Source: Escherichia phage vB_EcoM_P8 | Sequence record: PV390659.2 | DNA length: 64,000 nucleotides | Direction: 5' to 3' (one strand) | Part shown: positions 1 to 64,000 of the stretch, in pieces | How positions within the stretch are numbered: the first letter of the stretch is position 1 | Layout of the letters: each line of letters begins with the position of its first letter | Made by a program: the position numbers and the translations under genes | Notes under the pieces: generated by a model | Databases searched by the model: none | Told to the model about the DNA's origin: nothing | Seen by the model: only the letters and a program-made list of their open reading frames with translations

Positions 1-972
1 CCTAAATTCACACAAGTAAATAATAGTTCAACTTTTAAATTACGGTTTAGATGCCCTGTTTGTGGAGATTCAAAAACCGACCAAAATAAAGCTCGTGGAT
101 GGTATTATGGCGATAATAATGAAGGAAATATTCATTGCTATAACTGTAACTATCATGCACCAATCGGAATATATTTAAAGGAGTTTGAACCTGATTTATA
201 TCGTGAGTATATCTTTGAAATAAGAAAAGAAAAAGGTAAAAGTCGTCCAGTAGAAAAACCTAAAGAACTTCCTAAACAACCCGAGAAGAAAATAATTAAA
301 TCTCTTCCGTCATGCATTAGATTAGATAAACTGACGGAAGACCATCCAATTATAAAATACGTAAAAGCTCGTTGTATTCCAAAGGATAAATGGAAATATC
401 TTTGGTTTACAACCGAATGGCCTAAATTAGTTAATAGTATAGCACCAGGAACATATAAAAAGGAAATACCTGAGCCTCGTCTTGTTATTCCAATTTATAA
501 TGCTAATGGAAAAGCTGAGTCTTTTCAAGGACGTGCATTAAAGAAAGATGCTCCTCAAAAATATATCACCATCAAAGCTTATCCTGAGGCAACAAAAATC
601 TATGGTGTTGAACGAGTTAAAGATGGTGATGTATATGTTCTAGAAGGACCTATAGATTCACTTTTTATTGAAAATGGTATAGCTATTACAGGCGGTCAAT
701 TAGACCTAGAAATTGTTCCATTTAAAGATAGACGAGTATGGGTTTTGGATAATGAACCTCGTCATCCTGATACTATTAAACGAATGACTAAATTAGTTGA
801 CGCAGGAGAAAGGGTTATGTTTTGGGATAAATCTCCCTGGAAATCAAAAGATGTTAATGATATGATTAGAAAGGAAGGTGCAACCCCTGAACAAATTATG
901 GAATATATGAAAAATAATATTGCCCAAGGGTTGATGGCTAAAATGCGGCTATCTAAATATGCTAAGATTTAA
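1..972 (+). CDS. 61: DNA primase gp61 (5' end lies outside window)
   Basis: Frame-1 ORF open from base 1; translation PKFTQVNNSSTFKLRFRCPVCGDSKTDQNKARGWYY... with CxxC zinc-ribbon matches T4 gp61 as recalled. Confidence 0.9.
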   Translation, partial: PKFTQVNNSSTFKLRFRCPVCGDSKTDQNKARGWYYGDNNEGNIHCYNCNYHAPIGIYLKEFEPDLYREYIFEIRKEKGKSRPVEKPKELPKQPEKKIIKSLPSCIRLDKLTEDHPIIKYVKARCIPKDKWKYLWFTTEWPKLVNSIAPGTYKKEIPEPRLVIPIYNANGKAESFQGRALKKDAPQKYITIKAYPEATKIYGVERVKDGDVYVLEGPIDSLFIENGIAITGGQLDLEIVPFKDRRVWVLDNEPRHPDTIKRMTKLVDAGERVMFWDKSPWKSKDVNDMIRKEGATPEQIMEYMKNNIAQGLMAKMRLSKYAKI

Positions 973-1169
973 ATTAATCCAACTAAAGCAAATGCTAAAT
1001 CTACGAATGTATCGAGAGTAATTACTGGAATACTAACGCCATGAGCAATAGCAATTGGCGATAAAATAAAGTTCCATAGTAAAATTCCTATCATAGCAGA
1101 AATAGTAAAAGCTATACGTTTTTTATTACCTTTTATGGCATTAACAAGTGCCATTAATTTTTGTACCAT
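969..1169 (-). CDS. hypothetical small membrane protein (2 predicted TM helices), antisense to flanking genes
   Basis: 66-codon ORF; AAGGAGG 6 nt upstream of ATG on minus strand; hydrophobic; overlaps gene 61 stop by 4 nt. Confidence 0.45.
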   Translation of the reverse strand: MVQKLMALVNAIKGNKKRIAFTISAMIGILLWNFILSPIAIAHGVSIPVITLDTFVDLAFALVGLI

Positions 1170-1218
1170 GCGTCGTCCTCCTTTAAATTAAATATTTATC
1201 GCAAATTTTACAAAATTT

Positions 1219-1250
1219 GTTTACTTTCTCAGCTTGCTGTGGTATTATAA
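1219..1250 (+). promoter_or_regulatory. T4-type early promoter (GTTTAC -35, TATTAT -10) with stem-loop
   Basis: GTTTAC at 1219, 18-nt spacer, -10 inside CTCAGC/GCTGAG inverted repeat. Confidence 0.5.
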
Positions 1251-1273
1251 AATAAACTGCTGAGGATAATATA

Positions 1274-2613
<1,340 letters not shown>

Positions 2614-2673
2614 CTGCTTATATATTCAAATGATATAATTATTTAACTTATTAATGAATTGAAAGGAAAAATA

Positions 2674-3192
2674 ATGGCATACTTTAATGAATGTTCACAG
2701 CTGATCGAAGGCGCTGATAAAGCTCAAAATGAATACTGGGATATTCTCGGTGATGAAAAAGACCCGCTGCAGGTTATGCTTGATATGCAGAAATCTCTGC
2801 AGGTTCGTTTAGCTAAAGATAAACCTGAATATAACCGTCATCCTGATGATTTGGCTACTGCAGGTGAAGTTGTTGATTGGCTGCGTAATCAGAAAGATTA
2901 TATTGACGATGAATTCCGTGAACTTCTAACTTCTCTTGGCGGTATGAGCAATGGCGAAAAAGATGCATCTGCTGTATGGAAGCCTTGGAAGTCACAGCAT
3001 GGTGAACGCCGTGAAACTCTAATTACTGATTTGTCTCCACAAGACCAGTTGGAAATTAAATTCGAAATGATTGATATTCTTCATTTCGTTCTGAACATGT
3101 TCCAAGGTCTCGGCCTTACTGCTGAAGAAATCTTTAAACTTTATTATCTGAAGAATGCTGAAAACTTCGCTCGTCAAGACCGAGGTTATTAA
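2674..3192 (+). CDS. 56: dCTP pyrophosphatase gp56
   Basis: MAYFNECSQLIEGADKAQNEYWDILGDEKDPLQV... matches T4 gp56; ATG at 2674 with SD, upstream track start is TTG. Confidence 0.9.
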   Translation: MAYFNECSQLIEGADKAQNEYWDILGDEKDPLQVMLDMQKSLQVRLAKDKPEYNRHPDDLATAGEVVDWLRNQKDYIDDEFRELLTSLGGMSNGEKDASAVWKPWKSQHGERRETLITDLSPQDQLEIKFEMIDILHFVLNMFQGLGLTAEEIFKLYYLKNAENFARQDRGY

Positions 3193-3236
3193 TAGCTCGT
3201 TTATTTAAACGACGACTTAAAAGCCGCGAGAATTAT

Positions 3237-3244
3237 TATAAATA
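3237..3244 (+). promoter_or_regulatory. late promoter (TATAAATA) for soc
   Basis: Exact TATAAATA about 30 nt upstream of soc ATG. Confidence 0.7.
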
Positions 3245-3274
3245 ATCATGTAATTTAAATAAAAGGAGAATTAC

Positions 3275-3520
3275 ATGGCTAGTACTCGCGGTTATGTTAA
3301 TATCAAAACGTTTGAGCAGAAATTAGATGGAAATAAGAAAATTGAAGGAAAGGAAATTTCTGTAGCTTTCCCTCTTTATTCTGACGTTCACAAAATTTCT
3401 GGCGCTCATTACCAGACATTCCCTTCAGAAAAAGCAGCATATACTACTGTATATGAAGAAAATCAACGTACTGAATGGATTGCCGCAAACGAAGATTTGT
3501 GGAAAGTAACTGGTGGTTAA
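3275..3520 (+). CDS. soc: small outer capsid protein Soc
   Basis: 80 aa MASTRGYVNIKTFEQKLDGNKKIEGKEISVAFPLYSDVHK... matches T4 Soc; late promoter TATAAATA upstream. Confidence 0.95.
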   Translation: MASTRGYVNIKTFEQKLDGNKKIEGKEISVAFPLYSDVHKISGAHYQTFPSEKAAYTTVYEENQRTEWIAANEDLWKVTGG

Positions 3521-3528
3521 TAATTCAA

Positions 3529-3552
3529 GGACTCCTTCGGGAGTCCTTTTTT
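3529..3552 (+). terminator. rho-independent terminator after soc
   Basis: GGACTCC-TTCG-GGAGTCC followed by TTTTTT. Confidence 0.75.
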
Positions 3553-3562
3553 CATTTTACTG

Positions 3563-3592
3563 GTTTACTTTCCAAAATGAGTATGGTATAAT
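3563..3592 (+). promoter_or_regulatory. T4-type early promoter
   Basis: GTTTAC, 18-nt spacer, TATAAT. Confidence 0.55.
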
Positions 3593-3618
3593 AAAATTAT
3601 CTTATAGAGGAGAGCACT

Positions 3619-3831
3619 ATGTTAAATCGCTGGATTAAACCAAATGAAGACCTTCAGAAGGTTCTTGATAAAGCTATCTCTGATAAATGGGGTATGAAAA
3701 GCTGGGATTGTGATATCGTCACGCATTCATTCATGATGCATGCAGATGGTTCAGTCGAGTTCAATGCTGAAATGCGATACACTGACTGGGGTGGATTTCA
3801 AAGAGTCGAATTTCAAAGAGGCTTTTTGTAA
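3619..3831 (+). CDS. hypothetical protein (soc.1 position)
   Basis: 70 aa ORF with SD AGAGGAGAG; downstream of early promoter. Confidence 0.6.
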   Translation: MLNRWIKPNEDLQKVLDKAISDKWGMKSWDCDIVTHSFMMHADGSVEFNAEMRYTDWGGFQRVEFQRGFL

Positions 3832-4172
3832 TGTTTATCTTCAATTGGTTTAAAAGTTTCTTTACGGATTTTTTCTCTACGACTCCTGGAGAAGGTGTAG
3901 TTCCTATTTCAAATGACTACCTTCCTTTAACTGTAGTTGAATATGTTTATATGGGAGATGGAACAGTAGAAGCAGTTACTATGACTTATGAAGAAGCCCA
4001 GGAATATTATAAAAATCCCTGGCGCTGGTCAACACCTACTACATCATCTAATACACAGAATATACAGTCTAATTCTGATTCATATGATACTAATGTTCCT
4101 GTTCATGTATGGACGGGTGATTCATGTGGAAGTTCTTGTGATTCTAGTTGTTCATCTACATCTTGTGATTGA
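3831..4172 (+). CDS. hypothetical protein, Ser/Cys-rich C-terminus (soc.2 position)
   Basis: 113 aa; TAATG overlap with upstream ORF. Confidence 0.55.
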
Positions 4173-4180
4173 GGAAAATT

Positions 4181-4666
4181 ATGGAAGCGATTTTGTTTGA
4201 AATGTATATTAGCAGTAATAGTTTGTCGTTTGCTAAAGATATTCCAATTACAGTAGCAGTAATGATTGATAAGGGTTATTGTGACCCAATGTATCTAGTA
4301 GAAAATTTCGTTTCAATGCCAGTTCCAGAAGATGCTGAAATAAAGCTTAAAAAGATTGGTATTATTGAAACTGTACCAAATATTCCGTTTAGAGCAATTG
4401 AAGCATTTACTAAATCCGAATACATTAATGTTAGTGCAGAACAATATAATGATAAACCTTTATCTTTCTATTCGTATGATTCATTATATAGTTGGAAAAT
4501 AGATAAAGGAAATAAATTTATAATTGCGAGTGAAGATGCTTTATCATACTTTATTTCTTCTGTATGGAATAGTTTACATCCAAATTTGCTAAAAATTCAT
4601 GAATTTGATGATGCTCCTACTGTTGTTTTAGGTAAAACAAATGAAAGTTCTGAAGAAAATGTTTGA
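4181..4666 (+). CDS. mrh: hypothetical protein, 161 aa (mrh position and length)
   Basis: ATG with GAGGA SD; length matches T4 Mrh as recalled; assignment is positional. Confidence 0.45.
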
Positions 4667-4844
4667 ATGGTTCAATAGACCAAACTCAATGTACATTGAT
4701 GATGGTTGGGTTGAACAGGCAAATAAAGAAATGCAGAACGAATCAGAAGAATGGATGAAATCAATGATTAGTGCCGAGAAAGAAAAGAAATTAGAACGCT
4801 CAGCGCTTAAATTGATGAGAGACATCTATGGGGATAAATCGTGA
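4641..4844 (+). CDS. hypothetical protein
   Basis: 67 aa ORF overlapping previous gene end. Confidence 0.45.
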
Positions 4845-4852
4845 ACAGAGAT

Positions 4853-5005
4853 ATGACGCTAGAAGAGGCCAAGGCTAAAGCAAATGAAGCATTGGATTTG
4901 CTTCTTAAAATCGGTAGTAAAATGATGGAAGAAAATGAAAAATATATCCAGGAAAACAAAATTCCTGACGGTCCATTAGTAGGCAAGAGGAAATCGAATG
5001 ATTGA
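4853..5005 (+). CDS. hypothetical small protein
   Basis: 50-codon ORF filling gap; GTGA/ATGA coupling at both ends. Confidence 0.3.
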
Positions 5006-5468
5006 AGTAGCAAAACATTATTCAATAGAATTTATGTCTAAAGAAGGTAAATCAGTAAATACACTTGATAAAAAATGCTCATTAATTATTCCTTTAGCAG
5101 AAAATCCAGATATTTTAATTAAAGATATAAAAGAAAGAAAATATCCAGAAAATGTTATTCTAATTATAAAGCATACTGAAGATATTTTGCAGAATACTGA
5201 TTCACCATTTTCTTCTTCTGAAGCTTTAACTATTAAAGGCTATAAAAGAGCTCATGAATATGGTCTTTTTGACCTGTTTGAAGACGATAAAGTTAAATTA
5301 GCGAGTCAACCTTCTAAAAGTAAAACATTCATTATTGAAGATATTAAAGATATAAATGCATTTGTTAAGATGGTCTGGGCTCATTTTGATGTTGGACTAC
5401 GCTGGAGAATGTCCGAAGAAGAAAGAAAGATTATTGAAGCTAATCGTTATTTTGGTTTTTACCGCTAG
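4998..5468 (+). CDS. hypothetical protein
   Basis: 156 aa ORF, co-directional, tight packing. Confidence 0.55.
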
Positions 5469-5476
5469 GAATTAAT

Positions 5477-5659
5477 ATGGATTTATTTGAGATGTTAGAA
5501 GATAATCATTCTACGAATATCCAGAATGATTCTAGTGATTATAAGAAAGAGTACCGTATAGTATTACAGAATTATGGAATTGAAGCCCCAGATGCTCTTC
5601 TAGAAGAACTAGCTTCATACCATCTTGACCCTCCGCCCTGGGCTCCCTGGGCAAAATAA
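5477..5659 (+). CDS. hypothetical small acidic protein
   Basis: 60 aa ORF. Confidence 0.4.
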   Translation: MDLFEMLEDNHSTNIQNDSSDYKKEYRIVLQNYGIEAPDALLEELASYHLDPPPWAPWAK

Positions 5660-5670
5660 TTCAAAAAGTT

Positions 5671-5700
5671 GTTTACTTTCCTTCCTAACAATGATATGAT
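5671..5700 (+). promoter_or_regulatory. T4-type early promoter upstream of modB
   Basis: GTTTAC, 18-nt spacer, TATGAT. Confidence 0.5.
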
Positions 5701-5726
5701 AGTTTCTGAAGTATATGGAGGCTATC

Positions 5727-6350
5727 ATGATTATTAATCTCGCAGATGTTGAACAGTTATCTATAAAAGCTGAAAGTGTCGATTTTCAATATGATATGTA
5801 TAAAAAGGTCTGTGAAAAATTTACTGACTTTGAACAGTCAGTTCTTTGGCAGTGTATGGAAGCCAAAAAGAATGAAGCTCTTCATCGGCAGTTGAATAAA
5901 ATCGTTAAAAAGCATTTAACTAAATCGCCGTATCAGCTATATCGTGGTATATCAAAATCGACAAAAGAACTCATTAAAGATTTACAAGTTGGAGAAGTGT
6001 TTTCAACGAACAGAGTAGATTCATTTACTACTAGTTTGCATACAGCGTGTTCTTTTTCTTATGCTGAATATTTCACTGAAATAGTACTTCGCTTAAAAAC
6101 TGATAAAGCTTTTAATTACTCTGACCATATCAGCGATATTATACTTTCTTCTCCTAATACTGAGTTTAAGTATACATATGAAGATACTGATGGATTAGAT
6201 TCAGAACGTACTGATAACTTAATGATGATTGTGCGTGAACAAGAATGGATGATTCCAATTGGAAAGTATAAAATAACTTCTATTTCAAAAGAAAAATTAC
6301 ACGATTCATTTGGAACATTTAAAGTGTATGATATTGAGGTAGTTGAATGA
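5727..6350 (+). CDS. modB: ADP-ribosyltransferase ModB
   Basis: 207 aa from ATG 5727 (GGAGG SD); R-S-ExE ART motifs (YRG, STTS, EQEWMIP); first of tandem pair as in T4. Confidence 0.75.
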   Translation: MIINLADVEQLSIKAESVDFQYDMYKKVCEKFTDFEQSVLWQCMEAKKNEALHRQLNKIVKKHLTKSPYQLYRGISKSTKELIKDLQVGEVFSTNRVDSFTTSLHTACSFSYAEYFTEIVLRLKTDKAFNYSDHISDIILSSPNTEFKYTYEDTDGLDSERTDNLMMIVREQEWMIPIGKYKITSISKEKLHDSFGTFKVYDIEVVE

Positions 6351-6949
6351 AATATTCAGCAATGCAATTAAAAGATTTTAAAATCAAATCAATGGATGCA
6401 TCGGTGCGTGCTTCTATTCGTGAAGAATTACTTTCTGAAGGATTTAATTTATCCGAAATTGAACTTTTAATTCATTGTATTACTAATAAGCCAGACGATC
6501 ATTCTTGGTTAAATGAAATAATCAAATCTCGTTTGGTTCCAAACGATAAACCTCTTTGGAGAGGTGTTCCAGTTGAGACTAAACAGGTGTTAAATCAAGG
6601 AATTGATATTATTACATTTGATAAAGTAGTATCAGCTTCATATGATAAAAATATAGCTCTGCATTTTGCTTCTGGATTAGAATACAACACGCAAGTTATT
6701 TTTGAATTCAAAGCTCCTATGGTATTTAATTTTCAGGAGTATGCTATAAAAGCTCTACGTTGTAAAGAATACAGTCCAAGTTTTAAGTTTCCGGATAGTC
6801 ATCGCTATCGTAATATGGAATTAGTTTCAGATGAACAAGAAGTAATGATACCAGCTGGAAGTGTATTTAGAATTGCAGATAGATATGAGTATAAAAAGTA
6901 TTCAACATACACTATCTATACTCTTGATTTTGAAGGATTTAATCTATAA
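6347..6949 (+). CDS. modA: ADP-ribosyltransferase ModA
   Basis: 200 aa; motifs LWRGV, SASY, EQEVMIP; ATGA overlap with modB. Confidence 0.75.
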   Translation: MKYSAMQLKDFKIKSMDASVRASIREELLSEGFNLSEIELLIHCITNKPDDHSWLNEIIKSRLVPNDKPLWRGVPVETKQVLNQGIDIITFDKVVSASYDKNIALHFASGLEYNTQVIFEFKAPMVFNFQEYAIKALRCKEYSPSFKFPDSHRYRNMELVSDEQEVMIPAGSVFRIADRYEYKKYSTYTIYTLDFEGFNL

Positions 6950-7065
6950 TGGAAGGACTTAGATTCATTATACCATGAAAGTTTTAAAGCATTTTTCATA
7001 AAGTTGTTTACAAGCTGAAGTAAAAATGTTATAGTATAAGTAGTTAACCCGTCCGTGAGAAAAAT

Positions 7066-7812
7066 ATGAAACTGTCTAAAAATCAAATTCGTAAAATTAC
7101 ACGTCGTTTAGAGCATACTCAGGCATCTGCCAAAAGACGTTCTAAAGATTTTAACTTAGACTTCAATTACATTAAGAACATTTTAGATCAGAAAGTTTGT
7201 GCTTACTCGGGAGAACCTTTTGATAATCGTATTGAAGGAGAGAAATTATCATTAGAACGTTTTGATAATAACGTTGGATACATTAAAGGGAATGTTATTG
7301 CAGTAAAGAAAAAGTACAATACATTTCGTTCTGATTATACTTTAGAAGAGTTGATTGAAAAGCGTGATTTATTTGCTTTGCGAATTGGTCGTTCATCTGC
7401 GAAAAAAGTTCATAAACTAAATTTAGATGAAAAGAAATGGGCTAAAATCAAAAAGACTTATAATCAAATTAAAGCTATACAGAAAAAACGTGAAAACCGA
7501 ATTGAGCACATTTCTCAGCTTTCTAAATCAAAACAAACTTCTGACGTTAAGCTAACGATTATAGCACTCAAAGCTCGTATTGATGGTTCACGTATAGCAG
7601 AAGGCGCTGAAGTTGTTAAACTGAACGTTCTTCTTAAAGGCTCGGATTGGAAAACTGTGAAAAAGTTGTCAGAAGCAGAAATGCAATATGATATGTGTGA
7701 TAAAATTATTCAAGGTGTAGAGCGGTATCAAAACTTGTCTTTTATTGATAAACTTAAACTGAAAAGAGGATACCCGCTAAATTGTTCAATTTTTAAACTT
7801 ATCCGAGGATAA
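7066..7812 (+). CDS. hypothetical basic protein (srd position)
   Basis: 248 aa; lies between modA and dda.1 where T4 carries srd; no motif confirmation. Confidence 0.5.
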   Translation: MKLSKNQIRKITRRLEHTQASAKRRSKDFNLDFNYIKNILDQKVCAYSGEPFDNRIEGEKLSLERFDNNVGYIKGNVIAVKKKYNTFRSDYTLEELIEKRDLFALRIGRSSAKKVHKLNLDEKKWAKIKKTYNQIKAIQKKRENRIEHISQLSKSKQTSDVKLTIIALKARIDGSRIAEGAEVVKLNVLLKGSDWKTVKKLSEAEMQYDMCDKIIQGVERYQNLSFIDKLKLKRGYPLNCSIFKLIRG

Positions 7813-7813
7813 T

Positions 7814-8125
7814 ATGTTTTATGTATATGCGATAGTGTATAGAGATAAAGATGGATTTGCGGTGCCTGTTCCTCTTGATGAACATCGTCCTGCTGTATTT
7901 TTTGAAAGGGAGATTGCTGATAAAGTATTTACTACTCTTAAAGAGCAGTATCGACTAGCTTTAGGTATGGGAATTCCGAGATTAGTTGAGACTCCACGCA
8001 AGTTTTGGTTTAATAAAATAGAAGTTAAACATGTTAAGCCTGATGTAGACACGCAAAGATTATATCGGCGAATTTTAGATACTGGGCGTATTGTTAGTAT
8101 ACCAATTGCAGGGAATTTACGATGA
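7814..8125 (+). CDS. hypothetical protein (dda.1 position)
   Basis: 103 aa, ATGA-coupled to dda. Confidence 0.55.
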   Translation: MFYVYAIVYRDKDGFAVPVPLDEHRPAVFFEREIADKVFTTLKEQYRLALGMGIPRLVETPRKFWFNKIEVKHVKPDVDTQRLYRRILDTGRIVSIPIAGNLR

Positions 8126-9441
8126 CATTTGATGATTTGACAGAAGGCCAGAAAAATGCCTTTAACATCGTTATGAGGGCTATTAAAGAAAAGAAACATC
8201 ATGTAACTATTAATGGACCTGCTGGTACCGGTAAGACTACTCTTACTAAGTTCATCATTGAAGCTTTAATATCTACAGGCGAAACTGGAATTATTTTAGC
8301 AGCTCCTACACATGCAGCTAAAAAGATTCTTTCAAAACTGTCAGGGAAAGAAGCGAGTACTATTCACAGTATTCTTAAAATTAACCCAGTAACATACGAA
8401 GAAAACGTTCTTTTTGAACAAAAAGAAATACCTGATTTAGCTAAATGCAGGGTATTAATCTGCGATGAAGTGTCAATGTATGATAGAAAGCTATTTAAAA
8501 TTTTGCTTTCAACTATCCCGCCGTGGTGTACTATAATTGGAATAGGCGATAATAAGCAAATTAGACCTGTTGACCCAGGAGAAAACACTGCTTATATCAG
8601 TCCATTCTTTACGCACAAAGATTTTTATCAATGTGAACTCACTGAAGTTAAACGCAGTAATGCTCCTATTATTGATGTAGCTACTGATGTTCGTAACGGT
8701 AAGTGGATTTATGATAAAATTATTGACGGACATGGAGTACGTGGATTTACCGGTGATACCGCTTTACGCGATTTTATGGTAAATTATTTTTCAATCGTAA
8801 AATCACTAGATGATTTGTTTGAAAATCGTGTAATGGCATTTACGAATAAATCTGTTGATAAGTTAAATAACATTATTCGCAAAAAGATTTTTGAAACTGA
8901 TAAAGATTTTATCGTTGGTGAAATTATTGTAATGCAGGAACCATTAATTAAAACATATAAAATTGATGGAAAGCCTGTGTCAGAAATTATTTTTAATAAC
9001 GGACAATTAGTTCGTATTATAGAAGCGGAGTATACATCGACGTTTGTTAAAGCTCGTGGTGTTTCTGGAGAATATCTAATTCGTCATTGGGATTTAACAG
9101 TAGAAACTTACGGCGATGATGAATATTATCGTGAAAAGATTAAAATAATTTCATCTGATGAAGAGCTGTATAAGTTTAACTTATTTTTAGGTAAAACGGC
9201 AGAAACTTATAAAAATTGGAATAAAGGTGGAAAAGCTCCGTGGAGTGATTTTTGGGATGCTAAATCGCAGTTTAGTAAAGTGAAAGCACTTCCTGCATCA
9301 ACATTCCATAAAGCTCAGGGCATGTCTGTAGACCGTGCTTTTATCTATACGCCTTGTATCCATTATACAGATGCTGAACTAGCTCAGCAGCTTCTTTATG
9401 TTGGTGTCACTCGTGGTCGTTATGATGTGTTTTACGTATGA
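8122..9441 (+). CDS. dda: Dda DNA helicase (SF1B)
   Basis: 439 aa; Walker A GPAGTGKT; matches T4 Dda. Confidence 0.95.
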   Translation: MTFDDLTEGQKNAFNIVMRAIKEKKHHVTINGPAGTGKTTLTKFIIEALISTGETGIILAAPTHAAKKILSKLSGKEASTIHSILKINPVTYEENVLFEQKEIPDLAKCRVLICDEVSMYDRKLFKILLSTIPPWCTIIGIGDNKQIRPVDPGENTAYISPFFTHKDFYQCELTEVKRSNAPIIDVATDVRNGKWIYDKIIDGHGVRGFTGDTALRDFMVNYFSIVKSLDDLFENRVMAFTNKSVDKLNNIIRKKIFETDKDFIVGEIIVMQEPLIKTYKIDGKPVSEIIFNNGQLVRIIEAEYTSTFVKARGVSGEYLIRHWDLTVETYGDDEYYREKIKIISSDEELYKFNLFLGKTAETYKNWNKGGKAPWSDFWDAKSQFSKVKALPASTFHKAQGMSVDRAFIYTPCIHYTDAELAQQLLYVGVTRGRYDVFYV

Positions 9442-9462
9442 TTAAATTCGAGGAAGCTATTC

Positions 9463-9708
9463 GTGGAAATAACTAAAGACCAGTTTTATCTACTTCAAGA
9501 TAAAGTGAGCGAAATTTATGAAATAGCTTATAGTAAAAATCGCAAAAACGTGAAAATTGAATCGGGAAAGTTAATGCTTCAATTGGAAGAAATTGAACGA
9601 GATTTGATTGCATTAGAATTCTTTTGCGGTGAAGTGAAAACTGTTACAATCAGTGATTATGTTTTAGGTGAAATTAGCCATCTTTATAAGGCGGTTATTA
9701 ATGATTGA
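9463..9708 (+). CDS. hypothetical protein
   Basis: 81 aa, GTG start with GAGGA SD. Confidence 0.4.
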   Translation: MEITKDQFYLLQDKVSEIYEIAYSKNRKNVKIESGKLMLQLEEIERDLIALEFFCGEVKTVTISDYVLGEISHLYKAVIND

Positions 9709-9943
9709 ATTAAGTTTGCATCAGTTTAAATCTCTTATGGCAAATGTTAAAGCTGTCATTCAAGAAAATTCAGGACCTGATAATGTTACTATTCGCGAAA
9801 AAGCTTTAAAGATAGTATACAGTCTTGAAGAGATACAAAAAGATATTGAATCTATGGCAAAATTTATTGATGAGCCCATTAATAAAGTTTATATCCAAGA
9901 TTATACTGTAGGTCAAATTCGTGATTTAGCGAGGAAAATTTAA
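9701..9943 (+). CDS. hypothetical protein
   Basis: 80 aa from ATG 9701 (ATGATTGA overlap). Confidence 0.45.
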   Translation: MIELSLHQFKSLMANVKAVIQENSGPDNVTIREKALKIVYSLEEIQKDIESMAKFIDEPINKVYIQDYTVGQIRDLARKI

Positions 9944-10626
9944 TGTTTGATTTTATTATAGATTTTGAAACAATGGGAAGCGGTGAAAAGGCAGCTGTTA
10001 TTGATTTGGCTGTTATTGCCTTTGACCCTAATCCAGAAGTAGTTGAAACATTCGATGAATTAGTTTCACGCGGCATTAAAATCAAGTTTGATTTAAAAAG
10101 CCAAAAAGGACATCGTCTTTTTACTAAAAGCACTATCGAATGGTGGAAAAATCAGTCTCCTGAAGCTCGAAAAAATATTGCGCCATCAGATGAAGATGTA
10201 AGCACTATCGATGGTATTGTAAAATTTAATGATTACATCAATGCGCATAATATCGATCCTTGGAAATCTCAGGGTTGGTGCCGTGGAATGTCGTTTGATT
10301 TTCCAATTTTAGTCGATCTCATTCGCGATATTCAACGTCTTAACGGCGTTTCCGAGAATGAGCTTGACACGTTTAAGTTAGAACCATGTAAATTCTGGAA
10401 TCAGCGTGATATTCGTACCAGAATTGAAGCACTTCTTCTTGTTCGTGATATGACCACATGTCCTCTTCCAAAGGGAACTTTAGATGGATTCGTTGCACAT
10501 GATTCTATTCATGACTGTGCGAAAGACATCCTGATGATGAAGTATGCTTTGCGATATGCTATGGGTCTTGAAGATGCTCCGTCAGAGGAAGAGTGCGATC
10601 CTCTGTCTCTTCCAACAAAACGATAA
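9943..10626 (+). CDS. dexA: exonuclease A DexA (DnaQ-like 3'-5' exonuclease)
   Basis: 227 aa; MFDFIIDFETMG (DxE exo motif); matches T4 DexA. Confidence 0.85.
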   Translation: MFDFIIDFETMGSGEKAAVIDLAVIAFDPNPEVVETFDELVSRGIKIKFDLKSQKGHRLFTKSTIEWWKNQSPEARKNIAPSDEDVSTIDGIVKFNDYINAHNIDPWKSQGWCRGMSFDFPILVDLIRDIQRLNGVSENELDTFKLEPCKFWNQRDIRTRIEALLLVRDMTTCPLPKGTLDGFVAHDSIHDCAKDILMMKYALRYAMGLEDAPSEEECDPLSLPTKR

Positions 10627-10632
10627 AAAGTT

Positions 10633-10662
10633 GTTTACTTCCTCGGTTAGTTGTGGTATTAT
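10633..10662 (+). promoter_or_regulatory. T4-type early promoter
   Basis: GTTTAC, 18-nt spacer, TATTAT; leader closely resembles the one at 1219-1270. Confidence 0.55.
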
Positions 10663-10689
10663 AACATCATAGCTACTGAGGATAATAAA

Positions 10690-11190
10690 ATGAAAATTTA
10701 TCGTGTTGAATCATCTTTTAGTATTCTTAATTATGAAGATGCTATAACAATACGTCGAAATCTTTGTGTTCAAATAACGCCGTACAGGAGTATAATAGAT
10801 TCATGGAGCGAAGAGTGGTTATTACACGTAGGTTATGATAGACCTAATTTTATGCATCATAGCGATAATAATAAAAGAATTCCTTTACCACACGAAGATA
10901 AACTATTAGTTAAAAACGCTAATATAGTAATTAATACTAAGTTCAAGAAAGATTATGTTGGAGTAGAATATCATATTCCAGGATGGTTTATAGCTCTTTA
11001 TCATTTTGCTTTCGCTAGTGAATATGATATGATGAGATGGTTCACACGAGAAGAACGTGAAGAATTATCTTCTAAAGGATTTTATCTTGCTGTATATGAA
11101 GTTCCTGAAGATGAAGTTATCATTGGCGGGCACCAAGTAATGTTCCGCAAATCGCATGCTGAACTCGTAGATTTTATTGAAATGAGATAA
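10690..11190 (+). CDS. hypothetical protein
   Basis: ATG 10690 with SD GAGGATAAT after early promoter; upstream track start is TTG. Confidence 0.55.
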   Translation: MKIYRVESSFSILNYEDAITIRRNLCVQITPYRSIIDSWSEEWLLHVGYDRPNFMHHSDNNKRIPLPHEDKLLVKNANIVINTKFKKDYVGVEYHIPGWFIALYHFAFASEYDMMRWFTREEREELSSKGFYLAVYEVPEDEVIIGGHQVMFRKSHAELVDFIEMR

Positions 11191-11192
11191 AT

Positions 11193-11735
11193 ATGAAATT
11201 TAATTATAATCCTGAATACACACCAAACCCGGTAGCTAAACTGATTGATTTTGATGTTGTAAGCACTTATGTATGCCCTGTTAAACCACTGGAAATTAAG
11301 GAACCTACTATGACTACCGCTATTGAAATCGGCAAAACCTACAAATTGGTTGAACCTGAAATTAAAACTAAGGCCTTGATTTCTGGTTATAAAACTCTGA
11401 CTGATGTTTTTGGCGAAGGCGAATTTATTGTTGAAGAATTTGCCAAAAGTGGCTGGTTTGCCAAATCTTACGTCATTCACGGTCGTCGTTTAGACAATAA
11501 CAAAATAGAGAAAATCCTGGTTTATGAAGCAGAGTTCATCCTGTTCCAAGAAGTTGAAGAACAAGACCCTACCGACCTTTTAACTCGTGCTGTAGCTATC
11601 AAGACCCCATTTATTTCGGTCTATGGTTGGGTAACAGACCAATGGATTGAAGATGGCGTTGAACTTCTGAATGTTGTGCATGCAGGCGATTTTAGTGTAG
11701 TACCTCGTAGTGCGGTGGTAGCTATTTTAAATTAA
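11193..11735 (+). CDS. hypothetical protein, paralog A of tandem pair
   Basis: 180 aa; C-terminal TDQWIEDGVELLNVVHAG shared with next gene. Confidence 0.6.
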   Translation: MKFNYNPEYTPNPVAKLIDFDVVSTYVCPVKPLEIKEPTMTTAIEIGKTYKLVEPEIKTKALISGYKTLTDVFGEGEFIVEEFAKSGWFAKSYVIHGRRLDNNKIEKILVYEAEFILFQEVEEQDPTDLLTRAVAIKTPFISVYGWVTDQWIEDGVELLNVVHAGDFSVVPRSAVVAILN

Positions 11736-11737
11736 TA

Positions 11738-11767
11738 GTTTACAAACTCTTGGGATCAGAGTATAAT
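11738..11767 (+). promoter_or_regulatory. T4-type early promoter
   Basis: GTTTAC, 18-nt spacer, TATAAT. Confidence 0.55.
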
Positions 11768-11811
11768 GGTCCCGTGGAGTATAAAATCTTTTTAACAAGT
11801 GAGAGATAACT

Positions 11812-12309
11812 ATGATTATTAATATTGGTGAAATTGCTCGTGTATCTGATAAATCCCGTTCTAAAGCAGCAGGAAAATTGGTCGAAATTGTAAGCATTCA
11901 GCTTAAACATGGCGTTAAAGATGAAGATTCTGAAGTAAAAGTGCGTATCATTCCTAAAGATGGAAAGTCTAAACCTCAGTTTGGCTATGTTCGTGCGAAA
12001 TTTCTTGAGTCTGCTTTTTTGAAAGCTGTTCCTGCTAAAGGAATTGAAACGATTGATACTTCGCATGTAGGCGTAGACTTTAAGTGGAAACTCGGTCAAG
12101 CTATTAAGTTCGTCGCTCCTTATGAATTTGAATTTACCGAAGACGAAGAAGGGGTTGTTCAAAAACGTCGTACTCGCGCTATGTGTGCATACATTACCGA
12201 TCAATGGGTAGAAGATGGCGTTAAGTTGTACAACGCGGTATTTTTAGGAACATACAAAGCCATTCCTGAAAGTTGGATTAAACACTATAGCAAAGCCCGC
12301 TGTGCATAA
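11812..12309 (+). CDS. hypothetical protein, paralog B of tandem pair
   Basis: 165 aa; C-terminal ITDQWVEDGVKLYNAVFLG. Confidence 0.6.
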   Translation: MIINIGEIARVSDKSRSKAAGKLVEIVSIQLKHGVKDEDSEVKVRIIPKDGKSKPQFGYVRAKFLESAFLKAVPAKGIETIDTSHVGVDFKWKLGQAIKFVAPYEFEFTEDEEGVVQKRRTRAMCAYITDQWVEDGVKLYNAVFLGTYKAIPESWIKHYSKARCA

Positions 12310-12406
12310 AGTTTAAAATTTTTTCATAAAACTATATACATCAGTAGTTGATTATGGTACTATATCAATATCAACTACTGATACAGAAAATAACTTGGAG
12401 AATAAA

Positions 12407-12676
12407 ATGGAAAACTTAATTATCATCGAACAATCTTTCAACGATTATGGTATGGCTTATGGTTATCGTGCGATAATGGAAGATTCTCGTGGATGTGTTA
12501 TCGATATTGCTGAATGTAAAGATTTACTGCAGCTTTTGAAGATTGTTCGCAAAAATTGGGATTGTGAAAACATTAAAGTTCGTGTTGTAACGGAAGAAGA
12601 AACTGTTTTTCATGATGTAAAATTTGCCAAAGGTGCTGCTACTCTTCTGAAACGCATCACTCCAATGTTCAATTAA
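12407..12676 (+). CDS. hypothetical protein
   Basis: 89 aa from ATG 12407 with GGAG SD. Confidence 0.5.
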   Translation: MENLIIIEQSFNDYGMAYGYRAIMEDSRGCVIDIAECKDLLQLLKIVRKNWDCENIKVRVVTEEETVFHDVKFAKGAATLLKRITPMFN

Positions 12677-12689
12677 CGAGGAAATTGTA

Positions 12690-12905
12690 ATGAAACGTAA
12701 AATTGTTCAGAACTGCACTAATGACGAATTTGAAGATGTGTTATTCGATCCAGATTTGGTAGTAGTTCAAAAGGAACACACTGCTAAGTTTACTCACTTG
12801 ACTTCGGTTTATGTGTATGAAAAGGTTGGGGATAAACAACCAATTTACGGTGTATTTCGTGAAATCACTGAAGACGGTACGACTTACTGGAAGGAAATTT
12901 ATTAA
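12690..12905 (+). CDS. hypothetical protein
   Basis: 71 aa ORF. Confidence 0.5.
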
Positions 12906-13330
12906 TGGCTATTAAATTTGAAGTTAATAAATGGTATCAATTTAAAAATAAACAAGCTCAAGAAAAATTTATTAAATATCATACTGAAAACGGAATTTAT
13001 GCACGACGTTTAGGTATGGAACCTTTTAAAGTTATAGATATTGACTATCTTGGTCGTCCTACTAAAATTGTGACATCTACTGGAATATTGGCATTATCCT
13101 CCGGTAAAGATATTTTGGATGAAGATTTTATTTGGCTTTCTACTAGCGAAGCTGAATTCTTTGATGAAGTTGAAAATCCATACCAGGCAGCTGAAGAGCA
13201 AGAGCAGGAAGAGAAAGAGCAAGAACAAATAGAAGATTTCACAGAATTTCCTGTCATGAAAGTTACTATTGAAAATAATGAACAGGCATGGTCCTTGTAT
13301 CAGATGTTGAAAGCACACTTTAAGGAATAA
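12905..13330 (+). CDS. hypothetical acidic protein
   Basis: 141 aa, TAATG-coupled. Confidence 0.55.
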
Positions 13331-13332
13331 TT

Positions 13333-13509
13333 ATGCCAATGTATGATTATAAATGCCAATCCGAAGATTGCGGGCATGAATATGAAAAAATTAAAAAGAT
13401 TTCTGAACGAGAAAATGATGTTTGCCCTAAATGTCATCGTTTGTCTACTCGTCGGCCTTCTGCTCCTAAGCATGTGAATGGTGGATTTTACGACTTACTT
13501 AAAGGGTAA
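13333..13509 (+). CDS. small zinc-ribbon protein (CxxC...CxxC)
   Basis: 58 aa ORF absent from track (<60 aa); AAGGA SD; MPMYDYKCQSEDCGHEYE...CPKCH. Confidence 0.5.
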   Translation: MPMYDYKCQSEDCGHEYEKIKKISERENDVCPKCHRLSTRRPSAPKHVNGGFYDLLKG

Positions 13510-13511
13510 TT

Positions 13512-13883
13512 ATGTTTAAAATCGGTAAGAAATATCGTGTTCGCGAAGGCAAAGAAAAGAAATATCTACTTTCTTCTATTTATAGGAATAGTTCTATTAA
13601 TACTGTAATATCTACAAGCGAATTTATCGTTGAAGATATGAAAGGTCATAATGTTACAATGATTAGTACAGCATCTGGAAATGATGGAAAAATTCTTCAT
13701 AGTTTTCAGAGTAATGTTCTAATTTATGATGAAGAATTTGACTTCTTCGAAGAAGTTACAGAAGATTTTGATTTTGAATGCACTATCACTATGAAATCTG
13801 GCGACCCTCTTTCTTTTACAGTTAAAGATGAAAGAAGTCGCTTGAGAATTATTAGTCTTCTTCAAGCCATTAAATTTGAGTGA
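13512..13883 (+). CDS. hypothetical protein
   Basis: 123 aa ORF. Confidence 0.55.
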   Translation: MFKIGKKYRVREGKEKKYLLSSIYRNSSINTVISTSEFIVEDMKGHNVTMISTASGNDGKILHSFQSNVLIYDEEFDFFEEVTEDFDFECTITMKSGDPLSFTVKDERSRLRIISLLQAIKFE

Positions 13884-14148
13884 AATTATGAAATATGTTA
13901 ATCGTTCTATCGCGGCATTAGTATTAGCAGTATCTTTAGTAGGATGTACTGATGCTGATAATGCAACCAAAGTTTTGTCTTCAAGTGGGTTTACTAATAT
14001 TGAAATCACTGGATACAATTGGTTTGGTTGCTCTGAAAATGATTTCCAACACACTGGATTTCGTGCTATTGGACCTACTGGGCAGAAAGTAGAAGGAACC
14101 GTGTGTTCTGGTCTATTCTTCAAGGATTCGACTATCCGTTTTAAATAA
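13876..14148 (+). CDS. putative lipoprotein
   Basis: Signal peptide plus lipobox LVGC at residues 21-24; 90 aa; hairpin terminator follows. Confidence 0.55.
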   Translation: MSEIMKYVNRSIAALVLAVSLVGCTDADNATKVLSSSGFTNIEITGYNWFGCSENDFQHTGFRAIGPTGQKVEGTVCSGLFFKDSTIRFK

Positions 14149-14170
14149 AAGGCCTTCGGGCCTTTAGCTT
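14148..14170 (+). terminator. terminator-like hairpin
   Basis: AAAGGCC-TTCG-GGCCTTT; weak U-tract. Confidence 0.4.
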
Positions 14171-14217
14171 TATGATTACCGGAGTATAATATTCCCAAAA
14201 CCAAACGAGGATAAGTG

Positions 14218-16035
14218 ATGATTAAGAATGAAATTAAAATTCTGAGCGATATTGAACATATCAAAAAGCGTAGCGGCATGTACATTGGTTCTTCTGCTAA
14301 TGAAATGCATGAGCGCTTTCTGTTTGGTAAATGGGAAAGTGTTCAGTATGTACCTGGTCTTGTTAAGCTTATTGATGAAATTATCGATAACTCGGTAGAT
14401 GAAGGTATTCGTACTAAGTTTAAATTCGCAAATAAAATTAATGTTACTATCAAAAACAATCAAGTAACAGTTGAAGATAACGGTCGTGGTATTCCACAGG
14501 CGATGGTTAAAACACCTACTGGTGAAGAAATTCCTGGTCCAGTTGCTGCATGGACTATTCCAAAAGCAGGTGGTAACTTTGGTGATGATAAAGAACGCGT
14601 CACTGGCGGTATGAACGGTGTTGGTTCTAGTTTAACTAACATTTTTTCTGTGATGTTTGTCGGTGAAACTGGCGACGGTCAAAATAATATTGTGGTTCGT
14701 TGTTCAAATGGCATGGAAAATAAATCATGGGAAACTATTCCTGGAAAATGGAAAGGAACTCGCGTTACTTTCATTCCTGATTTTATGTCATTTGAAACTA
14801 ATGAGCTATCTCAAGTTTATCTTGACATTACACTAGATCGTCTCCAGACACTTGCAGTAGTTTATCCTGATATTCAATTTACCTTTAATGGTAAAAAGGT
14901 TCAGGGTAATTTTAAGAAATATGCACGCCAATATGATGAACATGCTATCGTTCAAGAACAAGAAAACTGTTCTATTGCGGTTGGTCGTTCACCCGATGGT
15001 TTTCGTCAATTAACATACGTCAATAACATTCATACTAAGAATGGTGGCCATCACATTGACTGTGTTATGGATGATATTTGTGAAGACCTTATTCCACAAA
15101 TCAAACGTAAATTTAAAATTGACGTAACTAAAGCACGTGTTAAAGAATGTTTGACTATCGTTATGTTTGTTCGTGATATGAAAAACATGCGATTTGATTC
15201 TCAAACTAAAGAGCGTCTGACTTCTCCATTTGGTGAAATCCGTAGTCATATTCAGCTTGATGCTAAAAAGATTTCACGTGCTATTTTAAATAATGAAGCA
15301 ATTTTAATGCCAATCATTGAAGCTGCCTTGGCTCGTAAATTGGCGGCAGAAAAAGCAGCAGAAACTAAAGCAGCTAAAAAGGCTTCTAAAGCTAAGGTTC
15401 ATAAACATATTAAAGCGAATCTTTGTGGTAAAGATGCTGACACTACTCTTTTCTTGACTGAGGGTGATTCCGCTATCGGATATCTTATTGATGTTCGTGA
15501 TAAAGAACTTCATGGTGGTTATCCATTACGTGGTAAAGTTCTCAACAGTTGGGGTATGTCATATGCTGATATGCTTAAAAACAAAGAACTGTTTGATATT
15601 TGCGCAATCACTGGATTAGTTCTTGGTGAAAAAGCCGAAAACTTGAATTATCATAATATTGCTATTATGACTGACGCTGACCACGATGGTCTAGGAAGCA
15701 TTTATCCTTCTCTGCTCGGATTTTTCAGTAATTGGCCAGAACTGTTTGAACAAGGAAGAATTCGCTTTGTCAAAACTCCTGTAATCATCGCTCAGGTCGG
15801 TAAAAAACAAGAATGGTTTTATACAGTCGCTGAATATGAGAGTGCTAAAGATGCTCTACCTAAACATAGCATCCGTTATATTAAGGGACTTGGCTCTTTG
15901 GAAAAATCTGAATATCGTGAGATGATTCAAAACCCAGTATATGATGTTGTTAAACTTCCTGAGAACTGGAAAGAGCTTTTTGAAATGCTTATGGGAGATA
16001 ATGCTGATCTTCGTAAAGAATGGATGAGCCAGTAG
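14218..16035 (+). CDS. 39: DNA topoisomerase II large subunit, uninterrupted 39+60 fusion type
   Basis: 605 aa; GHKL ATPase N-terminus MIKNEIKILSDIEH..., Toprim C-terminus ...IAIMTDADHDG...; single ORF. Confidence 0.9.
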   Translation: MIKNEIKILSDIEHIKKRSGMYIGSSANEMHERFLFGKWESVQYVPGLVKLIDEIIDNSVDEGIRTKFKFANKINVTIKNNQVTVEDNGRGIPQAMVKTPTGEEIPGPVAAWTIPKAGGNFGDDKERVTGGMNGVGSSLTNIFSVMFVGETGDGQNNIVVRCSNGMENKSWETIPGKWKGTRVTFIPDFMSFETNELSQVYLDITLDRLQTLAVVYPDIQFTFNGKKVQGNFKKYARQYDEHAIVQEQENCSIAVGRSPDGFRQLTYVNNIHTKNGGHHIDCVMDDICEDLIPQIKRKFKIDVTKARVKECLTIVMFVRDMKNMRFDSQTKERLTSPFGEIRSHIQLDAKKISRAILNNEAILMPIIEAALARKLAAEKAAETKAAKKASKAKVHKHIKANLCGKDADTTLFLTEGDSAIGYLIDVRDKELHGGYPLRGKVLNSWGMSYADMLKNKELFDICAITGLVLGEKAENLNYHNIAIMTDADHDGLGSIYPSLLGFFSNWPELFEQGRIRFVKTPVIIAQVGKKQEWFYTVAEYESAKDALPKHSIRYIKGLGSLEKSEYREMIQNPVYDVVKLPENWKELFEMLMGDNADLRKEWMSQ

Positions 16036-16064
16036 TTTACTTTACCACAAGGATGTGGTATAAT
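16035..16064 (+). promoter_or_regulatory. T4-type early promoter upstream of rIIA.1/rIIA
   Basis: GTTTAC, 18-nt spacer, TATAAT. Confidence 0.55.
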
Positions 16065-16089
16065 TAATTGGGCAAATGAGGACATTGAA

Positions 16090-16293
16090 ATGAAATCATA
16101 CAGAGTAAATTTAGAACTTTTTGATAAAGCAGTTCATCGAGAATATAGAATCATTCAACGCTTTTTCGATATGGGAGAAGCCGAAGAGTTTAAAAACCGC
16201 TTTAAGGATATTAGAGATAAAATTCAATCCGACACCGCAACTAAAGATGAACTACTAGAAGTTGCTGAAGTTATTAAACGCAATATGAATTAA
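16090..16293 (+). CDS. hypothetical protein (rIIA.1 position)
   Basis: 67 aa after early promoter. Confidence 0.5.
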
Positions 16294-16303
16294 TGAGGAA
16301 ATT

Positions 16304-18481
16304 ATGATTATCACCACTGAAAAAGAAACAATTCTTGGCAATGGTTCTAAATCAAAAGCATTTAGCATCACAGCATCTCCTAAAGTATTTAAAATTCTGT
16401 CATCTGATTTGTATACAAACAAGATTCGCGCAGTAGTCCGTGAATTGATTACCAACATGATTGATGCCCATGCTCTTAATGGAAATCCTGAAAAATTTAT
16501 CATTCAAGTTCCAGGACGATTAGATCCGCGATTTGTTTGCCGAGATTTTGGTCCAGGTATGAGCGATTTTGATATTCAGGGTGATGATAATTCTCCTGGG
16601 TTGTATAATTCATACTTTAGTTCATCTAAGGCTGAATCTAATGATTTCATTGGTGGATTTGGTTTAGGTTCTAAATCTCCGTTTAGTTATACTGATACAT
16701 TTAGTATTACTTCATATCATAAAGGTGAAATTCGTGGTTATGTAGCTTACATGGATGGTGACGGTCCGCAGATTAAACCTACATTCGTAAAAGAAATGGG
16801 TCCAGACGATAAAACTGGCATTGAAATCGTAGTTCCGGTTGAAGAAAAAGACTTTAGAAACTTTGCTTATGAAGTTTCTTATATCATGCGACCATTCAAA
16901 GATTTGGCTATTATTAATGGTCTTGACCGCGAAATTGATTATTTTCCGGATTTTGATGACTATTACGGTGTAAATCCAGAAAGATACTGGCCAGATCGTG
17001 GTGGATTGTACGCTATCTATGGTGGTATTGTTTATCCTATTGATGGTGTTATTAGAGACCGTAACTGGTTAAGCATTCGCAATGAAGTGAATTATATTAA
17101 GTTTCCAATGGGTTCACTTGATATTGCTCCATCGCGTGAGGCTCTTTCGCTGGATGATCGTACTCGTAAAAATATTATTGAGCGTGTTAAAGAGCTCAGT
17201 GAGCAGGCATTTAATGAAGATGTAAAACGATTTAAAGAATCTACATCTCCTCGTCATACATACCGTGAATTGATGAAGATGGGGTATTCTGCTCGAGATT
17301 ATATGATTAGTAATTCAGTCAAATTTACGACTAAAAATCTGTCATATAAAAAGATGCAGAGCATGTTTGAACCTGACAGTAAGTTATGCAATGCAGGGGT
17401 TGTGTATGAAGTAAATCTTGACCCTCGACTGAAACGCATTAAGCAAAGTCATGAAACTTCAGCCGTTGCATCAAGCTATCGTCTGTTTGGTATTAATACG
17501 ACAAAAATTAATATTGTTATTGATAATACTAAAAATCGTGTTAATATTGTCCGTGGATTAGCACGCGCGTTAGATGATAGTGAATTTAATAACGCATTAA
17601 ATATTCATCACAATGAGCGGCTTCTGTTTATTAATCCAGAAGTAGAATCGCAGATTGATTTGCTTCCTGATATTATGGCAATGTTTGAAAGTGATGAAGT
17701 TAACATTCATTATTTGTCAGAAATCGAAGCTTTAGTTAAAAGTTATATTCCAAAGGCAGTAAAAAGTACAGCTCCTCGTCCTAAAACTGCTACTGCATTT
17801 AAGTTTGAAATTAAAGACGGGCGCTGGGAAAAAGAGGAATTGTTTACACTTACGTCAGAAGCAGATGAAATTACTGGTTATGTAGCATACATGCATCGTT
17901 CTGATATTTTCTCTATGGATGGTACTACATCGCTTTGTCATCCATCTACGAATATTTTGATTCGTATGGCTAATCTTATTGGCATTAATGAATTTTATGT
18001 TATTCGTCCACTTTTACAGAAAAAGGTAAAAGAACTTGGTCAGTGTCAATGTATTTTTGAAACTTTGCGTGATTTATATGTAGATGCTTTTGATGATGTA
18101 GATTATGATAAGTATGTAGGTTATTCAAGTTCAGCTAAACGATATATTGATAAAATTATCAAGTATCCTGAGTTAGATTTTATGATGAAGTACTTCAGTG
18201 TAGATGAAGTTTCCGAAGAATATACACGACTCGCTAATATGGTTAGTTCATTACAGGGTGTATATTTCAACGGTGGAAAAGATACCATCGGTCATGACAT
18301 CTGGACGGTAACTAATCTTTTTGATGTATTATCAAATAATGCTTCAAAAAACAGTGATAAAATGGTTGCTGAGTTTACCAAGAAATTCCGTATTGTTTCC
18401 GACTTCATCGGTTATCGCAATTCTTTAAGTGATGATGAAGTTTCCCAAATCGCTAAAACTATGAAGGCCCTTGCGGCCTAA
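16304..18481 (+). CDS. rIIA: rIIA protein
   Basis: 725 aa, same length as T4 rIIA; N-terminal ATPase-like region. Confidence 0.9.
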
Positions 18482-18492
18482 TAAGGAAAATT

Positions 18493-19431
18493 ATGTACAA
18501 TATTAAATGCCTGACCAAAAACGAACAAGCTGAAATTGTTAAATTGTATTCAAGTGGTAATTATACCCAACAGGAATTGGCTGATTGGCAAGGTGTATCG
18601 GTTGACACAATCCGTCGTGTTTTGAAAAATGCTGAAGAAGCTGAGCGCTCCAAAGTTACCATTAGCGGTGACATTACAGTTACAGTTAAGAGCGATGCAG
18701 CTATTGCTCCAGTTGCTAAATCTGACATTATTTGGAATGCATCTAAAAAATTCATTTCAATTACTGTTGACGGTGTAACTTATAACGCAACTCCTAATAC
18801 TCATTCAAACTTCCAAGAAATTCTTAATCTGCTTGTTGCAGATAAATTGGAAGAAGCAGCGCAAAAAATTAACGTTCGTCGCGCTGTTGAAAAATATATT
18901 TCCGGTGATGTTCGAATTGAAGGTGGAAGCTTGTTCTATCAAAATATTGAATTGCGATCTGGTTTAGTTGATCGTATTCTTGATTCGATGGAAAAAGGCG
19001 AAAACTTTGAATTTTATTTTCCGTTCTTGGAAAATCTGCTGGAAAACCCAAGCCAAAAAGCAGTATCTCGACTCTTTGATTTTTTGGTAGCAAACGATAT
19101 TGAAATTACAGAAGACGGTTACTTCTATGCTTGGAAAGTAGTTCGCAGTAATTACTTTGACTGTCATTCAAATACTTTTGATAACAGTCCTGGCGAAGTA
19201 GTTAAAATGCCACGTACTCGTGTGAATGACGATGATACACAAACTTGTTCTCGTGGTCTGCATGTGTGTTCTAAATCTTATATTCGTCACTTTGGCAGTT
19301 CAACCAGCCGAGTTGTAAAAGTTAAAGTACATCCTCGCGATGTAGTATCAATTCCGATTGATTACAACGATGCTAAAATGCGTACCTGCCAATACGAAGT
19401 AGTTGAAGACGTTACTGAACAATTTAAATAA
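18493..19431 (+). CDS. rIIB: rIIB protein
   Basis: 312 aa, same length and position as T4 rIIB. Confidence 0.9.
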   Translation: MYNIKCLTKNEQAEIVKLYSSGNYTQQELADWQGVSVDTIRRVLKNAEEAERSKVTISGDITVTVKSDAAIAPVAKSDIIWNASKKFISITVDGVTYNATPNTHSNFQEILNLLVADKLEEAAQKINVRRAVEKYISGDVRIEGGSLFYQNIELRSGLVDRILDSMEKGENFEFYFPFLENLLENPSQKAVSRLFDFLVANDIEITEDGYFYAWKVVRSNYFDCHSNTFDNSPGEVVKMPRTRVNDDDTQTCSRGLHVCSKSYIRHFGSSTSRVVKVKVHPRDVVSIPIDYNDAKMRTCQYEVVEDVTEQFK

Positions 19432-19459
19432 GGGCTTCGGCCCTTAACTAAGGAAAATT

Positions 19460-19654
19460 ATGTTAGGTTATCAAGCACGAGTAAAAGAAGAATACGATCA
19501 ATTAATGCTCAAAATTAATGCACTGAGCAAATTTTTAGAAAGCACAAAGTTTCTAACGATTAATGAAGTTGAACAAGAATTACTGCTTTCACAGTTCATC
19601 TCAATGAAATCTTACGCAGATTGTTTAGAAAAAAGAATTGCACAATTCAAATAA
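19460..19654 (+). CDS. hypothetical protein
   Basis: 64 aa between two hairpins. Confidence 0.45.
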   Translation: MLGYQARVKEEYDQLMLKINALSKFLESTKFLTINEVEQELLLSQFISMKSYADCLEKRIAQFK

Positions 19655-19657
19655 AAT

Positions 19658-19680
19658 AAGGTGCTTCGGCCCTTTTGTTT
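19658..19680 (+). terminator. terminator-like hairpin
   Basis: GGTGC-TTCG-GCCC followed by TTTTGTTTT. Confidence 0.4.
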
Positions 19681-19692
19681 TAAGGAAAAAAT

Positions 19693-20022
19693 ATGATTTA
19701 TTGTATGAATATCGGTGATTCCGACATAAAAGAGATTAAACTGCACGGAAATCATCACGCTAATATTGTGTACTGCAATAAATTTGAGTTTGGTCACGAA
19801 AAACTTGGGTTTCTTTACTGTAATGATGTTATAGTCATGGATAAAAAGGAACTCGATGATCTCGACCATGAGTCTTTAGATGAAAATGATCGAATTTATT
19901 ATGGCACTCTTAAAATATATAACGCTTATCTCAGCGGTAAAAAGGAAAGTCTAAATGCAGAAAACGAATCCGGGTTTACAGAGACTATTTCAGATTCCGA
20001 CATTTACCCTATCGAACAATGA
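19693..20022 (+). CDS. hypothetical protein
   Basis: 109 aa; overlaps next ORF by 68 nt. Confidence 0.45.
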   Translation: MIYCMNIGDSDIKEIKLHGNHHANIVYCNKFEFGHEKLGFLYCNDVIVMDKKELDDLDHESLDENDRIYYGTLKIYNAYLSGKKESLNAENESGFTETISDSDIYPIEQ

Positions 20023-20512
20023 TTTGACTAGTGAAATGAAGGTCAAAATTGCTGATACAGCAAGATACTCTTTAAAACAAAATCCAAATCAGGATAAAGC
20101 AGAAGTTATCGAAAGATGCCGTATCGCGGTGTACGCAGAGTTTTTTGTAGCAGATTGGTTAAGCGGGTATGTTAACAAAGGCCAAGAGGATGTTAATGAC
20201 CCGTATACATACGCATGGGATGTATTGGCGCATCCAAGATATTGCGGGCTTCGTGTAGAAGTTAAGACACACCAAACTGACTCACGTTGGATTTCGGTAA
20301 CAACCGGATGCAGCGGAGAGTATCCATACGGTTCTGGAATAAATCTAGGGCCCATTCTGAATCATCAAGTCGCTGACTGTATAATTATATTCAACGCTAA
20401 AGAAATTCATCCAGGTGTCATCCAGTACACTCCGAAGTTCATCGGTGATAGAGAAGACCTTCGTAAGGTTGTAAGAAAAAGCAACTACAACGGATGGTAT
20501 CTTTCCATTTAA
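19955..20512 (+). CDS. denB: endonuclease IV DenB
   Basis: 185 aa equals T4 DenB length; position after rIIB; start uncertain (possible downstream ATG 20035). Confidence 0.65.
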   Translation: MQKTNPGLQRLFQIPTFTLSNNDLTSEMKVKIADTARYSLKQNPNQDKAEVIERCRIAVYAEFFVADWLSGYVNKGQEDVNDPYTYAWDVLAHPRYCGLRVEVKTHQTDSRWISVTTGCSGEYPYGSGINLGPILNHQVADCIIIFNAKEIHPGVIQYTPKFIGDREDLRKVVRKSNYNGWYLSI

Positions 20513-20528
20513 AAATTTTCACAAAACG

Positions 20529-20558
20529 GTTTACATACCACAAGGACTGTGGTACTAT
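20529..20558 (+). promoter_or_regulatory. T4-type early promoter (repeated cassette)
   Basis: GTTTAC, 18-nt spacer, TACTAT; cassette CACAAAACGGTTTACA...GGTACTATACAACTATC recurs at 24171 and 40845. Confidence 0.55.
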
Positions 20559-20585
20559 ACAACTATCAGCTACGGAGGAGTAAAA

Positions 20586-20849
20586 ATGAAATTTAAATTT
20601 TATTACGCTAAACATAAAATAACTGATGAGTTTGTGTCAGTTGAATATTCTAGCGATGATGAAGGTATGATTTATACTCGCTTAGGGTTATCGCGCTGGG
20701 AGTCTGATACGCCTTATTTTTCAACTCCCGAAGAAATTACACGTTTAGTTAATGGTCATATGAATGACCACTGGGATGTAATTCTTTCAGATAGTCTTAA
20801 AGCAGCTATTAATAGTAATGAAATGAAAATCGCTGAGATTGAACTATGA
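20586..20849 (+). CDS. hypothetical protein
   Basis: 87 aa after early promoter. Confidence 0.5.
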   Translation: MKFKFYYAKHKITDEFVSVEYSSDDEGMIYTRLGLSRWESDTPYFSTPEEITRLVNGHMNDHWDVILSDSLKAAINSNEMKIAEIEL

Positions 20850-20932
20850 GTTCATTATGGTGGTGTTTTGTTTGGTTAATTAGTATTCCATTAATTTGTT
20901 TAACATTTACTTTTGTGATGAGGTTATTATGA
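20846..20932 (+). CDS. tiny hydrophobic peptide
   Basis: 28 codons, ATGA-coupled, one TM-like segment. Confidence 0.3.
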   Translation: MSSLWWCFVWLISIPLICLTFTFVMRLL

Positions 20933-21027
20933 AAATTTTGAATTCTGTACTTATTGCTTGTGCGTGGTGGGTTGCACAAGTTTCGGCAGTAGTGATTGGT
21001 ATTCACATTTATTACGAATATTTTTAA
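20929..21027 (+). CDS. tiny hydrophobic peptide
   Basis: 32 codons, ATGA-coupled. Confidence 0.3.
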   Translation: MKILNSVLIACAWWVAQVSAVVIGIHIYYEYF

Positions 21028-21034
21028 AAAAGTT

Positions 21035-21064
21035 GTTTACAAGACTGTTCCTCTGTGGTATTAT
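21035..21064 (+). promoter_or_regulatory. T4-type early promoter within stem-loop
   Basis: GTTTAC, 18-nt spacer, TATTAT; flanked by CTGTTCCTC/GAGGAACAG 9-bp inverted repeat. Confidence 0.55.
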
Positions 21065-21092
21065 TACCCTATCAACTACGGAGGAACAGAAA

Positions 21093-21206
21093 ATGAAAAA
21101 GATTGTTAAAGCTATATGGAATGTAGTTATAATACTAGTAGTTTTGAGTATATTCCCAATCGTTTTAATGATTGATGTATTAAACGCTTACTTTGGATTT
21201 ATGTGA
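21093..21206 (+). CDS. small membrane peptide
   Basis: 37 aa; GGAGGAACAG SD after promoter; longer track ORF uses upstream non-ATG start. Confidence 0.4.
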   Translation: MKKIVKAIWNVVIILVVLSIFPIVLMIDVLNAYFGFM

Positions 21207-21213
21207 GGAAAAT

Positions 21214-21411
21214 ATGAAGCGTAAACGTAGTGCTTTTACATTTATGGAATGGTTTTTCGATAATATTTTTCCAGCTTTATTCATTTTCATGCTGATTTTC
21301 GCCTTGGGTTCAGTTGTGGTTGGAATCTATTTGATGGCGGTTGTCGGAATGGACATTCATCAAAATGGCTTAAAATCTGTGGTTGAAACAATTTGGAATG
21401 GTGTAAAATGA
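21214..21411 (+). CDS. small membrane protein
   Basis: 65 aa from ATG with GAGGAAAAT SD; 2 TM-like segments. Confidence 0.45.
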   Translation: MKRKRSAFTFMEWFFDNIFPALFIFMLIFALGSVVVGIYLMAVVGMDIHQNGLKSVVETIWNGVK

Positions 21412-21518
21412 TGAATTTGCTGAGTGGTTGGTTTTATATTCTTATGTTTTACATTGGTGCAAATTTCCCATACTGGATGGGATGGTCAACAACTGCGTTT
21501 GGATTTTATACTCCTTGA
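21408..21518 (+). CDS. tiny hydrophobic peptide
   Basis: 36 codons, ATGA-coupled. Confidence 0.3.
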   Translation: MMNLLSGWFYILMFYIGANFPYWMGWSTTAFGFYTP

Positions 21519-21526
21519 GGTGAATT

Positions 21527-21742
21527 ATGAAAATTTTTAAAGATGTAAAGGTCGGTGAAATTTTCTGTTTAGATAATGGTGATCAGTTAATTCGTATTTC
21601 ACCTCTTAAAAGCACTAGCGAGAAAATGACAGTTAACGCTACTTTAGCAAATAACAGTAATGAACGTTTCTGTATTGAAAATGATACTGAAACTTATACC
21701 GTAGAAGAGTTCTGGGAATTGAGCGTCGACTGCGACGATTAA
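21527..21742 (+). CDS. hypothetical protein
   Basis: 71 aa. Confidence 0.5.
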   Translation: MKIFKDVKVGEIFCLDNGDQLIRISPLKSTSEKMTVNATLANNSNERFCIENDTETYTVEEFWELSVDCDD

Positions 21743-21801
21743 TTTATCGGCCGTGTGTATTCATGCGGCCTTGGAGTAGAAAATAATTAGAGGAAAATAA
21801 C

Positions 21802-22257
21802 ATGAAATATATGACTGTTACTGATTTGAATAATGCAGGCGCAACTGTTATTGGTACAATCAAGGGCGGTGAATGGGTTTTTGGAACTCCACATAAAGAC
21901 ATTTTGTCTAACCCTGGATTTTACTTTTTAGTAAGCAAATTTGGTGGTCCATTTGATAGTCCGTGTGTATCTGCGCGATTTTATGTAGGTAATCAGCGTT
22001 CTAAGCAAGGATTCAGTGCAGTTCTAAGTCATATTCGCCAGCGTCGATCTCAGCTTGCGCGTACTATTGCAAATAACAATGTTCCATACACGGTATTTTA
22101 TCTACCTGCTTCTAAGATGAAACCTCTGACGACGGGATTTGGAAAAGGTCAGTTAGCTTTAGCGTTTACTCGTAATCATCATTCTGAGTATCAAACGCTT
22201 GAAGAAATGAATCGTCTGTTGGCTGATAACTTTAAATTTGTTTTGCAGGCATACTAA
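21802..22257 (+). CDS. ndd: nucleoid disruption protein Ndd
   Basis: 151 aa [23 protein letters not shown]... matches T4 Ndd as recalled. Confidence 0.8.
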
Positions 22258-22337
22258 TGAGTAATTTCCATAACGAACATGTAATGCAGTTCTATCGTAA
22301 CAATCTTAAAACTAAAGGCGTCTTCGGACGCCAGTGA
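22257..22337 (+). CDS. stp: Stp peptide (anti-restriction; activator of PrrC anticodon nuclease in T4)
   Basis: 26 aa [26 protein letters not shown] identical to recalled T4 Stp; TAATG-coupled to ndd. Confidence 0.85.
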
Positions 22338-22344
22338 GGAAAAT

Positions 22345-22503
22345 ATGAATATTGCAAAACTATTAGGAGTTATTTCATTTATTTGTTGGATAGTAGCATG
22401 TGTTTTAACTATCTGTATCGATGCTAGCAGTGTGTTTTCACAAGCTTTAGCTCAGGGTATGTGTGCATATTTAACATTTGTGTTGTTATCTACCAATGAT
22501 TAA
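22345..22503 (+). CDS. ac: small membrane protein Ac (acridine sensitivity)
   Basis: 52 aa hydrophobic, position between stp and 52. Confidence 0.6.
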   Translation: MNIAKLLGVISFICWIVACVLTICIDASSVFSQALAQGMCAYLTFVLLSTND

Positions 22504-22637
22504 GAAAATCTTGGGCTATTCATTAGCCCTTGCTACTTTATTGGTAGCACTATATTATGGAGTAATGTTCGGATTAATTCAAGTCGTGCTTTTCATTTCT
22601 GATGTTATTATGGCACTACATTCACTAGTATGGTAAA
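22497..22637 (+). CDS. small membrane peptide (52.1 position)
   Basis: 46 codons, overlaps ac end. Confidence 0.35.
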
Positions 22638-22640
22638 TTT

Positions 22641-23969
22641 ATGCAACTGAATAATCGCGATTTAAAAAGTATCATTGATAATGAAGCATTGGCTTATGCT
22701 ATGTACACGGTTGAAAATCGTGCTATTCCAAATATGATTGATGGATTTAAGCCAGTTCAACGGTTTGTTATTGCTCGAGCCCTTGATTTAGCACGAGGAA
22801 ATAAAGATAAGTTTCACAAACTTGCTTCTATTGCAGGTGGTGTAGCTGACCTCGGATATCATCATGGTGAAAACTCTGCACAAGATGCGGGGGCTTTGAT
22901 GGCTAACACTTGGAATAATAACTTTCCTTTGTTAGATGGTCAAGGAAACTTTGGTTCTCGTACCGTTCAAAAAGCAGCGGCAAGTCGTTATATTTTTGCT
23001 CGTGTAAGTAAAAATTTCTATAGCGTATATAAAGATACTGAATATGCTCCGGTACATCAAGATAAAGAACACATTCCGCCTGCTTTCTATTTGCCTATTA
23101 TTCCTACTGTTCTTCTTAATGGTGTTTCCGGTATTGCAACTGGTTATGCAACTTACATTCTTCCTCATAGTGTTTCTTCTGTCAAGAAAGCTGTACTACA
23201 AGCTCTTCAAGGAAAGAAAGTAACTAAACCGAAGGTAGAATTCCCAGAATTTCGTGGTGAAGTCGTTGAAATTGACGGTCAATATGAAATTCGTGGAACG
23301 TACAAGTTTACTTCACGAACTCAAATGCATATCACTGAGATTCCGTATAAGTATGATCGTGAAACTTATGTGAGTAAAATCTTAGACCCGCTTGAAGATA
23401 AAGGCTTCATTACGTGGGATGATGCTTGTGGTGAGCATGGTTTTGGCTTTAAAATTAAATTCCGCAAAGAATACTCTTTGAGCAATAACGAAGAAGAACG
23501 CCATGCAAAAATTATGAAAGACTTTGGGTTGATTGAGCGTCGTTCCCAAAATATTACAGTCATCAACGAGAAAGGAAAGCTACAAGTTTACGATAACGTA
23601 GTTGATTTAATCAAAGACTTCGTTGAAGTTCGTAAAACTTATGTCCAAAAACGAATTGATAACAAAATCAAAGAAACTGAATCAGCATTTCGTTTAGCCT
23701 TTGCCAAGGCACATTTCATTAAGAAAGTAATTTCAGGTGAAATTGTTGTGCAAGGTAAAACTCGCAAAGAACTGACCGAAGAACTTTCTAAAATTGATAT
23801 GTATTCTTCTTATGTTGATAAACTAGTTGGAATGAATATTTTTCATATGACTTCCGACGAAGCAAAGAAACTTGCTGAAGAAGCTAAAGCTAAAAAAGAA
23901 GAAAACGAATATTGGAAAACTACTGATGTAGTTACAGAATACACCAAAGATTTAGAGGAAATCAAATGA
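22641..23969 (+). CDS. 52: DNA topoisomerase II medium subunit gp52 (GyrA-like)
   Basis: 442 aa; MQLNNRDLKSIIDNEALAYAMYTVENRAIP... matches T4 gp52. Confidence 0.95.
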   Translation: MQLNNRDLKSIIDNEALAYAMYTVENRAIPNMIDGFKPVQRFVIARALDLARGNKDKFHKLASIAGGVADLGYHHGENSAQDAGALMANTWNNNFPLLDGQGNFGSRTVQKAAASRYIFARVSKNFYSVYKDTEYAPVHQDKEHIPPAFYLPIIPTVLLNGVSGIATGYATYILPHSVSSVKKAVLQALQGKKVTKPKVEFPEFRGEVVEIDGQYEIRGTYKFTSRTQMHITEIPYKYDRETYVSKILDPLEDKGFITWDDACGEHGFGFKIKFRKEYSLSNNEEERHAKIMKDFGLIERRSQNITVINEKGKLQVYDNVVDLIKDFVEVRKTYVQKRIDNKIKETESAFRLAFAKAHFIKKVISGEIVVQGKTRKELTEELSKIDMYSSYVDKLVGMNIFHMTSDEAKKLAEEAKAKKEENEYWKTTDVVTEYTKDLEEIK

Positions 23970-24115
23970 GTCCATTCATAGGTATTACAAGCGCGGCATT
24001 AGTATCTGGTAGCATTTTACTGGCGGGTTTAGGTGTTGTTCCAGCCGTAGCAGGAGGTCTTCTTGCGTTCGGCATTCAACGTGTTATCATGACAGTTATC
24101 ACAGTCATGCAGTAA
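23966..24115 (+). CDS. small membrane peptide
   Basis: 49 aa, ATGA-coupled to 52, followed by terminator. Confidence 0.4.
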   Translation: MSPFIGITSAALVSGSILLAGLGVVPAVAGGLLAFGIQRVIMTVITVMQ

Positions 24116-24120
24116 TTTTA

Positions 24121-24150
24121 GGGAGAGCCTCGGCTCTCCCTTTTTATTTT
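24121..24150 (+). terminator. rho-independent terminator after gene 52 block
   Basis: GGGAGAGCC/GGCTCTCCC stem followed by TTTTTATTTT. Confidence 0.7.
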
Positions 24151-24170
24151 AAAATTTTTTTCACAAAACG

Positions 24171-24200
24171 GTTTACAACCAAAGCATACTGTGGTACTAT
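24171..24200 (+). promoter_or_regulatory. T4-type early promoter upstream of motA
   Basis: GTTTAC, 18-nt spacer, TACTAT. Confidence 0.55.
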
Positions 24201-24241
24201 ACAACTATCAACTACTGATACAGAATTACGGAGATTAGAAA

Positions 24242-24877
24242 ATGTCTAAAGTAACTTACATCATCAAAGCTTCTAACGATGTTCTGAATGAAAAAACTGC
24301 TGCGATTTTAATTACCATTGCTAAGAAAGATTTCATTACAGCTGCAGAAGTTCGTGAGGTGCATCCAGATTTAGGTAATGCAGTAGTTAATAGTAATATT
24401 GGGGTATTGATTAAAAAAGGCCTGGTAGAGAAATCGGGTGATGGATTAATCATTACTGGTGAAGCTCAGGATATTATTTCAAATGCAGCAACTTTATACG
24501 CACAGGAAAATGCTCCGGAACTGCTGAAAAAACGAGCAACTCGTAAAGCTCGCGAGATTACTTCTGATATGGAAGAAGATAAAGACTTCATGCTAAAACT
24601 TTTAGATGAAAATGGATTTGTTCTTAAAAAGGTTGAAACTTATCGTAGTAACTATCTTGCTATTTTAGAAAAACGCACCCACGGAATTCGTAATTTTGAA
24701 ATTAATAACAATGGAAATATGCGAATTTTTGGATACAAAATGATGGAACATCATATTCAGAAATTTACTGACATTGGTATGTCATGTAAAATCGCTAAAA
24801 ACGGTAATGTGTATCTTGACATTAAACGCTCAGCAGAAAACATTGAAGCTGTAATCGCCGTAGCATCTGAACTGTGA
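24242..24877 (+). CDS. motA: middle transcription activator MotA
   Basis: 211 aa MSKVTYIIKASNDVLNEKTAAILITIAKKDFITAAE... matches T4 MotA. Confidence 0.9.
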   Translation: MSKVTYIIKASNDVLNEKTAAILITIAKKDFITAAEVREVHPDLGNAVVNSNIGVLIKKGLVEKSGDGLIITGEAQDIISNAATLYAQENAPELLKKRATRKAREITSDMEEDKDFMLKLLDENGFVLKKVETYRSNYLAILEKRTHGIRNFEINNNGNMRIFGYKMMEHHIQKFTDIGMSCKIAKNGNVYLDIKRSAENIEAVIAVASEL

Positions 24878-24887
24878 GGAATAAATA

Positions 24888-25217
24888 ATGAACAAGTTAG
24901 AAATTATCAATGAACTTCGTCGTTGTGCAGAACCCACTCAAGAGGGGTGGGATATTTGGTACCATGGAGCTTATCTTGGAACCATCGTAAAGATTAAGAC
25001 TGGCAAATACATGATTATTCGTGAAAGTAAAGATGCTCCAGTAGGTATTCGCAATAATTTCATGGCAGCGATAAGTTCCTTTACAGATTCAGCTTACGAA
25101 ATTTACCTTGCTGATTATAAAGAATTCCAGGAATCTCAACCAGTTATTCGCTCAATTGGTGTTAACAAAGCTCAACAGAAAACTTTGTGGCAGCGTATTA
25201 AAGGATGGTTTAAATGA
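24888..25217 (+). CDS. hypothetical protein
   Basis: 109 aa. Confidence 0.5.
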
Positions 25218-25675
25218 ATCCATTTATTAATCGTTTAAAAATGCTGAATGTTCCTTTATATCGTGAAACTCCAGAAAGTCTTGTTCAAAAATTTAAAGCG
25301 CATGGTTATAAATGCACAGAAGAAGATATTCTGAAAGAAGTTCCTGAAATCTGTTGGCAGACTGCGTACTGGGATGAAAACCAAAAGTATCAACGACGAA
25401 TTGTCTGTGCAGCTAATCGTTTTAAATTAAAAGATGGACGAACTCTTGTTATTCCAGGTGCTCGTCATTATTCTAAAGATATGGCAGAAGTTTTAGATGT
25501 AGTTAAACCTCAATTAGTTACTCAGCAAGTTTGTGATGATGACCAAGGGTTTATTGACCAATATAGTAATTATTGGACACGTGAAGAAGCAATGATTATT
25601 GCAACTTATGCTGGACAAGTGCGTATTGAACGTGGTGGTAGTGAAAAAGAACTTTACTCTGAGGACCTTTACTAA
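25214..25675 (+). CDS. hypothetical protein
   Basis: 153 aa, ATGA-coupled. Confidence 0.55.
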
Positions 25676-25971
25676 TGAATATTAAAAAGTTTCAAATTGA
25701 TGGAATTATGAATCAAATCCAGGCATTGGAATATGCCAATAAAATGATGTCAACTAATTGGGGAATTTATGCCAATGAACCGGGATTTAAGTTCTGTAAT
25801 ATGGAATTCACTAAAAAGCTCGTAGGAAAAGATTATGTATGTCCATTTAGTTCTCCAGTAAATGGAATGTTAAAACCTGCTTTACGCGATCTTTATATTG
25901 CGATGAACGAAGAAATGATAAAAGAACTAAAACGTCAACTGAAGGTGATTCAATTTGGCCAGGGAAATTAA
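25675..25971 (+). CDS. hypothetical protein
   Basis: 98 aa. Confidence 0.5.
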   Translation: MNIKKFQIDGIMNQIQALEYANKMMSTNWGIYANEPGFKFCNMEFTKKLVGKDYVCPFSSPVNGMLKPALRDLYIAMNEEMIKELKRQLKVIQFGQGN

Positions 25972-26173
25972 TTCAAAATCCGATTATTTTAACTCTCTCA
26001 ATGATAAAGATAAAAATCTAATACGGCATTTTATTGTTGAGATGGGATATACTGACACACGTGATTTAAGAGAACATATATTTGAATGTGGTGTAGCTAA
26101 AAAGTTTTCATTCACATGCAAATGTTTAAGAGAGGTAATTCAGCACTATGAACAATTTAGTCGCAAAACATAA
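25955..26173 (+). CDS. hypothetical protein
   Basis: 72 aa. Confidence 0.45.
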   Translation: MAREINSKSDYFNSLNDKDKNLIRHFIVEMGYTDTRDLREHIFECGVAKKFSFTCKCLREVIQHYEQFSRKT

Positions 26174-26256
26174 TTTTAATAAAGCTTCTGTCCATAAAGA
26201 TAAGAAGAAAGCGTTTAAAGAATCTAATCGCAAACAGAAACATAAGGGGAAGGTCT

Positions 26257-26535
26257 ATGATTATTGATTCTCAATCTGTGGTTCAATATACAATCAAAAT
26301 TGATATTCTAGAAAAGCTATATAAGCTTCTACCAAATTTATACCACTCAATTGTTAATGAATTAGTTGAAGAATTACATCTCGAGAATAATGATTTCTTG
26401 GTTGGAACTTATAAAGACCTCTCAAAAGCAGGATATTTTTACGTAATTCCAGCTCCAGGAAAAAGTATTGATGATGTATTAAAAACTATAATGATTTATG
26501 TCCATGATTACGAAATTGAAGATTATTTTGAATGA
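26257..26535 (+). CDS. arn: anti-restriction nuclease protein Arn
   Basis: 92 aa equals T4 Arn length; position upstream of asiA. Confidence 0.65.
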   Translation: MIIDSQSVVQYTIKIDILEKLYKLLPNLYHSIVNELVEELHLENNDFLVGTYKDLSKAGYFYVIPAPGKSIDDVLKTIMIYVHDYEIEDYFE

Positions 26536-26684
26536 GTCATAATCTTGAAATGGTAATCGAGCATAATGTAGCTCAGGAACGTAAGTCGTTCAAGGAATTC
26601 GTAGAAAAAATTTTTGAAGAAAATAACACAGACCAGTTTACAAATCAAGTGTCTGATGATATTATAATAAAGTCAACTAATTGA
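26532..26684 (+). CDS. hypothetical small protein
   Basis: 50 codons, ATGA-coupled. Confidence 0.35.
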   Translation: MSHNLEMVIEHNVAQERKSFKEFVEKIFEENNTDQFTNQVSDDIIIKSTN

Positions 26685-26696
26685 GTGGTATAGTTA

Positions 26697-26969
26697 ATGA
26701 ATAAAAACATTGATACAGTTCGTGAAATTATTACTGTTGCGTCTATTTTGATTAAATTTTCCAGAGAAGATATTGTTGAGAATCGTGCTAATTTTATCGC
26801 ATTTCTGAATGAGATTGGAGTAACGCATGAAGGTAGAAAGTTAAATCAGAATTCATTCCGTAAAATTGTTTCTGAATTAACCCAAGAAGATAAGAAAACC
26901 CTCATCGACGAATTCAACGAGGGTTTTGAGGGTGTATATCGATATCTAGAGATGTATACGAACAAATAA
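26697..26969 (+). CDS. asiA: anti-sigma70 factor AsiA
   Basis: 90 aa MNKNIDTVREIITVASILIKFSREDIVENRANFIAFLNEIGVTHEG... matches T4 AsiA. Confidence 0.9.
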   Translation: MNKNIDTVREIITVASILIKFSREDIVENRANFIAFLNEIGVTHEGRKLNQNSFRKIVSELTQEDKKTLIDEFNEGFEGVYRYLEMYTNK

Positions 26970-27626
26970 TTATTTAGCCCTTCCTAATATTCTGGCCGCC
27001 TGAGAACATATTGATTCAAGGCGGTCATTACTTATATGATCATTTCTATACCAGTACATGGTTATTGTTCCAGCATAGATATTATCCAAGTTAAAATATG
27101 GACAACTGTACATGTAATTTATTTCGGGAGTAGGCTTTTTAGTTGGTAAAAAAGCAAATTTTGAGTTGGAATAATAATGACGTCCATTTAAATGAACTGC
27201 ATATTCATCCATAGTTTTATCAACAGGATATCCTCCAAGTGATTTTTCGCTTATTGTTGAAGGTAATTTTCCTTCATATGCTATAATATCAACAAAATAG
27301 TTTAAGTTTTTAGGGCGGAAAGAATACACCGCACTAAAGTCTGCCTCAGATGATATGTGAACTATCTGGAGTTGTTCCAGGGCGACAGATTCAAAGCGTG
27401 CATTTCTTTCCTTTTCAATAATTTCACTGTATGTTTCATACTTTGATTGCTTATAGTACTCAAAGAAACTATCTCCCCTATACCAAACAATCGCCATTAT
27501 AAACAAAAGAATTACGACAGCTACCCGGGAAGCAAGAACTTTCCCGGTAGCGTTATCTTTGAACAAGCGATCTAGAACACCCAACAGAATATCAGAGGGC
27601 GAAAATGATATTCTAGGTGCTGCCAT
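26970..27626 (-). CDS. t: holin T
   Basis: 218 aa; MAAPRISFSPSDILLGVLDRLFKDNATGKVLASRVAVVILLF... matches T4 holin. Confidence 0.9.
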   Translation of the reverse strand: MAAPRISFSPSDILLGVLDRLFKDNATGKVLASRVAVVILLFIMAIVWYRGDSFFEYYKQSKYETYSEIIEKERNARFESVALEQLQIVHISSEADFSAVYSFRPKNLNYFVDIIAYEGKLPSTISEKSLGGYPVDKTMDEYAVHLNGRHYYSNSKFAFLPTKKPTPEINYMYSCPYFNLDNIYAGTITMYWYRNDHISNDRLESICSQAARILGRAK

Positions 27627-27656
27627 AGACCCTCCTTTTAAGGATATTTATTCAAA

Positions 27657-28433
27657 TTATACTCTTGGACCATATATTGCTCCAACGTTTTGCCACGTTG
27701 GCGTAGACCCTATGACGGCATAACCAGCAGCTCCGCCATCGTATTCATATCCTTGACCACGAATATTACATCTACCTCCTGCGGAGCCAACTTCACCACC
27801 AGACCCGCCGCTATAGATACCGTTCACAGACCCTGCGCCAGGCGCAGAAATAGTACCGGCAGTTGCTCCTGATTGCATATCAATAGATCCGCCCGGCGCG
27901 CCAAACGGACGACCGCCACCACCGCCAAATGTCAATCTCATTTGTGAAAAAGGAGAATAATATCCGCCACCGCCGCCGCCACCGCCGCCAGCAATAGCTC
28001 CGCCATTATTAATTCTTAGTCTCCCACCAATATCATTTTGAATACAATGACCTCCAGCTGAGCCAGGACTATTGCTACCGCCATTCCCGCCACGGCCATA
28101 CATCGTTACACCGTGTATATTCAGTTGAACATATTCATTTGGTGTATCTCCGTACATGAAGAATAAAGGAACATCTTTAGAATATGATACTAAATCTCCG
28201 GTGATATTAAACACTATAGGTGCACTACCTGCCTCAAAACATCTATCTCGGAACCATTGACCATTGAAGTTATGGTCTGCTCCAAGCGTGTGAATTATTT
28301 CAACAGATCGACCTATCATATTACTCATCCAAAACGGAATGCCCATTCTTAATCGTTGGGCCGCGCCACCCATCCAATTTTGTCCTGTATTAACTACTGC
28401 AGACGATCCTACCCACGGTCCTGTTACTGCCAT
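27657..28433 (-). CDS. 38: long tail fiber tip adhesin gp38, T2-type with glycine-rich motifs
   Basis: About 258 aa from ATG 28433; conserved N-terminus; GGGGGGGGG and GGSGG runs separating variable segments. Confidence 0.85.
27780..28100 (-). repeat. glycine-rich (GGN)n coding repeats inside gene 38
   Basis: Runs of GCC/ACC/GCG triplets on plus strand encoding poly-Gly motifs that separate variable segments. Confidence 0.7.
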
Positions 28434-28444
28434 ATAAACCCCCA

Positions 28445-28460
28445 AGGGGCCGAAGCCCCT
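28445..28460 (-). terminator. intergenic hairpin between genes 37 and 38
   Basis: AGGGGC-CGAA-GCCCCT; no clean U-tract on minus strand. Confidence 0.3.
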
Positions 28461-28464
28461 CTTA

Positions 28465-31400
28465 TTATTTTAACAATGATTTAACTAATGCTTTAAGTTC
28501 TTCGATTTCTGATTTAAGTTCTGCAATTTCTGCAGTATGCTCATTGATTGCAGCTGTATTTAAACCAATTACACCGTTATAGTTCAAACGAAGTAAAGCT
28601 TCACCATCAGGGTCACCTTCAACTAATTCAGGTAAAATAGCTTGAACTTCTTGAGCTATCAAACCGGCGTTAGGTTCCCATTTCTGATTTCCTTCTTCAT
28701 CTAGGCCTCGCTTCTGCATATAAGTGTAACCGTTAATTTTAGAAAGCTTCTCAGAAGCATTTTCAAATTTAACAAGGTCTTTTTTAACACGAATATCAGA
28801 ACGGACATAAACATCGCGGACAAATGTGGAATAGGCATCGCTTTGTTGGACTAAATGACCAAAAGAAATAATAGCTCTTCCTTGTTCAGTCCACAAAGCA
28901 CCAGTGGTATCCCAAAGACCTTCATGGAGATGGTAAGCGGACGACCATGAAGCAATATGCATTCCATTTGCAACCATGTTAATACGACCGTCACCGCCAT
29001 GAACTAACCCAGTGTCATTATCACCAATAACAACACATGCGCCTGTCCATGCAGGGTCACCTCCACCAGCTGATATTCTTACTCCAGCTTTAACCATGTC
29101 AGGAACGTACATGTTTCCATTATGGTGGAATTCGAAGATAGCTTGCGGATCGCTAGCATTTTCCTGGTTACCAACACGGATAATAGCCTGAGCCCATTGG
29201 TTAGTGATACGGCGCATACCGAAATCAACACCAGATACGTATCCTTCATTCGTAATAACAGATTTTCCTTTAATAATAGGATAATAGCAGTCATTGCCGA
29301 CGTAGCCAAAATCTACAAATATCGGCGCTTCTTGTCGCCATTGGTTTGCCCAATCGCCAGCTTGGTGCGCAGTCCACTGTGTACCGTTTATATGAAGGCG
29401 GTCTCTATTAAAATTAAATGTTCCTTGACCTTGAGGAGAAAGCGATATTTCGCCGTTATTTGTTATGTATACACCGCCTTGTGTAATGTAACTGTAAAAA
29501 CCTAGACCATTATCGCCGCCGCCTTTGCCTATATACCAGTTACCTGTACCACCTACATCACTACGGATGTGCGATGAAGCACCCACGCCTGCAGTTAAAA
29601 CAAGAGCATCATTGCCTGCCGATAAAGTCAATTTACCGGTCATCGTGTCGCCTTCTTTCGAAACACGAGTCGCAATAGCATCGCGAATATTTGTAGTATC
29701 ACCGGCAGAAGTAAACGGTTTCCAAATATCAGACCAGATATTACCATTTCGAGCAATAGTAGCTTCACCACCACCGACCTGAACGTTATCCGGGAAGTTA
29801 ACAGTACCGTCTTGATTAAAACGAGACGTATGGCCTTGTGATCCATCTTCTTTGATATGGTGTAAAACAAATGTACCCGAATTAATTTCAGTACCTAAAG
29901 ACCAAACCGCTTTACTGTTTAAAAACTTCTGTTTAACAATAGGATAATATTTGTTTATAGCATCATCATCATCAATTTCCTGGAAAATAGGAGCTGCTTG
30001 AACATACTGAATATCATAACCACCAGCGCCTGCACCGTGACCAGTAAATTTAATATAGCCGTTTGCTGCGAACGTATTGTAACTTGATTGTAAATCTGGA
30101 ATAGTAACTTTACCAGTATCTAAAGCCATACTAAACGGGCGAAGTGGACCGATATCGCCATGTTTACCTTCACCGTAAGCAGTTGGAATAATATGAAGAC
30201 TGCCTTCTGAACGTCTAAAAATGGCTCCATAATCTGCATTCCAAATGCGAAGCGCATTCACTGCTCCAGATGAAATTTCGCCTGTTGTGTGAACTCCTCT
30301 ATTTCCAGCAGTAACACCGGATGATTCAAATGAACCATTGACGTTCATTTCTACTTCACCGGTAGTAAGTCTTTGAATATAACTCATCCAGCTAGTTGCG
30401 TCAGAAATTTCCATGACATTTTTACGATTACCTACACTAGGATTAGTAAACGTATTACCCCATACAGAAATTGTCATATTATCAACTGAACTGCTACCAG
30501 TTGTGTTACCTCTAAACATCAGCGTAGAAGCATTATTACGACCATCAATATTAACAGAACCACCAATAACGTCAATATTACCGGGAGTAACTAACAAACC
30601 GCCGTGAGTATTAATGTTTGTAGTACCTTTACCACGGAAATAGTGATGATAATTACCACCTTGATAATAACCTAAAAGAGTCTGACCGTCGCCATACGCG
30701 TTATTATCATGATAAGTAACAACAGTGGCTAATGCATAGTTTTCTGTCGGTGGCGTTGTCATAAGAATCCCATCCGGAGAATAACCCATAACCATTTTTC
30801 TAAGGCTTTGTGTTTCCGCAGGACCGTAAATGAAAGTTCTTGTTCCGTTGTTTACTGTATGAAAATATCCGTCCTGATGCCATTTAAATCCGGTATCATT
30901 ATCACCAAGAGCAATTGAAGCAGTCCCTAATTCAGAATATCCTTTAGAGCCGCCCGGAAGACCTATAGAAATAGAATGGCCTGCTTTCAATCCACCGGAC
31001 CAGGTAAACGACCAAAGATAGGCATCTAACCCGTCACCGGCGTACCAGGTTATCCCGTCGTTATCTTTAACTTCATGGAATATACCAGATCCTACGGCAT
31101 TTCGCATAACACGGAGGTGGTTAATAGCCGTTTCGCTTTCTGCCAACGGAGTGTTATTTGCTAATGAATAGATATCATAATCGCCTGTCTTCTTCCCATT
31201 TGTAATAACTTTATCGGTCAGAATTTGTGGAGACGAAATAGATTTCCATGCTGATACTTCAGGTGAAGTAAATAGGCCACTGCCTGAAAATGCATAGGTG
31301 CTTTCATCACCAGCGGCGTAGTCTTGAACGCGGATATTAACTACTTGCGTAGTTAATCCATCATTAGCCGGGGCATAAATGATTCCACGTTCGCGGCTAT

Positions 31401-31779
31401 TGCCATCGAAAAAACGAACATGCGATGTACCTGAACTTTTTGTAATAAGTTCTCCACCCTCAGTCATAATCTGCCCGGCGGCAATAATATCGCGAGTTAC
31501 TCGAGCAATACCAGTTAAATTGAAATCACCGGTTTGAGTGAAGGTACCATTTAAAGTATAATCACCAGTTTGATTATAGTTTCCTATATGAATAACATTC
31601 CCGTCAATGCTACCGCCTTTAGCAAAACCAAGATCAATGATATTTCCTTGGTCATCTTTAGTAAAAAGTACGCGGTCTTTTAAGTTTATAGCCAATTCAC
31701 CTTCGGCTAATACTGAAGCGGCAGGACGTGCTCCTGCAGTTTTGCTTCTTTTAAATTGTATTTGTTTTAAAGTAGCCAT
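28465..31779 (-). CDS. 37: long tail fiber distal subunit gp37 with C-terminal intramolecular-chaperone-like domain
   Basis: 1104 aa; N-terminus [23 protein letters not shown]...; C-terminus has S-D-x-R-x-K and GLIAQEVQ plus coiled coil. Confidence 0.9.
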
Positions 31780-31787
31780 AAGTCCTC

Positions 31788-32444
31788 TTAATAATAGCCG
31801 AAATCTTGAACAGAATCCTTAATAACAATTTGATCAAATCGTGGAACATGTGAGGGTTGAGATGCAGGATTCTGTGAAAAAAGGTTTGGCGCAGTTAAAT
31901 TTCCTGTCATAGTATCTCCAGAGCGTAATACCCTAGAGTTTGCGTTTGCTGTAACAATATTTATTGCTCCATCAACATAATCTTTCCGTGTAAGGTCATA
32001 ATTATTTACTGGAGATAATGAAGCTGCGCGTATTTGTGATGCTTCAATTACACCCTTTGAGCTAATATCTCCATTTCGCGTGTTAATTACTACAGTTCTA
32101 CCTGCTGTTCCTTGTGATGATTTAAAACCAATACCATACCACGAAACAATATCCATATTTGTAGTATCATACGTGGCATTATCACCAGGACCAGCAAAAA
32201 TACCATTGTCACCTGACCCTGCACCAGGAACAGTCATTCCTTTATTAAAAATTACTTTATTTAAATACGTACCACCATTAGCTTTAGAAACGAAATCGTT
32301 ATCAGTAGCTTGTGGTTTATTATATTCTGAATATATTTTAAATGATTTATAGAGTACATCGTCACCGGCTGGATTCAATGGAAAATTTCCTTGATGCCAA
32401 ATGACAGAGCCTCCAGTTGTTGAACCTACTTTTAAATCAGCCAT
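31788..32444 (-). CDS. 36: long tail fiber distal connector gp36
   Basis: 218 aa; position and size; late promoter upstream. Confidence 0.85.
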   Translation of the reverse strand: MADLKVGSTTGGSVIWHQGNFPLNPAGDDVLYKSFKIYSEYNKPQATDNDFVSKANGGTYLNKVIFNKGMTVPGAGSGDNGIFAGPGDNATYDTTNMDIVSWYGIGFKSSQGTAGRTVVINTRNGDISSKGVIEASQIRAASLSPVNNYDLTRKDYVDGAINIVTANANSRVLRSGDTMTGNLTAPNLFSQNPASQPSHVPRFDQIVIKDSVQDFGYY

Positions 32445-32467
32445 TGTATGCCCCTTTATTTTAATAG

Positions 32468-32475
32468 TATTTATA
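32468..32475 (-). promoter_or_regulatory. late promoter (TATAAATA) for gene 36
   Basis: TATAAATA on minus strand between terminator and gene 36 start. Confidence 0.6.
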
Positions 32476-32501
32476 AAGAAAAAGGGAACCCGAAGGCTCC
32501 C
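32476..32501 (-). terminator. rho-independent terminator between genes 35 and 36
   Basis: On minus strand GGGAGCC-TTCG-GGTTCCC (one G-U pair) followed by UUUUUCUUU. Confidence 0.55.
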
Positions 32502-32506
32502 TCAAT

Positions 32507-33622
32507 TTAAACTTCTCTAAATTCTTGCCCAAACACTTTACCAGTTTTAGACGATGCTTGCGTAGGAAGTACCATTATATCCGGAGGTGAAGCAGATTCA
32601 CAGACATAATTAACTCGAATACCATTGACGCCAAATTCAGCAGGTTTTGAAATTCCGCCATTTCTTGATACTTCAGAAAAGCTTAAATTTCTCATGCCGC
32701 CTTGACCAGCTTGAGCAGTTCTTTGTGCATATATTGTAAATCCTACTGCGTTTTCTGGAATAACTACATAATCTTCCTTTAATTCCCATGACCCAGCTTG
32801 TCCAGTAAACTCAGCATGTGTTGAAGAAATATATCCATTCGATTCATCATAAAAACGGATAGATATATTTGTAGTTCCAAGCGCAAGTAAATCGGCATCA
32901 GCATATAACTGTGCTTTAAGATAAAGAACATCGCCAGGAATTAAATTATAATCAGATAATTTACTTATCGCGGATGAAGTTGGTAAACGTGCAATTTCGT
33001 TATTAGTTCCACCAACCGCTGACATAAATTGCTCAACGCTTTCATATGTTCTTTTAGGAAATCCTGTAGCTCCAACGTCTTCTAAACTATCAAATACAAC
33101 ATCTAAAATAGTTTGATAATCATCTGTGCTTTTTCTATTGCTTAATTTAACATGTTCTAATGCAATAGCTCTTTTAGAAGAAGTGTAAAAAGCAGCATAT
33201 GATACGTCAAATCTTGACAATATAGAATCAGATGGAAAAGCAGACGTTCCTGTGGCTCTTAGCCAAGATACTACCTCAGGAGGAAAATTAACCTTTCCAC
33301 TAGTTAATATAGCAACAAGTCTATTATTCGTCAAAGAGTTCATGAAACCAACAAAAGCAGCTGATGTAGTATCATTTGAAGTCGAAAAAGCATATGACTT
33401 ACTATCAACTAATGCTCCTGTAGAAGGGTCAAAAACTCTTAAATGAAGACCTGTATTAAATGTTTGGCTTCCGATAGGATTATCCTGAAATTTGACATAT
33501 GGTCCTGCTGTAGAAAGCGGGCAAGAACCCGCTATGCTTATTTTATATCTTACTGAATTGCTTTCCGATAAAAATGGCGTTTGGACATATCCTTGTCCAA
33601 ACTCTGCCATAAATTTTTCCAT
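32507..33622 (-). CDS. 35: long tail fiber hinge gp35
   Basis: 371 aa; position and size. Confidence 0.85.
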   Translation of the reverse strand: MEKFMAEFGQGYVQTPFLSESNSVRYKISIAGSCPLSTAGPYVKFQDNPIGSQTFNTGLHLRVFDPSTGALVDSKSYAFSTSNDTTSAAFVGFMNSLTNNRLVAILTSGKVNFPPEVVSWLRATGTSAFPSDSILSRFDVSYAAFYTSSKRAIALEHVKLSNRKSTDDYQTILDVVFDSLEDVGATGFPKRTYESVEQFMSAVGGTNNEIARLPTSSAISKLSDYNLIPGDVLYLKAQLYADADLLALGTTNISIRFYDESNGYISSTHAEFTGQAGSWELKEDYVVIPENAVGFTIYAQRTAQAGQGGMRNLSFSEVSRNGGISKPAEFGVNGIRVNYVCESASPPDIMVLPTQASSKTGKVFGQEFREV

Positions 33623-33630
33623 AATACCTC

Positions 33631-36600
33631 TTATTCAACCCATTCAAATTTAACCGTTTTATTCACTGGGTCAGGAATAATACGAACATTACCAATTCGT
33701 AAGAAATCACGAATAGTAAGATTCCCCATTATAGCATTATCAGATGGTAAAGCACCAATATCAGATGGCTGAGGAGGGTTACCCCCATCAAATACCTGAA
33801 CAAAACTTGACCAAGAGTTTTTAGTTTTCTGCCATGTACGCGTCCAGCGAGTGGTGCGCGCTTCTGGGGTCGTTGGATAAGTAATCCAATCTTGGTAAAG
33901 CGAATCGAGTGTGTTACCAAACTGAGTCAACGTACCAGGAGATTTAACCTCTTCGCCGCGTTCTAAGTATGGAAGACCAGTCACTTCATTAGTTTTTTCA
34001 ACCATCTTAAAATAACCCGGGAATTGGTTATAAGTGGCTGAATCATTAATATCGATTGACCAGAATCCTACAGTATCAGATGTTGGCGCACGAGTATATA
34101 AATCAGAGGTTTTAGTACCCTGAGAACGAATTCTCGAGTTGACAGTTAAACCACCTGAAGTTATAGTAGCACCTTTGGCAATGATTAAGCTTTCACCAAT
34201 TGTAACCTGACCAGATTGATTATTAATAGCTAAAGGACGTAATCCATTAAATCCACCAGTCTGATCGCCAGATGCAGTAAGCATAAAATAGGTGTTAGCA
34301 GCATCATTGCGAATAAAGAATCCATAATCACCGTTTATTGCTCTAAAAGCATTCGACGATTTACTGATAAATTCGCCATTAGCAGTAACTGAACTACCGA
34401 ATGTTGCAACGCCATTCGCATTCAATGTTCCTGAAGCATTCACATTTATCGGTGTTACTGTACCATTAATGCTAAATGCTATATTACCATCTTTATTGCG
34501 TTGAGAATAAAAGTGATAAGATGTGTCATCACTAACTTCAAATACAGTAGAACGTGTTGTATCTGACCCGCCACCAAACTGATTTCCCCAAACTGTGATA
34601 TTCATCGTCTGTGCTGGGTTAGTTCCAGTTTGAGGTCCTTTCTCAAAAATCAGACGAGTTGCTGTTCCAGTATTAGAAATAGTTAATGTGCTATTTGCCG
34701 AAACTGATCCACCAAACGTAGCAGTACTAGATGATACAAGAGGGGCACTCAGATTCGTTTGTTGGGTTAAGGTTAGTGAACCATTAACCGTTTGTGCAAT
34801 ATCCCTACGAATGAACTGAGATGAATCTAGACCATCCAGTAAATTACTATCTACGGCTTTTGCTTTTAACGGCAAATAATTTGCTAATACACGGTTTAAT
34901 TCATATGGCGATACTGCATAGCTATTTTTCTCGTACAATTCTAATGACTGCGTTGAACCAACTGTATCATTACCAACGAATGTAATTGAACCAGATGAAG
35001 TTTTAACAAAACCTCTTACCAGAGTAGTAGCTGCCCAAGTAGGTTCACTCTGCACAATCCATTTTAAATTTTTTGGAGATACAGCAGTATTTGCTGACGT
35101 TCCAGCTACAGTTTCAGACTGAGTTGCAACTTTAATAACGCCTTCCTGTGCTTCAGTAGATTTAGTACCTAAAAGCTTTTTAGGAGTTATTAAAACATTA
35201 TCTAATGTTCCTGCAGCAGCTTCAACTTGTGTAGCTACACGAAGTGTACCACGCTGAGTCTCATTTGCTTCAAGAATATTAAGGGTATAATGGTCCCAGA
35301 GAGTTCCTGATTCAACTAATCCAGATAGAGCAACAACAGAAGTACGATCAGTACTATTAAATCTGGTTTTAATTTTTAATGGTGTAGAGATACGAGTATC
35401 GTCGACGCCTGCGTCGAATTCAACTTGCGTAGCAATTTCAGCTATACCACTTAAACTTTCAGTTGCTTTACGGTCATTTAAAGTTTTAGGAGTGACTGCA
35501 CGGGTATAATCAGTTCCTGTATTAACTTCACTTTGCGTAGCAATTTCAATTAAACCAATTCTTCCATCAGTTGATGTCTTTTTATGTAACGTTTCTGGCG
35601 TTACAACCGCATTTGCCCATCCTTCTTGGCTTTGTCCAGCAATTACTTCACTTTCGACTGCTAGAATTACTGCACCTTGTTGCGTTGGAGTAGCTTTATA
35701 CTGATCCAAAGCTTTAGGCGAAACAACTAAATTATTAGTGTTTTTATTATAAACGTTTGTACCATTTAATTCACGACTAGAAGCTGGAGTAGCTCCTGCA
35801 GTAGATACAAAGGTTACAATACCAGATAATGACTCAGAACCTTGTCGAGCTTGAAGCTTTTTAGGAGTGATGATTGTAGTATCATCAGTACCTGTGTTAG
35901 TTTCTTGCTGCGTCGCAATTTCAGCAACACCTCTACGAGTTTCTGTGGCAGTTCTTTCATTCAGCTTTTTAGGAGTGACGATAATATCATCAGCAAAAGA
36001 GAATGTAGTATCCTGGTTCACTTGGGCAGTAGTTGCTATTCTTGCGATACCTCTACGAGTTTCTGTAGCAGTACGGTTAGCTAATGTTTCTGGTGTAATT
36101 GCTAATTCTTTTTGTGGAGAATTTTCTAAATCGACGTTAGCTTGAGCTTGTGTAGCTAAAGCAATTACGCCTAATCTTGCTCTAGTAGAATCATTTAAAG
36201 AATCAACTCTTTCAACTGTTGGCACGTTTTGCTGCACCACCCAGTATTTTTCATCAGAATCTTCTATATAAGCAAGCTGTAAAACTGGAACATAATTGGT
36301 TTCGCCGTTAAAAACTAATTCTTGAACAGTCACCCATTCAGCTTCAGGTGGATATTCTGAACGTTTTGGGAATTGCAGCAATTGAACTGAAGAAGCAATT
36401 TTATCTTCACCGGCAGCTTTGATTTTAACTGTTTGTCCTTTTCTCATATAATTCATGGAAATTTTAACAGTATCACCAATGGAAATATCGGTTGGAAGCT
36501 GAAGTTCAATTGTTTGGGTTGTTCCGTTATTCGCTCCAAATACCATAACTTCTTCATTTGGACGAATACTAGAATTAGTTGTTATAATACGTAAACGTGC

Positions 36601-37500
36601 TTTACTATCCCCGTCAAACAATCTCCACAATTTTTCATTATCATCATACAACAAGAAACCATCAATCGATGTACGGCCTTCAATGGAATGAGTTCCAACT
36701 TCTTGCACTGAAGTTGTTTCATCGTATGTAGTAACAATTGTATGATAAAGTGGATTTAGTTTATCTAAATCGACGAAATTAATAATATCGCCATGATTAG
36801 CAAATCTCGGAAGTTTAATATTAATCGCCGCGGCTGAAGTAAATCTGCGCACGATAAAATCGTTAGATTGCGCTTGATAAAGACTTGCCGGCGTCACAAC
36901 CACAGCTTCTCTGCTATAATCAGCAACATACATTTGCCACAGACGATTACTAAAAATTAAAACTATCTGCGATTTTGGATGAGTCATTAGTACTGAACGT
37001 ACTTGTTCGCCTCTGAAGTTTACAATACTTTGCACTGGAGCTACAATTAAAACTTGGTTAACACCAGGTTTTCCTCCAATGTCTTGGAGAACGATAGTAT
37101 CTCCATCAATTGGGGAAGATGGTAAAGTAAATGTAATGTCATTACCAGCTGCAGTATCAACTGAAATTGATTCGCCTGACTTTAATTGATAAGGTCCTGA
37201 TGAAACAGTTGTCCAATTAGCATCAGTACGTAATGCTCTCCAACGCACGCTATTAAAAGCTCCTGCTGGTTTTGGAATATCATTTATAGCAGCCCAAAAG
37301 CGGTTATCATAAATGATTACAAAATCTTTTAAATATCCACGAGTTGGATCGTATTGTTGAACTGTGTTTTCTTGAATTAAGTAATCAACGTTAACACCGT
37401 CAGTTCCTACGGTACGATCAGCTAAAGCTACGTTGATTATTTTATCGCCACCTGCGTCCAGACCGTCTTCTGCTCTGAACTTTCTTTTAATCTCGGCCAT
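33631..37500 (-). CDS. 34: long tail fiber proximal subunit gp34
   Basis: 1289 aa equals T4 gp34 length; MAEIKRKFRAEDGLDAGGDKIINVALADRT...; internal TPKKL..ATE..G.AEIAT repeats. Confidence 0.95.
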   Translation of the reverse strand: MAEIKRKFRAEDGLDAGGDKIINVALADRTVGTDGVNVDYLIQENTVQQYDPTRGYLKDFVIIYDNRFWAAINDIPKPAGAFNSVRWRALRTDANWTTVSSGPYQLKSGESISVDTAAGNDITFTLPSSPIDGDTIVLQDIGGKPGVNQVLIVAPVQSIVNFRGEQVRSVLMTHPKSQIVLIFSNRLWQMYVADYSREAVVVTPASLYQAQSNDFIVRRFTSAAAINIKLPRFANHGDIINFVDLDKLNPLYHTIVTTYDETTSVQEVGTHSIEGRTSIDGFLLYDDNEKLWRLFDGDSKARLRIITTNSSIRPNEEVMVFGANNGTTQTIELQLPTDISIGDTVKISMNYMRKGQTVKIKAAGEDKIASSVQLLQFPKRSEYPPEAEWVTVQELVFNGETNYVPVLQLAYIEDSDEKYWVVQQNVPTVERVDSLNDSTRARLGVIALATQAQANVDLENSPQKELAITPETLANRTATETRRGIARIATTAQVNQDTTFSFADDIIVTPKKLNERTATETRRGVAEIATQQETNTGTDDTTIITPKKLQARQGSESLSGIVTFVSTAGATPASSRELNGTNVYNKNTNNLVVSPKALDQYKATPTQQGAVILAVESEVIAGQSQEGWANAVVTPETLHKKTSTDGRIGLIEIATQSEVNTGTDYTRAVTPKTLNDRKATESLSGIAEIATQVEFDAGVDDTRISTPLKIKTRFNSTDRTSVVALSGLVESGTLWDHYTLNILEANETQRGTLRVATQVEAAAGTLDNVLITPKKLLGTKSTEAQEGVIKVATQSETVAGTSANTAVSPKNLKWIVQSEPTWAATTLVRGFVKTSSGSITFVGNDTVGSTQSLELYEKNSYAVSPYELNRVLANYLPLKAKAVDSNLLDGLDSSQFIRRDIAQTVNGSLTLTQQTNLSAPLVSSSTATFGGSVSANSTLTISNTGTATRLIFEKGPQTGTNPAQTMNITVWGNQFGGGSDTTRSTVFEVSDDTSYHFYSQRNKDGNIAFSINGTVTPINVNASGTLNANGVATFGSSVTANGEFISKSSNAFRAINGDYGFFIRNDAANTYFMLTASGDQTGGFNGLRPLAINNQSGQVTIGESLIIAKGATITSGGLTVNSRIRSQGTKTSDLYTRAPTSDTVGFWSIDINDSATYNQFPGYFKMVEKTNEVTGLPYLERGEEVKSPGTLTQFGNTLDSLYQDWITYPTTPEARTTRWTRTWQKTKNSWSSFVQVFDGGNPPQPSDIGALPSDNAIMGNLTIRDFLRIGNVRIIPDPVNKTVKFEWVE

Positions 37501-37533
37501 TCTCCCGGCTCCTATTGTGTTTTCAATAATAAG

Positions 37534-37541
37534 TATTTATA
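37534..37541 (-). promoter_or_regulatory. late promoter (TATAAATA) for gene 34
   Basis: TATAAATA on minus strand about 35 nt upstream of gene 34 start; divergent from rnh early promoter. Confidence 0.65.
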
Positions 37542-37544
37542 CTT

Positions 37545-37574
37545 GTTTACTTTAAGATTCGGATGGTATATAAT
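37545..37574 (+). promoter_or_regulatory. T4-type early promoter upstream of rnh
   Basis: GTTTAC, 18-nt spacer, TATAAT. Confidence 0.55.
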
Positions 37575-37603
37575 AGAAATCTCACTAATTGAACGAGGTT
37601 CAT

Positions 37604-38521
37604 ATGGATTTAGAAATGATGCTGGATGAAGATTACAAAGAAGGAATCTGCTTAATTGACTTTAGTCAAATTGCGCTTTCAACTGCTTTAGTAAACTTCC
37701 CAGATAAAGAAAAAATTAATTTATCAATGGTTCGTCATTTGATATTGAACTCAATTAAGTTTAATGTCAAAAAAGCAAAAACTCTTGGATACACTAAAAT
37801 TGTGTTGTGTATTGATAATGCGAAATCTGGATATTGGCGTCGTGATTTTGCTTATTATTATAAGAAAAACCGTGGAAAAGCACGAGAAGAATCTACTTGG
37901 GATTGGGAAGGTTATTTTGAATCCAGTCATAAAGTTATAGATGAATTGAAAGCTTATATGCCATACATTGTTATGGATATTGATAAGTATGAAGCAGATG
38001 ACCACATTGCTGTTCTTGTTAAAAAGTTCTCTTTAGAAGGACATAAAATTTTAATCATTTCATCGGATGGTGACTTTACTCAACTTCATAAGTATCCAAA
38101 TGTTAAGCAATGGTCACCGATGCATAAGAAATGGGTTAAAATTAAAAGCGGTTCTGCTGAAATTGACTGCATGACTAAAATCCTTAAAGGTGATAAAAAG
38201 GATAACGTCGCTTCAGTTAAAGTACGATCTGACTTTTGGTTTACCAGAGTTGAAGGCGAACGAACTCCTTCAATGAAAACATCTATTGTTGAAGCTATTG
38301 CTAATGACCGTGAGCAAGCTAAGGTGCTTCTCACTGAATCTGAATATAATCGATATAAAGAAAATTTAGTTCTAATTGATTTTGATTATATTCCTGATAA
38401 TATTGCTTCAAACATTGTGAATTACTATAATTCATATAAATTACCACCGCGTGGCAAAATTTATTCATATTTTGTAAAAGCGGGTCTTTCTAAATTAACT
38501 AATAGCATTAATGAATTTTGA
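37604..38521 (+). CDS. rnh: RNase H (5'-3' exonuclease / flap endonuclease)
   Basis: 305 aa from ATG 37604; MDLEMMLDEDYKEGICLIDFSQIA... matches T4 Rnh. Confidence 0.9.
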   Translation: MDLEMMLDEDYKEGICLIDFSQIALSTALVNFPDKEKINLSMVRHLILNSIKFNVKKAKTLGYTKIVLCIDNAKSGYWRRDFAYYYKKNRGKAREESTWDWEGYFESSHKVIDELKAYMPYIVMDIDKYEADDHIAVLVKKFSLEGHKILIISSDGDFTQLHKYPNVKQWSPMHKKWVKIKSGSAEIDCMTKILKGDKKDNVASVKVRSDFWFTRVEGERTPSMKTSIVEAIANDREQAKVLLTESEYNRYKENLVLIDFDYIPDNIASNIVNYYNSYKLPPRGKIYSYFVKAGLSKLTNSINEF

Positions 38522-38529
38522 GGTGAATA

Positions 38530-38799
38530 ATGGCTAAAAAAGAAATGGTTGAATTTGATGAAGCTATCCATGGCGAAGACTTGGCTAAATTTATTAAAGA
38601 AGCATCTGATCATAAACTGAAAATTTCTGGTTATAATGAATTGATTAAAGATATTCGAATTCGTGCCAAAGATGAACTTGGCGTTGATGGTAAGATGTTT
38701 AATCGTCTATTAGCTTTGTATCATAAAGATAACCGTGATGTGTTTGAAGCTGAAACCGAAGAGGTAGTTGAACTTTATGACACAGTTTTCTCTAAATGA
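38530..38799 (+). CDS. dsbA: dsDNA-binding protein DsbA
   Basis: 89 aa; matches T4 DsbA length and position. Confidence 0.8.
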   Translation: MAKKEMVEFDEAIHGEDLAKFIKEASDHKLKISGYNELIKDIRIRAKDELGVDGKMFNRLLALYHKDNRDVFEAETEEVVELYDTVFSK

Positions 38800-39115
38800 T
38801 ATTCGTCCGGTCGATGAGACCGGTCTTTCAGAAAAAGAACTTTCAATTAAGAAAGAAAAGGATGAAATAGCAAAGCTTCTTGACCGCCAAGAAAATGGAT
38901 TTATTATTGAAAAAATGGTAGAAGAGTTTGGAATGAGTTATCTTGAAGCTACAACAGCATTCTTGGAAGAAAATTCTATTCCTGAAACTCAATTTGCTAA
39001 ATTTATTCCTTCGGGTATAATTGAAAAAATTCAGTCAGAAGCTATTGACGAAAATCTTTTACGTCCTTCTGTTGTTCGTTGTGAAAAAACTAATACATTA
39101 GATTTTCTACTATGA
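38777..39115 (+). CDS. 33: late transcription co-activator gp33
   Basis: 112 aa MTQFSLNDIRPVDETGLSEKELSIKKEKDEIAKLL... matches T4 gp33. Confidence 0.85.
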   Translation: MTQFSLNDIRPVDETGLSEKELSIKKEKDEIAKLLDRQENGFIIEKMVEEFGMSYLEATTAFLEENSIPETQFAKFIPSGIIEKIQSEAIDENLLRPSVVRCEKTNTLDFLL

Positions 39116-39765
39116 TTAAACTCCGCATGCCTGCTGGTGGTGAAAGATACATTGATGGTAAATCAGTTTATAAATTATACTTAATGATAAAACAACATAT
39201 GAATGGAAAGTATGATGTAATTAAGTATAATTGGTGCATGCGGGTGTCTGATGCCGCTTATCAAAAGCGAAGGGATAAGTATTTTTTCCAGAAGTTATCA
39301 GAAAAATATAAATTAAAGGAACTTGCTTTAATCTTTATAAGCAATCTTGTTGCTAACCAAGATGCTTGGATTGGTGACATCTCTGACGCTGATGCACTTG
39401 TGTTTTATCGTGAATATATCGGACGCTTAAAGCAAATTAAATTTAAGTTTGAAGAAGATATTCGCAACATTTATTATTTTAGTAAAAAAGTTGAAGTTTC
39501 TGCTTTTAAAGAAATCTTTGAGTATAATCCAAAAGTTCAATCAAGTTATATTTTTAAACTACTTCAATCGAATATAATTTCGTTTGAGACGTTTATCTTG
39601 CTTGATTCGTTTTTAAATATAATCGATAAACATGATGAACAGACTGATAATTTAGTCTGGAATAATTATTCTATAAAGTTAAAGGCTTATAGAAAAATTT
39701 TAAATATTGATTCGCAGAAAGCTAAAAGTGTTTTCATTGAAACTGTGAAATCCTGCAAGTATTAA
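39112..39765 (+). CDS. 59: helicase loader gp59
   Basis: 217 aa MIKLRMPAGGERYIDGKSVYKLYL... matches T4 gp59. Confidence 0.9.
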   Translation: MIKLRMPAGGERYIDGKSVYKLYLMIKQHMNGKYDVIKYNWCMRVSDAAYQKRRDKYFFQKLSEKYKLKELALIFISNLVANQDAWIGDISDADALVFYREYIGRLKQIKFKFEEDIRNIYYFSKKVEVSAFKEIFEYNPKVQSSYIFKLLQSNIISFETFILLDSFLNIIDKHDEQTDNLVWNNYSIKLKAYRKILNIDSQKAKSVFIETVKSCKY

Positions 39766-39773
39766 TTGCTTAT

Positions 39774-39781
39774 TATAAATA
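39774..39781 (+). promoter_or_regulatory. candidate late promoter upstream of gene 32
   Basis: TATAAATA about 85 nt upstream of gene 32 ATG. Confidence 0.4.
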
Positions 39782-39798
39782 GATTATAATTATCTCAC

Positions 39799-39864
39799 TG
39801 ACCAGCTATGAGGTCATACATCGTCATAGCACCAACTGTTAATTAAATTAAAAAGGAAATAAAA
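39799..39864 (+). promoter_or_regulatory. gene 32 translational operator: H-type pseudoknot plus AU-rich leader
   Basis: GACC(39800-03)/GGTC(39812-15) and GCTATGA(39805-11)/TCATAGC(39824-30) interleaved stems, then AT-rich run to ATG 39865. Confidence 0.7.
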
Positions 39865-40773
39865 ATGTTTAAACGTAAATCTACTGCTGAACTCGCTGCA
39901 CAAATGGCTAAACTGGCTGGAAATAAAGGTGGTTTTTCTTCTGAAGATAAAGGCGAGTGGAAACTGAAACTCGATAATGCGGGTAACGGTCAAGCAGTAA
40001 TTCGTTTTCTTCCGTCTAAAAATGATGAACAAGCACCATTCGCAATTCTTGTAAATCACGGTTTCAAGAAAAATGGTAAATGGTATATTGAAAACTGTTC
40101 ATCTACCCACGGTGATTACGATTCTTGCCCAGTATGTCAGTACATCAGTAAAAATGATTTGTACAACACTGACAATAAAGAGTATGGTCTTGTTAAACGT
40201 AAAACTTCTTACTGGGCTAACATTCTTGTTGTAAAAGACCCAGCTGCTCCAGAAAATGAAGGTAAAGTATTTAAATATCGTTTCGGTAAGAAAATCTGGG
40301 ATAAAATCAACGCAATGATTGCAGTTGATGTTGAAATGGGTGAAACCCCAGTTGATGTAACTTGTCCGTGGGAAGGTGCTAACTTTGTACTGAAAGTTAA
40401 ACAAGTTTCTGGTTTTAGTAACTACGACGAATCTAAATTCCTGAATCAATCTGCGATTCCAAACATTGATGATGAATCTTTCCAGAAAGAACTGTTCGAA
40501 CAAATGGTTGACCTTTCTGAAATGACTTCTAAAGATAAATTCAAATCGTTTGAAGAACTGAGCACTAAGTTCAGTCAAGTTATGGGAACTGCTGCTATGG
40601 GTGGTGCCGCTGCAACTGCCGCTAAGAAAGCTGATAAAGTTGCTGATGATTTGGATGCATTCAATGTTGATGACTTCAAAACAAAAACTGAAGATGATTT
40701 TATGAGCTCAAGCTCTGGCAGTTCATCTAGTGCTGATGACACGGACCTGGATGACCTTTTGAATGACCTTTAA
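39865..40773 (+). CDS. 32: single-stranded DNA-binding protein gp32
   Basis: [17 protein letters not shown]...; acidic Ser-rich C-terminus; upstream pseudoknot operator. Confidence 0.95.
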
Positions 40774-40795
40774 TAGATTATATTACTAATTAATT

Positions 40796-40819
40796 GGGGA
40801 CCCTAGAGGTCCCCTTTTT
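40796..40819 (+). terminator. rho-independent terminator after gene 32
   Basis: GGGGACC-CTAGA-GGTCCCC followed by TTTTT. Confidence 0.75.
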
Positions 40820-40844
40820 ATTTCAAAATTTTTTTCACAAAACT

Positions 40845-40874
40845 GTTTACATCTCTGTTCTTCCATGGTACTAT
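40845..40874 (+). promoter_or_regulatory. T4-type early promoter
   Basis: GTTTAC, 18-nt spacer, TACTAT. Confidence 0.55.
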
Positions 40875-40917
40875 ACAACTATCGGCAATACTGCTGACGA
40901 TTAAAGAGGAAAATAAT

Positions 40918-41145
40918 ATGGCTAAAGTTGATATTGACATCGTTGATTTTGAATATATTGAAGAAATTATTCGTAATCGTTATCCTGAACTTAGTATCAC
41001 AAGCGTACAAGATTCTAAGTTTTGGAGTATTCAAATCGTTATTGAAGGTCCTCTTGAAAACCTCACCCGCTTTATGGCTAATGAATACTGTGATGGTATG
41101 GATTCTGAAGACGCAGAATTTTACATGGGACTGATTGAACAATAA
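40918..41145 (+). CDS. hypothetical acidic protein (not a GIY-YIG segG)
   Basis: 75 aa with AGAGGAAAAT SD after early promoter. Confidence 0.5.
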
Positions 41146-41180
41146 CTATCAAGCCCCCTATCAAAATGAGGAAAATCAAA

Positions 41181-41567
41181 ATGGAAATTGGCAAAAAATA
41201 TGAGTTAAATCCACATCGTATTAAATCTTTCATTGATATTAGTTCATCAAATGCTAATATGGTCGGCATCATTCAAGAAAATGGTGGTTGGTTTGAAGTT
41301 AAATCAATATCAAGTTTAGATGGCTTTGATTATGTAACTGAAATCATTTGTGCTAATGGCGAAATCTATAATGATGATGGTATGGGTGATGATTATTTTG
41401 AACTTAGTGAAGAAGAGTTTTACTGTTTCCGCGAGTATAAAGAACCAACTTCTGAAGAAGATGAAGTCGAAGATAAGATTTCTGGCGTAACAAAAATTCA
41501 CTGCATTGTAGACGAAAACAATGTAGATGAAATCATTGAACTTTTGCGAAAAACTTTCAAAAAGTAG
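41181..41567 (+). CDS. hypothetical acidic protein
   Basis: 128 aa from ATG 41181 (GAGGA SD); alternative start 41166. Confidence 0.5.
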   Translation: MEIGKKYELNPHRIKSFIDISSSNANMVGIIQENGGWFEVKSISSLDGFDYVTEIICANGEIYNDDGMGDDYFELSEEEFYCFREYKEPTSEEDEVEDKISGVTKIHCIVDENNVDEIIELLRKTFKK

Positions 41568-41596
41568 TTTACAGAAGGGTAGTAGTGTGATACTAT
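41567..41596 (+). promoter_or_regulatory. T4-type early promoter
   Basis: GTTTAC, 18-nt spacer, TACTAT. Confidence 0.5.
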
Positions 41597-41621
41597 TACC
41601 CTATCAACTAAGGAGAATAAA

Positions 41622-41864
41622 ATGAGATTACAACGTCAGAGCATTAAAGATTCAGAAGTTAGAGGTAAATGGTATTTTAATATCATCGGTAAAGATTCTG
41701 AACTTGTTGAAAAAGCTGAACGTCTTTTGCGTGATATGGGATGGGAAGATGAATGTGATGGATGCCCTCTTTATGAGGATGGAGAAAGCGCAGGATTCTG
41801 GATTTACCATTCTGACGTTGAACAGTTTAAAGCTGATTGGAAAATTGTGAAAAAGTCTGTTTGA
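41622..41864 (+). CDS. hypothetical protein
   Basis: 80 aa with TAAGGAGAAT SD after promoter. Confidence 0.5.
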   Translation: MRLQRQSIKDSEVRGKWYFNIIGKDSELVEKAERLLRDMGWEDECDGCPLYEDGESAGFWIYHSDVEQFKADWKIVKKSV

Positions 41865-41874
41865 GGAAAATATT

Positions 41875-42210
41875 ATGTCTGACATTCACGTAACTGGAAT
41901 TTCACAAGTAAACATTCGCTGCCAATTTAAAACTGTACCTGGGGTGACTCATATTACTTTATCACATGACCCATATTCTCGTGGAACACAGTTAACTGGT
42001 GTAATTAAGTTTTTCGGTGGAATTGGCGGAAACGAATTTACTATAGGCGATGACGAAATTGTTGGTTGTAAATTAAAAGTTCAGAAGGGAGTGTTAGAAC
42101 TTTTTAGTGATGAAGTTTTTGATGAAATCTCACGAGCAGTTAATAAAGGAATGTTAACGTTAATTAAAATGATTAAAGCCAGTGGATATGTTCCCGATCC
42201 TTTATATTAG
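41875..42210 (+). CDS. hypothetical protein
   Basis: 111 aa. Confidence 0.5.
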   Translation: MSDIHVTGISQVNIRCQFKTVPGVTHITLSHDPYSRGTQLTGVIKFFGGIGGNEFTIGDDEIVGCKLKVQKGVLELFSDEVFDEISRAVNKGMLTLIKMIKASGYVPDPLY

Positions 42211-42218
42211 GAGATAAT

Positions 42219-43247
<1,029 letters not shown>

Positions 43248-43248
<1 letters not shown>

Positions 43249-44108
43249 TGAAACAATACCAATTTTTAATTAAAGATATCCTGGAAAATGGTTACGAAAC
43301 CGATGACCGAACAGGCACAGGAACAATTGCTTTGTTTGGTACTAAATTACGCTGGGATTTAACTAAAGGTTTTCCTGCGGTAACAACTAAAAAATTAGCA
43401 TGGAAAGCCTGTATTGCTGAGCTAATATGGTTTTTATCGGGAAGCACAAATGTCAATGATTTGCGATTAATTCAACATGATTCATTAATTCAAGGCAAAA
43501 CAGTCTGGGATGAAAATTACGAAAATCAAGCAAAAGATTTAGGATACCATAGCGGTGAACTTGGTCCAATTTATGGAAAACAGTGGCGCGATTTTGGTGG
43601 CGTAGATCAAATTATAGAAGTTGTTGAACGTATTAAAAAACTGCCAAATGATAGACGTCAAATTGTTTCAGCATGGAATCCGGCAGAACTTAAGCAAATG
43701 GCATTACCGCCTTGTCATATGTTCTATCAGTTTAATGTGCGTAATGGCTATTTGGATCTGCAGTGGTATCAACGTTCGGTAGATGTTTTCCTCGGTCTTC
43801 CATTTAATATTGCATCATATGCTACGTTAGTTCATATTGTAGCTAAGATGTGTAATCTTATTCCAGGAGATTTGATATTTTCTGGTGGTAATACTCATAT
43901 CTATATGAATCACGTAGAACAATGTAAAGAAATTTTGCGTCGTGAACCTATGGATTTATGCGAATTACAATTAAAATTTCCAGATGAATTTGATGAATGG
44001 GACACAGAATCGCAGGTATTTTGGTTGAGTCAATTCGCAAAGCCGCATAATTTTGTTCTTAACAACTATGTATCTCACCCTCCTATTAAAGGAAAAATGG
44101 CGGTGTAA
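43248..44108 (+). CDS. td: thymidylate synthase, intron-less
   Basis: 286 aa from MKQYQ; uninterrupted through the active-site region PPCH. Confidence 0.9.
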
Positions 44109-44131
44109 TTTTAATTTAATTGAGAGGATAT

Positions 44132-44395
44132 ATGATTTTACGATTTAAGGATACTTCTGGTGTCGTTCTTTTTACACTTCCTAACCCAAGTGAGTTAGAA
44201 GTTCCAGGACCAAATCAGCCTATTATCATTTATGGCAAAAAATATTATACTCATAAAATGACCCGTGAGTATTTTGATAATAAAATTTCCACAGTTAAAA
44301 CTTCTTCTGACTGTTATTATGATATTACTGTTTTAACGGAAAAACAATATGACGAATTATTACCGCGCGGGCCGTCTATGCCAGGTAGTGAATAA
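44132..44395 (+). CDS. hypothetical protein
   Basis: 87 aa from ATG with GAGAGGA SD; overlaps next ORF in a different frame. Confidence 0.45.
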
Positions 44396-44675
44396 ATATA
44401 AATCCGACTTTGATGTTAATATTCACCGTGGTACATTTTGGGGAAATTACGTCGGTAAAGATGCTGGCAGCCGGGAGGCTGCCATTGAATTATTCAAAAA
44501 AGATTTTATACGTCGAATTAAATCCGGAGAAATAACTAAAGCACATTTAGAGCCTTTACGTGGAATGAGGCTAGGATGCACATGTAAACCAAAGCCGTGT
44601 CATGGTGATATAATAGCTCATATAGTTAACCGATTGTTTAAAGACGATTTTCAAGTTGAGGACTTATGCAATTAA
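44349..44675 (+). CDS. hypothetical Cys/His-motif protein (DUF4326-like, tentative)
   Basis: 108 aa; [21 protein letters not shown]...[11 protein letters not shown]; start uncertain; stop overlaps nrdA start. Confidence 0.5.
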
Positions 44676-46930
44676 TTAATGTTATCAAAAGTAGTGGTGT
44701 TTCTCAGAGCTTTGACCCGCAAAAAATTATTAAAGTTTTATCTTGGGCAGCTGAAGGAACATCTGTAGATCCTTATGAATTATATGAAAATATTAAATCA
44801 TATCTCCGTGATGGAATGACAACTGATGACATTCAGACTATTGTCATTAAGGCTGCTGCGAATTCTATTTCAGTTGAAGAGCCTGATTATCAATATGTAG
44901 CTGCACGCTGTTTAATGTTCGCTCTTCGTAAGCATGTTTACGGGCAATATGAGCCCCGTTCATTTATTGATCACATTTCTTACTGTGTAAATGAAGGTAA
45001 ATACGACCCTGAATTGTTATCAAAATATTCTGCAGAAGAAATTACATTTTTAGAATCAAAAATTAAGCACGAGCGGGATATGGAATTTACTTATTCCGGG
45101 GCGATGCAATTAAAAGAAAAATATCTAGTTAAAGATAAAACCACTGGTCAAATTTATGAAACTCCGCAGTTTGCATTTATGACTATTGGAATGGCATTGC
45201 ATCAAGATGAACCTGTTGATAGATTAAAACATGTTATTCGTTTTTATGAAGCAGTATCTACTCGACAGATTTCATTACCAACTCCTATTATGGCTGGTTG
45301 CCGTACTCCAACTCGGCAGTTTAGTTCATGCGTTGTTATTGAGGCAGGTGATTCGCTGAAGTCTATCAATAAGGCTTCCGCTTCAATTGTTGAATATATC
45401 TCCAAACGAGCTGGAATCGGCATTAACGTTGGTATGATTCGTGCCGAAGGTTCTAAGATTGGCACAGGTGAAGTGCGTCATACTGGTGTTATTCCTTTTT
45501 GGAAACATTTTCAGACTGCTGTTAAATCATGTTCACAGGGCGGAATTCGTGGCGGCGCTGCTACTGCTTATTATCCTATTTGGCATTTGGAAGTTGAAAA
45601 TCTTCTCGTTTTGAAAAATAACAAAGGCGTAGAAGAAAACCGTATCCGTCATATGGATTATGGTGTTCAGCTGAATGACCTAATGATGGAACGATTCGGA
45701 AAGAACGATTACATTACTTTGTTTAGTCCGCATGAAATGGGTGGCGAACTTTATTATTCTTATTTTAAAGACCAAGACCGCTTCCGTGAATTGTACGAAG
45801 CTGCAGAAAAAGACCCTAATATTCGTAAAAAGCGTATTAAAGCTCGTGAACTATTTGAATTGCTCATGACTGAACGTTCAGGAACAGCAAGGATTTATGT
45901 ACAGTTCATTGATAATACGAATAACTATACTCCATTTATTCGTGAAAAGGCACCTATTCGCCAGAGTAACTTGTGTTGTGAAATTGCTATTCCAACAAAT
46001 GATGTGAATAGTCCTGATGCCGAAATTGGATTGTGTACGTTATCTGCATTTGTGTTAGATAACTTCGATTGGCAAGACCAAGATAAAATTAATGAATTAG
46101 CAGAAGTTCAAGTTCGTGCTCTTGATAATCTTTTGGATTACCAAGGATATCCAGTTCCTGAAGCAGAAAAAGCTAAAAAGCGTCGAAATCTTGGTGTAGG
46201 TGTTACTAACTATGCAGCTTGGCTGGCAAGTAATTTTGCTTCTTATGAAGATGCTAACGATTTAACACATGAACTATTTGAGAGATTACAGTATGGACTC
46301 ATTAAAGCATCCATTAAACTCGCCAAAGAAAAAGGACCTTGCGAATATTATTCAGACACTCGTTGGTCTCGAGGCGAATTACCTATCGACTGGTACAATA
46401 AAAAGATTGACCAAATCGCAGCTCCAAAATACGTTTGTGACTGGTCGTCGCTGCGGGAAGACCTTAAGCTCTTTGGCATCCGTAATAGCACATTATCAGC
46501 ACTTATGCCATGTGAGTCATCTTCCCAAGTTTCTAACAGTACAAACGGTATCGAGCCTCCACGTGGACCAGTCTCTGTTAAAGAGTCAAAAGAGGGTTCC
46601 TTTAATCAAGTCGTGCCCAATATTGAGCATAACATAGACTTATATGATTATACGTGGAAATTAGCTAAGAAAGGTAATAAACCTTATCTTACACAGGTAG
46701 CTATTATGCTTAAATGGGTGTGTCAATCAGCTTCAGCGAATACATATTATGACCCGCAGATTTTTCCAAAAGGAAAGGTTCCAATGTCTGTGATGATTGA
46801 TGACCTTTTGTACTTTTGGTATTTTGGCGGAAAAAATTTCTATTATCATAATACCCGCGATGGTTCTGGTACTGATGATTATGAAATAGAAACTCCAAAA
46901 GCTGAAGATTGTTCATCCTGTAAATTATGA
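44666..46930 (+). CDS. nrdA: ribonucleotide reductase large subunit NrdA
   Basis: 754 aa equals T4 NrdA length; ATP-cone N-terminus, catalytic Cys motifs. Confidence 0.95.
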   Translation: MQLINVIKSSGVSQSFDPQKIIKVLSWAAEGTSVDPYELYENIKSYLRDGMTTDDIQTIVIKAAANSISVEEPDYQYVAARCLMFALRKHVYGQYEPRSFIDHISYCVNEGKYDPELLSKYSAEEITFLESKIKHERDMEFTYSGAMQLKEKYLVKDKTTGQIYETPQFAFMTIGMALHQDEPVDRLKHVIRFYEAVSTRQISLPTPIMAGCRTPTRQFSSCVVIEAGDSLKSINKASASIVEYISKRAGIGINVGMIRAEGSKIGTGEVRHTGVIPFWKHFQTAVKSCSQGGIRGGAATAYYPIWHLEVENLLVLKNNKGVEENRIRHMDYGVQLNDLMMERFGKNDYITLFSPHEMGGELYYSYFKDQDRFRELYEAAEKDPNIRKKRIKARELFELLMTERSGTARIYVQFIDNTNNYTPFIREKAPIRQSNLCCEIAIPTNDVNSPDAEIGLCTLSAFVLDNFDWQDQDKINELAEVQVRALDNLLDYQGYPVPEAEKAKKRRNLGVGVTNYAAWLASNFASYEDANDLTHELFERLQYGLIKASIKLAKEKGPCEYYSDTRWSRGELPIDWYNKKIDQIAAPKYVCDWSSLREDLKLFGIRNSTLSALMPCESSSQVSNSTNGIEPPRGPVSVKESKEGSFNQVVPNIEHNIDLYDYTWKLAKKGNKPYLTQVAIMLKWVCQSASANTYYDPQIFPKGKVPMSVMIDDLLYFWYFGGKNFYYHNTRDGSGTDDYEIETPKAEDCSSCKL

Positions 46931-46981
46931 TATAATTTGACTCACGGACGAGTCACTATCTATTAACTAAGCGGAAAATTT

Positions 46982-48160
46982 ATGAGCACAGTTTTTAATA
47001 CAAATCCAGTTGATGTTTTAAAAGAACCTATGTTCTTCGGTTCAGGTCTTGGTATTGCGCGTTATGATATTCAACGTCATAAAGTTTTTGAAGATTTAAC
47101 CGAAAAGCAGTTGTCATTTTTCTGGCGTCCTGAAGAAGTAAACTTGATGATGGATGCTGCACAATTTAACAAGCTTCCTCAGTATCAGCAAGATATTTTT
47201 ACTAATAACCTGAAGTATCAATCACTTTTGGATAGCATTCAGGGTCGTGCACCGTCTGCTGTACTTATGTCGTTAATTTCAGACCCAAGTCTTGATACAT
47301 GGGTTGCTACATGGACTTTTAGTGAAACTATTCACAGTCGTTCATATACTCATATCATGCGAAATCTTTATACTGATCCATCAAAGGTATTTGATGAGAT
47401 TGTATTAGATGAAGATATTATGAAACGTGCTGAGTCCATTGGTCGTTATTACGATGATGTTCTCAATAAGACCCGTGAATGGGAAAATGCTAAAGAATTT
47501 GTAGAACTAGCTAAAGAATCTCCTGATGCTGATTTTCGTTTAAATCGAGCTATTAAACAAGAAGCCGAAGCTAAACGAGCACTAATGAAATCTCTTTATC
47601 TTTGCCTTCATGTAATCAACGCATTGGAAGCTATTCGTTTTTACGTATCTTTCGCATGTACCTTTAACTTCCATAAAAACATGGAAATCATGGAAGGTAA
47701 TGCTAAGATTATGAAGTTTATTGCGCGTGATGAGCAACTTCATCTTAAAGGCACTCAATATATTATTCGTCAACTTCAACTTGGCACTGACGGTGATGAA
47801 TGGGTTAAAATTGCTCAAGAGTGTGAACAAGAAGCAGTTGATATTTTCATGGAAGTTAACCGTCAAGAAAAAGACTGGGCAGTTCATTTATTTAAAGATG
47901 GCGATGTTCCTGGATTAAATACAAATAGCATGTGGAGCTTTATTGATTACTTAACTGTATCTCGTATGAAACAGTGCGGTCTTCCATGCCCAATTACCGA
48001 TGCTCCGGTTAAACATCCATATCCTTGGATTCGTGAATACCTTAATTCTGATAATGTTCAATCCGCGCCGCAAGAAGTAGAACTGTCATCTTACCTTGTT
48101 GCACAGATTGATAATGATGTTGATGATAAAGTTATGATGAGTTTTAAAAAATATTTTTAA
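46982..48160 (+). CDS. nrdB: ribonucleotide reductase small subunit NrdB, intron-less
   Basis: 392 aa continuous ORF; directly follows nrdA with 51 nt gap. Confidence 0.95.
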   Translation: MSTVFNTNPVDVLKEPMFFGSGLGIARYDIQRHKVFEDLTEKQLSFFWRPEEVNLMMDAAQFNKLPQYQQDIFTNNLKYQSLLDSIQGRAPSAVLMSLISDPSLDTWVATWTFSETIHSRSYTHIMRNLYTDPSKVFDEIVLDEDIMKRAESIGRYYDDVLNKTREWENAKEFVELAKESPDADFRLNRAIKQEAEAKRALMKSLYLCLHVINALEAIRFYVSFACTFNFHKNMEIMEGNAKIMKFIARDEQLHLKGTQYIIRQLQLGTDGDEWVKIAQECEQEAVDIFMEVNRQEKDWAVHLFKDGDVPGLNTNSMWSFIDYLTVSRMKQCGLPCPITDAPVKHPYPWIREYLNSDNVQSAPQEVELSSYLVAQIDNDVDDKVMMSFKKYF

Positions 48161-48164
48161 GGAG

Positions 48165-48186
48165 TGGGCCGCAAGGCCCATTTTAT
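48165..48186 (+). terminator. terminator-like hairpin after nrdB
   Basis: TGGGCC-GCAA-GGCCCA followed by TTTTATT. Confidence 0.55.
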
Positions 48187-48187
48187 T

Positions 48188-49775
<1,588 letters not shown>

Positions 49776-49836
49776 GCTGTTTACAAGTCCCTCGTGATGT
49801 GTTACAGTAGTCTTACTGACATAACATGAGGACTTT

Positions 49837-50343
49837 ATGATGGATTTGCAGCTTATTACTACTGAGATGGTCGTTGAAGCATACGGTGATACTACAGATG
49901 GGATTTCTGTATTTAAAGGAAATCGTCGAGTTGGATATATCACCGATCTTAAGAAAGATTTAGCTAAGCAAGTCAAGCGGAAAACGACCATTAAAGAATA
50001 TCGAAATCGTCGTCTTGAGCAAGCCCGTGATATGCTTCCTGACGCAGTTGAGGAGATGAAAGTCTTTTTAGAAAATCAGCTTGCGAAATATGATTGTGAT
50101 GTGTTCATTAATCAGACTCAACCTAATGTTCATATTAACAACTGTAAATGCTATATCATCGTTAATCCTTTGACGGGAAAACATCGTCTTGGAATTAGTA
50201 ATCCAAATCGTAGCGCATCAGATATGGCAGAAGATGTTGAGGCATGCTTTAAAATTTCTAAATCTCCTGCTGAACATCATATTTTAATTAACGGTCTTTC
50301 TCAAGACGATATTATAGAGGTTATTAAAACTTTATGCAATTAA
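49837..50343 (+). CDS. alc: Alc (host transcription unfolding/termination) protein
   Basis: 167 aa equals T4 Alc length; position between 63 and pseT block. Confidence 0.65.
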   Translation: MMDLQLITTEMVVEAYGDTTDGISVFKGNRRVGYITDLKKDLAKQVKRKTTIKEYRNRRLEQARDMLPDAVEEMKVFLENQLAKYDCDVFINQTQPNVHINNCKCYIIVNPLTGKHRLGISNPNRSASDMAEDVEACFKISKSPAEHHILINGLSQDDIIEVIKTLCN

Positions 50344-50687
50344 GTAATACGACAGCAGGCTTGCTATTAATTGTAATTGCATTGGGCGGAACTTCTTTAA
50401 TTTTAAAAAATAAAATTGAAAGATTAGAAACGTCTGTTGTAGAAATTACAAAAACGGCCAATGAAAACGCTTTAGCATTAAATAATTTGCGAATTCAGTA
50501 TAATTATATTGATGCGATGAATAATAAAAATCGTGAGGCAATTGCTGCTATTGAGCGTGAAAATGAAAAACTGTGCAAAGACGCAAAGAAGGCGGATGTG
50601 GTGGCTCATAAGCCAGGATTGGTTGAAAAACAAATCAACAACTCCTTCAACAAGTTCGCAGAAGACATCCAGGACCTTTCTAAATGA
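50334..50687 (+). CDS. i-spanin-like protein (N-terminal TM plus coiled coil)
   Basis: 117 aa; hydrophobic N-terminus, helical charged remainder; pseT.3 position. Confidence 0.6.
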   Translation: MQLSNTTAGLLLIVIALGGTSLILKNKIERLETSVVEITKTANENALALNNLRIQYNYIDAMNNKNREAIAAIERENEKLCKDAKKADVVAHKPGLVEKQINNSFNKFAEDIQDLSK

Positions 50688-50983
50688 TTAAACTATCAGC
50701 AGTAATATTATCTATTGGTCTTCTAGTTGGTTGTTCGACAAAGCCTCTAGAAGTAAAGAAAGAAACAGTTCATCCTAATTGGCCTGTACAAATAAAGTCA
50801 TATGATGAAGCTAAACTATCTTGGCAAGTTAAAGTTATTGATGGTAAAGCTTGGGTCGGTATGCCATTCGAAGATTCCCAGGAATTTCGTATTTGGCTTA
50901 ATGATGTAAAACGATATGTGCATGATCAGAAAACTATGATATGTTATTATCGCCAAGAGTTAAAAGAGGATAAATGCAAATGA
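50684..50983 (+). CDS. o-spanin-like outer-membrane lipoprotein
   Basis: 99 aa; lipobox LVGCS; ATGA-coupled; pseT.2 position. Confidence 0.6.
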   Translation: MIKLSAVILSIGLLVGCSTKPLEVKKETVHPNWPVQIKSYDEAKLSWQVKVIDGKAWVGMPFEDSQEFRIWLNDVKRYVHDQKTMICYYRQELKEDKCK

Positions 50984-51206
50984 TTTCATGGCATCAATTT
51001 GAACATCTCAAAGGATTGATTTATGAATCCGAGATGGCTGCAATGATTTATGGACGCCAGATTCAGCGGTTAGAATCTTTACCTCCAACTAATGATGTTT
51101 TATTAGCTCAATCTCGGGCTAATCTTAAAAATGAATACCAAAATAAGTGGGGTAAAGCATCTAAAGACCTGCATGATTATATTCAATCATTAGTTGAGAA
51201 AAATAA

Positions 51207-51210
<4 letters not shown>
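50974..51210 (+). CDS. hypothetical protein
   Basis: 78 aa. Confidence 0.45.
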
Positions 51211-52413
<1,203 letters not shown>

Positions 52414-52414
<1 letters not shown>

Positions 52415-52611
52415 TGGCGTGGCATCATGAAACTTGGTCTATTGTTATTGTAAATAGCGGTTTAGTTGGTACTAGTAATGGGCAATTTTGTGTATTCACT
52501 AGTGAAATCAGAGCTTGGGAGGAATGTCTTAAATTAAGAGAAAAGAATCCTGATGTTGAACTAACAGTAAAGAAAACTAAACTGCCTTTACCATGGAAAA
52601 CTTATGAATAA
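52414..52611 (+). CDS. hypothetical protein
   Basis: 65 aa, TAATG-coupled to pseT. Confidence 0.4.
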
Positions 52612-52804
52612 CATAGAAAAGATTTATCGACTTTGTGATAAAATTGAAAAAGAAAAGAAATATCTATTTTGTTTATGGCCTATTGTTGATGGAAGAGTAG
52701 ACTTAGATATTCTTGATTATGAAACAGAAGACATAGTAGATGGTTCAACTTTTGATAATGCGTTGGATGTTATTAATTGGCTTGAAGAAAATTATGTGAG
52801 GTGA
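52604..52804 (+). CDS. hypothetical protein
   Basis: 66 aa. Confidence 0.45.
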   Translation: MNNIEKIYRLCDKIEKEKKYLFCLWPIVDGRVDLDILDYETEDIVDGSTFDNALDVINWLEENYVR

Positions 52805-52806
52805 AT

Positions 52807-53082
52807 ATGTTTCCGACTTATTCTAAAATCGTAGAAGTAGTGTTTAGTCAAATTATCGCTAATAATATGTTTGAAAAGCTTGATAACGCAGCCGAGCTTC
52901 GAATTCATGCTCAAGTGACTCATGTATTGAACACTTTGCTTCCAGACCAGGTGGATTCTATTGCAATTACGCTGTATCCGGGTTCCGCGCATATCATTGT
53001 CGTATTTGGTCTTGATGCTGAGCTAGTCATCAAAGGTGATATTCGCTTTGAATCACAGACATCAGAATTCAAGGCAATTTAA
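52807..53082 (+). CDS. hypothetical protein
   Basis: 91 aa from ATG 52807 with GAGG SD. Confidence 0.5.
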   Translation: MFPTYSKIVEVVFSQIIANNMFEKLDNAAELRIHAQVTHVLNTLLPDQVDSIAITLYPGSAHIIVVFGLDAELVIKGDIRFESQTSEFKAI

Positions 53083-53084
53083 TA

Positions 53085-53128
53085 GTTTACTTTTTGGTAG
53101 AGTTGTGATATTATAGCTCTACCAAAAA
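53085..53128 (+). promoter_or_regulatory. early promoter embedded in 12-bp perfect stem-loop (PeSL-like)
   Basis: GTTTAC at 53085; TTTTTGGTAGAG(53091-102)/CTCTACCAAAAA(53117-128) enclosing -10 TATTAT. Confidence 0.6.
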
Positions 53129-53145
53129 CAAATGAGGAAATTGAA

Positions 53146-53382
53146 ATGCTAAGTGAAAAACCAATTACTGTTAAAGAATTTCAAGAAAAAGTTAAACTAT
53201 TTGCTCAGGAATTGGTAAATAAGGTTTCTGAACGATTTCCTGAAACATCGGTTCGTGTTATTACCGAAACTCCTCGTTCAGTATTAGTAATTGTGAATCC
53301 AGGTGATGGTGACCAAATAACACATCTTAAACTGGATTTTGATGGATTAGTTGAAGCACAAAGGGTGTATGGCGTACTATGA
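53146..53382 (+). CDS. hypothetical protein
   Basis: 78 aa after early promoter. Confidence 0.5.
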   Translation: MLSEKPITVKEFQEKVKLFAQELVNKVSERFPETSVRVITETPRSVLVIVNPGDGDQITHLKLDFDGLVEAQRVYGVL

Positions 53383-53717
53383 TGAATTTAACTGATATAA
53401 TTGATAATTGTCTTGAAAATGATACTGGCGATCATAGAGCGCTTGATTCTGAAACAGCACAGTTCATTAGAATAACTTTAATGAATGATACTCTAGTGAA
53501 TAGCATTCATCCTTCTGTGTATGATGCTATTATTGTGACGAAGTATCCAGTTGAGCTTCACAAAAAGATGGCTGGTGCAATTTTCATTGATAAGAAAAAC
53601 CGCTTTAAAGATGGGCAGAATATAATTAGTTCTGTTATTAAAAGTATAACTAAACTTCGTCACGAAATTTATCGTGTTGAAACTGCTAAATCTGCTTATC
53701 TGGTGATTATGAAATGA
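53379..53717 (+). CDS. hypothetical protein
   Basis: 112 aa. Confidence 0.5.
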   Translation: MMNLTDIIDNCLENDTGDHRALDSETAQFIRITLMNDTLVNSIHPSVYDAIIVTKYPVELHKKMAGAIFIDKKNRFKDGQNIISSVIKSITKLRHEIYRVETAKSAYLVIMK

Positions 53718-54295
53718 AAGCGAGTACAGTACTTCAAATTGCATATTTAGTATCACAAGAATCAAAATGTTGCTCCTGGAAGGTAGGAGCAGTAATTGAA
53801 AAGAATGGACGTATTATTTCTACCGGATATAATGGTTCACCTGCCGGGGGTGTGAATTGCTGCGATTATGCTGCTGAGCAAGGTTGGTTGCTGAATAAGC
53901 CTAAACATACTATCATTCAAGGTCATAAGCCTGAATGTGTATCATTTGGTTCAACTGATCGTTTTGTCTTGGCGAAAGAACATCGCAGCGCTCACTCTGA
54001 ATGGTCGTCTAAAAATGAAATTCATGCTGAACAAAATGCGATTTTGTTTGCTGCACGAAATGGTTCTTCAATTGAAGGTGCTACTATGTATGTAACACTT
54101 TCTCCTTGCCCAGATTGTGCAAAAGCAATAGCTCAATCTGGAATTAAAAAGCTAGTTTATTGCGAAACATACGATAAAAATAAACCTGGCTGGGATGATA
54201 TTCTGCGAAATGCAGGTATTGAAGTGTTTAATGTTCCTAAGAAAAACTTGAATAAGTTAAACTGGGAAAATATCAACGAATTCTGTGGTGAATAA
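53714..54295 (+). CDS. cd: dCMP deaminase
   Basis: 193 aa; HAEQNAI...PCPDCA zinc-binding deaminase motifs. Confidence 0.9.
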   Translation: MKASTVLQIAYLVSQESKCCSWKVGAVIEKNGRIISTGYNGSPAGGVNCCDYAAEQGWLLNKPKHTIIQGHKPECVSFGSTDRFVLAKEHRSAHSEWSSKNEIHAEQNAILFAARNGSSIEGATMYVTLSPCPDCAKAIAQSGIKKLVYCETYDKNKPGWDDILRNAGIEVFNVPKKNLNKLNWENINEFCGE

Positions 54296-54531
54296 TGAAA
54301 TTTCGTTTGGTACAGCTCACAGCAATTAGTTCTTATTCTAACGAGAACATTTCATTTGCTGTAGAGTATAAGAAATATTTTTTCTCTAAATGGAAGCAGT
54401 ATTATAAGTCAGAATGGGTTTGTATTGATAGACCTTATAGTTGGAAATCTGATTTAGAAAAATGCCAAAAGTTGCTTTCCACTCTTAAAGAACGTGGAAC
54501 AACCCATATTAAAACTGTGATAGGCAAATAA
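54295..54531 (+). CDS. hypothetical protein
   Basis: 78 aa. Confidence 0.5.
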   Translation: MKFRLVQLTAISSYSNENISFAVEYKKYFFSKWKQYYKSEWVCIDRPYSWKSDLEKCQKLLSTLKERGTTHIKTVIGK

Positions 54532-54840
54532 ATGAAACTGACGACTGAACAAAAAGTAGCAATTCGTGAAATTTTGAAAACTAAATTGTCCATGGGTATT
54601 TCAAACGTGGTTTTTGAAAAGTCTGATGGTACTATTCGTACTATGAAAGGTACTCGTGATGCAGACTTTATGCCAACCATGCAAACCGGTAAATTGACTG
54701 AATCTACTCGGAAAGAATCTACTGATATGATTCCAGTATTTGATGTTGAACTCGGTGCATGGCGAGGTTTTTCTATTGACAAATTGATTTCCGTTAATGG
54801 CATGAAAGTTGAGCATTTGCTTCAATTTATTGGTAAATAA
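54532..54840 (+). CDS. hypothetical protein
   Basis: 102 aa. Confidence 0.5.
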   Translation: MKLTTEQKVAIREILKTKLSMGISNVVFEKSDGTIRTMKGTRDADFMPTMQTGKLTESTRKESTDMIPVFDVELGAWRGFSIDKLISVNGMKVEHLLQFIGK

Positions 54841-54896
54841 ATGCTTTAAGAATTATTTGTTATTATTAATTCATCTGTTAACAAAAAGGAAAAACG

Positions 54897-55232
54897 ATGT
54901 CTGAAGTACAACAGCTACCAATTCGTGCTGTCGGTGAATATGTTATTTTAGTTTCTGAACCTGCACAAGCCGGTGATGAAGAAGTTACAGAATCAGGACT
55001 TATTATCGGTAAACGTGTCCAAGGTGAAGTTCCTGAACTGTGTGTAGTTCACTCTGTTGGTCCTGATGTTCCTGAAGGTTTCTGCGAAGTTGGTGATTTG
55101 ACTTCTCTTCCAGTTGGTCAAATTCGAAACGTTCCGCATCCTTTTGTAGCTCTGGGTCTTAAGCAGCCAAAAGAAATTAAACAAAAATTCGTTACTTGTC
55201 ACTATAAAGCTATTCCGTGTCTTTATAAGTGA
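54897..55232 (+). CDS. 31: co-chaperonin gp31 (GroES analogue)
   Basis: 111 aa [40 protein letters not shown]... matches T4 gp31. Confidence 0.9.
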
Positions 55233-55240
55233 TATAAATA
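55233..55240 (+). promoter_or_regulatory. candidate late promoter upstream of rIII
   Basis: TATAAATA about 140 nt upstream of rIII. Confidence 0.35.
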
Positions 55241-55379
55241 ATAATATGAATTGGGTGTCGGAATAATAAGTTAACCGAACAATTCTATGTGGTAGTCTAC
55301 AACTGAGAGATCTGTCGAAAGAAGATGAAATTCAGAAGAACGTGACTACCGAGTTTTAATCTCTAACGAGAATTTTTAA

Positions 55380-55628
55380 ATGATTAAACAATTACAACAC
55401 GCTCTTGAACTGCAACGAAACGCATGGAATAATGGTCACGAAAACTATGGCGCATCTATTGATGTTGAAGCCGAAGCCCTTGAAATCCTGCGTTATTTCA
55501 AACATCTGAATCCTGCTCAAACTGCATTAGCTGCTGAGCTCCAGGAAAAAGATGAACTTAAATATGCTAAGCCTCTGGCTTCTGCTGCACGAAAAGCAGT
55601 TCGTCACTTTGTGGTAACACTGAAGTAA
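55380..55628 (+). CDS. rIII: rIII lysis-inhibition accessory protein
   Basis: 82 aa; size and position. Confidence 0.8.
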   Translation: MIKQLQHALELQRNAWNNGHENYGASIDVEAEALEILRYFKHLNPAQTALAAELQEKDELKYAKPLASAARKAVRHFVVTLK

Positions 55629-56026
55629 TTTATTGGAGATTCACTGCCCTAGTGTGAGCTAAAATCGAGGAGCCGTCGAACTGTCTGATTAATGATTTGC
55701 GAATAATTATAGTTTTAAGACCCCGACAGTTTTACGGTGTACCTCTTGAATGTTATTCTTATAGCGGCAAGTGCATGCTACCCCGAGGTGATGGCCAATC
55801 GGGAGTACGCCTCAAGGCCTATATATCCATCAGTATATATCTTATCCTCGAGAAATCGAACCCGGAACCTTTAAGCTAACGGTGTGCAACAGATAAGAGC
55901 TATAAGGTATGATGACGGGTTTATGGTTATCCTGGTCGTTAAATATTCAAAAACCTATGTTCCCCTTGAGGGCTTGCGCAGGCAATGCCAATAAGTCCTG
56001 CATTTTCATTTAAAAGAGAATTTATA
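55629..56026. other. 398-bp non-coding, relatively GC-rich region with multiple inverted repeats
   Basis: No ORF with RBS on either strand; e.g. TCTTATC(55840-46)/GATAAGA(55893-99), CCGTCGAACTGTC/GACAGTTTTACGG near 55672-55737. Confidence 0.5.
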
Positions 56027-56203
56027 ATGGCAAAACAAGCTAAAGCAAAGAAAGCAGTTGAAAAGAAAGTTGGTGATTCTAAACGCGCTGGTTACAAGCG
56101 TGGGTCGAACTCTCGTATCAATCAAACTGTTGAGAAGATCATGCGCCGAGCACGTGCGGTTCTTCGAGATGATGCTTCTCGTTTTGGTAAGCAGAAAGCA
56201 TAA
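56027..56203 (+). CDS. hypothetical small basic protein (30.9 position)
   Basis: 58 aa MAKQAKAKKAVEKKVGDSKRAGYKRGSN...; terminator follows. Confidence 0.5.
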   Translation: MAKQAKAKKAVEKKVGDSKRAGYKRGSNSRINQTVEKIMRRARAVLRDDASRFGKQKA

Positions 56204-56208
56204 GTTGA

Positions 56209-56232
56209 GGACTCCTTCGGGAGTCCTTTTTT
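56209..56232 (+). terminator. rho-independent terminator, same hairpin sequence as the soc terminator
   Basis: GGACTCC-TTCG-GGAGTCC followed by TTTTTT. Confidence 0.75.
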
Positions 56233-56256
56233 ATTTTCCAAAGATTACACAAAGTT

Positions 56257-56286
56257 GTTTACAGTATAGTTCCTTTGTGATAGTAT
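56257..56286 (+). promoter_or_regulatory. T4-type early promoter with stem-loop
   Basis: GTTTAC, 18-nt spacer, TAGTAT; TCCTTTGT/ACAAAGGA inverted repeat. Confidence 0.5.
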
Positions 56287-56313
56287 TATCTCATACAAAC
56301 AAAGGAGAATAAA

Positions 56314-56646
56314 ATGAAAACGATTAATCTGAACGCTACAGTTAAAACTAAATGCTTCAACGGTAAATATGATGAAACTATGTGGTTCTTAATGGCAGTT
56401 GAAGGTGATATTATTGAAGTAGAAACAACAGAAGGTATGGGAACAGATTTCACCTTTACAATTCAAGTTCATAATTTCTTTACTGGTTGGATTTATGAAT
56501 TGAATACAGTAATCGTTGGAAAAATTGAACAAAATGAATTAGGTGAATGGTATTATGTTACAGCTCGCCAACGTGCCGAACGCTTAATTGAGAAGATGAA
56601 AAAAGTTGGTAAACTTGACATGCAGCACTGGAAAGTAGTAAAATAA
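56314..56646 (+). CDS. hypothetical protein
   Basis: 110 aa after early promoter with hairpin. Confidence 0.5.
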   Translation: MKTINLNATVKTKCFNGKYDETMWFLMAVEGDIIEVETTEGMGTDFTFTIQVHNFFTGWIYELNTVIVGKIEQNELGEWYYVTARQRAERLIEKMKKVGKLDMQHWKVVK

Positions 56647-56648
56647 TT

Positions 56649-56690
56649 GTTTACTTTGGTACAGGATATGATATTATATACCTGTACCGC
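56649..56690 (+). promoter_or_regulatory. T4-type early promoter with stem-loop
   Basis: GTTTAC at 56649; GGTACAGG/CCTGTACC around -10. Confidence 0.5.
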
Positions 56691-56714
56691 AATTAAACAT
56701 CTCGGAGAATAAAA

Positions 56715-57080
56715 ATGAATTACATCAACTTTGAACGTAAATATGTTTCTAACGGTATTGCAGGTTCTATTGATACTATCTGCCTTTGGAAACATCAAAA
56801 TGGATCAGTATGCGAAATTGAACAGTATATGACTCCTAACTACGTTTATATGCGATTTGAAAATGGCATCACGGTTTCAATCACGAAAGAAGGTTCTTCT
56901 TTTAAAATCGCATTGGATGATGATTTTCGTCAACGCGATTTAGGGACTCATCCTTGCTGGAATGGCGTTAATCGCAAGCTTCTGGTTAAAACTTGGATTC
57001 GTCATATTCTGAGTAACAGAGCTAAACCTGAGCATCTTGAAGCAATCTTTGATGTAGTTCTTAACGAATTTGATATTTAA
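56715..57080 (+). CDS. hypothetical protein
   Basis: 121 aa after early promoter with hairpin. Confidence 0.5.
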   Translation: MNYINFERKYVSNGIAGSIDTICLWKHQNGSVCEIEQYMTPNYVYMRFENGITVSITKEGSSFKIALDDDFRQRDLGTHPCWNGVNRKLLVKTWIRHILSNRAKPEHLEAIFDVVLNEFDI

Positions 57081-57121
57081 AATAAAATGAGGGGCTTCGG
57101 CCCCTTACTGAGGAAAATACT

Positions 57122-57409
57122 ATGTTTATGACTACTTATTTTGATACCCGCAAAAATTTCTGTGAAGTGGTTTTCTCTAAGGCACCTAAAGACCTTCCTG
57201 CTCATTTGCAGCCTACTAGTGAATCGATTAAAAACTATGTTAATGTAGTCTGCCCTTTAGAGTTCCGTACTGTAAATGGCCGCGATACTTTAGCTATCAC
57301 TAAACTTAATCGTGAAATTGACATTGACCCTTCAATTGCGCGTGAAATTAACATTTCTGATATTGGCGGCGGTAATGTTAAATCGCATGGTTTTCAGATG
57401 AGGTTCTAA
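57122..57409 (+). CDS. hypothetical protein
   Basis: 95 aa. Confidence 0.5.
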   Translation: MFMTTYFDTRKNFCEVVFSKAPKDLPAHLQPTSESIKNYVNVVCPLEFRTVNGRDTLAITKLNREIDIDPSIAREINISDIGGGNVKSHGFQMRF

Positions 57410-57606
57410 TGAAATTCTTTTTAGGTCAAACTGTTGAATTAAAGGGAGTTGGTATACCTGGATTAATTTCTAAGGTTCTACCTCCATTTAAATGGAGTGG
57501 TATTCAAATAAAAGAGGCTTATATTGTTTCCTGGGTAGATGGAAATGAAGACCTTCGTATGGGTGATGAATTATCTCCTATTTACGGATTAAAGGAATTA
57601 GTATGA
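57409..57606 (+). CDS. hypothetical protein
   Basis: 65 aa. Confidence 0.4.
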   Translation: MKFFLGQTVELKGVGIPGLISKVLPPFKWSGIQIKEAYIVSWVDGNEDLRMGDELSPIYGLKELV

Positions 57607-57809
57607 ATATAATTAATAAGATTTTTGGAATTCAGTACATTAAGGTCACATATAAAGTAACGTATAAAGGTCCGTATACCGATGAATATGAAGAGCCGCA
57701 AGTTCAGTCTATTATATTAGAAAAGGACCCTAACTGGCCAGTTGAATTTCGTCTTCCTTGCTATGGTCATTGGGCTGATGTTGAAATTATAAGTATTGAA
57801 AATGTCTGA
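57603..57809 (+). CDS. hypothetical protein
   Basis: 68 aa. Confidence 0.4.
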   Translation: MNIINKIFGIQYIKVTYKVTYKGPYTDEYEEPQVQSIILEKDPNWPVEFRLPCYGHWADVEIISIENV

Positions 57810-58260
57810 GTTAGAGATAAGAAGCAATTTTAGATGGCCATCATGCGCATTAAGTAATTTCGCCCAATGGCCTTTCGTTATGGATGGTATTCAATTTGGA
57901 GGTCTCGAAGGATTCCTCCAAGGATGCAAGGTGAAAAATGTTGAACAACAGCGTCGTATATTTGGGTTATCCGGGCTTGCCGCCCAACAAGCTGGAAGGT
58001 CTTATGCTAGAGCTCAGGACCGTGGCACGTTGTTCTGGCTTGGAACTCCGTTTTCAAGATATTCCGAAGCATGGAAAGAATTATACACAAATGCATATTT
58101 TGAAGCAGCGATCCAAAACAGGGGCTTTCGCGATGCATTACAAGCCTCGAAAGGAAAAGTTTTGAAGCACAGCATGGCTAGTGGTCTAACAAAAGATGAT
58201 ACAATACTAACCGAAGCTGAATTTATTGATGTGTTAAATCTATTAAGAGACTCTCTATGA
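57796..58260 (+). CDS. conserved hypothetical protein (30.3 position; possibly NADAR/YbiA-like)
   Basis: 154 aa; domain assignment is recollection only. Confidence 0.5.
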   Translation: MKMSELEIRSNFRWPSCALSNFAQWPFVMDGIQFGGLEGFLQGCKVKNVEQQRRIFGLSGLAAQQAGRSYARAQDRGTLFWLGTPFSRYSEAWKELYTNAYFEAAIQNRGFRDALQASKGKVLKHSMASGLTKDDTILTEAEFIDVLNLLRDSL

Positions 58261-59120
58261 AGCCTACTATTTTGACTGATATTGATGGAGTATGTTTAAG
58301 CTGGCAATCAGGCCTTCCTTATTTTGCTCAGAAATATAATCTTCCGTTAGAACATATTTTAAAAATGATCCAAGATGAGAAATTTATTTCTCCGGGTAAA
58401 CTCTTTAATTGTGATGAAGAACTTGGTGTCAAGTTAATTGAAAAATACAATCGTTCAGATTTTATTCGTTACTTGTCTCCGTATAAAGATGCTCTGTGTG
58501 TAATTAACAAATTAAAAGAAGATTATAATTTTGTAGCTGTTACAGCATTGGGTGATTCTATTGACGCTCTGTTGAATCGTCAATTTAATTTGAATGCTCT
58601 TTTTCCTGGTGCCTTCTCAGAAGTAATGATGTGTGGTCATGATTCTTCAAAAGAAGAGTTGTTCAAAAAGGCAAAAGAGAAATATAACGTAATTTGTTAC
58701 ATTGACGATCTCGCTCACCATTGCGATCATGCGAGTGAAATATTAAATGTTCCTGTTTATTGGATGGCGCGAGGAGAGCGTGACAATATTCCAAAAACTG
58801 CGCAGCGAGTTTATACATGGAATGATGTAGAAAATAAGCTTTTTTCGCCGAAGGAAAATAAAGAAAGTTTTGATAGTGAAAAAGCTATAAAAGATGTAAT
58901 TGAGAAGATGGTTAAAAACGATTCTTTTCGTTGGAACACTACCTGGAGAACTCCTGGATTTAATCCGTATAACCCATATTATACACATCCATATAATCCA
59001 TATTATACACACCCGTATCATATGAATCCATTCCATACGTGGAGTTATACTAAGCCTGGTGATGCAGGGTATTTTAATAGATTTACTAGTGGTGATAATA
59101 TTTTCCAAGGAGCATTCTAA
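58257..59120 (+). CDS. HAD-superfamily hydrolase-like protein with Pro/Tyr-rich C-terminal repeat
   Basis: 287 aa; N-terminal DIDGV (HAD motif I); C-terminal NPYYTHPY x2. Confidence 0.55.
   Translation: MKPTILTDIDGVCLSWQSGLPYFAQKYNLPLEHILKMIQDEKFISPGKLFNCDEELGVKLIEKYNRSDFIRYLSPYKDALCVINKLKEDYNFVAVTALGDSIDALLNRQFNLNALFPGAFSEVMMCGHDSSKEELFKKAKEKYNVICYIDDLAHHCDHASEILNVPVYWMARGERDNIPKTAQRVYTWNDVENKLFSPKENKESFDSEKAIKDVIEKMVKNDSFRWNTTWRTPGFNPYNPYYTHPYNPYYTHPYHMNPFHTWSYTKPGDAGYFNRFTSGDNIFQGAF
58965..59020 (+). repeat. 24-nt tandem duplication in coding sequence (NPYYTHPY x2)
   Basis: CCATATTATACACATCC at 58974 and CCATATTATACACACCC at 58998. Confidence 0.6.
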
Positions 59121-59389
59121 TGTTTGTCGTTCACACTATTTATGAAAATGAAGGTAATACTACACGTGATTACGGTCACGTAAATCAATTTTTTAGATGC
59201 AATCCAGAATTCCGAGCTCAAAAAGACGAACGAATTTTTAAAAAATGTGTAGAGCAAGGTTTCATTTACGTCAAGCACTGGATGCAAGGAAATAAAGTTA
59301 GAACTACATATCATAAGTCTTTGCCTGAGCTTAATGATGAATTGATTTATAATAGAGCTGTAAACCAAACTTTGAAGGATGAGCAATGA
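59120..59389 (+). CDS. hypothetical protein (30.1 position)
   Basis: 89 aa. Confidence 0.5.
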   Translation: MFVVHTIYENEGNTTRDYGHVNQFFRCNPEFRAQKDERIFKKCVEQGFIYVKHWMQGNKVRTTYHKSLPELNDELIYNRAVNQTLKDEQ

Positions 59390-60849
59390 TTCTTAAAATT
59401 CTGAATGAAATAGCATCTATTGGATCAACTAAGCAGAAGCAAGCAATTCTTGAAAAGAATAAAGATAATGAATTGCTTAAACGGGTATATCGTCTGACTT
59501 ATTCTCGTGGGTTACAGTATTATATCAAGAAATGGCCTAAACCTGGTATTGCTACCCAGAGTTTTGGAATGCTGACTATTACCGATATGCTTGACTTCAT
59601 TGAATTCACGTTAGCTACTCGGAAATTGACCGGAAATGCTGCAATTGAGGAATTGACTGGATATATCACCGATGGTAAAAAGGATGATGTTGAAGTTTTG
59701 CGTCGAGTGATGATGCGAGACCTTGAATGCGGTGCTTCAGTATCTATTGCAAACAAAGTTTGGCCAGGTTTAATTCCTGAACAACCTCAAATGCTGGCAA
59801 GTTCTTATGATGAAAAGGGCATTAGTAAGAATATCAAGTTTCCAGCTTTTGCACAGTTAAAAGCAGATGGAGCTCGGTGTTTTGCTGAAGTCCGAGGTGA
59901 TGAATTAGATGATGTTCGTCTTTTATCACGAGCTGGTAATGAATATCTAGGATTAGATCTTCTTAAGGAAGAGTTAATCAAAATGACTGCTGAAGCCCGC
60001 CAGATTCATCCAGAAGGTGTGTTAATTGATGGCGAATTGGTATACCATGAGCAAGTTAAAAAGGAACCAGAAGGCCTAGATTTTCTTTTTGATGCTTATC
60101 CTGAAATTAGTAAAGCTAAAGAATTCGCCGAAGTAGCGGAATCTCGTACTGCTTCTAATGGAATCGCCAATAAATCCTTAAAAGGAACCATTTCTGAAAA
60201 AGAAGCTCAATGCATGAAGTTTCAGGTCTGGGATTATGTCCCGTTGATAGAAATATACGGTCTTCCGGCGTTTCGTTTAAAATATGATGTACGTTTTTCT
60301 AAACTAGAACAAATGACATCAGGATATGATAAAGTAATTTTAATTGAAAACCAGGTAGTAAATAACCTAGATGAAGCTAAGGTAATTTATAAAAAGTATA
60401 TTGACCAAGGTCTTGAAGGTATTATTCTCAAAAATACCGATGGATTGTGGGAAAATGCTCGTTCAAAAAATCTCTATAAATTTAAAGAAGTAATTGATGT
60501 TGATTTAAAAATTGTAGGAATTTATCCTCACCGTAAAGACCCTACTAAAGCAGGTGGATTTATTCTTGAATCAGAGTGTGGAAAAATTAAAGTAAATGCT
60601 GGTTCAGGCTTAAAAGATAAAGCCGGTGTAAAATCACATGAACTTGACCGTACTCGCATTATGGAAAACCAAAATTATTATATTGGAAAAATTCTAGAGT
60701 GCGAATGCAACGGTTGGCTAAAATCTGATGGCCGCACTGATTACGTTAAATTATTTCTTCCGATTGCGATTCGTTTACGTGAAGATAAAACTAAAGCTAA
60801 TACATTCGAGGATGTATTTGGTGATTTTCATGAGGTAACTGGTCTATGA
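59386..60849 (+). CDS. 30: ATP-dependent DNA ligase
   Basis: 487 aa equals T4 ligase length; MILKILNEIASIGSTKQKQAILEKNKDNELLKRVYRLTY...; adenylation motif KADGAR (AQLKADGARCF). Confidence 0.95.
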   Translation: MILKILNEIASIGSTKQKQAILEKNKDNELLKRVYRLTYSRGLQYYIKKWPKPGIATQSFGMLTITDMLDFIEFTLATRKLTGNAAIEELTGYITDGKKDDVEVLRRVMMRDLECGASVSIANKVWPGLIPEQPQMLASSYDEKGISKNIKFPAFAQLKADGARCFAEVRGDELDDVRLLSRAGNEYLGLDLLKEELIKMTAEARQIHPEGVLIDGELVYHEQVKKEPEGLDFLFDAYPEISKAKEFAEVAESRTASNGIANKSLKGTISEKEAQCMKFQVWDYVPLIEIYGLPAFRLKYDVRFSKLEQMTSGYDKVILIENQVVNNLDEAKVIYKKYIDQGLEGIILKNTDGLWENARSKNLYKFKEVIDVDLKIVGIYPHRKDPTKAGGFILESECGKIKVNAGSGLKDKAGVKSHELDRTRIMENQNYYIGKILECECNGWLKSDGRTDYVKLFLPIAIRLREDKTKANTFEDVFGDFHEVTGL

Positions 60850-61034
60850 AAGCTTACTTAGAAACAATTGTCGTTGCTCAAAAAGAAGGTGGAGATGTTT
60901 CTACTTCTGTATCACAAATTATGATTGAATTTATAGATGCATATGCTTATAATAAATTCACAGAAACATTTGATGCCTATGAAAAAGGTCCAAAGTTTGA
61001 AATATACCGTACTCTCTTACCAATAGATTATTAA
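60846..61034 (+). CDS. hypothetical protein
   Basis: 62 aa, ATGA-coupled to ligase. Confidence 0.45.
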   Translation: MKAYLETIVVAQKEGGDVSTSVSQIMIEFIDAYAYNKFTETFDAYEKGPKFEIYRTLLPIDY

Positions 61035-61057
61035 AGGCCTTCGGGCCTTTAATTTTA
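61033..61057 (+). terminator. terminator-like hairpin after ligase block
   Basis: AAAGGCC-TTCG-GGCCTTT followed by AATTTTAT. Confidence 0.45.
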
Positions 61058-61063
61058 TAAATA
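61056..61063 (+). promoter_or_regulatory. late promoter (TATAAATA) for alt
   Basis: Exact TATAAATA about 25 nt upstream of alt ATG. Confidence 0.6.
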
Positions 61064-61086
61064 GAATAAACACTAGAGAGGCTATG

Positions 61087-63180
61087 ATGGAACTTATTAC
61101 AGAATTATTTGACGAAGATACTACTCTTCCAATTACAAACTTAAATCCAAAGAAGAAAATACCGCAAATTTTTTCAGTTCATGTTGATGACGCAATTGAA
61201 CAACCAGGCTTTCGTTTATGTACCTATACATCTGGAGGTGATACTAATCGCGATTTAAAAATGGGCGATAAAATGATGCATATTGTTCCTTTTACATTAA
61301 CTGCTAAAGGTTCAATTGCTAAATTAAAAGGTCTCGGTCCAAGCCCAATTAATTACATTAATTCAGTTTTTACTGTTGCAATGCAGACGATGCGTCAGTA
61401 TAAAATTGATGCCTGCATGCTCCGTATTCTTAAGTCTAAAACTGCTGGTCAAGCTCGACAAATTCAAGTTATTGCTGATAGACTTATCCGTAGTCGTTCG
61501 GGTGGCAGATACGTCCTTCTTAAAGAACTCTGGGATTACGATAAAAAGTATGCATATATTCTTATACATCGCAAAAATGTATCACTAGAAGACATTCCAG
61601 GAGTTCCGGAAATTAGTACCGAGCTCTTTACTAAAGTTGAATCGAAAGTCGGCGATGTTTATATCAATAAAGATACTGGAGCTCAAGTAACTAAAAATGA
61701 GGCAATTGCAGCATCTATTGCACAAGAAAATGATAAACGTTCTGACCAAGCTGTTATTGTTAAAGTTAAAATTTCCCGTAGAGCAATTGCGCAAAGTCAA
61801 TCATTAGAATCTTCTAGATTTGAAAGCGAATTATTCCAGAAGTATGAATCTACTGCAGCTAATTTCAATAAACCTGCTACAGCTCCTTTAATTCCCGAAG
61901 CAGAAGAAATGAAGCTTGGAATTAATTCATTAGCTTCTAAAACTAAGGCAGCAAAAATTATTGCCGAAGGAACCGCAGATGAACTTCATTATGACTATAA
62001 ATTCTTTTCAAAAAGTGAGGTTAATGAAGTTTCTGAAAAAATTAAAGATGTAATTCTTAATGCGATTAAAAATGAACCGACTACTTCAATAAAATGTTTA
62101 GAGAAATACGCAGCAGCTGTTAATCAATTATTTGAAGAATATAAAGATAATTGGCTTGATAAACATAATAAAACCCGTAAAGGACAGCCAGATGAAGTCT
62201 GGGAAGAAATGACTAAAAATTCCTGGAACGCAGCAAAAACTAAATTCCTCAAAAGAATGATTTACAGCTTTTCTGGAATTGGTGCAGGTCCAATGATTGA
62301 TATTACTATTGCCCGTGATGGTTCTAAATATACTCCATCACAAAAGCGCGGCATTAGAGAGTATTGTGGTTCAGGATATACTGACATCAATAATCTTCTT
62401 TTGGGTCGTTACAATCCAGAACGATATGATGTAATGAGTGAAAAAGAAATTGAATCTGCTATAAATAACTTAGATTCAGCTTTTGAAAACGGTGACCGTA
62501 TACCAGAAGGCATTACAGTTTATCGTGCTCAAAGCATGACTGCTCCTATATACGAAGCACTAGTTAAAAATAAAGTGTTCTATTTCAGAAATTTTGTATC
62601 TACTTCTTTAACTCCTATCATTTTTGGACGTTTTGGAATTACACATGCTGGTATTGGTCTTTTAGAACCAGAAGCTCGTAACGAATTGACAGTTGATAAA
62701 AATGAAGAAGGAATAACTATTAATCCAAACGAAATAAGAGCGTATAAAGAAAATCCTGAATACGTTAAAGTTCAAATAGGATGGGCAATTGATGGAGCTC
62801 ATAAAGTTAATGTTGTATATCCAGGAAGTCTCGGAATAGCAACAGAAGCTGAAGTAATTCTACCACGCGGATTGATGGTCAAAGTTAATAAAATAACTGA
62901 TGCTTCTAATAATGATGGAACAACATCTAATAATACAAAACTCATTCAAGCTGAAGTTATGACTACGGAAGAACTCACCGAATCAGTCATTTATGACGGT
63001 GACCGTCTAATGGAAACTGGTGAAGTAGTTGCAATGACAGGTGATATTGAAATAGAAGACAGAGTTGACTTTGCATCATTTGTTTCATCAAATGTTAAAC
63101 AAAAAGTAGAATCATCTCTTGGAATTATTGCATCTTGCATAGATATTGCAAACATGCCTTACAAGTTCGTTCAAGGATAA
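61087..63180 (+). CDS. alt: ADP-ribosyltransferase Alt (virion-packaged)
   Basis: 697 aa from MELITELFDEDTTLPITNLNPKKKIPQIF...; late promoter TATAAATA upstream. Confidence 0.85.
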   Translation: MELITELFDEDTTLPITNLNPKKKIPQIFSVHVDDAIEQPGFRLCTYTSGGDTNRDLKMGDKMMHIVPFTLTAKGSIAKLKGLGPSPINYINSVFTVAMQTMRQYKIDACMLRILKSKTAGQARQIQVIADRLIRSRSGGRYVLLKELWDYDKKYAYILIHRKNVSLEDIPGVPEISTELFTKVESKVGDVYINKDTGAQVTKNEAIAASIAQENDKRSDQAVIVKVKISRRAIAQSQSLESSRFESELFQKYESTAANFNKPATAPLIPEAEEMKLGINSLASKTKAAKIIAEGTADELHYDYKFFSKSEVNEVSEKIKDVILNAIKNEPTTSIKCLEKYAAAVNQLFEEYKDNWLDKHNKTRKGQPDEVWEEMTKNSWNAAKTKFLKRMIYSFSGIGAGPMIDITIARDGSKYTPSQKRGIREYCGSGYTDINNLLLGRYNPERYDVMSEKEIESAINNLDSAFENGDRIPEGITVYRAQSMTAPIYEALVKNKVFYFRNFVSTSLTPIIFGRFGITHAGIGLLEPEARNELTVDKNEEGITINPNEIRAYKENPEYVKVQIGWAIDGAHKVNVVYPGSLGIATEAEVILPRGLMVKVNKITDASNNDGTTSNNTKLIQAEVMTTEELTESVIYDGDRLMETGEVVAMTGDIEIEDRVDFASFVSSNVKQKVESSLGIIASCIDIANMPYKFVQG

Positions 63181-63183
63181 ATC

Positions 63184-64000
63184 ATGGAACTTATTACAGA
63201 ATTATTTGACGGCGCTTCGGCGCCGGTTGTTAACTTAAATCCCAAGCATAAAATACCTCAAATTTTTGCTATTCAAGCCGGTGAAGAAAGCGTGCTTCCT
63301 GGATTTAGATTTTGTACATACACCTCTGGCGGTGATACAAATAAAAACGTTAAGCCAGGCGATAAAATGATGCATATCGTAATGATAGGTGTCAATGAAA
63401 AGCTATCATTAGTTAAACTTAAAAACTTAGGTGGAAATCCAATTGGTGTCATTAATGCGGTTTTTGATACTGCTCTTCAAACAATGAAACAGTATAAAAT
63501 TGACGCATGCCTGTTCCGCGTACTAAAGAGTAAAACAAACGGTGCAGCTCGTCAAATGCAAGTTATTGCCGACCGTTTAGTACGTACCAAAGGAGCAGGT
63601 CGATATGTTCTTTTAAAGGAAATCTGGGACTATGATAAAAAGTATGCATATATTATGGTTTACCGTAAAAATGCTAATTTAGAAGACATTCCAGGTGTAC
63701 CTCCTATTTCAACTGAGTTATTCACAAAAGTTGAATCAAAGGTTGGTGATGTTTATGTAGACGTTAAAACAGGTAATGCTGTTCATAAAGCTGTCGCTGT
63801 TGCTGCTTCTATTGCCTTAGAAAATGATAAGCGCACGGATCAAGCTGTTATTCAGAAAACTAAAATTAGTCGTCGATTAGCAGCACAAGCTCAATACTCT
63901 ACTGTCGATGCTTCACTTCAGGGTGATAGCTTCGCTGCTAAGAAATATCAAGAGTTTGAATCTAAAGTTCCGGTATATAAAGCAGAAGGACCAATGAACT
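63184..64000 (+). CDS. Alt paralog (3' end lies outside window)
   Basis: Open to window end; MELITELFDGASAPVVNLNPKHKIPQIF... paralogous to alt N-terminus. Confidence 0.75.
   Translation, partial: MELITELFDGASAPVVNLNPKHKIPQIFAIQAGEESVLPGFRFCTYTSGGDTNKNVKPGDKMMHIVMIGVNEKLSLVKLKNLGGNPIGVINAVFDTALQTMKQYKIDACLFRVLKSKTNGAARQMQVIADRLVRTKGAGRYVLLKEIWDYDKKYAYIMVYRKNANLEDIPGVPPISTELFTKVESKVGDVYVDVKTGNAVHKAVAVAASIALENDKRTDQAVIQKTKISRRLAAQAQYSTVDASLQGDSFAAKKYQEFESKVPVYKAEGPMN

What the first reader, a model, noticed from the sequence alone, without database searches (positions are those of the whole stretch)
11193..12309. Tandem paralogous genes sharing a C-terminal TDQW(I/V)EDGV(E/K)L module
Two adjacent co-directional ORFs (180 and 165 aa), each with its own early promoter, share a conserved C-terminal block but differ in their N-terminal halves. 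This suggests duplication and divergence in an accessory early region.
Basis: seen in the sequence. Interest (0 to 1): 0.4.

Follow-up and report, generated by a model that had tools for sequence, protein, structure and literature searches.

The report
Known T4-type motB.1–motB paralogue pair
The two neighbouring genes are the already described early genes motB.1 and motB of a T4-like coliphage, which share a small C-terminal beta-barrel domain but carry different N-terminal domains, so the finding is real but ordinary.

Summary
ORF1 (11193-11735, 180 aa) and ORF2 (11812-12309, 165 aa) are adjacent, co-directional and share a C-terminal block (TDQWIEDGVEL / TDQWVEDGVKL; BLASTP 21/56 identical, E 5e-9). 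The window is a Tequatrovirus, 100% identical to phage vB_EcoM_BMB16. ORF2 is MotB (PF17613, E 3e-98). ORF1 is the MotB.1 orthologue.

The shared C-terminal domain, the different N-terminal domains and a duplication origin were published by Son et al. 2021 (PMC7827196). Kim et al. 2025 (PMC12152347) described the LSm-like N-terminal domain of MotB.1. The finding is therefore already known.

Corrections and additions:
- Only motB has its own early promoter. ORF1 starts 2 nt after the motB.2 stop.
- The N-terminal halves are different domains: KOW-like and basic in MotB, GoF-type LSm-like and acidic in ORF1.
- AlphaFold2 models show the shared module as a five-stranded SH3/Tudor-like barrel.
- The module occurs in 1 to 3 tandem copies in 25 related loci and only in small phage proteins.

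Side finding: the T4 reference sequence (NC_000866.4) has one extra G that truncates MotB.1 inside this motif. Thirteen other T4-type records encode an intact 143-aa protein.

The parts
10634..10662 (+). Early-promoter-like site (GTTTACT-17-TATTAT, TG before the -10) upstream of motB.2. It is the likely promoter for a motB.2-ORF1 transcript.
   Evidence: Consensus scan; sequence read. Function is inferred, not shown.
10690..11190 (+). motB.2 orthologue (166 aa, phrog_1106). Context gene whose stop codon lies 2 nt before the ORF1 ATG.
11193..11735 (+). ORF1, a MotB.1-type gene (180 aa, phrog_2333), acidic (pI 4.8, net charge -9).
   Evidence: In the family alignment it is 46% identical to the intact 143-aa T4 MotB.1 (P0241). 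It sits between motB.2 and motB as in T4. dN/dS is 0.21-0.27.
11193..11312 (+). ORF1 residues 1-40: predicted disordered N-terminal extension. It carries a conserved linker motif, LIDFDVVSTYVCPVKPL (residues 17-33, 11241-11291).
   Evidence: pLDDT below 50. The motif recurs between domains in other family members. Residues 1-14 align to the start of an extra domain in the 245-250-aa variants, which suggests an internal deletion. dN/dS is 0.27.
11313..11564 (+). ORF1 residues 41-124: GoF-type LSm-like/SH3-like beta-barrel with one helix.
   Evidence: AF2 pLDDT 82-93, with strands 49-52, 78-85, 92-99, 105-111, 118-121 and helix 60-73. phrog_622 (the GoF family) E 1e-4. The reciprocal hit of phrog_2333 on the 39.1-like ORF is E 8e-4. 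Kim et al. 2025.
11565..11732 (+). ORF1 residues 125-180: shared C-terminal module (DPTDLL lead-in plus a five-stranded small barrel). The most conserved core is residues 145-177 (11625-11723).
   Evidence: AF2 strands 133-137, 142-153, 156-163, 166-171, 175-177. Pfam motB hit on 143-175. Invariant residues G145, W146, D149, W151, E153, G155, N160, P171 and others.
11739..11767 (+). motB early promoter, TTTACA-17-TATAAT.
   Evidence: 11 of 12 consensus matches. The intergenic region is identical to T4 apart from one base in the spacer. Activity is inferred from the sequence and from MotB being a T4 early protein (PMC6070864).
11812..12309 (+). ORF2 = motB (165 aa), basic (pI 9.2, net charge +6).
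   Evidence: PF17613 E 3e-98 over the full length. Close to T4 MotB. Charges.
11812..12015 (+). MotB residues 1-68: KOW-like basic beta-barrel (net charge +5).
12070..12306 (+). MotB residues 87-165: shared C-terminal module with a long beta1-beta2 hairpin insertion. The most conserved core is residues 126-158 (12187-12285).
   Evidence: AF2 strands 97-112, 115-134, 137-144, 147-152, 156-159. Invariant residues D130, W132, E134, G136, N141 and others.

Best explanation
The two ORFs are the T4-type early genes motB.1 (ORF1) and motB (ORF2). Both proteins are built from two small beta-barrels joined by a flexible linker.

The shared block is the beta2-beta5 core of a C-terminal five-stranded SH3/Tudor-like barrel of about 50-65 aa. 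At the sequence level this barrel is found only in small proteins of T4-like phages.

The pair most likely arose by tandem duplication of a KOW-barrel + C-terminal-barrel gene. In one copy the N-terminal barrel was then replaced by a GoF-type LSm-like barrel. Related genes lie a few hundred bases downstream (goF, 39.1-like).

Function:
- Shown by others for T4 MotB: it is an abundant basic early protein that binds DNA tightly and without sequence specificity, co-purifies with H-NS/StpA, changes H-NS footprints, relieves H-NS repression and doubles burst size.
- Inferred here: the basic KOW-like domain supplies most of the DNA affinity. The conserved, net-acidic C-terminal barrel is a protein-contact module, for self-association, MotB-MotB.1 association or a shared host partner such as H-NS/StpA. 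The acidic MotB.1-type protein brings an LSm-like (RNA- or protein-binding) domain to the same partner rather than binding DNA itself.

Identity and evolutionary origin are well supported. The division of labour between the domains is inference.
For: Identity:
- The window is 100% identical to a Tequatrovirus, with gene order dexA-motB.2-ORF1-motB-cef-goF as in T4.
- PF17613 matches ORF2 over its full length at E 3e-98 and ORF1 over the C-terminus only.
- PHROG assignments agree.

Homology of the module:
- BLASTP E 5e-9.
- Both AF2 models show the same strand order: beta1, long beta2, beta3, beta4, a short helical turn (3 residues in the DSSP string), beta5.
- Published by Son et al. 2021.

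Restricted distribution: a profile of the module finds only 28 representatives among 1.84 billion proteins. Twenty-six are phage proteins of 43-251 aa and two are repeat-protein chance matches. There is no PDB or other Pfam match.

Tandem origin: in 25 IMG/VR loci the copies are always adjacent and on the same strand. Eight loci have a single KOW+CTD gene, 14 have LSm+CTD followed by KOW+CTD, and 3 have a further KOW+CTD gene.

N-terminal replacement: the ORF1 middle domain matches the GoF family phrog_622, and the neighbouring 39.1-like ORF matches phrog_2333. Hybrids of a KOW domain with the MotB.1-type C-terminal domain exist.

Both genes are functional: dN/dS is 0.18-0.27 in all structured domains, and there are hundreds of intact orthologues.

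Charge split: ORF1 pI 4.8 with C-terminal domain net -4; MotB pI 9.2 with KOW domain net +5.

MotB biochemistry: PMC6070864 and PMC7827196.
Against: - No experiment or complex prediction here shows what the C-terminal barrel binds.
- Son et al. 2021 assigned the MotB C-terminal domain to an OB-fold and suggested that either domain could bind DNA.
- The MotB C-terminal domain is near neutral (net +1) because of its basic hairpin insertion (QKRRTR), so in MotB it could still contact DNA.
- The direction of the N-terminal replacement (KOW ancestral) rests on only 8 single-copy loci and has no rooted tree.
- Deleting motB.1 from T4 gave no phenotype (Kim et al. 2025).
Confidence: 0.85

Rival explanations
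1. The shared block is a short chance or convergent motif, not common ancestry.
For: The strongly conserved stretch is only about 33 residues. The same profile also picks up two unrelated repeat proteins with GYATEQWV or NNQWVQ.G.DIDGE hairpin repeats (P0302, P0304).
Against: Pairwise E 5e-9. Reciprocal family-profile hits at E 1e-15 and 4e-8. Same C-terminal position, same predicted strand order across about 50-65 residues. Intermediate sequences link the two subtypes. Adjacency is conserved in 17 of 25 loci.
Confidence: 0.01
2. The module is shared mainly through recombination or domain shuffling among early-region genes (a mobile C-terminal cassette), rather than one old duplication followed by vertical descent.
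For: All combinations occur: KOW + MotB-type CTD, KOW + MotB.1-type CTD, one or two LSm barrels + MotB.1-type CTD, and an extra N-terminal domain + LSm + CTD. Deletion fusions occur at microhomology, as in P0301, which joins the motB.2 start to EDGVELL. The two genes share a 12-nt identical run, GAAGATGGCGTT (sequence).
Against: The C-terminal subtypes (VELLNVVH..PRS versus VKLYN.VF..PES) stay distinct within each phage and track gene position. This argues against ongoing homogenisation between the two copies. Shuffling and duplication are not mutually exclusive.
Confidence: 0.3
3. The shared C-terminal module is an OB-fold, cold-shock-like nucleic-acid-binding domain, as proposed from HHpred in 2021. 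On this view it is the DNA-binding element common to both proteins.
Confidence: 0.15
4. ORF1 is a decaying duplicate of motB on its way to loss.
For: The T4 reference annotates a truncated MotB.1. One metagenomic contig (L020) is split by a frameshift. Short remnants exist: P0301, and the 29-aa RB69 peptide. Deleting T4 motB.1 has no laboratory phenotype.
Against: dN/dS is 0.21-0.27 in every part of ORF1. Hundreds of intact orthologues exist. The T4 truncation is confined to a single reference record.
Confidence: 0.03

Closest known systems
T4 MotB (Pfam PF17613, 'modifier of transcription'; Patterson-West et al. 2018, Son et al. 2021)
   Same: ORF2 matches it over the full length (E 3e-98). 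It has the same position, the same early promoter, the same KOW-like N-terminal domain plus conserved C-terminal domain, and the same basic pI.
   Different: It is 165 aa rather than 162 aa, with a few substitutions and a 3-residue difference in the beta1-beta2 hairpin of the C-terminal domain. There is nothing functionally distinctive.
T4 MotB.1 (Son et al. 2021 categories 2-4; Kim et al. 2025 LSm-like family with GoF and Frd.2)
   Same: ORF1 occupies the same locus between motB.2 and motB. It has an LSm-like barrel followed by DPTDLL and the MotB-like C-terminal domain. That domain is nearly identical to the one in intact T4 MotB.1.
   Different: ORF1 is 180 aa with a 40-residue disordered N-terminal extension that carries a conserved linker motif. 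Its LSm-like domain is strongly diverged from that of T4 (46% identity overall). The T4 reference form (119 aa) lacks most of the C-terminal domain because of a 1-nt insertion found only in that record.
Tandem small beta-barrel proteins (Spt5/NusG KOW repeats, 53BP1 tandem Tudor, EF-P domain I)
   Different: There is no detectable sequence relationship. Functional sites, such as the aromatic cage of Tudor domains or the NusG KOW contacts, were not tested. The resemblance is at the level of fold only.

Membership tests
MotB family (Pfam PF17613) | Full-length match to the family profile above the curated threshold | tested here: met
   ORF2 scores 326.7 bits against a cut-off of 25, residues 1-163 on profile positions 1-160 of 162. 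ORF1 matches only profile positions 121-153 (29.6 bits), so ORF1 belongs at the level of the C-terminal module, not the whole family architecture.
MotB family (Pfam PF17613) | N-terminal KOW-like barrel | tested here: met
MotB family (Pfam PF17613) | Basic protein that binds DNA without sequence specificity and associates with H-NS/StpA | not testable with these tools
   Only charge could be computed: ORF2 pI 9.2, ORF1 pI 4.8. The biochemistry is known for T4 MotB only.
MotB.1 / GoF / Frd.2 LSm-like fold family (Kim et al. 2025) | Bent five-stranded antiparallel beta-sheet barrel in the N-terminal part, joined by a linker to a variable C-terminal domain | tested here: met
   In the ORF1 AF2 model, residues 41-124 have pLDDT 82-93 with five strands and one helix. 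In ORF1 the barrel follows a 40-residue disordered extension.
MotB.1 / GoF / Frd.2 LSm-like fold family (Kim et al. 2025) | Sequence-profile link to GoF-type proteins | tested here: met
   ORF1 residues 44-125 hit phrog_622 at E 1.1e-4. phrog_622 is the best family for the window's goF (E 2e-39) and for the 39.1-like ORF (E 2e-28). The latter also hits phrog_2333 at E 8e-4. The links are weak but reciprocal.
MotB.1 / GoF / Frd.2 LSm-like fold family (Kim et al. 2025) | Orthology to T4 motB.1 (synteny plus alignment) | tested here: met
   ORF1 lies between motB.2 and motB. It aligns with intact T4 MotB.1 (P0241) across the LSm and C-terminal domains.
OB-fold, cold-shock-like (published assignment for the MotB C-terminal domain) | Five-stranded barrel with OB strand order and a helix between beta3 and beta4 | tested here: inconclusive
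Tudor / 'Royal family' readers | Aromatic cage that binds a methylated or cationic ligand | not tested
   Conserved aromatic residues are present: W146, W151 and F167 in ORF1; Y127, W132 and Y148 in MotB. Their spatial clustering could not be examined.

The most novel reading that the evidence does not exclude
The conserved acidic C-terminal barrel is a common docking or dimerisation module. On this reading the acidic MotB.1-type protein pairs with MotB, or competes with it for the same host partner (for example H-NS/StpA filaments), and modulates its toxic DNA-coating activity. The published lack of activity or phenotype for T4 MotB.1 would then partly reflect use of the reference 119-aa form, which lacks this module.
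Probability: 0.15. Interest if true: 0.5.

Novelty: already known. Interest (0 to 1): 0.2.

Why it matters
The paralogy itself adds nothing new. It was published in 2021 for T4 and more than 100 homologues.

Three by-products are useful to T4 specialists:
- The reference T4 annotation of motB.1 (119 aa, 13.8 kDa) is truncated by a single extra G inside the family's most conserved motif. Every other T4-type record examined encodes 143 aa. Kim et al. 2025 took their motB.1 sequences from NC_000866.4 and report a 13.8 kDa protein, so their plasmid experiments may have lacked the C-terminal module.
- The module is more likely an SH3/Tudor-like barrel than an OB-fold. It is acidic, which shifts the hypothesis from DNA binding towards protein contact.
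- The family is a clear small example of tandem duplication combined with N-terminal domain swapping in the phage early accessory region.

Tried and rejected
- Sequence searches of the module against the PDB and of each isolated domain against Pfam at E up to 10 found nothing beyond PF17613.
- The two long hits of the module profile (P0302 829 aa, P0304 496 aa) were inspected. They are repeat proteins that match only the short T[DE]QWV hairpin motif, so I rejected them as homologues.
- Antisense ORFs at 11082-11480 and 11740-12204 on the minus strand were considered. I dismissed them as mechanical ORFs, because the + strand genes show purifying selection and have family matches.
- The promoter-like hit at 11182-11210 was considered as an ORF1 promoter. 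I rejected it because its -10 element lies downstream of the ORF1 ATG.
- Domain-level structural superposition of the two C-terminal barrels, and an AlphaFold complex of MotB with MotB.1 or H-NS, could not be done.
- The first two Python calls failed because the T4 locus file had not yet synchronised. The comparison was done with DNA alignment instead.

Full report
**1. What is there**

The region holds two + strand ORFs at exactly the coordinates given: 11193-11735 (180 aa) and 11812-12309 (165 aa). Megablast shows that the window is a Tequatrovirus. It is 100% identical over 2.1 kb to Escherichia phage vB_EcoM_BMB16 and 94-97% identical to hundreds of T4-like phages.

The gene order is dda, dexA.2, dexA.1, dexA, motB.2, ORF1, ORF2, a 90-aa ORF, cef, goF, 39.2, a 39.1-like ORF, and gene 39. 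This is the T4 order read on the opposite strand.

- ORF2 is MotB. Pfam PF17613 matches over the full length at E 3e-98.
- ORF1 sits where T4 has motB.1. It belongs to phrog_2333 at E 9e-85.

**2. Is the shared block real?**

Yes.
- ORF1 residues 148-158 read TDQWIEDGVEL and ORF2 residues 129-139 read TDQWVEDGVKL.
- BLASTP aligns ORF1 118-173 with ORF2 108-154: 21/56 identical, E 5e-9 for the single comparison.
- The Pfam motB profile hits ORF1 143-175 at 29.6 bits, above the curated cut-off of 25.
- The PHROG families cross-hit reciprocally, at E 1.2e-15 and 4e-8.

**3.

Only motB has its own promoter. It is TTTACA-17-TATAAT at 11739-11767, with 11 of 12 consensus matches, and it is identical in T4.

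The ORF1 ATG lies 2 nt after the motB.2 stop codon. The only nearby promoter-like match (11182-11210) ends inside ORF1. The nearest plausible promoter is GTTTACT-17-TATTAT at 10634-10662, upstream of motB.2. ORF1 is therefore probably co-transcribed with motB.2.

**4. Anatomy**

AlphaFold2 with family alignments gave the following.
- ORF1: disordered residues 1-40. An LSm-like barrel at 41-124, with five strands, one helix and pLDDT 82-93. A small barrel at 133-177 with strands 133-137, 142-153, 156-163, 166-171, a short helical turn, then 175-177.
- MotB: a KOW-like barrel at 1-67, a disordered linker at 69-86, and a barrel at 97-159. This barrel has the same strand order as in ORF1 but a much longer beta1-beta2 hairpin.

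The two N-terminal halves are different domains.
- The ORF1 barrel matches the GoF family phrog_622 at E 1e-4. This is also the best family for the window's goF and 39.1-like ORFs, and the 39.1-like ORF reciprocally hits phrog_2333.
- Charges are opposite. ORF1 has pI 4.8 and net charge -9, with its C-terminal domain at -4. MotB has pI 9.2 and net charge +6, with its KOW domain at +5.

**5. Distribution and evolution**

A profile of the module searched against 1.84 billion representative proteins found only 28 hits.
- Twenty-six are small phage proteins of 43-251 aa.
- Two are repeat proteins that match only the short hairpin motif.
- There is no match in the PDB or in any other Pfam family.

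Architectures seen in the family:
- KOW + MotB-type C-terminal domain.
- KOW + MotB.1-type C-terminal domain.
- One or two LSm barrels + C-terminal domain.
- An extra N-terminal domain + LSm + C-terminal domain.

In 25 IMG/VR loci, genes carrying the module are always tandem and co-directional.
- 8 loci have a single KOW+CTD gene.
- 14 loci have LSm+CTD followed by KOW+CTD.
- 3 loci have an additional KOW+CTD gene.

This fits tandem duplication of a KOW+CTD ancestor, with replacement of the N-terminal barrel in one copy. Ongoing shuffling is a partial alternative.

Pooled pairwise dN/dS against the window is 0.18-0.27 for every structured domain of both genes, and 0.27 for the ORF1 N-terminal extension. 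Both genes are therefore maintained by selection.

**6. Function**

Known for T4 MotB, from the literature (PMC6070864 and PMC7827196):
- It binds modified and unmodified DNA tightly and without sequence specificity.
- It is toxic when overexpressed.
- It co-purifies with H-NS and StpA in the presence of DNA.
- It alters H-NS footprints and up-regulates H-NS-repressed host genes.
- It doubles burst size.
- A motB knockdown does not significantly change the T4 transcriptome.

For T4 MotB.1, Kim et al. 2025 report an LSm-like N-terminal domain and no phenotype on deletion.

My inference follows from the charge split and the acidic, invariant D-W-E-G-N surface of the module. The KOW domain probably carries most of the DNA affinity. 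The shared barrel is probably a protein-contact module, either for self-association or MotB-MotB.1 association, or for a shared host partner. This is not shown. The basic hairpin (QKRRTR) in the MotB C-terminal domain leaves room for DNA contact there too.

**7. Comparison with what is known**

Son et al. 2021 state that T4 MotB and MotB.1 share a conserved C-terminal domain and have different N-terminal domains. They suggest that one gene may have arisen by duplication of the other. They also report that 40 other phages carry both genes, and that RB69 has two motB copies, one motB.1 and a 29-aa remnant. The finding is therefore already known.

**8. Side finding**

In the T4 reference (NC_000866.4 = AF158101.6), motB.1 is annotated as 119 aa and ends ...TDQWIGRWR*. 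Alignment shows one extra G (TGGATTGGAAGATGG against TGGATTGAAGATGG) inside the conserved motif. The rest of the C-terminal domain is intact but out of frame.

- tblastn with the repaired 143-aa protein finds it in one piece at 100% identity in 13 other records: T4, T4T, RB55 and RB59. Only the reference record, deposited under two accessions, is split.
- In the protein collection, the intact form occurs on 256 contigs and the 119-aa form on 2.
- Kim et al. 2025 took their motB.1 sequences from NC_000866.4 and report a 13.8 kDa protein. Their plasmid-borne MotB.1 may therefore have lacked the module.
- Neither of the two papers that mention motB.1 in the searchable library notes a frameshift.

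**9. Verdict**

This is a real, correctly located and statistically solid observation of an already published paralogue pair. The promoter claim is wrong for ORF1. 'Divergence' of the N-terminal halves is better described as domain replacement. Interest is low. The reference-sequence error and the fold and charge arguments are modest additions.

Noticed in passing
L002 (T4 NC_000866.4) 3222-3651, minus strand; corresponds to window 11625-11735: The T4 reference motB.1 carries one extra G inside the TDQWIEDGV motif, which truncates the protein to 119 aa. Thirteen other T4, T4T, RB55 and RB59 records encode an intact 143-aa protein, which also occurs on 256 contigs in the protein collection against 2 for the truncated form. 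Kim et al. 2025 used NC_000866.4 for their motB.1 sequences and report a 13.8 kDa protein.
   Followed up: yes
window 11241-11291 (ORF1 residues 17-33); also P0260, P0268, P0269, P0291, P0295, P0297, P0300, P0303: A short conserved linker motif, roughly [LI]-D-[FMT]-D-[VI]-x-[SC]-[TM]-Y-x-x-P-[VI]-K-P, recurs between the N- and C-terminal barrels of many family members and at the N-terminus of ORF1. A related EVESHDGYVCESNDIRGV insert occurs in long MotB forms. It may be a short linear interaction motif.
   Followed up: partly
window 11193-11234 compared with P0083, P0091, P0105 (245-250 aa); L015, L017, L018: Some orthologues carry an extra N-terminal domain of about 68 aa, or a second LSm-like barrel. 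ORF1 residues 1-14 align to the start of that extra domain, which suggests that the window's gene arose by an internal deletion.
   Followed up: partly
window 11298-11312: An internal AAGGA Shine-Dalgarno-like sequence lies 7 nt before the ATG of Met40. This is exactly where the LSm-like barrel begins and where T4 MotB.1 starts. Phage PP01 annotates a 141-aa form. A shorter isoform by internal initiation is possible.
   Followed up: no
P0301 (43 aa) and L020 4655-5171: Remnant or disrupted forms exist. One is a 43-aa ORF that fuses the motB.2 start (MKIYRVESSFSIL) to the module at YEDGVELL. Another is a metagenomic contig in which the LSm and C-terminal parts are split by a frameshift.
   Followed up: partly
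window 12340-12382: A perfect 13-bp inverted repeat with an inner 5-bp stem lies just downstream of motB. As RNA it folds at -23.6 kcal/mol, z -4.6 against shuffles. No U-tract follows it. It is 100% conserved in T4. Its function is unknown; an RNA processing or stability element is one possibility.
   Followed up: partly
window 12404-12676: A 90-aa ORF (phrog_3720) lies between motB and cef. T4 keeps its ribosome-binding site, its first codons and its last ~50 nt, but has lost the interior to a deletion.
   Followed up: partly
window 13512-13883: The 39.1-position ORF is 123 aa here, against 65 aa annotated in T4. It belongs to the GoF family phrog_622 (E 2e-28). The early region therefore holds at least three GoF-type LSm-like barrels: ORF1, goF and this ORF.
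   Followed up: partly
window 9463-9943: dexA.2 and dexA.1 (81 and 80 aa) both match phrog_5263 and the two halves of phrog_1700. They are another tandem paralogue pair just upstream.
   Followed up: no
window 14215-16035: The topoisomerase large-subunit gene 39 is a single 606-aa ORF here. The T4 reference annotates a 516-aa gene 39 and notes an insertion that splits the subunit.
   Followed up: no

Follow-up and report, generated by a model that had tools for sequence, protein, structure and literature searches.

Two small genes near gene 39 of Escherichia phage vB_EcoM_P8 are real and are the known T-even phage genes 39.2 and 39.1, and the second of them encodes a protein that, as far as its sequence can tell, carries every hallmark of a bacterial lipoprotein. 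We hold this lipoprotein anatomy to be very probable. The best explanation overall, which we favor tentatively and stop just short of calling probable, is that the region is the end of an early transcription unit in which 39.1 would act as a stand-alone envelope effector. That the function of 39.1 is exclusion or protection is possible, and we hold it with less assurance. The analysis covers a 64,000-nt stretch of sequence record PV390659.2, which we call the window.

Gene Order and Annotation of the Locus

The DNA of the region is 100% identical to that of the Tequatrovirus phage vB_EcoM_BMB16, and the gene order at the 39.2/39.1 locus is one that is common to T4 and T6. The preliminary description had taken the zinc-ribbon gene to be missed; in GenBank, CDSs are present at the coordinates of both the 39.2 and the 39.1 orthologues, so neither is a new gene. 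The 58 codons of the 39.2 ORF fall below the 60-aa default of an ORF list. Some relatives in the databases are already labeled "lipoprotein" or "FmdB-like", the former label being attached to gp39.1 in a few UniRef and GenBank records. The arrangement described earlier, in which the lipoprotein ORF comes two genes after the zinc ribbon and lies just upstream of gene 39, is borne out, as evidenced by the 123-aa ORF in between and by the start of gene 39 at 14218. The features are collected in Table 1. An Rfam scan of 12600–14400 gave no meaningful match.

Table 1. Features of the 39.2/39.1 locus, with positions in the window
Feature	Position	Strand	Basis
AAGGA Shine-Dalgarno of 39.2	13322..13326	+	Read from sequence
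39.2 orthologue, 58-aa FmdB-family zinc ribbon	13333..13509	+	ORF, Pfam, TIGR02605, PHROG 1076, annotated CDS
123-aa ORF, RB69ORF005c-like	13512..13883	+	ORF call, PHROG 622, annotation
39.1 orthologue, 86-aa predicted lipoprotein precursor	13888..14148	+	ORF, annotation, PHROG 902
Predicted signal peptide, residues 1–19	13888..13944	+	Hydropathy profile, PS51257-style rule
Predicted lipobox L17-V18-G19-C20	13936..13947	+	PROSITE PS51257-style regex rule matched
Predicted mature domain, 67 aa	13945..14145	+	AlphaFold2 model, Cys co-variation
Hairpin AAAGGCC-UUCG-GGCCUUU	14148..14165	+	Folding; T4 copy identical
MotA-box-like GCTTTA, 12-nt spacer, TATAAT	14167..14190	+	Pattern scan
Gene 39, DNA topoisomerase II large subunit, fused 39+60 form	14218..16035	+	ORF, annotation

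Taken together, the region would represent the end of a T-even early transcription unit that runs through cef, goF, 39.2, the 123-aa ORF of the goF family, and 39.1, with the UUCG hairpin marking its end and the gene 39 middle promoter coming next. Gene 39.1 sits within an array of early accessory genes and has the host-takeover genes motB, cef, and goF around it.

The hairpin that had been noted after the lipoprotein gene is indeed present and begins within the 39.1 stop codon. It folds with a free energy of −10.7 kcal/mol, and only 8 of 200 shuffled sequences fold equally well. A generic terminator scan did not call it, which we attribute to the short U tract, and some phage records tag it as a "terminator"; it is probably either a transcript terminator or an RNA-stabilizing stem-loop. 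The MotA-type promoter pattern occurs 4 times in the window against an expectation of 0.19, and the match that follows the hairpin is, by comparison with the known T4 consensus, the probable middle promoter of gene 39, whose product is 605 aa long from the ATG at 14218.

The 123-aa ORF is found in T6 and is lacking in T4. Both it and goF fall in PHROG family 622, while pairwise BLAST between the two is not significant; as a putative goF paralogue, it has its support at the level of profiles only.

A Zinc Ribbon Encoded by Gene 39.2

The 58-codon ORF with an AAGGA ribosome binding site was found as described, with the AAGGA placed 6 nt before the ATG at 13333 and within the last codons of goF. 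The identification of its product as a zinc ribbon also stands, as evidenced by matches to Pfam PF09723 Zn_ribbon_8 (E 6.7e-12, 45.7 bits, cut-off 34.4) and to the FmdB-family zinc ribbon model TIGR02605 (E 8.7e-12, 44.9 bits, cut-off 31.3). The CxxC...CxxC pattern given for it needs correction, however: the cysteines at residues 8, 13, 31, and 34 form a CX4C...CX2C arrangement, in which the first knuckle is C-QSED-C and the second is CPKC. The protein resembles the FmdB family in its N-terminal MPxYxYxC motif and its four cysteines, but differs from PF09723 and TIGR02605 (CxxC_CxxC_SSSS) in that it lacks the Ser-rich tail and has the tail RRPSAPKHVNGGFYDLLKG instead.

Resequenced T4 encodes a 58-aa orthologue, whereas in the T4 reference 39.2 is shortened to 45 aa. 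All four cysteines are also found in T4 39.2, and the C-terminal APKHVNGGFYDLLKG is conserved between the window phage and T4. These features suggest that 39.2 would be a small FmdB-family zinc ribbon that has four cysteines and resides in the cytoplasm; the label "transcriptional regulator" that it sometimes carries is propagated annotation. The T4 39.2 RNA belongs to the early class (PMC9697503 supplements).

Predicted Lipoprotein Anatomy of the 39.1 Product

The 39.1 product matches PHROG 902 over residues 1–86 with an E value of 9.5e-37. A TTG start at 13876, which would give 90 aa, was considered and dropped in favor of the ATG at 13888, which is both annotated and conserved among homologues; every homologue begins at the methionine of an MK... 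sequence. The signal peptide and the LVGC lipobox of the preliminary description therefore hold, while the protein is 86 rather than 90 aa long. The predicted signal peptide has K2 and R6 in its n-region and a hydrophobic core at residues 7–19, across which hydropathy in a 9-residue window is 2.7–3.0. The lipobox rule that was applied is [LVI][ASTVI][GAS]-C with the Cys at position 15–35. The lipobox Cys is conserved in 177 of 195 relatives, and lipidation is predicted at Cys20, with which the mature protein would begin. A separate regex count recognized a lipobox in 96 members, of which 81 have Thr and none has Asp at +2. Because residue +2 is Thr, the sorting rule points to the outer membrane as the destination.

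An AlphaFold2 model of the mature domain has one helix and four antiparallel strands with a mean pLDDT of 84.2. The first helix of the model begins at mature residue 4, so that the tether from anchor to helix would be three residues long and would hold a 67-residue alpha/beta domain against the outer membrane on its periplasmic side. Residues Cys48 and Cys73 are retained or lost jointly in the family (both in 179 members, neither in 9, and a mixed state in 5; Fisher p = 1.4e-11), and a disulfide between them is probable. Their co-variation argues for an oxidizing, periplasmic location. A polar cluster comprising Y43, D52, T56, K79, T82, and R84 is also conserved in the family.

Searches for relatives of this domain returned only further members of the family. 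In Foldseek searches of the PDB, run first with the full-length model and then with that of the mature domain, the best E value was 0.97 with TM <0.45, and the family profile had 0 matches at E up to 10 among PDB sequences. The matches to the model in BFVD are uncharacterized family members only. When the lipoprotein and two distant members were compared with Pfam, NCBIfam, and PADLOC, the outcome was signal-peptide-level noise only, and relaxing Pfam to E up to 1 yielded one unrelated weak match and nothing else.

Distribution of the 39.1 Family

The family is present in 1070 phage records and in 2232 representative clusters at 50% identity, and its range takes in T4-like phages, jumbo phages, and prophages across Proteobacteria, Bacteroidota, and Planctomycetota. 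The same domain, at ∼50% identity, occurs in phages or prophages of Burkholderia, Achromobacter, Sphingobium, Flagellimonas, and Planctomycetes. When bacterial genomes were searched with a degenerate DNA pattern, 19 of 20 matches were true family members, and those examined are located in prophage regions that also encode a CI-like repressor, an O-like replication protein, a DNA polymerase, or a RecE-like exonuclease.

In other phages the homologue lies within long runs of small early genes. When the ORFs from 24 loci were compared all against all by BLAST, nothing was shared apart from the lipoprotein and its antisense shadow ORF, and since no partner gene is conserved across these loci, 39.1 would appear to act alone. 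No Pfam or NCBIfam model and no solved structural relative of the family was found in the library and PDB searches, and a literature search found no functional study or phenotype of gp39.1. T4 encodes a well-conserved, uncharacterized early protein that is predicted to be an outer-membrane lipoprotein, and that belongs to a widespread, stand-alone family without a known relative. For the study of how phages remodel the Gram-negative envelope, this family offers a cheap and well-defined experimental target.

Comparison with T4 and T6

The 39.1 precursor of the window phage and that of resequenced T4 are identical at 84 of 86 residues, and the two differences, V4I and V18I, are both in the signal peptide, so that the mature domains are identical. 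The T6 protein differs from the window protein by 2 aa in all, one of which is within the mature domain. Relative to T4, the codon differences in 39.1 are 16 synonymous and 2 non-synonymous (the V/I changes in the signal peptide), as compared with 16 and 11 in 39.2 and 22 and 20 in goF. Strong purifying selection acts on the family. The paucity of non-synonymous changes in 39.1 suggests that the target of the protein is probably strongly conserved.

The T4 reference (NC_000866 / AF158101) gives a different picture, since there 39.1 is a 65-aa fragment that lacks both the signal peptide and the lipobox. The reference departs from resequenced T4 at ∼15 places within ∼190 nt, including two 1-nt insertions, and it is these clustered discrepancies that truncate 39.2 and 39.1. 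They are absent from every resequenced T4, in which both genes are intact. On the corrected sequence, the true ATG of 39.1 falls near position 5659 of NC_000866. We treat them as sequence errors, although they may alternatively represent a lineage-specific lesion. The nature of the 39.1 family has thereby been hidden in T4: we ascribe its having been overlooked there to a reference sequence that destroys the signal peptide, and in PHROG-based tables T4p007 is a singleton.

The discrepancies have also had a practical cost, in that a published knock-down library is misdirected at 39.1. A genome-wide T4 knock-down screen reported 39.1 and 39.2 to be without fitness effect (PMC11879866 supplements). 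The guides for 39.1 were placed on the false NC_000866 start codon and carry the reference discrepancies, and the call of no fitness effect is therefore weak for this gene. As a separate matter, an exclusion gene is not expected to be important during single-phage growth in the laboratory.

Proposed Function of 39.1

The early expression proposed for the lipoprotein agrees with data on T4, in which the 39.1 RNA belongs to the early class and its protein has been detected, although the protein accumulates with the "late" class despite the early RNA (PMC9697503 supplements). The 86-aa precursor would be exported through Sec, lipidated on Cys20 by Lgt, Lsp, and Lnt, delivered to the outer membrane by Lol, and oxidized to form the Cys48–Cys73 disulfide. 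This pathway is drawn from the sequence together with established lipoprotein biology; the lipidation, outer-membrane location, target, and phenotype of 39.1 are what we infer.

The target of 39.1 is probably strongly conserved and would be something other than the phage's own variable receptor. From such a position 39.1 might block secondary attack, whether by other phages, lysis from without, or bacteriocins, in a manner that is not receptor-specific, or it might stabilize the outer membrane until lysis. The classical explanation of superinfection exclusion in T-even phages is Imm and Sp, which leaves no exclusion phenotype that would need 39.1 to account for it. Searches of Pfam, PHROG, NCBIfam, PADLOC, PDB, and BFVD showed no sequence or fold similarity of 39.1 to characterized exclusion, receptor-blocking, or lysozyme-inhibitor proteins. 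A bolder proposal, which we rate as rather unlikely, is that gp39.1 is the founding member of a very large, unrecognized family of single-gene phage effectors that sit on the periplasmic side of the outer membrane and from there act on some universal component of the envelope. Candidate targets may include the BAM or Lpt machinery, TonB-dependent transporters, or inner-leaflet lipid. If this proposal were true, the family would close or harden the infected cell independently of the receptor.

Other readings of 39.1 were considered against the same data. Receptor masking of the Llp or Cor type, which the preliminary description had put forward along with superinfection exclusion, would have 39.1 inactivate the phage's own outer-membrane receptor from the periplasmic side, with the consequence that sister phages would be excluded and progeny spared adsorption to cell debris. 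The predicted anatomy is indeed similar in general terms to that of T5 Llp, an outer-membrane lipoprotein that is likewise small, is made early, and has both a disulfide and a short tether. However, the receptor of T4 is OmpC and that of T6 is Tsx, and yet the mature domain is identical to that of T4 and only one change from that of T6; moreover, the gene adjoins gene 39, away from tail-fiber or adhesin genes, and the domain spans phages of several bacterial phyla. The sole PHROG match, 902, is of unknown function, and a PDB fold search gave nothing with E <0.9. The near-constant mature domain across two receptors, the lack of tail-fiber linkage, and the multi-phylum range lead us to disfavor receptor masking and to regard it as very unlikely. 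A functional pairing of the cytoplasmic zinc ribbon 39.2 with the periplasmic lipoprotein 39.1 appears more improbable still. The two genes are directly adjacent in T4, in the distant family members P0152 and P0186 the plain lipobox is replaced by a transmembrane helix and a Cys-rich segment at the N terminus, and small four-Cys ORFs occur near the lipoprotein gene at three unrelated loci (L004, L007, and L022). Against this, a 123-aa gene separates the pair in the window and in T6, Klebsiella is the second commonest organism among 39.1 matches (251 records) and outside the top ten for 39.2, no neighbor family is common to the 24 loci, and the early regions of phages often encode small zinc ribbons.

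A role in lysis, with 39.1 as an extra o-spanin-like or lysis-timing lipoprotein or as a peptidoglycan hydrolase inhibitor like MliC, PliC, or Sp, would give the protein control over when the envelope fails. A predicted outer-membrane lipoprotein facing the periplasm is suitably placed for this, the conserved polar cluster described above would fit a conserved enzyme or ligand, and the T4 protein falls in the "late" class though its RNA is early. That early RNA also counts against the idea, as do the absence of an i-spanin partner or lysis gene adjoining 39.1, the modeled domain, which is folded and not proline-rich, and the lack of a Pfam match to MliC, PliC, or Ivy or of a PDB fold match; we consider a lysis role improbable. 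Somewhat better placed, and still on the unlikely side, is counter-defense or some other form of host takeover at the envelope, for example neutralizing an envelope-associated exclusion system of the host or a prophage, or reprogramming an outer-membrane biogenesis or transport machine. The position of 39.1 among host-takeover genes, the runs of small early genes that surround its homologues in other phages, and its stand-alone and very widespread nature are all in keeping with such a role. It matches no PADLOC model, a result to be read in light of the fact that these models describe defense and not anti-defense proteins.

Comparison with Known Systems

The small outer-membrane lipoproteins Llp of T5 and Cor of T1, phi80, and N15 block phage receptors from the periplasmic side, and Llp is made early and has a disulfide. 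Work by Decker et al. in 1994 was reportedly on T5 Llp. No sequence or profile similarity links 39.1 to these proteins, its only PHROG match being 902 and no Pfam or NCBIfam family matching, and 39.1 has no PDB fold match (the presence of an Llp entry in that library is unconfirmed). In addition, 39.1 lies apart from any gene for a receptor-binding protein, shows no co-variation with receptor specificity, and has a much broader taxonomic range.

T4 guards the infected cell against secondary T-even phages with two early envelope proteins, Imm and Sp (spackle). The former resides in the inner membrane, and the latter is a soluble protein of the periplasm that inhibits the gp5 lysozyme; neither is a lipoprotein, and no similarity of either to 39.1 was found by Pfam, PHROG, or PDB fold search. 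MliC and PliC likewise differ in that 39.1 has no profile or fold match to them. The o-spanins lambda Rz1 and T4 PseT.2 share with the predicted 39.1 product the property of being phage-encoded outer-membrane lipoproteins, but spanins are late, paired with an i-spanin, and largely unstructured, whereas 39.1 is early, alone, and modeled as folded (pLDDT 84). The closest counterpart of the window protein is T4 gp39.1 itself (PHROG 902), an orthologue that is encoded at the same place, immediately upstream of gene 39.

Organization of the 39.2–39.1 locus

From 12690 to 14300, the sequence matches Escherichia phage vB_EcoM_BMB16 (Tequatrovirus) at 100% identity and hundreds of T4-like phages at 95–96%. 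The genes that GenBank annotates here correspond in T4 to cef, goF, 39.2, 39.1, and 39; therefore, both the zinc-ribbon ORF (39.2) and the lipoprotein ORF (39.1) are real, already annotated, and T4-named. The preliminary description had called the zinc-ribbon ORF missed, but it exists as a GenBank CDS and is absent only from an ORF list with a 60-aa threshold. Apart from that word, the cysteine spacing of 39.2, and the start codon of 39.1, the original observation is correct.

Features of the 39.2–39.1 region in window coordinates
Feature	Position	Strand	Source
cef	12690-12905	+	GenBank
goF, 141-aa protein	12905-13330	+	GenBank
39.2, 58-aa hypothetical protein	13333-13509	+	GenBank
T4 reference discrepancies, NC_000866 / AF158101 ~5585-5775 (L002, the T4 reference locus)	13420-13960		alignment
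123-aa hypothetical protein	13512-13883	+	GenBank
39.1, 86-aa hypothetical protein	13888-14148	+	GenBank
Hairpin, 7-bp stem and UUCG loop	14148-14165	+	folding, -10.7 kcal/mol
GCTTTA, 12 nt, TATAAT	14167-14190	+	pattern scan, directly past hairpin
DNA topoisomerase large subunit (gene 39)	from 14218	+	GenBank

The hairpin first noted after the lipoprotein gene is present directly past the 39.1 stop codon and is identical in T4. The GCTTTA/TATAAT element that follows fits the T4 MotA-dependent middle-promoter consensus, and the pattern GCTTYA-N11-13-TATAAT has four matches in the window versus 0.19 expected by chance. The combination of hairpin and MotA-type pattern therefore indicates that 39.1 ends the upstream early unit and that gene 39 is probably transcribed from a middle promoter of its own. 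The three other exact matches, at 6967-6990 (-), 35267-35291 (+), and 53602-53626 (+), are probably middle promoters as well. A 188-aa antisense ORF (13719-14285, - strand) that covers 39.1, the hairpin, and the start of gene 39 was rejected as an artefact of conserved sense sequence; antisense shadow ORFs of the lipoprotein gene clustered across eight loci in the BLAST comparison.

Three neighboring genes set this phage apart from T4. T4 lacks the 123-aa ORF; T6 has it, annotated there as similar to RB69ORF005c. Both it and goF fall in PHROG 622, pairwise BLAST between the two is not significant, and the ORF may be a diverged goF duplicate. An additional 89-aa hypothetical gene (12407-12676) lies between motB and cef, whereas the 170-bp motB–cef gap of T4 holds no counterpart. 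Gene 39 is uninterrupted in the window (14218-16035, 605 aa from the ATG at 14218) and in T6, whereas in T4 mobA divides it into 39 and 60, with translational bypass.

The 39.2 zinc ribbon

The 58-codon ORF and its AAGGA ribosome-binding site read as originally described. The zinc ribbon also stands, as the protein scores above the curated thresholds of Pfam PF09723 and TIGR02605 (FmdB-family zinc ribbon), but the proposed CxxC...CxxC spacing does not: the cysteines are residues 8, 13, 31, and 34, or CX4C...CX2C. The protein matches PHROG 1076, has relatives in 885 phage records and none among solved structures, and has no Ser-rich tail, the feature after which TIGR02605 is named. Its label as an "FmdB-like transcriptional regulator" is inherited annotation, for which we found no supporting experiment. 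The middle of 39.2 has diverged from T4 by 11 substitutions, and the C-terminal 15 residues (13465-13509), APKHVNGGFYDLLKG, are identical in the two phages, a sign that the tail may hold a functional motif beyond the zinc ribbon.

A probable error in the T4 reference and its consequences

The T4 reference (NC_000866 / AF158101) gives 39.1 a length of 65 aa, with no signal peptide, and 39.2 a length of 45 aa. Alignment shows LINS where the lipobox belongs; one 1-nt insertion brings the 39.1 frame to a stop past the signal peptide, and a second truncates 39.2. Relative to resequenced T4 (MT984581), in which the 86-aa lipoprotein (lipobox LIGC) and the 58-aa zinc ribbon are both intact, the reference differs by two 1-nt insertions and ~13 substitutions, mostly A/G, all within one ~190 nt stretch with identical flanks. 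The faulty version occurs in four old entries (M89919, X06220, AF158101, and NC_000866) and in no other record among 218 matches; all nine other T4/T4T genomes among the 40 matches listed have one base fewer than the reference. We read the differences as 1980s gel-reading errors carried into the reference, although they may instead be a lineage-specific lesion.

These discrepancies bear on published phenotypes. In a CRISPRi-ART screen of T4, 39.1 and 39.2 alike received the score "Not Fit" (PMC11879866, supplementary files 15 and 25; T4p007 is a PHROG singleton in these tables). Start codons were taken from NC_000866, and the authors note their reliance on correct start prediction (PMC11879866). 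The 39.1 guides listed lie at NC_000866 5565-5615, on the false start codon, whereas the true ATG, counted from the alignment, is near 5659, and the listed guide sequences include erroneous reference bases (PMC11879866 tables). Therefore, the "Not Fit" call for 39.1 is weak evidence, and an exclusion function would not be revealed by a single-phage laboratory assay. In a T4 transcriptome and proteome time course, 39.1 RNA is classed as early, in agreement with the early expression initially proposed, and the protein is detected in the "late" class; 39.2 has early RNA and its protein was not detected (PMC9697503, supplementary files 4 and 6).

Anatomy of the 39.1 lipoprotein

The signal peptide and lipobox of the preliminary description are borne out, and its length of 90 aa is not. 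That length requires a TTG start, which we rejected: GenBank uses the ATG at 13888, which comes four bases after the 123-aa ORF stops, and every homologue begins at that methionine. The resulting 86-aa precursor agrees with a PROSITE PS51257-style rule: its n-region carries K2 and R6, residues 7-19 form a hydrophobic core, and the L-V-G-C lipobox has its Cys at position 20. The +2 residue is Thr. The lipobox Cys is kept in 177 of 195 relatives aligned with the window protein. In a separate count of 96 members with a recognisable lipobox, +2 is Thr in 81 and Asp in none. By the E. coli sorting rule for lipoproteins, this residue points to the outer membrane for 39.1.

C48 and C73 are both kept in 179 family members, both lost in nine, and mixed in five (Fisher p = 1.4e-11), a co-variation that reads as the signature of a disulfide and hence of a protein that would be exported. 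AlphaFold2 predicts a confident small fold for the mature domain (mean pLDDT 84.2), with one helix from mature residue 4 followed by four antiparallel strands; so short a tether should hold the domain close against the outer membrane's inner face. The family-conserved positions (Y43, C48, D52, T56, F58, G70, V72, C73, K79, T82, and R84) fit a single conserved ligand or partner better than masking of the phage's own receptor. Taken as a whole, we consider the proposed anatomy very probably right.

Distribution of the 39.1 family

By tblastn, 39.1 is found in 1070 of 50,697 phage records. These include many Straboviridae genera, with Escherichia, Klebsiella, Enterobacter, Serratia, Yersinia, Edwardsiella, and Aeromonas as hosts, jumbo phages (Burkholderia BcepSaruman and Klebsiella Eowyn), and a 127-kb Vibrio phage. 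Searching 1.84 billion representative proteins with a profile returned 2232 clusters at E up to 0.001, 1117 of them at E up to 1e-10; among the 150 listed, lengths are almost always 70-142 aa. Three proteins from this search vary in architecture: P0103 carries two tandem copies of the domain, P0152 a Cys-rich N-terminus and then a prepilin-like leader (GFTLVEMLIVL), and P0186 an N-terminal four-Cys segment and a transmembrane helix ahead of the lipobox.

A degenerate DNA pattern for TGY-x12-TGF-x11-GxVC, run on GTDB genomes, matched 20 places, 19 of which translate to true family members, most with a lipobox; hosts include Achromobacter, Pandoraea, Sphingobium, Roseococcus, Flagellimonas (Bacteroidota), Chitinophagaceae, and Isosphaeraceae (Planctomycetota). 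The genes adjoining the lipoprotein in four isolate genomes match phage families, and those with annotated function encode a CI-like repressor, an O-like replication protein, a DNA polymerase, and a RecE-like exonuclease. The gene lies within long same-strand arrays of small hypothetical genes in RB43, Aeromonas phage CC2, BcepSaruman, and Vibrio phage P018-4. No other gene is common to the 24 loci compared. Three unrelated loci from bacterial assemblies (L004 1282-1536, L022 3655-3909, and L007 5683-5850) have small four-Cys zinc-ribbon-like ORFs no more than a few hundred bases from the lipoprotein gene. This proximity could be chance, because such ORFs are common in phage early regions.

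Possible function and comparison with characterised proteins

The 39.1 gene itself is known and annotated; worth passing on are the T4 reference error, with what follows from it, and how large and isolated the family is. Pfam, NCBIfam, and PADLOC hold no family for 39.1, a PDB sequence search gave no match, and a PDB fold search gave nothing below E 0.9. The only PHROG match is family 902 (function not described), and BFVD fold matches are uncharacterised relatives only, from Enterobacter phage PG7, Agrobacterium phage Atu_ph07, Edwardsiella phage pEt-SU, and Klebsiella phage N1M2.

The best-supported picture is of a stand-alone, disulfide-stabilised lipoprotein that would lie on the periplasmic face of the outer membrane and act on a conserved envelope component. 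There it might protect the infected cell or lysogen from secondary attack in a receptor-independent way, or stabilise the outer membrane, a guess to which we give rather less than even weight. In two of the four isolate genomes, the prophages of Achromobacter veterisilvae (L007) and Pandoraea morbifera (L021) place the gene 1-2.5 kb downstream of the CI-like repressor and on its strand, a position common for lysogen-expressed exclusion genes. Rival proposals invoke a part in lysis, counter-defence at the envelope, or joint action of 39.2 and 39.1 as a pair.

An Llp-type lipoprotein would instead mask the phage's own receptor. Against T4, 39.1 has 16 synonymous and two non-synonymous codon differences (both V/I, in the signal peptide), compared with 16 and 11 for 39.2 and 22 and 20 for goF. 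The mature domain is identical in the window phage and T4, and T6 gp39.1 differs from the window protein at two residues. T4 uses OmpC with LPS as receptor, whereas T6 uses Tsx. An own-receptor masker would not be expected to be invariant across phages that differ in receptor, to lie far from the adhesin genes, as 39.1 does, or to recur at ~50% identity in phages of other phyla. We therefore rate an Llp-type reading of 39.1 low, and the receptor masking first suggested for this lipoprotein, near-invariant across T4 and T6, is probably wrong.

Follow-up and report, generated by a model that had tools for sequence, protein, structure and literature searches.

The topoisomerases of T-even phages relax DNA without supercoiling it. 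Bacterial GyrB and ParE and the N-terminal half of eukaryotic Top2 have the same architecture of GHKL ATPase, transducer and TOPRIM domains as the phage large subunit, whereas the phage enzyme is only distantly related to them and has a separate short A-type subunit, gp52. In T4 the large subunit is divided between a gp39 of 516 aa, which carries a 43-aa foreign tail, and a gp60 of 160 aa, which carries a 30-aa foreign head, and ribosomes hop over 50 nt. Manning and Atkins described the one-piece gene as parental and traced the T4 split to a mobile insertion (bioRxiv 10.1101/2022.08.31.505936). According to these authors the element combines a 64-nt deletion with an insertion after codon 473, extends in the E. 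coli clade to 9 nt past the landing codon and includes a homologous region with 67-81% identity (bioRxiv 10.1101/2022.08.31.505936). A one-piece gene 39 is already known from T2, T6 and most Tequatroviruses and was described in Bonocora 2011 (via Manning & Atkins 2022) and in Nat Commun 2024. For T6, the structure of the Topo II-DNA complex with gp39 is available (PDB 8YLU; Nat Commun 2024, PMC11461880), and the enzyme relaxes DNA in assays and is inhibited by m-AMSA (PMC11461880).

Here, we analyzed a 64-kb stretch of phage DNA, referred to as the window. Its gene 39 is almost certainly the standard one-piece gene of a T2/T6-type Tequatrovirus, which encodes the ATP-binding, DNA-gate subunit, lacks the MobA cassette and retains an empty homing site.

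Reading frame and product of gene 39

The gene, its likely expression signals and the gene of its partner subunit are located as follows.

14150-14210, plus strand: likely expression signals of gene 39, read from the sequence
14218-16035, plus strand: gene 39, DNA topoisomerase II large (GyrB/ParE-like) subunit, 605 aa and stop
22641-23969, plus strand: gene 52, GyrA/ParC-like partner, 442 aa (Pfam DNA_topoisoIV PF00521, 259.8 bits, residues 27-429)

Gene 39 forms a single ORF from the ATG at 14218 to 16035, and both the ORF list and the translation give 605 codons with the sole stop at the end. At about 36% G+C, 605 open codons are far beyond chance. The ATG is preceded by GAGG at 14207-14210 with a spacing of 7 nt and leads to the N-terminus MIKNEIK, which is common to the gp39 of T4, T2 and T6; an alternative GTG at 14215 lies in frame and would add one codon. 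The first-pass annotation had claimed one ORF of this extent with an unbroken junction at about 15640-15700, and its coordinates, length and quoted peptide proved right in the translation. The peptide NLNYHNIAIMTDADHDG represents residues 475-491 (codons 15640-15690) and runs on into LGSIYPSLL without a break. Read codon by codon, positions 15601-15760 give ...GLVLGEKAENLNYHNIAIMTDADHDGLGSIYPSLLGFFSNWPELFEQGR... in a single frame throughout. An unnoticed frameshift or internal stop, which had been named as the observation that would speak against continuity, was looked for in this reading and is absent from 15600-15750.

Among PDB entries the best match of the product was chain C of 8YLU, aligned over residues 1-605 in one stretch with 604/605 identical positions. 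This chain is the 605-aa gp39 of T6 (YP_010067157.1; PDB 8YLU, 8YO1, 8YO5, 8YO7, 8YOD, 8YON), which also shares the domain order, the catalytic residues and the gp52 partner. The one difference concerns residue 526, which is Q in the window protein and in T4 but H in the T6 chain 8YLU. An N-terminal GHKL ATPase domain is present (Pfam HATPase_c, residues 47-149, 38.4 bits with a cut-off of 26.4), and a crystal chain of the T6 ATPase domain, 9IMJ, aligns with residues 1-380. The transducer follows at residues 250-384 (Pfam PF00204 DNA_gyraseB, 51.1 bits, cut-off 27). Further downstream the Pfam model TOPRIM_C matched with 30.7 bits (cut-off 29), the core Toprim Pfam model gave no match to the product at E <= 0.001, and the metal-binding E...DxD motif is present as E415, D486 and D488. 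The same three residues bind metal in T6, where R438, K440, D490 and K556 contact the DNA (PMC11461880), and all seven are found in the window protein. Moreover, PHROG 543 'DNA topoisomerase II large subunit' spans residues 1-605, and the same gene is annotated as 'DNA topoisomerase large subunit' in the genome of phage BMB16. Human TOP2A/B and bacterial ParE were aligned in a single stretch over approximately residues 6-603 (E values of 1e-36 to 1e-59). Therefore, collinearity of the product with the type IIA enzymes of cells extends across the region at which T4 is split.

The partner gene 52 lies 6.6 kb downstream of gene 39 and is labelled 'DNA topoisomerase' in BMB16. Two gp39 and two gp52 would assemble into an A2B2 type IIA topoisomerase. 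With ATP, this enzyme would carry one duplex across a transient double-strand break in another during phage replication. We infer the ATP-dependent strand passage by gp39 from the active T6 protein, to which it is identical at 604/605 residues.

The junction compared with T4 and T2

The window DNA was compared by blastn with the 39/mobA/60.1/60 region of T4 (NC_000866, 2458-5328). Three segments aligned, and gene 39 can be divided at their borders.

Window 14150-15635, T4 5396-3911: 95.8% identity
Window 15644-15689 (46 nt), T4 2899-2854: 80.4% identity, the homologous region borne by the insert
Window 15700-16100, T4 2793-2393: 98.0% identity

14218-15635, plus strand: part collinear with T4 gene 39, codons 1-473, with ATPase, transducer and start of TOPRIM (blastn, protein alignment)
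15636-15699, plus strand: empty site of 64 nt, residues 474-494 including the TOPRIM DxD motif (T4 identity breaks at 15635/15636 and resumes at 15700)
15688-15699, plus strand: Gly491 GGT, followed by CTA GGA AGC (codon reading, alignment with T4 2853-2793)
15700-16035, plus strand: part collinear with gene 60 after the bypass, C-terminal TOPRIM region (blastn, protein alignment)

At the protein level, residues 1-473 are identical to T4 gp39 1-473 at 465/473 positions. A local alignment paired residues 472-605 with gp60 27-160 (128/134 identical), in which homology begins at window residue 476, equivalent to gp60 residue 31, and residues 492-605 are identical to gp60 47-160. The ORF thus covers both T4 genes, as had been proposed, with 1-473 corresponding to gp39 and 476-605 to gp60 31-160. 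No counterpart of T4 gp39 474-516 or gp60 1-30 was found in the window protein by protein alignment. The 64 nt at 15636-15699 stand against 1117 nt in T4 (3910-2794). This stretch of T4 comprises the mobA pseudogene as well as 60.1, the foreign extensions of gp39 (tail) and gp60 (head), the 50-nt gap and a diverged version of the segment that was replaced. Where the gap lies, T4 reads GAT GGA TAG ...(50 nt)... GGA TTA GGT, whereas the window reads GAT GGT CTA GGA AGC; after 15690, where the coding gap of T4 would lie, the take-off GGA, the UAG and the gap are all missing. The boundaries between window and T4 agree with the published anatomy of the element. The alignment with T4 that the first-pass annotation had suggested as a check has thus been carried out and gave collinear flanks without the mobA/60.1 region and without the 50-nt gap.

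In the alignment with T2 gene 39 (AP018813.1, 2447-4264), the second check suggested, the two genes have the same length of 1818 nt and align without gaps. They share 95.7% DNA identity, and the 78 nt differences are mostly silent, so that the proteins are identical at 603/605 residues and differ at residues 70 and 173. The position of the gene is also the same, with a 39.1-like ORF on one side and rIIA.1/rIIA on the other. Within the 64-nt zone T2 and the window differ at three synonymous sites (gene nt 1419, 1458 and 1467).

The mobA gene of T4 is itself a pseudogene; intact MobA is known from relatives, HY01 among them. The HY01 protein of 272 aa served as the query in a tblastn search of the whole window, and no homologue was detected in the 64 kb (best E = 1.3). 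In a blastn-short search the T4 50-nt bypass sequence found matches of 12 nt at most anywhere in the window. The claim that both mobA and the bypass element are absent is borne out by these searches, which also found neither of them relocated elsewhere in the window. Inside gene 39 there is no room for mobA since only 64 nt are available here compared with 1117 nt in T4.

As gene 39 lacks the MobA cassette, 15636-15699 would represent an intact empty homing site. Nicking by MobA and homing of the cassette were shown with T2 as recipient (Bonocora 2011, as cited in bioRxiv 10.1101/2022.08.31.505936), and the nick reportedly falls about 20 nt upstream of the gap position, as far as described there (bioRxiv 10.1101/2022.08.31.505936). 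By analogy to this literature, 15636-15699 is the expected MobA homing and nick region and should be susceptible. A co-infecting phage with active MobA, such as HY01, T4T or similar phages, would be expected to nick within the 64-nt segment, near window position 15670. Repair after the nick would then copy the cassette in and create the split form, with 39, mobA and a gene 60 with bypass. The 50-nt gap would subsequently shield the new host DNA from MobA. There is a slim chance that the empty site found here is a MobA-resistant variant, as it carries the three silent differences from T2, the only substrate tested, and two of the three lie within approximately 15 nt of the reported nick site. 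If true, silent changes that block nicking would provide an immunity independent of the cassette and might help to explain why about 90% of the relatives are uninvaded.

Frequency and origin of the one-piece gene

A 261-nt junction probe was compared with matching phage records, in which a junction was considered continuous when at least 80% of the probe was covered in one place. This was the case in 454/498 matching phage records. The 1117-nt T4 element was found in only 43 records, which comprise T4 isolates, RB55, RB59, HY01, HY03 and some others. The counts agree, as 498 - 454 leaves 44 records versus 43 with the cassette; partial sequence entries of T4 are among the remainder. Therefore, the unsplit gene 39 is the rule (about 90%) and the T4 arrangement the exception. 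The window corresponds in essence to Escherichia phage vB_EcoM_BMB16 (PV102577.1, Tequatrovirus), which is 100% identical over the 2.3 kb around gene 39 (14000-16300) and shows three mismatches in 50,000 nt over window 14001-64000. Nearly 500 further T4-like phages match the same 2.3 kb with 95-99% identity.

The continuous gene could be explained in other ways. A frameshift, stop or recoding signal concealed at 15600-15750, which would make it an artefact or a pseudogene, has a practically negligible probability. Translation of 15601-15760 in a single frame and without a stop excludes a hidden frameshift or stop, the full-length alignments with the proteins of T6, T2 and T4 are gapless, and BMB16, which was deposited independently, has no more than one mismatch over 10.3 kb spanning gene 39. 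The opposite order of events, in which separate genes 39 and 60 were ancestral and became joined in this lineage, draws on the wording 'gene-fusion or gene-separation', which was left open in Nat Commun 2024 (PMC11461880). However, GyrB/ParE and eukaryotic Top2 are unbroken at this point, a mobile element that carries an HNH endonuclease marks the boundaries of the T4 split, and six clades hold near-identical genomes with and without the element (bioRxiv 10.1101/2022.08.31.505936). We consider a true fusion extremely improbable. The earlier description of the locus as the unsplit state stands, although this state is nothing special and is shared by 454/498 records. The term 'fusion type' does not stand, since the one-piece gene is parental and T4 was split by a mobile insertion.

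A somewhat better, though still very unlikely, candidate is secondary restoration, that is, a cassette-bearing ancestor that regained the one-piece gene by recombination with the empty allele of a co-infecting phage. T-even phages recombine freely, 'hit and run' clades have lost endonuclease and bypass (bioRxiv 10.1101/2022.08.31.505936), and a clean gene conversion leaves no trace. Nevertheless, lineages with documented loss retain C- and N-terminal extensions derived from the insert (bioRxiv 10.1101/2022.08.31.505936), whereas the window protein is gapless against T2 and T6 and remnants of the foreign extensions are absent. Besides, the 64-nt segment belongs to the parental type and shares only 80% identity with the copy borne by the T4 insert, and empty alleles outnumber filled ones by about 10:1. 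Nothing requires such a restoration, and the standard one-piece gene, against which no observation speaks, is the preferred reading. Taken alone, the one-piece gene 39 matters little and its value lies in the context. With respect to the MobA/bypass cassette the genome is a 'naive' recipient, and such genomes are natural controls in studies of homing and of how the gene 60 bypass arose.

Flanking signals and neighboring genes

Upstream of gene 39, a hairpin with a UUCG loop (AGGCC-TTCG-GGCCT) was found at 14150-14163. It is followed by TAGCTTTA at 14165-14172 and, after 12 nt, by TATAAT at 14185-14190. Compared with the known T4 promoter architecture, TAGCTTTA and TATAAT likely resemble a MotA-dependent middle promoter. 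In the sigma-70 scan this site was not called as a promoter; within the scanned region nine sigma-70-like promoters were counted versus 9.1 in shuffled sequence, and no terminators were detected. The hairpin shares with the take-off stem-loop of T4 gene 60 a 10-nt core, GCCTTCGGGC (14152-14161; blastn-short), which is a striking identity. It was the one 10-nt hit of note, and an interpretation as a remnant of the bypass was rejected because the hairpin is a common stable UUCG-tetraloop motif. In T-even intergenic regions UUCG-tetraloops are common as stabilisers or terminators, and the GCCTTCGGGC hairpin is probably one of these. At gathering thresholds Rfam gave no hit in the whole window; thus, no structured RNA element was associated with gene 39.

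On the other side of the gene, the strongest sigma-70-like site of the scanned region is located at 16036-16064 (TTTACT, 17 nt, TG, TATAAT; 10/12). It starts right after the stop of gene 39 and ahead of rIIA.1 (16090-16293). Its sequence suggests an early promoter that serves rIIA.1/rIIA.

The gene order is that of a classical T-even phage and runs, as the reverse complement of the T4 record, from motB, cef, goF, a 39.2-like zinc ribbon and two small ORFs through gene 39 to rIIA.1, rIIA (725 aa) and rIIB (312 aa). T4 has the same neighborhood, with goF, cef and 39.2 upstream, rIIA.1, rIIA and rIIB downstream and flanks of 96-98% DNA identity. Some small ORFs differ from T4. The interval 13512-14148, which separates gene 39 from the 39.2-like zinc-ribbon gene (13333-13509), holds a 123-aa ORF (phrog_622, weakly goF-like) and an 86-aa ORF (phrog_902) whose lipoprotein-like signal ends in VGC. 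In the matching interval of T4 only the 66-aa 39.1 is annotated, and T2 and HY01 carry an ORF of 86/87 aa. Another ORF of 93 aa (phrog_3720, unknown function) lies at 12395-12676 between the motB-like and cef-like genes, where the matching T4 interval (6483-6652) has no annotated gene.

Further mobile elements of T4 were looked for in the window stretch 39112-48160. The td gene (43248-44108) is one ORF of 286 aa with a full thymidylate synthase profile and has neither the td intron nor I-TevI. Similarly, nrdB (46982-48160) is one ORF of 392 aa without intron and I-TevIII. The spacing of 51 nt between nrdA and nrdB leaves out mobE, and the 99 nt between genes 59 and 32 leave out segG. Rfam at gathering thresholds detected neither a group I intron nor a tRNA in the whole window. 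Together with the MobA cassette, the td and nrdB introns, mobE and segG make five T4 mobile elements that were checked in this stretch and are missing from this T4 relative.

At 26000-37000 the GC skew switches its sign and the G+C content rises to about 0.40-0.42 over late genes on the minus strand. In the BMB16 annotation these comprise the long tail fibre genes 34-37, gene 38 and the holin. The change in skew and G+C is in line with the switch of strands between early and late genes that is known from T-even phages.

Follow-up and report, generated by a model that had tools for sequence, protein, structure and literature searches.

Early-promoter cassettes repeated in a T4-type phage: previously described PeSL elements with traces of exchange, and promoter hairpins that persist across genera

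Introduction

A short intergenic sequence built around a GTTTAC motif recurs in the window, i.e. the whole 64,000-nucleotide stretch of Escherichia phage vB_EcoM_P8 DNA (PV390659.2) that was analysed here. What are these repeated cassettes, and do they mark the places at which related phages differ in gene content? A first-pass annotation described near-identical early-promoter cassettes at about 20514, 24150 and 40820, regarded them as promoters of the PeSL kind with the -10 often inside a stem-loop, and proposed that they are recombination points which flank exactly the variable ORF blocks. In sequence the window equals vB_EcoM_BMB16 (100% identity), a member of Tequatrovirus, the genus of T4, and the flagged cassettes are an already described kind of element (PeSL) as well as T4 early promoters. 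As both the promoters and the PeSL shuffling model have been described in the same genus, this part of the work is a rediscovery, that is, a confirmation and not a discovery. What is new is that the hairpins at two promoters of the window, those of alc and 30.7, are kept across five to six genera of Tevenvirinae despite having different stems.

The cassettes as members of an early-promoter family

The repetition is due to two blocks. The sequence TTTCACAAAACKGTTTACA has exact copies at 20517, 24159 and 40833 (0.09 expected by chance), and GGTACTATACAACTATC has exact copies at 20551, 24193 and 40867; if up to 3 mismatches are allowed, the chance expectation for the latter is 0.16 and a fourth copy, with 3 mismatches, is found at 12356. 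An independent repeat search recovered the same families (D1, D3, D9). The conserved blocks comprise 19 nt around the -35 and 18-19 nt over the TGn, the -10 and the start-site region, while the 14-nt core of the spacer matches at just 3-6 of 14 positions. Because this spacer between the blocks is not conserved, the pairwise identity of the three cassettes over 65 nt is only 43-50 of 65 positions (66-77%; the closest pair, cassettes 2 and 3, is given as 78%), so "near-identical" is true of the two blocks but not of the cassettes as wholes. Each cassette fills an intergenic gap, has a AAAATTTTTTT stretch 5' of the -35 and contains TTTACA-N17-TACTAT, the promoter pattern of PeSLs:

20513-20585, + strand: cassette 1, filling the gap from denB to an 87-aa ORF; A/T-rich upstream part, -35 TTTACA at 20530-20535, TGn and -10 TACTAT at 20553-20558, conserved ACAACTATC start-site block, SD at 20573-20579, ATG at 20586
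24116-24241, + strand: cassette 2, upstream of motA, terminator-plus-promoter (PeSL) layout; intrinsic terminator at 24120-24141 followed by an A/T-rich part, -35 at 24172-24177, -10 TACTAT at 24195-24200, ATG at 24242
40774-40917, + strand: cassette 3, between gene 32 and frd.3, terminator-plus-promoter layout; gene 32 terminator at 40796-40814, -35 at 40846-40851, -10 TACTAT at 40869-40874, ATG at 40918

The three are one sub-family (CACAAAACKGTTTACA ... TGGTACTATACAACTATC) among 19 predicted early promoters of the window. A generic sigma-70 scan was non-discriminating (78 sites versus 75 expected) and was therefore replaced by a GTTTAC-anchored scan (GTTTAC-N17/18-TAnnnT), which gave 21 matches on the + strand and 3 on the - strand; the 19 promoters are 18 accepted matches plus a copy with a degenerate -35 at 12334. 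All of them lie in intergenic gaps and are oriented with the early genes. They are confined to the early regions, with 0 copies in the late tail-fibre block (26970-37500). The promoters have a UP element, a -35, a TGn, a -10 and an extra conserved start-site region, as T4 early promoters (Pe) do, and the 3' end of the units is formed by the SD and start codon of the downstream gene. An Rfam search of the whole window matched no family. The other 16 promoters are the following:

1189-1273, + strand: promoter 1219 (G at 1219), with CTCAGC/GCTGAG around the -10, extending to the SD
3521-3618, + strand: promoter 3563 (G at 3563), behind a terminator at 3527-3548, PeSL layout
5641-5726, + strand: modB promoter (G at 5671), spacer TTTCCTTCC; in the MFE hairpin the -10 region ATGATATGATAGT is paired with the SD and start codon (z = -2.1)
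6976-7065, + strand: promoter upstream of srd (G at 7006), without hairpin
10627-10689, + strand: promoter 10633, upstream of motB.2, with a spacer hairpin in which AGCTACTGAGGA (including the SD) is paired with spacer TCCTCGGTTAGT (-21.1 kcal/mol, z = -5.5)
11736-11811, + strand: promoter upstream of motB, hairpin around the -10 (z = -3.6)
12310-12406, + strand: promoter 12334, fourth family member; degenerate -35 ATATAC, -10 TACTAT at 12358-12363, perfect 13-bp inverted repeat 12340-12352 / 12370-12382 around the -10, leader ATCAACTACTGATACAG in common with cassette 2
16005-16089, + strand: promoter upstream of rIIA.1 (G at 16035), with a spacer hairpin, CCACAAGGATGTGG, related to the spacer of cassette 1
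21028-21092, + strand: promoter 21035; -35 at 21036-21041, -10 at 21059-21064, hairpin 21045-21053 / 21081-21089 of 15 pairs including G.U (-23.2 kcal/mol, z = -4.9), with the SD GGAGGAA as 3' arm
26606-26696, + strand: promoter upstream of asiA (G at 26636), without hairpin; located within the asiA.1 ORF
37515-37603, + strand: promoter upstream of rnh (G at 37545); its T4 orthologue is Pe148.6, a promoter mapped by primer extension
41568-41621, + strand: promoter 41567, upstream of frd.1; -10 TACTAT at 41591-41596, stem AGGGTA/TACCCT at 41576-41581 / 41597-41602 around the -10 (z = -3.1)
49776-49836, + strand: promoter 49779, between rnlA and alc; hairpin 49785-49835 pairing the spacer with the alc SD (z = -3.9)
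53083-53145, + strand: promoter 53085, between cd.3 and cd.2, named Pe133295 at this site in the T4 record itself; perfect 12-bp stem 53091-53102 / 53117-53128, 14-nt loop with the -10 TATTAT at 53109-53114
56204-56313, + strand: promoter 56257 (G of GTTTAC at 56257), behind a terminator at 56207-56228; hairpin 56271-56278 / 56299-56306 pairing the spacer with the SD
56647-56714, + strand: promoter 56649, between 30.8 and 30.7; 8-bp stem GGTACAGG/CCTGTACC at 56658-56665 / 56681-56688 around the -10 (z = -4.2)

Hairpins and terminators

A Watson-Crick stem of at least 6 bp encloses the -10 in 9 of the 19 promoters as compared to 3.9 in dinucleotide shuffles, so the earlier observation that many GTTTAC promoters have the -10 in an inverted repeat is borne out, as is the perfect 12-bp stem within 53085-53128. 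Folding z-scores of -3 or lower were found in 8 of the 19, but none of these eight is a flagged cassette: there the hairpin around the -10 is absent (z = -0.5, +0.2 and -0.5), i.e. the embedding of the -10 in a stem-loop was correctly seen at other promoters and does not apply to the three cassettes themselves. Cassettes 2 and 3 each stand directly behind an intrinsic terminator. Cassette 1 has neither an upstream terminator nor a hairpin around the -10, and its spacer contains a 5-bp hairpin (CCACA/TGTGG).

An intrinsic terminator just 5' of the promoter was detected in 4 of the 19 cases (cassettes 2 and 3, promoters 3563 and 56257). These terminators are canonical, with a G+C-rich stem followed by a T run, and the one at 3527-3548 is 87% identical to one at 56200. 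A T/U run follows none of the promoter-embedded hairpins. A strong hairpin occurs in none of the four promoters with an upstream terminator versus 8 of the 15 others, numbers that are too small for significance.

The SD or AUG is paired with a segment upstream of the start site at 1219, 3563, 5671, 10633, 21035, 49779 and 56257, and no hairpin pairs the SD at 53085, 56649, 41567, 12334 and the three flagged cassettes. The predicted accessibility of the ribosome-binding site is lower in read-through RNA than in the promoter's own transcript, with a mean difference of 0.19; the contrast to the value of 0.10 in 80 control genes is modest (p = 0.023). A stronger folding of the sense as compared to the antisense strand (p = 0.009) was dropped as evidence, since the promoter set itself had been chosen on the sense strand; this asymmetry is absent from nine unselected orthologues.

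An invertible promoter switch at 53085 was considered and rejected, as the flipped form of the loop occurs in 0 of the 646 matching records among 50,697 phage records; the best match of the flipped query is BMB16 itself (92%). According to the T4 record, the 14-nt loop of Pe133295 had at one time been reported as its inverted complement.

Persistence of the hairpins across genera

At the alc promoter, pairing between spacer and SD is present in 6 of 7 genera (including that of the window) with differing stem sequences, and it is absent in JK45. An IMG/VR search with Alc gave only 6 near-identical loci, useless for covariation, therefore diverse GenBank phages were used. MAFFT did not align the alc promoters in a register that fits one consensus structure, and matched versus mismatched arms were therefore compared instead of counting structure pairs; in this comparison own and foreign arm combinations differ with a permutation p = 0.002. 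At the 30.7 promoter a hairpin around the -10 is found in 5 of 5 phages, and three unrelated stem sequences occur among them. A hairpin at this place but with a stem unrelated to that of the window is seen in Kagamiyamavirus, Gelderlandvirus and an Enterobacter phage. The 30.7 hairpin of EcS1 makes no contact with the SD. At promoter 53085 just a 7-bp core of the stem is present in T4, PEC04, UGKSEcP1 and CAM-21.

As the alc and 30.7 hairpins persist with differing stems, and as such hairpins often pair the spacer with the Shine-Dalgarno sequence, these results suggest that they silence translation on read-through transcripts. We consider it possible, if somewhat less likely than not, that the hairpins embedding the -10 are a conserved design of Tevenvirinae in which the spacer serves as a 5' arm in read-through RNA only and the SD of the next gene is hidden, or the gene is otherwise silenced. 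For its expression each small early ORF would then depend on its own promoter alone, and the promoter-plus-ORF units would be self-contained and freely exchangeable. If true, this would extend to early promoters a principle known from the late expression of e, soc, 49 and I-TevI, and it would assign a function to those PeSL stem-loops that overlap the -10. The persistence of hairpins in spite of sequence turnover, together with the frequent pairing of the SD, offers a testable function for a part of the PeSL that has hitherto been called a terminator or attenuator.

Gene-content differences and traces of exchange

Eight relatives were compared over 1-45 kb of the window and four over 45-64 kb. 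Each of the three cassettes, and likewise promoters 1219, 41567 and 53085, coincides with a junction in one relative or more. Two different deletions in relatives share the 5' edge of promoter 1219 (1199-1205) as their left junction, promoter 41567 is an indel junction in T4, YUEEL01, UGKSEcP1, HY03 and CAM-21, and behind promoter 53085 three relatives carry an inserted 518-bp ORF at the ATG (53146). The cassettes make up 3.45% of the early DNA and hold 7 of the 43 distinct breakpoints (p = 6e-4), but the enrichment disappears under an intergenic null, where 6 of 19 breakpoints fall into cassettes versus 37% expected (p = 0.76). About two thirds of the 29 indel events have a cassette at neither end. 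Many indels are ORF-precise and promoter-free, with microhomologies of 5-19 bp (13515-13883, 41878-42213, 43046-43246, 51213-51508), and in two cases adjoining cassettes 1 and 4 (T4 and PEC04) the deletion occurred at a microhomology inside an ORF and kept the reading frame. On its right side the dam module ends within a MotA-box middle promoter, and the seg and mob homing endonucleases and the introns are inserted away from cassettes. The cassettes thus mark some, not most, of the sites at which relatives differ in gene content, and the statement about an exact flanking of the variable ORF blocks holds in part only.

Direct traces of exchange between cassettes are nevertheless present. YUEEL01 and UGKSEcP1 have a 75-aa ORF and a second promoter inserted at cassette 2, bounded by the repeat CTATCAAATAAATGAACTGAAAC, and the inserted ORF sits between duplicated promoter/leader repeats. 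Salmonella phage S16 and Klebsiella phage K65PH164 carry the same ORF elsewhere in their genomes; S16 has GTTTAC-N18-TACTAT and a leader repeat of about 55 nt on both sides of it. There are four alleles downstream of cassette 1, with every switch at CTATCA. Cassette 3 of PEC04 and FL12 contains the spacer of cassette 1 (16-17 of 18 positions), and the -10 flank of promoter 21035 is either ACAACTATC or TACCCTATC, alternating among genomes. On account of these traces the proposed role as recombination points can be upheld for some cases, not as a general rule; and since the coincidence of cassettes and breakpoints stays within the intergenic share, the case for PeSL exchange should rest on junction sequences (duplicated leaders, transplanted spacers) and not on proximity. 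What counts against exchange is the length of the shared blocks: with only about 19 nt they are short substrates for homologous recombination to work on efficiently.

A proposed mechanism and its alternatives

We consider it highly probable that the cassettes are T4-type early promoters which form insulated units and are occasionally used for recombination. As strong promoters they would be read by the host sigma-70 RNA polymerase once the DNA enters the cell, during the initial minutes of infection. A unit consists of an A/T-rich UP-like stretch, a -35 (G)TTTAC(A/T), a 17-nt spacer, TGn, a -10 TAYWAT, the conserved start-site block, a short leader, the SD and the ATG, and it may be insulated from incoming upstream transcription in one of two ways. 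One would be the intrinsic terminator just 5' of the promoter (4 of 19), the other a hairpin whose 5' arm lies in the -35/-10 spacer and whose 3' arm falls into the leader or onto the SD (8-10 of 19). Because the promoter's own transcript starts inside the loop, such a hairpin could form only in RNA that was started upstream, and there it would block or attenuate expression from read-through RNA, in about seven cases presumably by pairing of the SD. As the conserved blocks are repeated in direct orientation, we infer that they may occasionally act as crossover or conversion points for the phage's own homologous recombination, whereby accessory ORFs could be gained, lost or swapped together with promoter and leader.

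There are other ways to read the same data. The cassettes could be just promoters without any special recombination role, if indels are tolerated only in gene-free DNA, of which cassettes make up over a third. The lack of an excess over the intergenic share, the many promoter-free microhomology indels and the ORF-internal deletions of T4 and PEC04 are in line with this view. On the other hand, it does not account for the ORF inserted between direct promoter/leader repeats at cassette 2, the cassette 1 spacer that moved into cassette 3, the alternating flank at 21035 and the mini-circles shown to arise from PeSLs in RB49 and phi1, so we think that it is rather unlikely. A site-specific origin, in which the cassettes would be recombinase sites or ends of mobile elements instead of promoters used by general recombination, could be prompted by the recurrence of CTATCA at switch points, but it is extremely improbable: no recombinase or transposase gene adjoins any cassette, the junctions vary in position from the UP region to the ATG, and the seg/mob homing endonucleases and the introns insert elsewhere.

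With respect to the hairpins, it was proposed, and tested for one RB49 PeSL stem-loop, that they are terminators or attenuators of upstream transcripts and not translational masks. In that experiment the stem-loop of PeSL211/210 lowered lacZ as much as rrnB T1 did (Arbiol 2010, PMC2839356), and the hairpins without SD contact (53085, 56649, 41567, 12334 and the EcS1 30.7 hairpin) as well as the non-significant tendency of strong hairpins to be missing behind terminators would agree with it. However, no U run follows any of the hairpins, and T4 middle-mode expression relies on the extension of early transcripts through such junctions (Hinton 2010, PMC2988021); we find this one rather unlikely. 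Less likely still is an action at the level of DNA, i.e. cruciforms or single-strand hairpins which present a melted -10 or a target for recombination (endonuclease VII, template switching). This would fit the stems of the nine unselected orthologues, which are nearly all Watson-Crick with both strands folding equally well, and the 12-bp stem of BMB16, which differs from the 7-bp core by changes in both arms, a signature of templated quasi-palindrome correction; targeting of the stem-loop by a protein has also been the subject of speculation (Arbiol 2010, PMC2839356). Yet the SD is the 3' arm in about seven promoters and in most alc orthologues, which is sensible only in RNA, pairing in the 21035 arm survives C-to-T changes as G.U, most loops are A/T-rich and 14-30 nt long, unfavourable for cruciform extrusion, and the clearest traces of exchange are in the three cassettes that have no hairpin.

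Comparison with known systems

PeSL systems have been described in RB49/phi1 (PMC2839356) and in PST/T4 and nt-1/KVP40 (PMC4122927). Their commonest sub-classes have stem-loops between the boxes or overlapping the -10, and mini-circles were shown experimentally for RB49 and phi1 (Arbiol 2010, PMC2839356); TTTACW-N17-TAYWAT PeSLs are known in T4/PST, including the ndd region (Comeau 2014, PMC4122927). The layouts found here match the published sub-classes, in agreement with the assignment to the PeSL kind made in the first-pass annotation, and nothing fundamental differs. The intergenic composite is the same (upstream stop codon, A/T-rich region, -35/N17/-10, stem-loop, SD, ATG), it is repeated through the early regions with the PST/T4 consensus, and stem-loops are either upstream of the promoter or overlap the -10. 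Also shared are the indels of close relatives at some units, including the ndd region, the counterpart of cassette 1, and crossovers between the -10 and the ATG. As to differences, RB49 stems are of a G-tract/C-tract type, which those of the window are not, and the association with breakpoints was tested here against an intergenic null, which it does not exceed. Spacer-SD pairing and the persistence of hairpins across genera are not discussed in the PeSL papers (PMC2839356, PMC4122927), and Arbiol 2010 (PMC2839356) nowhere mentions translation or ribosomes. Shuffling elements at the IP loci of T-even phages (Repoila et al. 1994, as cited in Arbiol 2010, PMC2839356) appear from that citation to have the same T4 early-promoter base and weak A/T-rich stem-loops, and to flank interchangeable small early genes; they are described there for the IP loci, which are outside the window.

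The similarity to T4 early promoters is equally close. Their UP/-35/TGn/-10 anatomy (Hinton 2010, PMC2988021; compilations by Wilkens and Rueger 1994 and Miller et al. 2003) recurs in the window together with the extra conserved positions, the GTTTAC-type -35 and the orientation with the early genes. Sites at motA, frd.3, denB-ndd, rnh (Pe148.6) and cd.2 (Pe133295) are orthologous, and on the basis of this orthology the promoters are predicted to be active in the present phage, with no difference expected.

The T4 genes e, soc, 49 and I-TevI have RBS-sequestering hairpins with an internal promoter (Uzan and Miller 2010, PMC3014915). As in several promoters of the window, the 5' arm of the hairpin is upstream of the start site of the internal promoter, therefore long transcripts hide the SD/AUG and the transcript of the internal promoter can be translated. 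The internal promoter in those genes is late, which gives "late only" expression, whereas here it is early, and the predicted translational effect would be expression from the "own early transcript only".

Finally, the model of Susskind and Botstein reportedly holds that conserved linker sequences play a part in modular phage evolution. The cassettes are similar to such linkers as they provide short, conserved intergenic homology for exchange at module boundaries; the difference is that the linkers would here be functional promoters and the modules are single small ORFs.

Identity and gene map

A stretch of 5 kb around 20514-20585 matches Escherichia phage vB_EcoM_BMB16 (PV102577.1; Straboviridae, Tequatrovirus; hereafter BMB16) at 100% identity, and hundreds of T4-genus phages at 93-98%. 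Relative to the record (positions 7014-71013) the window is reverse-complemented, so that its + strand is the direction of early transcription, and the gene order is as in T4:

First early block (+ strand): 61, dam, 56, soc, mrh, modB/A, srd, dda, dexA, motB, cef, 39, rIIA, rIIB, denB, ndd, ac, 52, motA.1, motA, arn, asiA
26970-37500 (opposite strand to the early genes): late genes t and 38-34
Second early block (+ strand): rnh, dsbA, 33, 59, 32, frd.3-frd, td, nrdA, nrdB, denA, rnlA, alc, pseT, cd, 31, rIII, 30.9-30, alt

The repeated cassettes

The early-promoter cassettes noticed in the first-pass annotation are real repeats, referred to here as cassette 1 (20513-20585), cassette 2 (24116-24241, upstream of motA) and cassette 3 (40774-40917, gene 32/frd.3). 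The interval 20514-20585 is exactly the gap between the end of denB (20512) and an 87-aa ORF (ATG at 20586). Block GGTACTATACAACTATC is found exactly at 20551, 24193 and 40867, and block TTTCACAAAACKGTTTACA at 20517, 24159 and 40833, where 0.16 and 0.09 occurrences, respectively, are expected by chance at up to 3 mismatches. T4 has the same blocks at the same three sites (behind denB, ahead of motA and behind gene 32), and a separate repeat search of the window recovers the cassette families as D1, D3 and D9. However, the copies are not near-identical outside the two blocks, as only 3-6 positions of the 14-nt spacer core match among cassettes 1-3, and 43-50 of 65 nt overall. The family has a fourth member at 12310-12406, whose -35 is degenerate, and the promoters at 21035 and 41567 carry the -10-proximal block as the variant TACCCTATCAACTA.

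A scan for GTTTAC followed by a TAnnnT hexamer 17-18 nt past TTTACN gave 21 sites on the + strand vs 3 on the - strand. Eighteen of the 21 lie within or at the edge of intergenic gaps, immediately 5' of a Shine-Dalgarno (SD) sequence and ATG; together with the copy at 12334 they make up the early-promoter set of 19 units. Their anatomy is that of T4 early promoters, i.e. an A/T-rich upstream stretch, -35, TGn, -10 and extra conserved start-site positions (Hinton 2010, PMC2988021). The orthologue in T4 of the unit ahead of rnh is Pe148.6, a promoter mapped by primer extension, and the T4 RefSeq record names Pe133295 at the site orthologous to the 53085 promoter. A canonical intrinsic terminator precedes four of the 19 units (3527-3548, 24120-24141, 40796-40814, 56207-56228), and terminator and promoter together form repeats in two pairs (24113/40787 at 78%, 3520/56200 at 87%). 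As a side observation, the spacer hairpin motif ACCACAAGGA(C)TGTGG is common to the rIIA.1 promoter (16042-16058) and cassette 1 (20536-20552), and occurs in cassette 3 of PEC04 (sequence L004, around 41445) and FL12.

Promoter-early stem-loops (PeSLs) were defined in RB49 and phi1. They are intergenic units that recur along the genome, in which a stop codon and an A/T-rich region are followed by a sigma-70 promoter with a stem-loop and then by the SD and ATG; of five stem-loop positions, the commonest is between the boxes or overlapping the -10. Promoter activity, attenuation by one stem-loop and mini-circles were demonstrated (Arbiol 2010, PMC2839356). The concept was extended to PST/T4, where the consensus is TTTACW-N17-TAYWAT and the stem-loops lie ahead of the promoter; an illustrated example is a locus at which other ORFs take the place of ndd.4/ndd.5 (Comeau 2014, PMC4122927), and this is the neighbourhood of cassette 1. 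The anatomy of the cassettes agrees with both descriptions. The PeSL label is therefore appropriate, and the phenomenon is already described for the genus.

Breakpoints and cassettes

Breakpoints were called from chained blastn alignments of the window with T4, PEC04, FL12, HY03, YUEEL01, UGKSEcP1, Sfk20 and CAM-21 (1-45 kb) and with T4, PEC04, UGKSEcP1 and CAM-21 (45-64 kb). After exclusion of the tail-fibre block, segF, segG, the mob-like endonucleases in genes 39 and nrdA, and the td and nrdB introns, 29 distinct events with 43 distinct breakpoints were left. The following events touch six cassette or promoter sites:

1199-1205: left end of two different deletions that remove a promoter and an ORF, with or without dam
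20571-20578, directly past cassette 1: four alleles
24192-24214, within cassette 2: additional 322 bp in YUEEL01 and UGKSEcP1
40866: right end of a 117-bp deletion in Sfk20
41556-41617, the 41567 promoter: three kinds of events
53146, ATG behind the 53085 promoter: additional 518-bp ORF in three relatives

The alleles past cassette 1 have no ORF (T4), the 87-aa ORF (window), a 68-aa ORF (Sfk20, CAM-21) or both ORFs (UGKSEcP1). The claim that the cassettes exactly flank the variable ORF blocks is only partly true: in two thirds of the events no promoter is involved, and the ends are ORF-precise with microhomology of 5-19 bp (e.g. 13515-13883, 25227-25253, 41878-42213, 43046-43246, 51213-51508). 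The right end of the dam module lies within a MotA-box middle promoter, and both the T4 "deletion" past cassette 1 and the widespread deletion past the 12334 unit are in-frame and ORF-internal, running from just behind the ATG to near the stop. Where relatives lack the accessory ORFs at 20586-20849 and 12407-12676 (comparison with T4 and PEC04), ATG-proximal microhomology is joined to the C-terminal codons, which leaves mini-ORFs of 8-19 codons and keeps the promoter, the SD and the downstream spacing.

Whether synteny breakpoints coincide with cassettes depends on the reference. The cassettes account for 3.45% of the early DNA and hold 7 of the 43 breakpoints (binomial p = 6e-4). Of the 3766 intergenic bases, however, they account for 37%, and of the 19 breakpoints in contact with such DNA they hold 6 (p = 0.76). 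As there is no excess over the intergenic share, proximity alone cannot tell a recombination hot spot from a permissive site.

Sfk20 (sequence L009) lacks window positions 40749-40865, i.e. the last gene 32 codons, the gene 32 terminator and cassette 3 up to the -10, and its gene 32 is annotated longer; this is either a real deletion ending within cassette 3 or an assembly error.

Traces of exchange

The insert in cassette 2 of YUEEL01 and UGKSEcP1 consists of a 75-aa ORF followed by a second early promoter, with CTATCAAATAAATGAACTGAAAC behind both -10 elements. The ORF is present in 168 phages; it lies in the nrdC.10/11 region of Salmonella phage S16, where GTTTAC-N18-TACTAT and a repeat of ~55 nt through leader, SD and ATG are found on both flanks, and near tRNA genes in Klebsiella phage K65PH164. 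A related leader, CAAATAAATG, accompanies it. The ORF is located at 24266-24493 in YUEEL01 (L007), 1477-1725 in S16 (L016) and 1495-1731 in K65PH164 (L017); about one quarter of Tequatroviruses have it upstream of motA, and Gelderlandvirus and Jiaodavirus have it in unrelated parts of the genome. An early promoter invariably stands on either side, so the ORF behaves like a small mobile cassette among the early genes.

The cassette 3 spacer varies by genome: PEC04 (ataccacaaggactatgg) and FL12 (atacaacaaggactatgg) have the spacer of cassette 1 there (ataccacaaggactgtgg), and PEC04 has received the upstream AAAACA variant with it. This is in effect ectopic transfer between promoters ~20 kb apart. 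As the -10 flank of the 21035 promoter, UGKSEcP1 and CAM-21 have ACAACTATC, whereas T4, YUEEL01 and BMB16 have TACCCTATC. The alleles past cassettes 1, 2 and the 41567 promoter all split right behind CTATCA(A), the same zone, between -10 and ATG, to which the crossovers of RB49 mini-circles were mapped (Arbiol 2010, PMC2839356). The recombination interpretation, essentially the published PeSL model, is therefore partly supported: junctions and spacer transfer indicate that exchange occurs at the cassettes, but for differences in gene content they are neither the main sites nor a statistically preferred class of site.

Hairpins around the -10

Stems were searched with the 5' arm ahead of the -10 and the 3' arm behind it, and the segment from -35 to ATG was folded. 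Watson-Crick stems of at least 6 bp surround the -10 in 9 of the 19 units; dinucleotide shuffles gave 3.9, with no set above 9. Eight units fold with a z-score of -3 or lower (10633, 11738, 12334, 21035, 41567, 49779, 53085, 56649). The perfect 12-bp stem at 53085 is present (53091-53102/53117-53128). The -10 is thus often inside an inverted repeat, but not in the three flagged cassettes, which on folding have no hairpin enclosing it (z = -0.5, +0.2, -0.5). Where a terminator lies upstream, strong hairpins are lacking (0 of 4 units), vs 8 of the 15 other units with one, which is only a trend.

About seven units (1219, 3563, 5671, 10633, 21035, 49779, 56257) have an anti-SD string in the spacer, such as TTCCTC, TCCTTTG or GTCC, whose pairing partner is the SD of the downstream gene. 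The predicted start site is within the loop, hence both arms are present only in RNA arriving from upstream. In read-through RNA the ribosome-binding site is predicted to be less accessible than in RNA started at the promoter itself, by a mean of 0.19, vs 0.10 in 80 other genes handled alike (Mann-Whitney p = 0.023). We infer from these predictions that the promoter-spanning hairpin may be an insulator against expression from read-through transcripts. The sense vs antisense folding test does not separate RNA from DNA action, and we favour action at the RNA level because the pairing partner is so often the SD. Translation or ribosomes are not mentioned in Arbiol 2010 (PMC2839356), and the known T4 hairpins that hide ribosome-binding sites (e, soc, 49, I-TevI) go with late promoters (Uzan and Miller 2010, PMC3014915), whereas those described here go with early ones.

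Conservation of the hairpins

Close relatives show scant hairpin variation, with changes that fall in loops or preserve G.U pairs. The perfect 12-bp stem at 53085 is found in BMB16 only; T4, PEC04, UGKSEcP1 and CAM-21 have a 7-bp core (GGTAGAG/CTCTACC), from which BMB16 departs on both arms. From its sequence, the extension from 7 to 12 bp looks like a product of templated quasi-palindrome correction. According to the T4 record (NC_000866 133300-133313; L011 14301-14314), the 14-nt loop of the 53085-type hairpin had originally been published in inverted-complement form; among 50,697 phage records searched, 646 matched and none has the loop flipped.

At the rnlA-alc junction, BMB16, STP4-a (Gelderlandvirus), UFV01 (Karamvirus), Roth34 (Klebsiella phage), IME08 (Dhakavirus) and CHI14 (Winklervirus) carry, directly behind GTTTACA, an arm of 7-14 nt that pairs with the SD region of alc (z = -2.7 to -6.9); JK45, the seventh phage sampled, is an exception without the alc hairpin. 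The arms vary in sequence, e.g. TCTCCATTTGGTT/AACCAAATGGAGA vs TCCTCATTTCGTT/AACGAAATGAGGA, and alc spacers form stronger duplexes with their own SD region than with those of other phages (mean -14.0 vs -9.2 kcal/mol, permutation p = 0.002). Likewise, a hairpin encloses the -10 at the 30.8-30.7 junction in five of five phages examined (z = -3.6 to -7.3), with three unrelated stems:

GGTACAGG/CCTGTACC: Tequatrovirus, Mosigvirus
GCTGATTGAGTGT/ACACTCAATCAGC: Kagamiyamavirus
TCCTCCGTTGTAT/ATACAACGGAGA, SD included: Gelderlandvirus, an Enterobacter phage

Retention of the hairpins at alc and 30.7 across genera despite differing stems argues that the feature is under selection, and we consider this conserved promoter-spanning hairpin the most interesting residue of the re-examination.

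Other features of the window

The segG gene, the td and nrdB introns, the gene 39 endonuclease insertion and segF are absent from the window (at 39766-39802, 43796, 47656, 15636-15699 and 3156-3236, respectively) and are carried there by T4 or other relatives. Their presence or absence explains several of the largest differences, and no such element adjoins an early-promoter cassette. The alt-like ADP-ribosyltransferase genes are two full-length tandem copies (61087-63180 and 63184-64000; repeat families D2, D5, D19; spacing 2094 bp), the second of which is reduced to the alt.-1/alt.-2 remnants in T4.

The non-coding gap between rIII and 30.9 (398 bp, 55629-56026), of which relatives lack 155-278 bp, may be a mobile non-coding element or a small-RNA gene; it has no tRNA, Rfam family or convincing ORF, and its folding z-score is only -1.0. 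A sub-segment of ~144 bp (especially 55765-55908) is 92-95% identical in DNA to Klebsiella T4-like phages whose Alc protein is only ~55% identical to that of the window. Finally, G+C-rich UUCG-tetraloop hairpins (GGGCTTCGGCCC, GGCCTTCGGGCC) form a second intergenic repeat family, without promoters, placed right behind stop codons and just ahead of the next SD (14145-14178, 19421-19458, 19650-19674, 57081-57118, 61030-61063).
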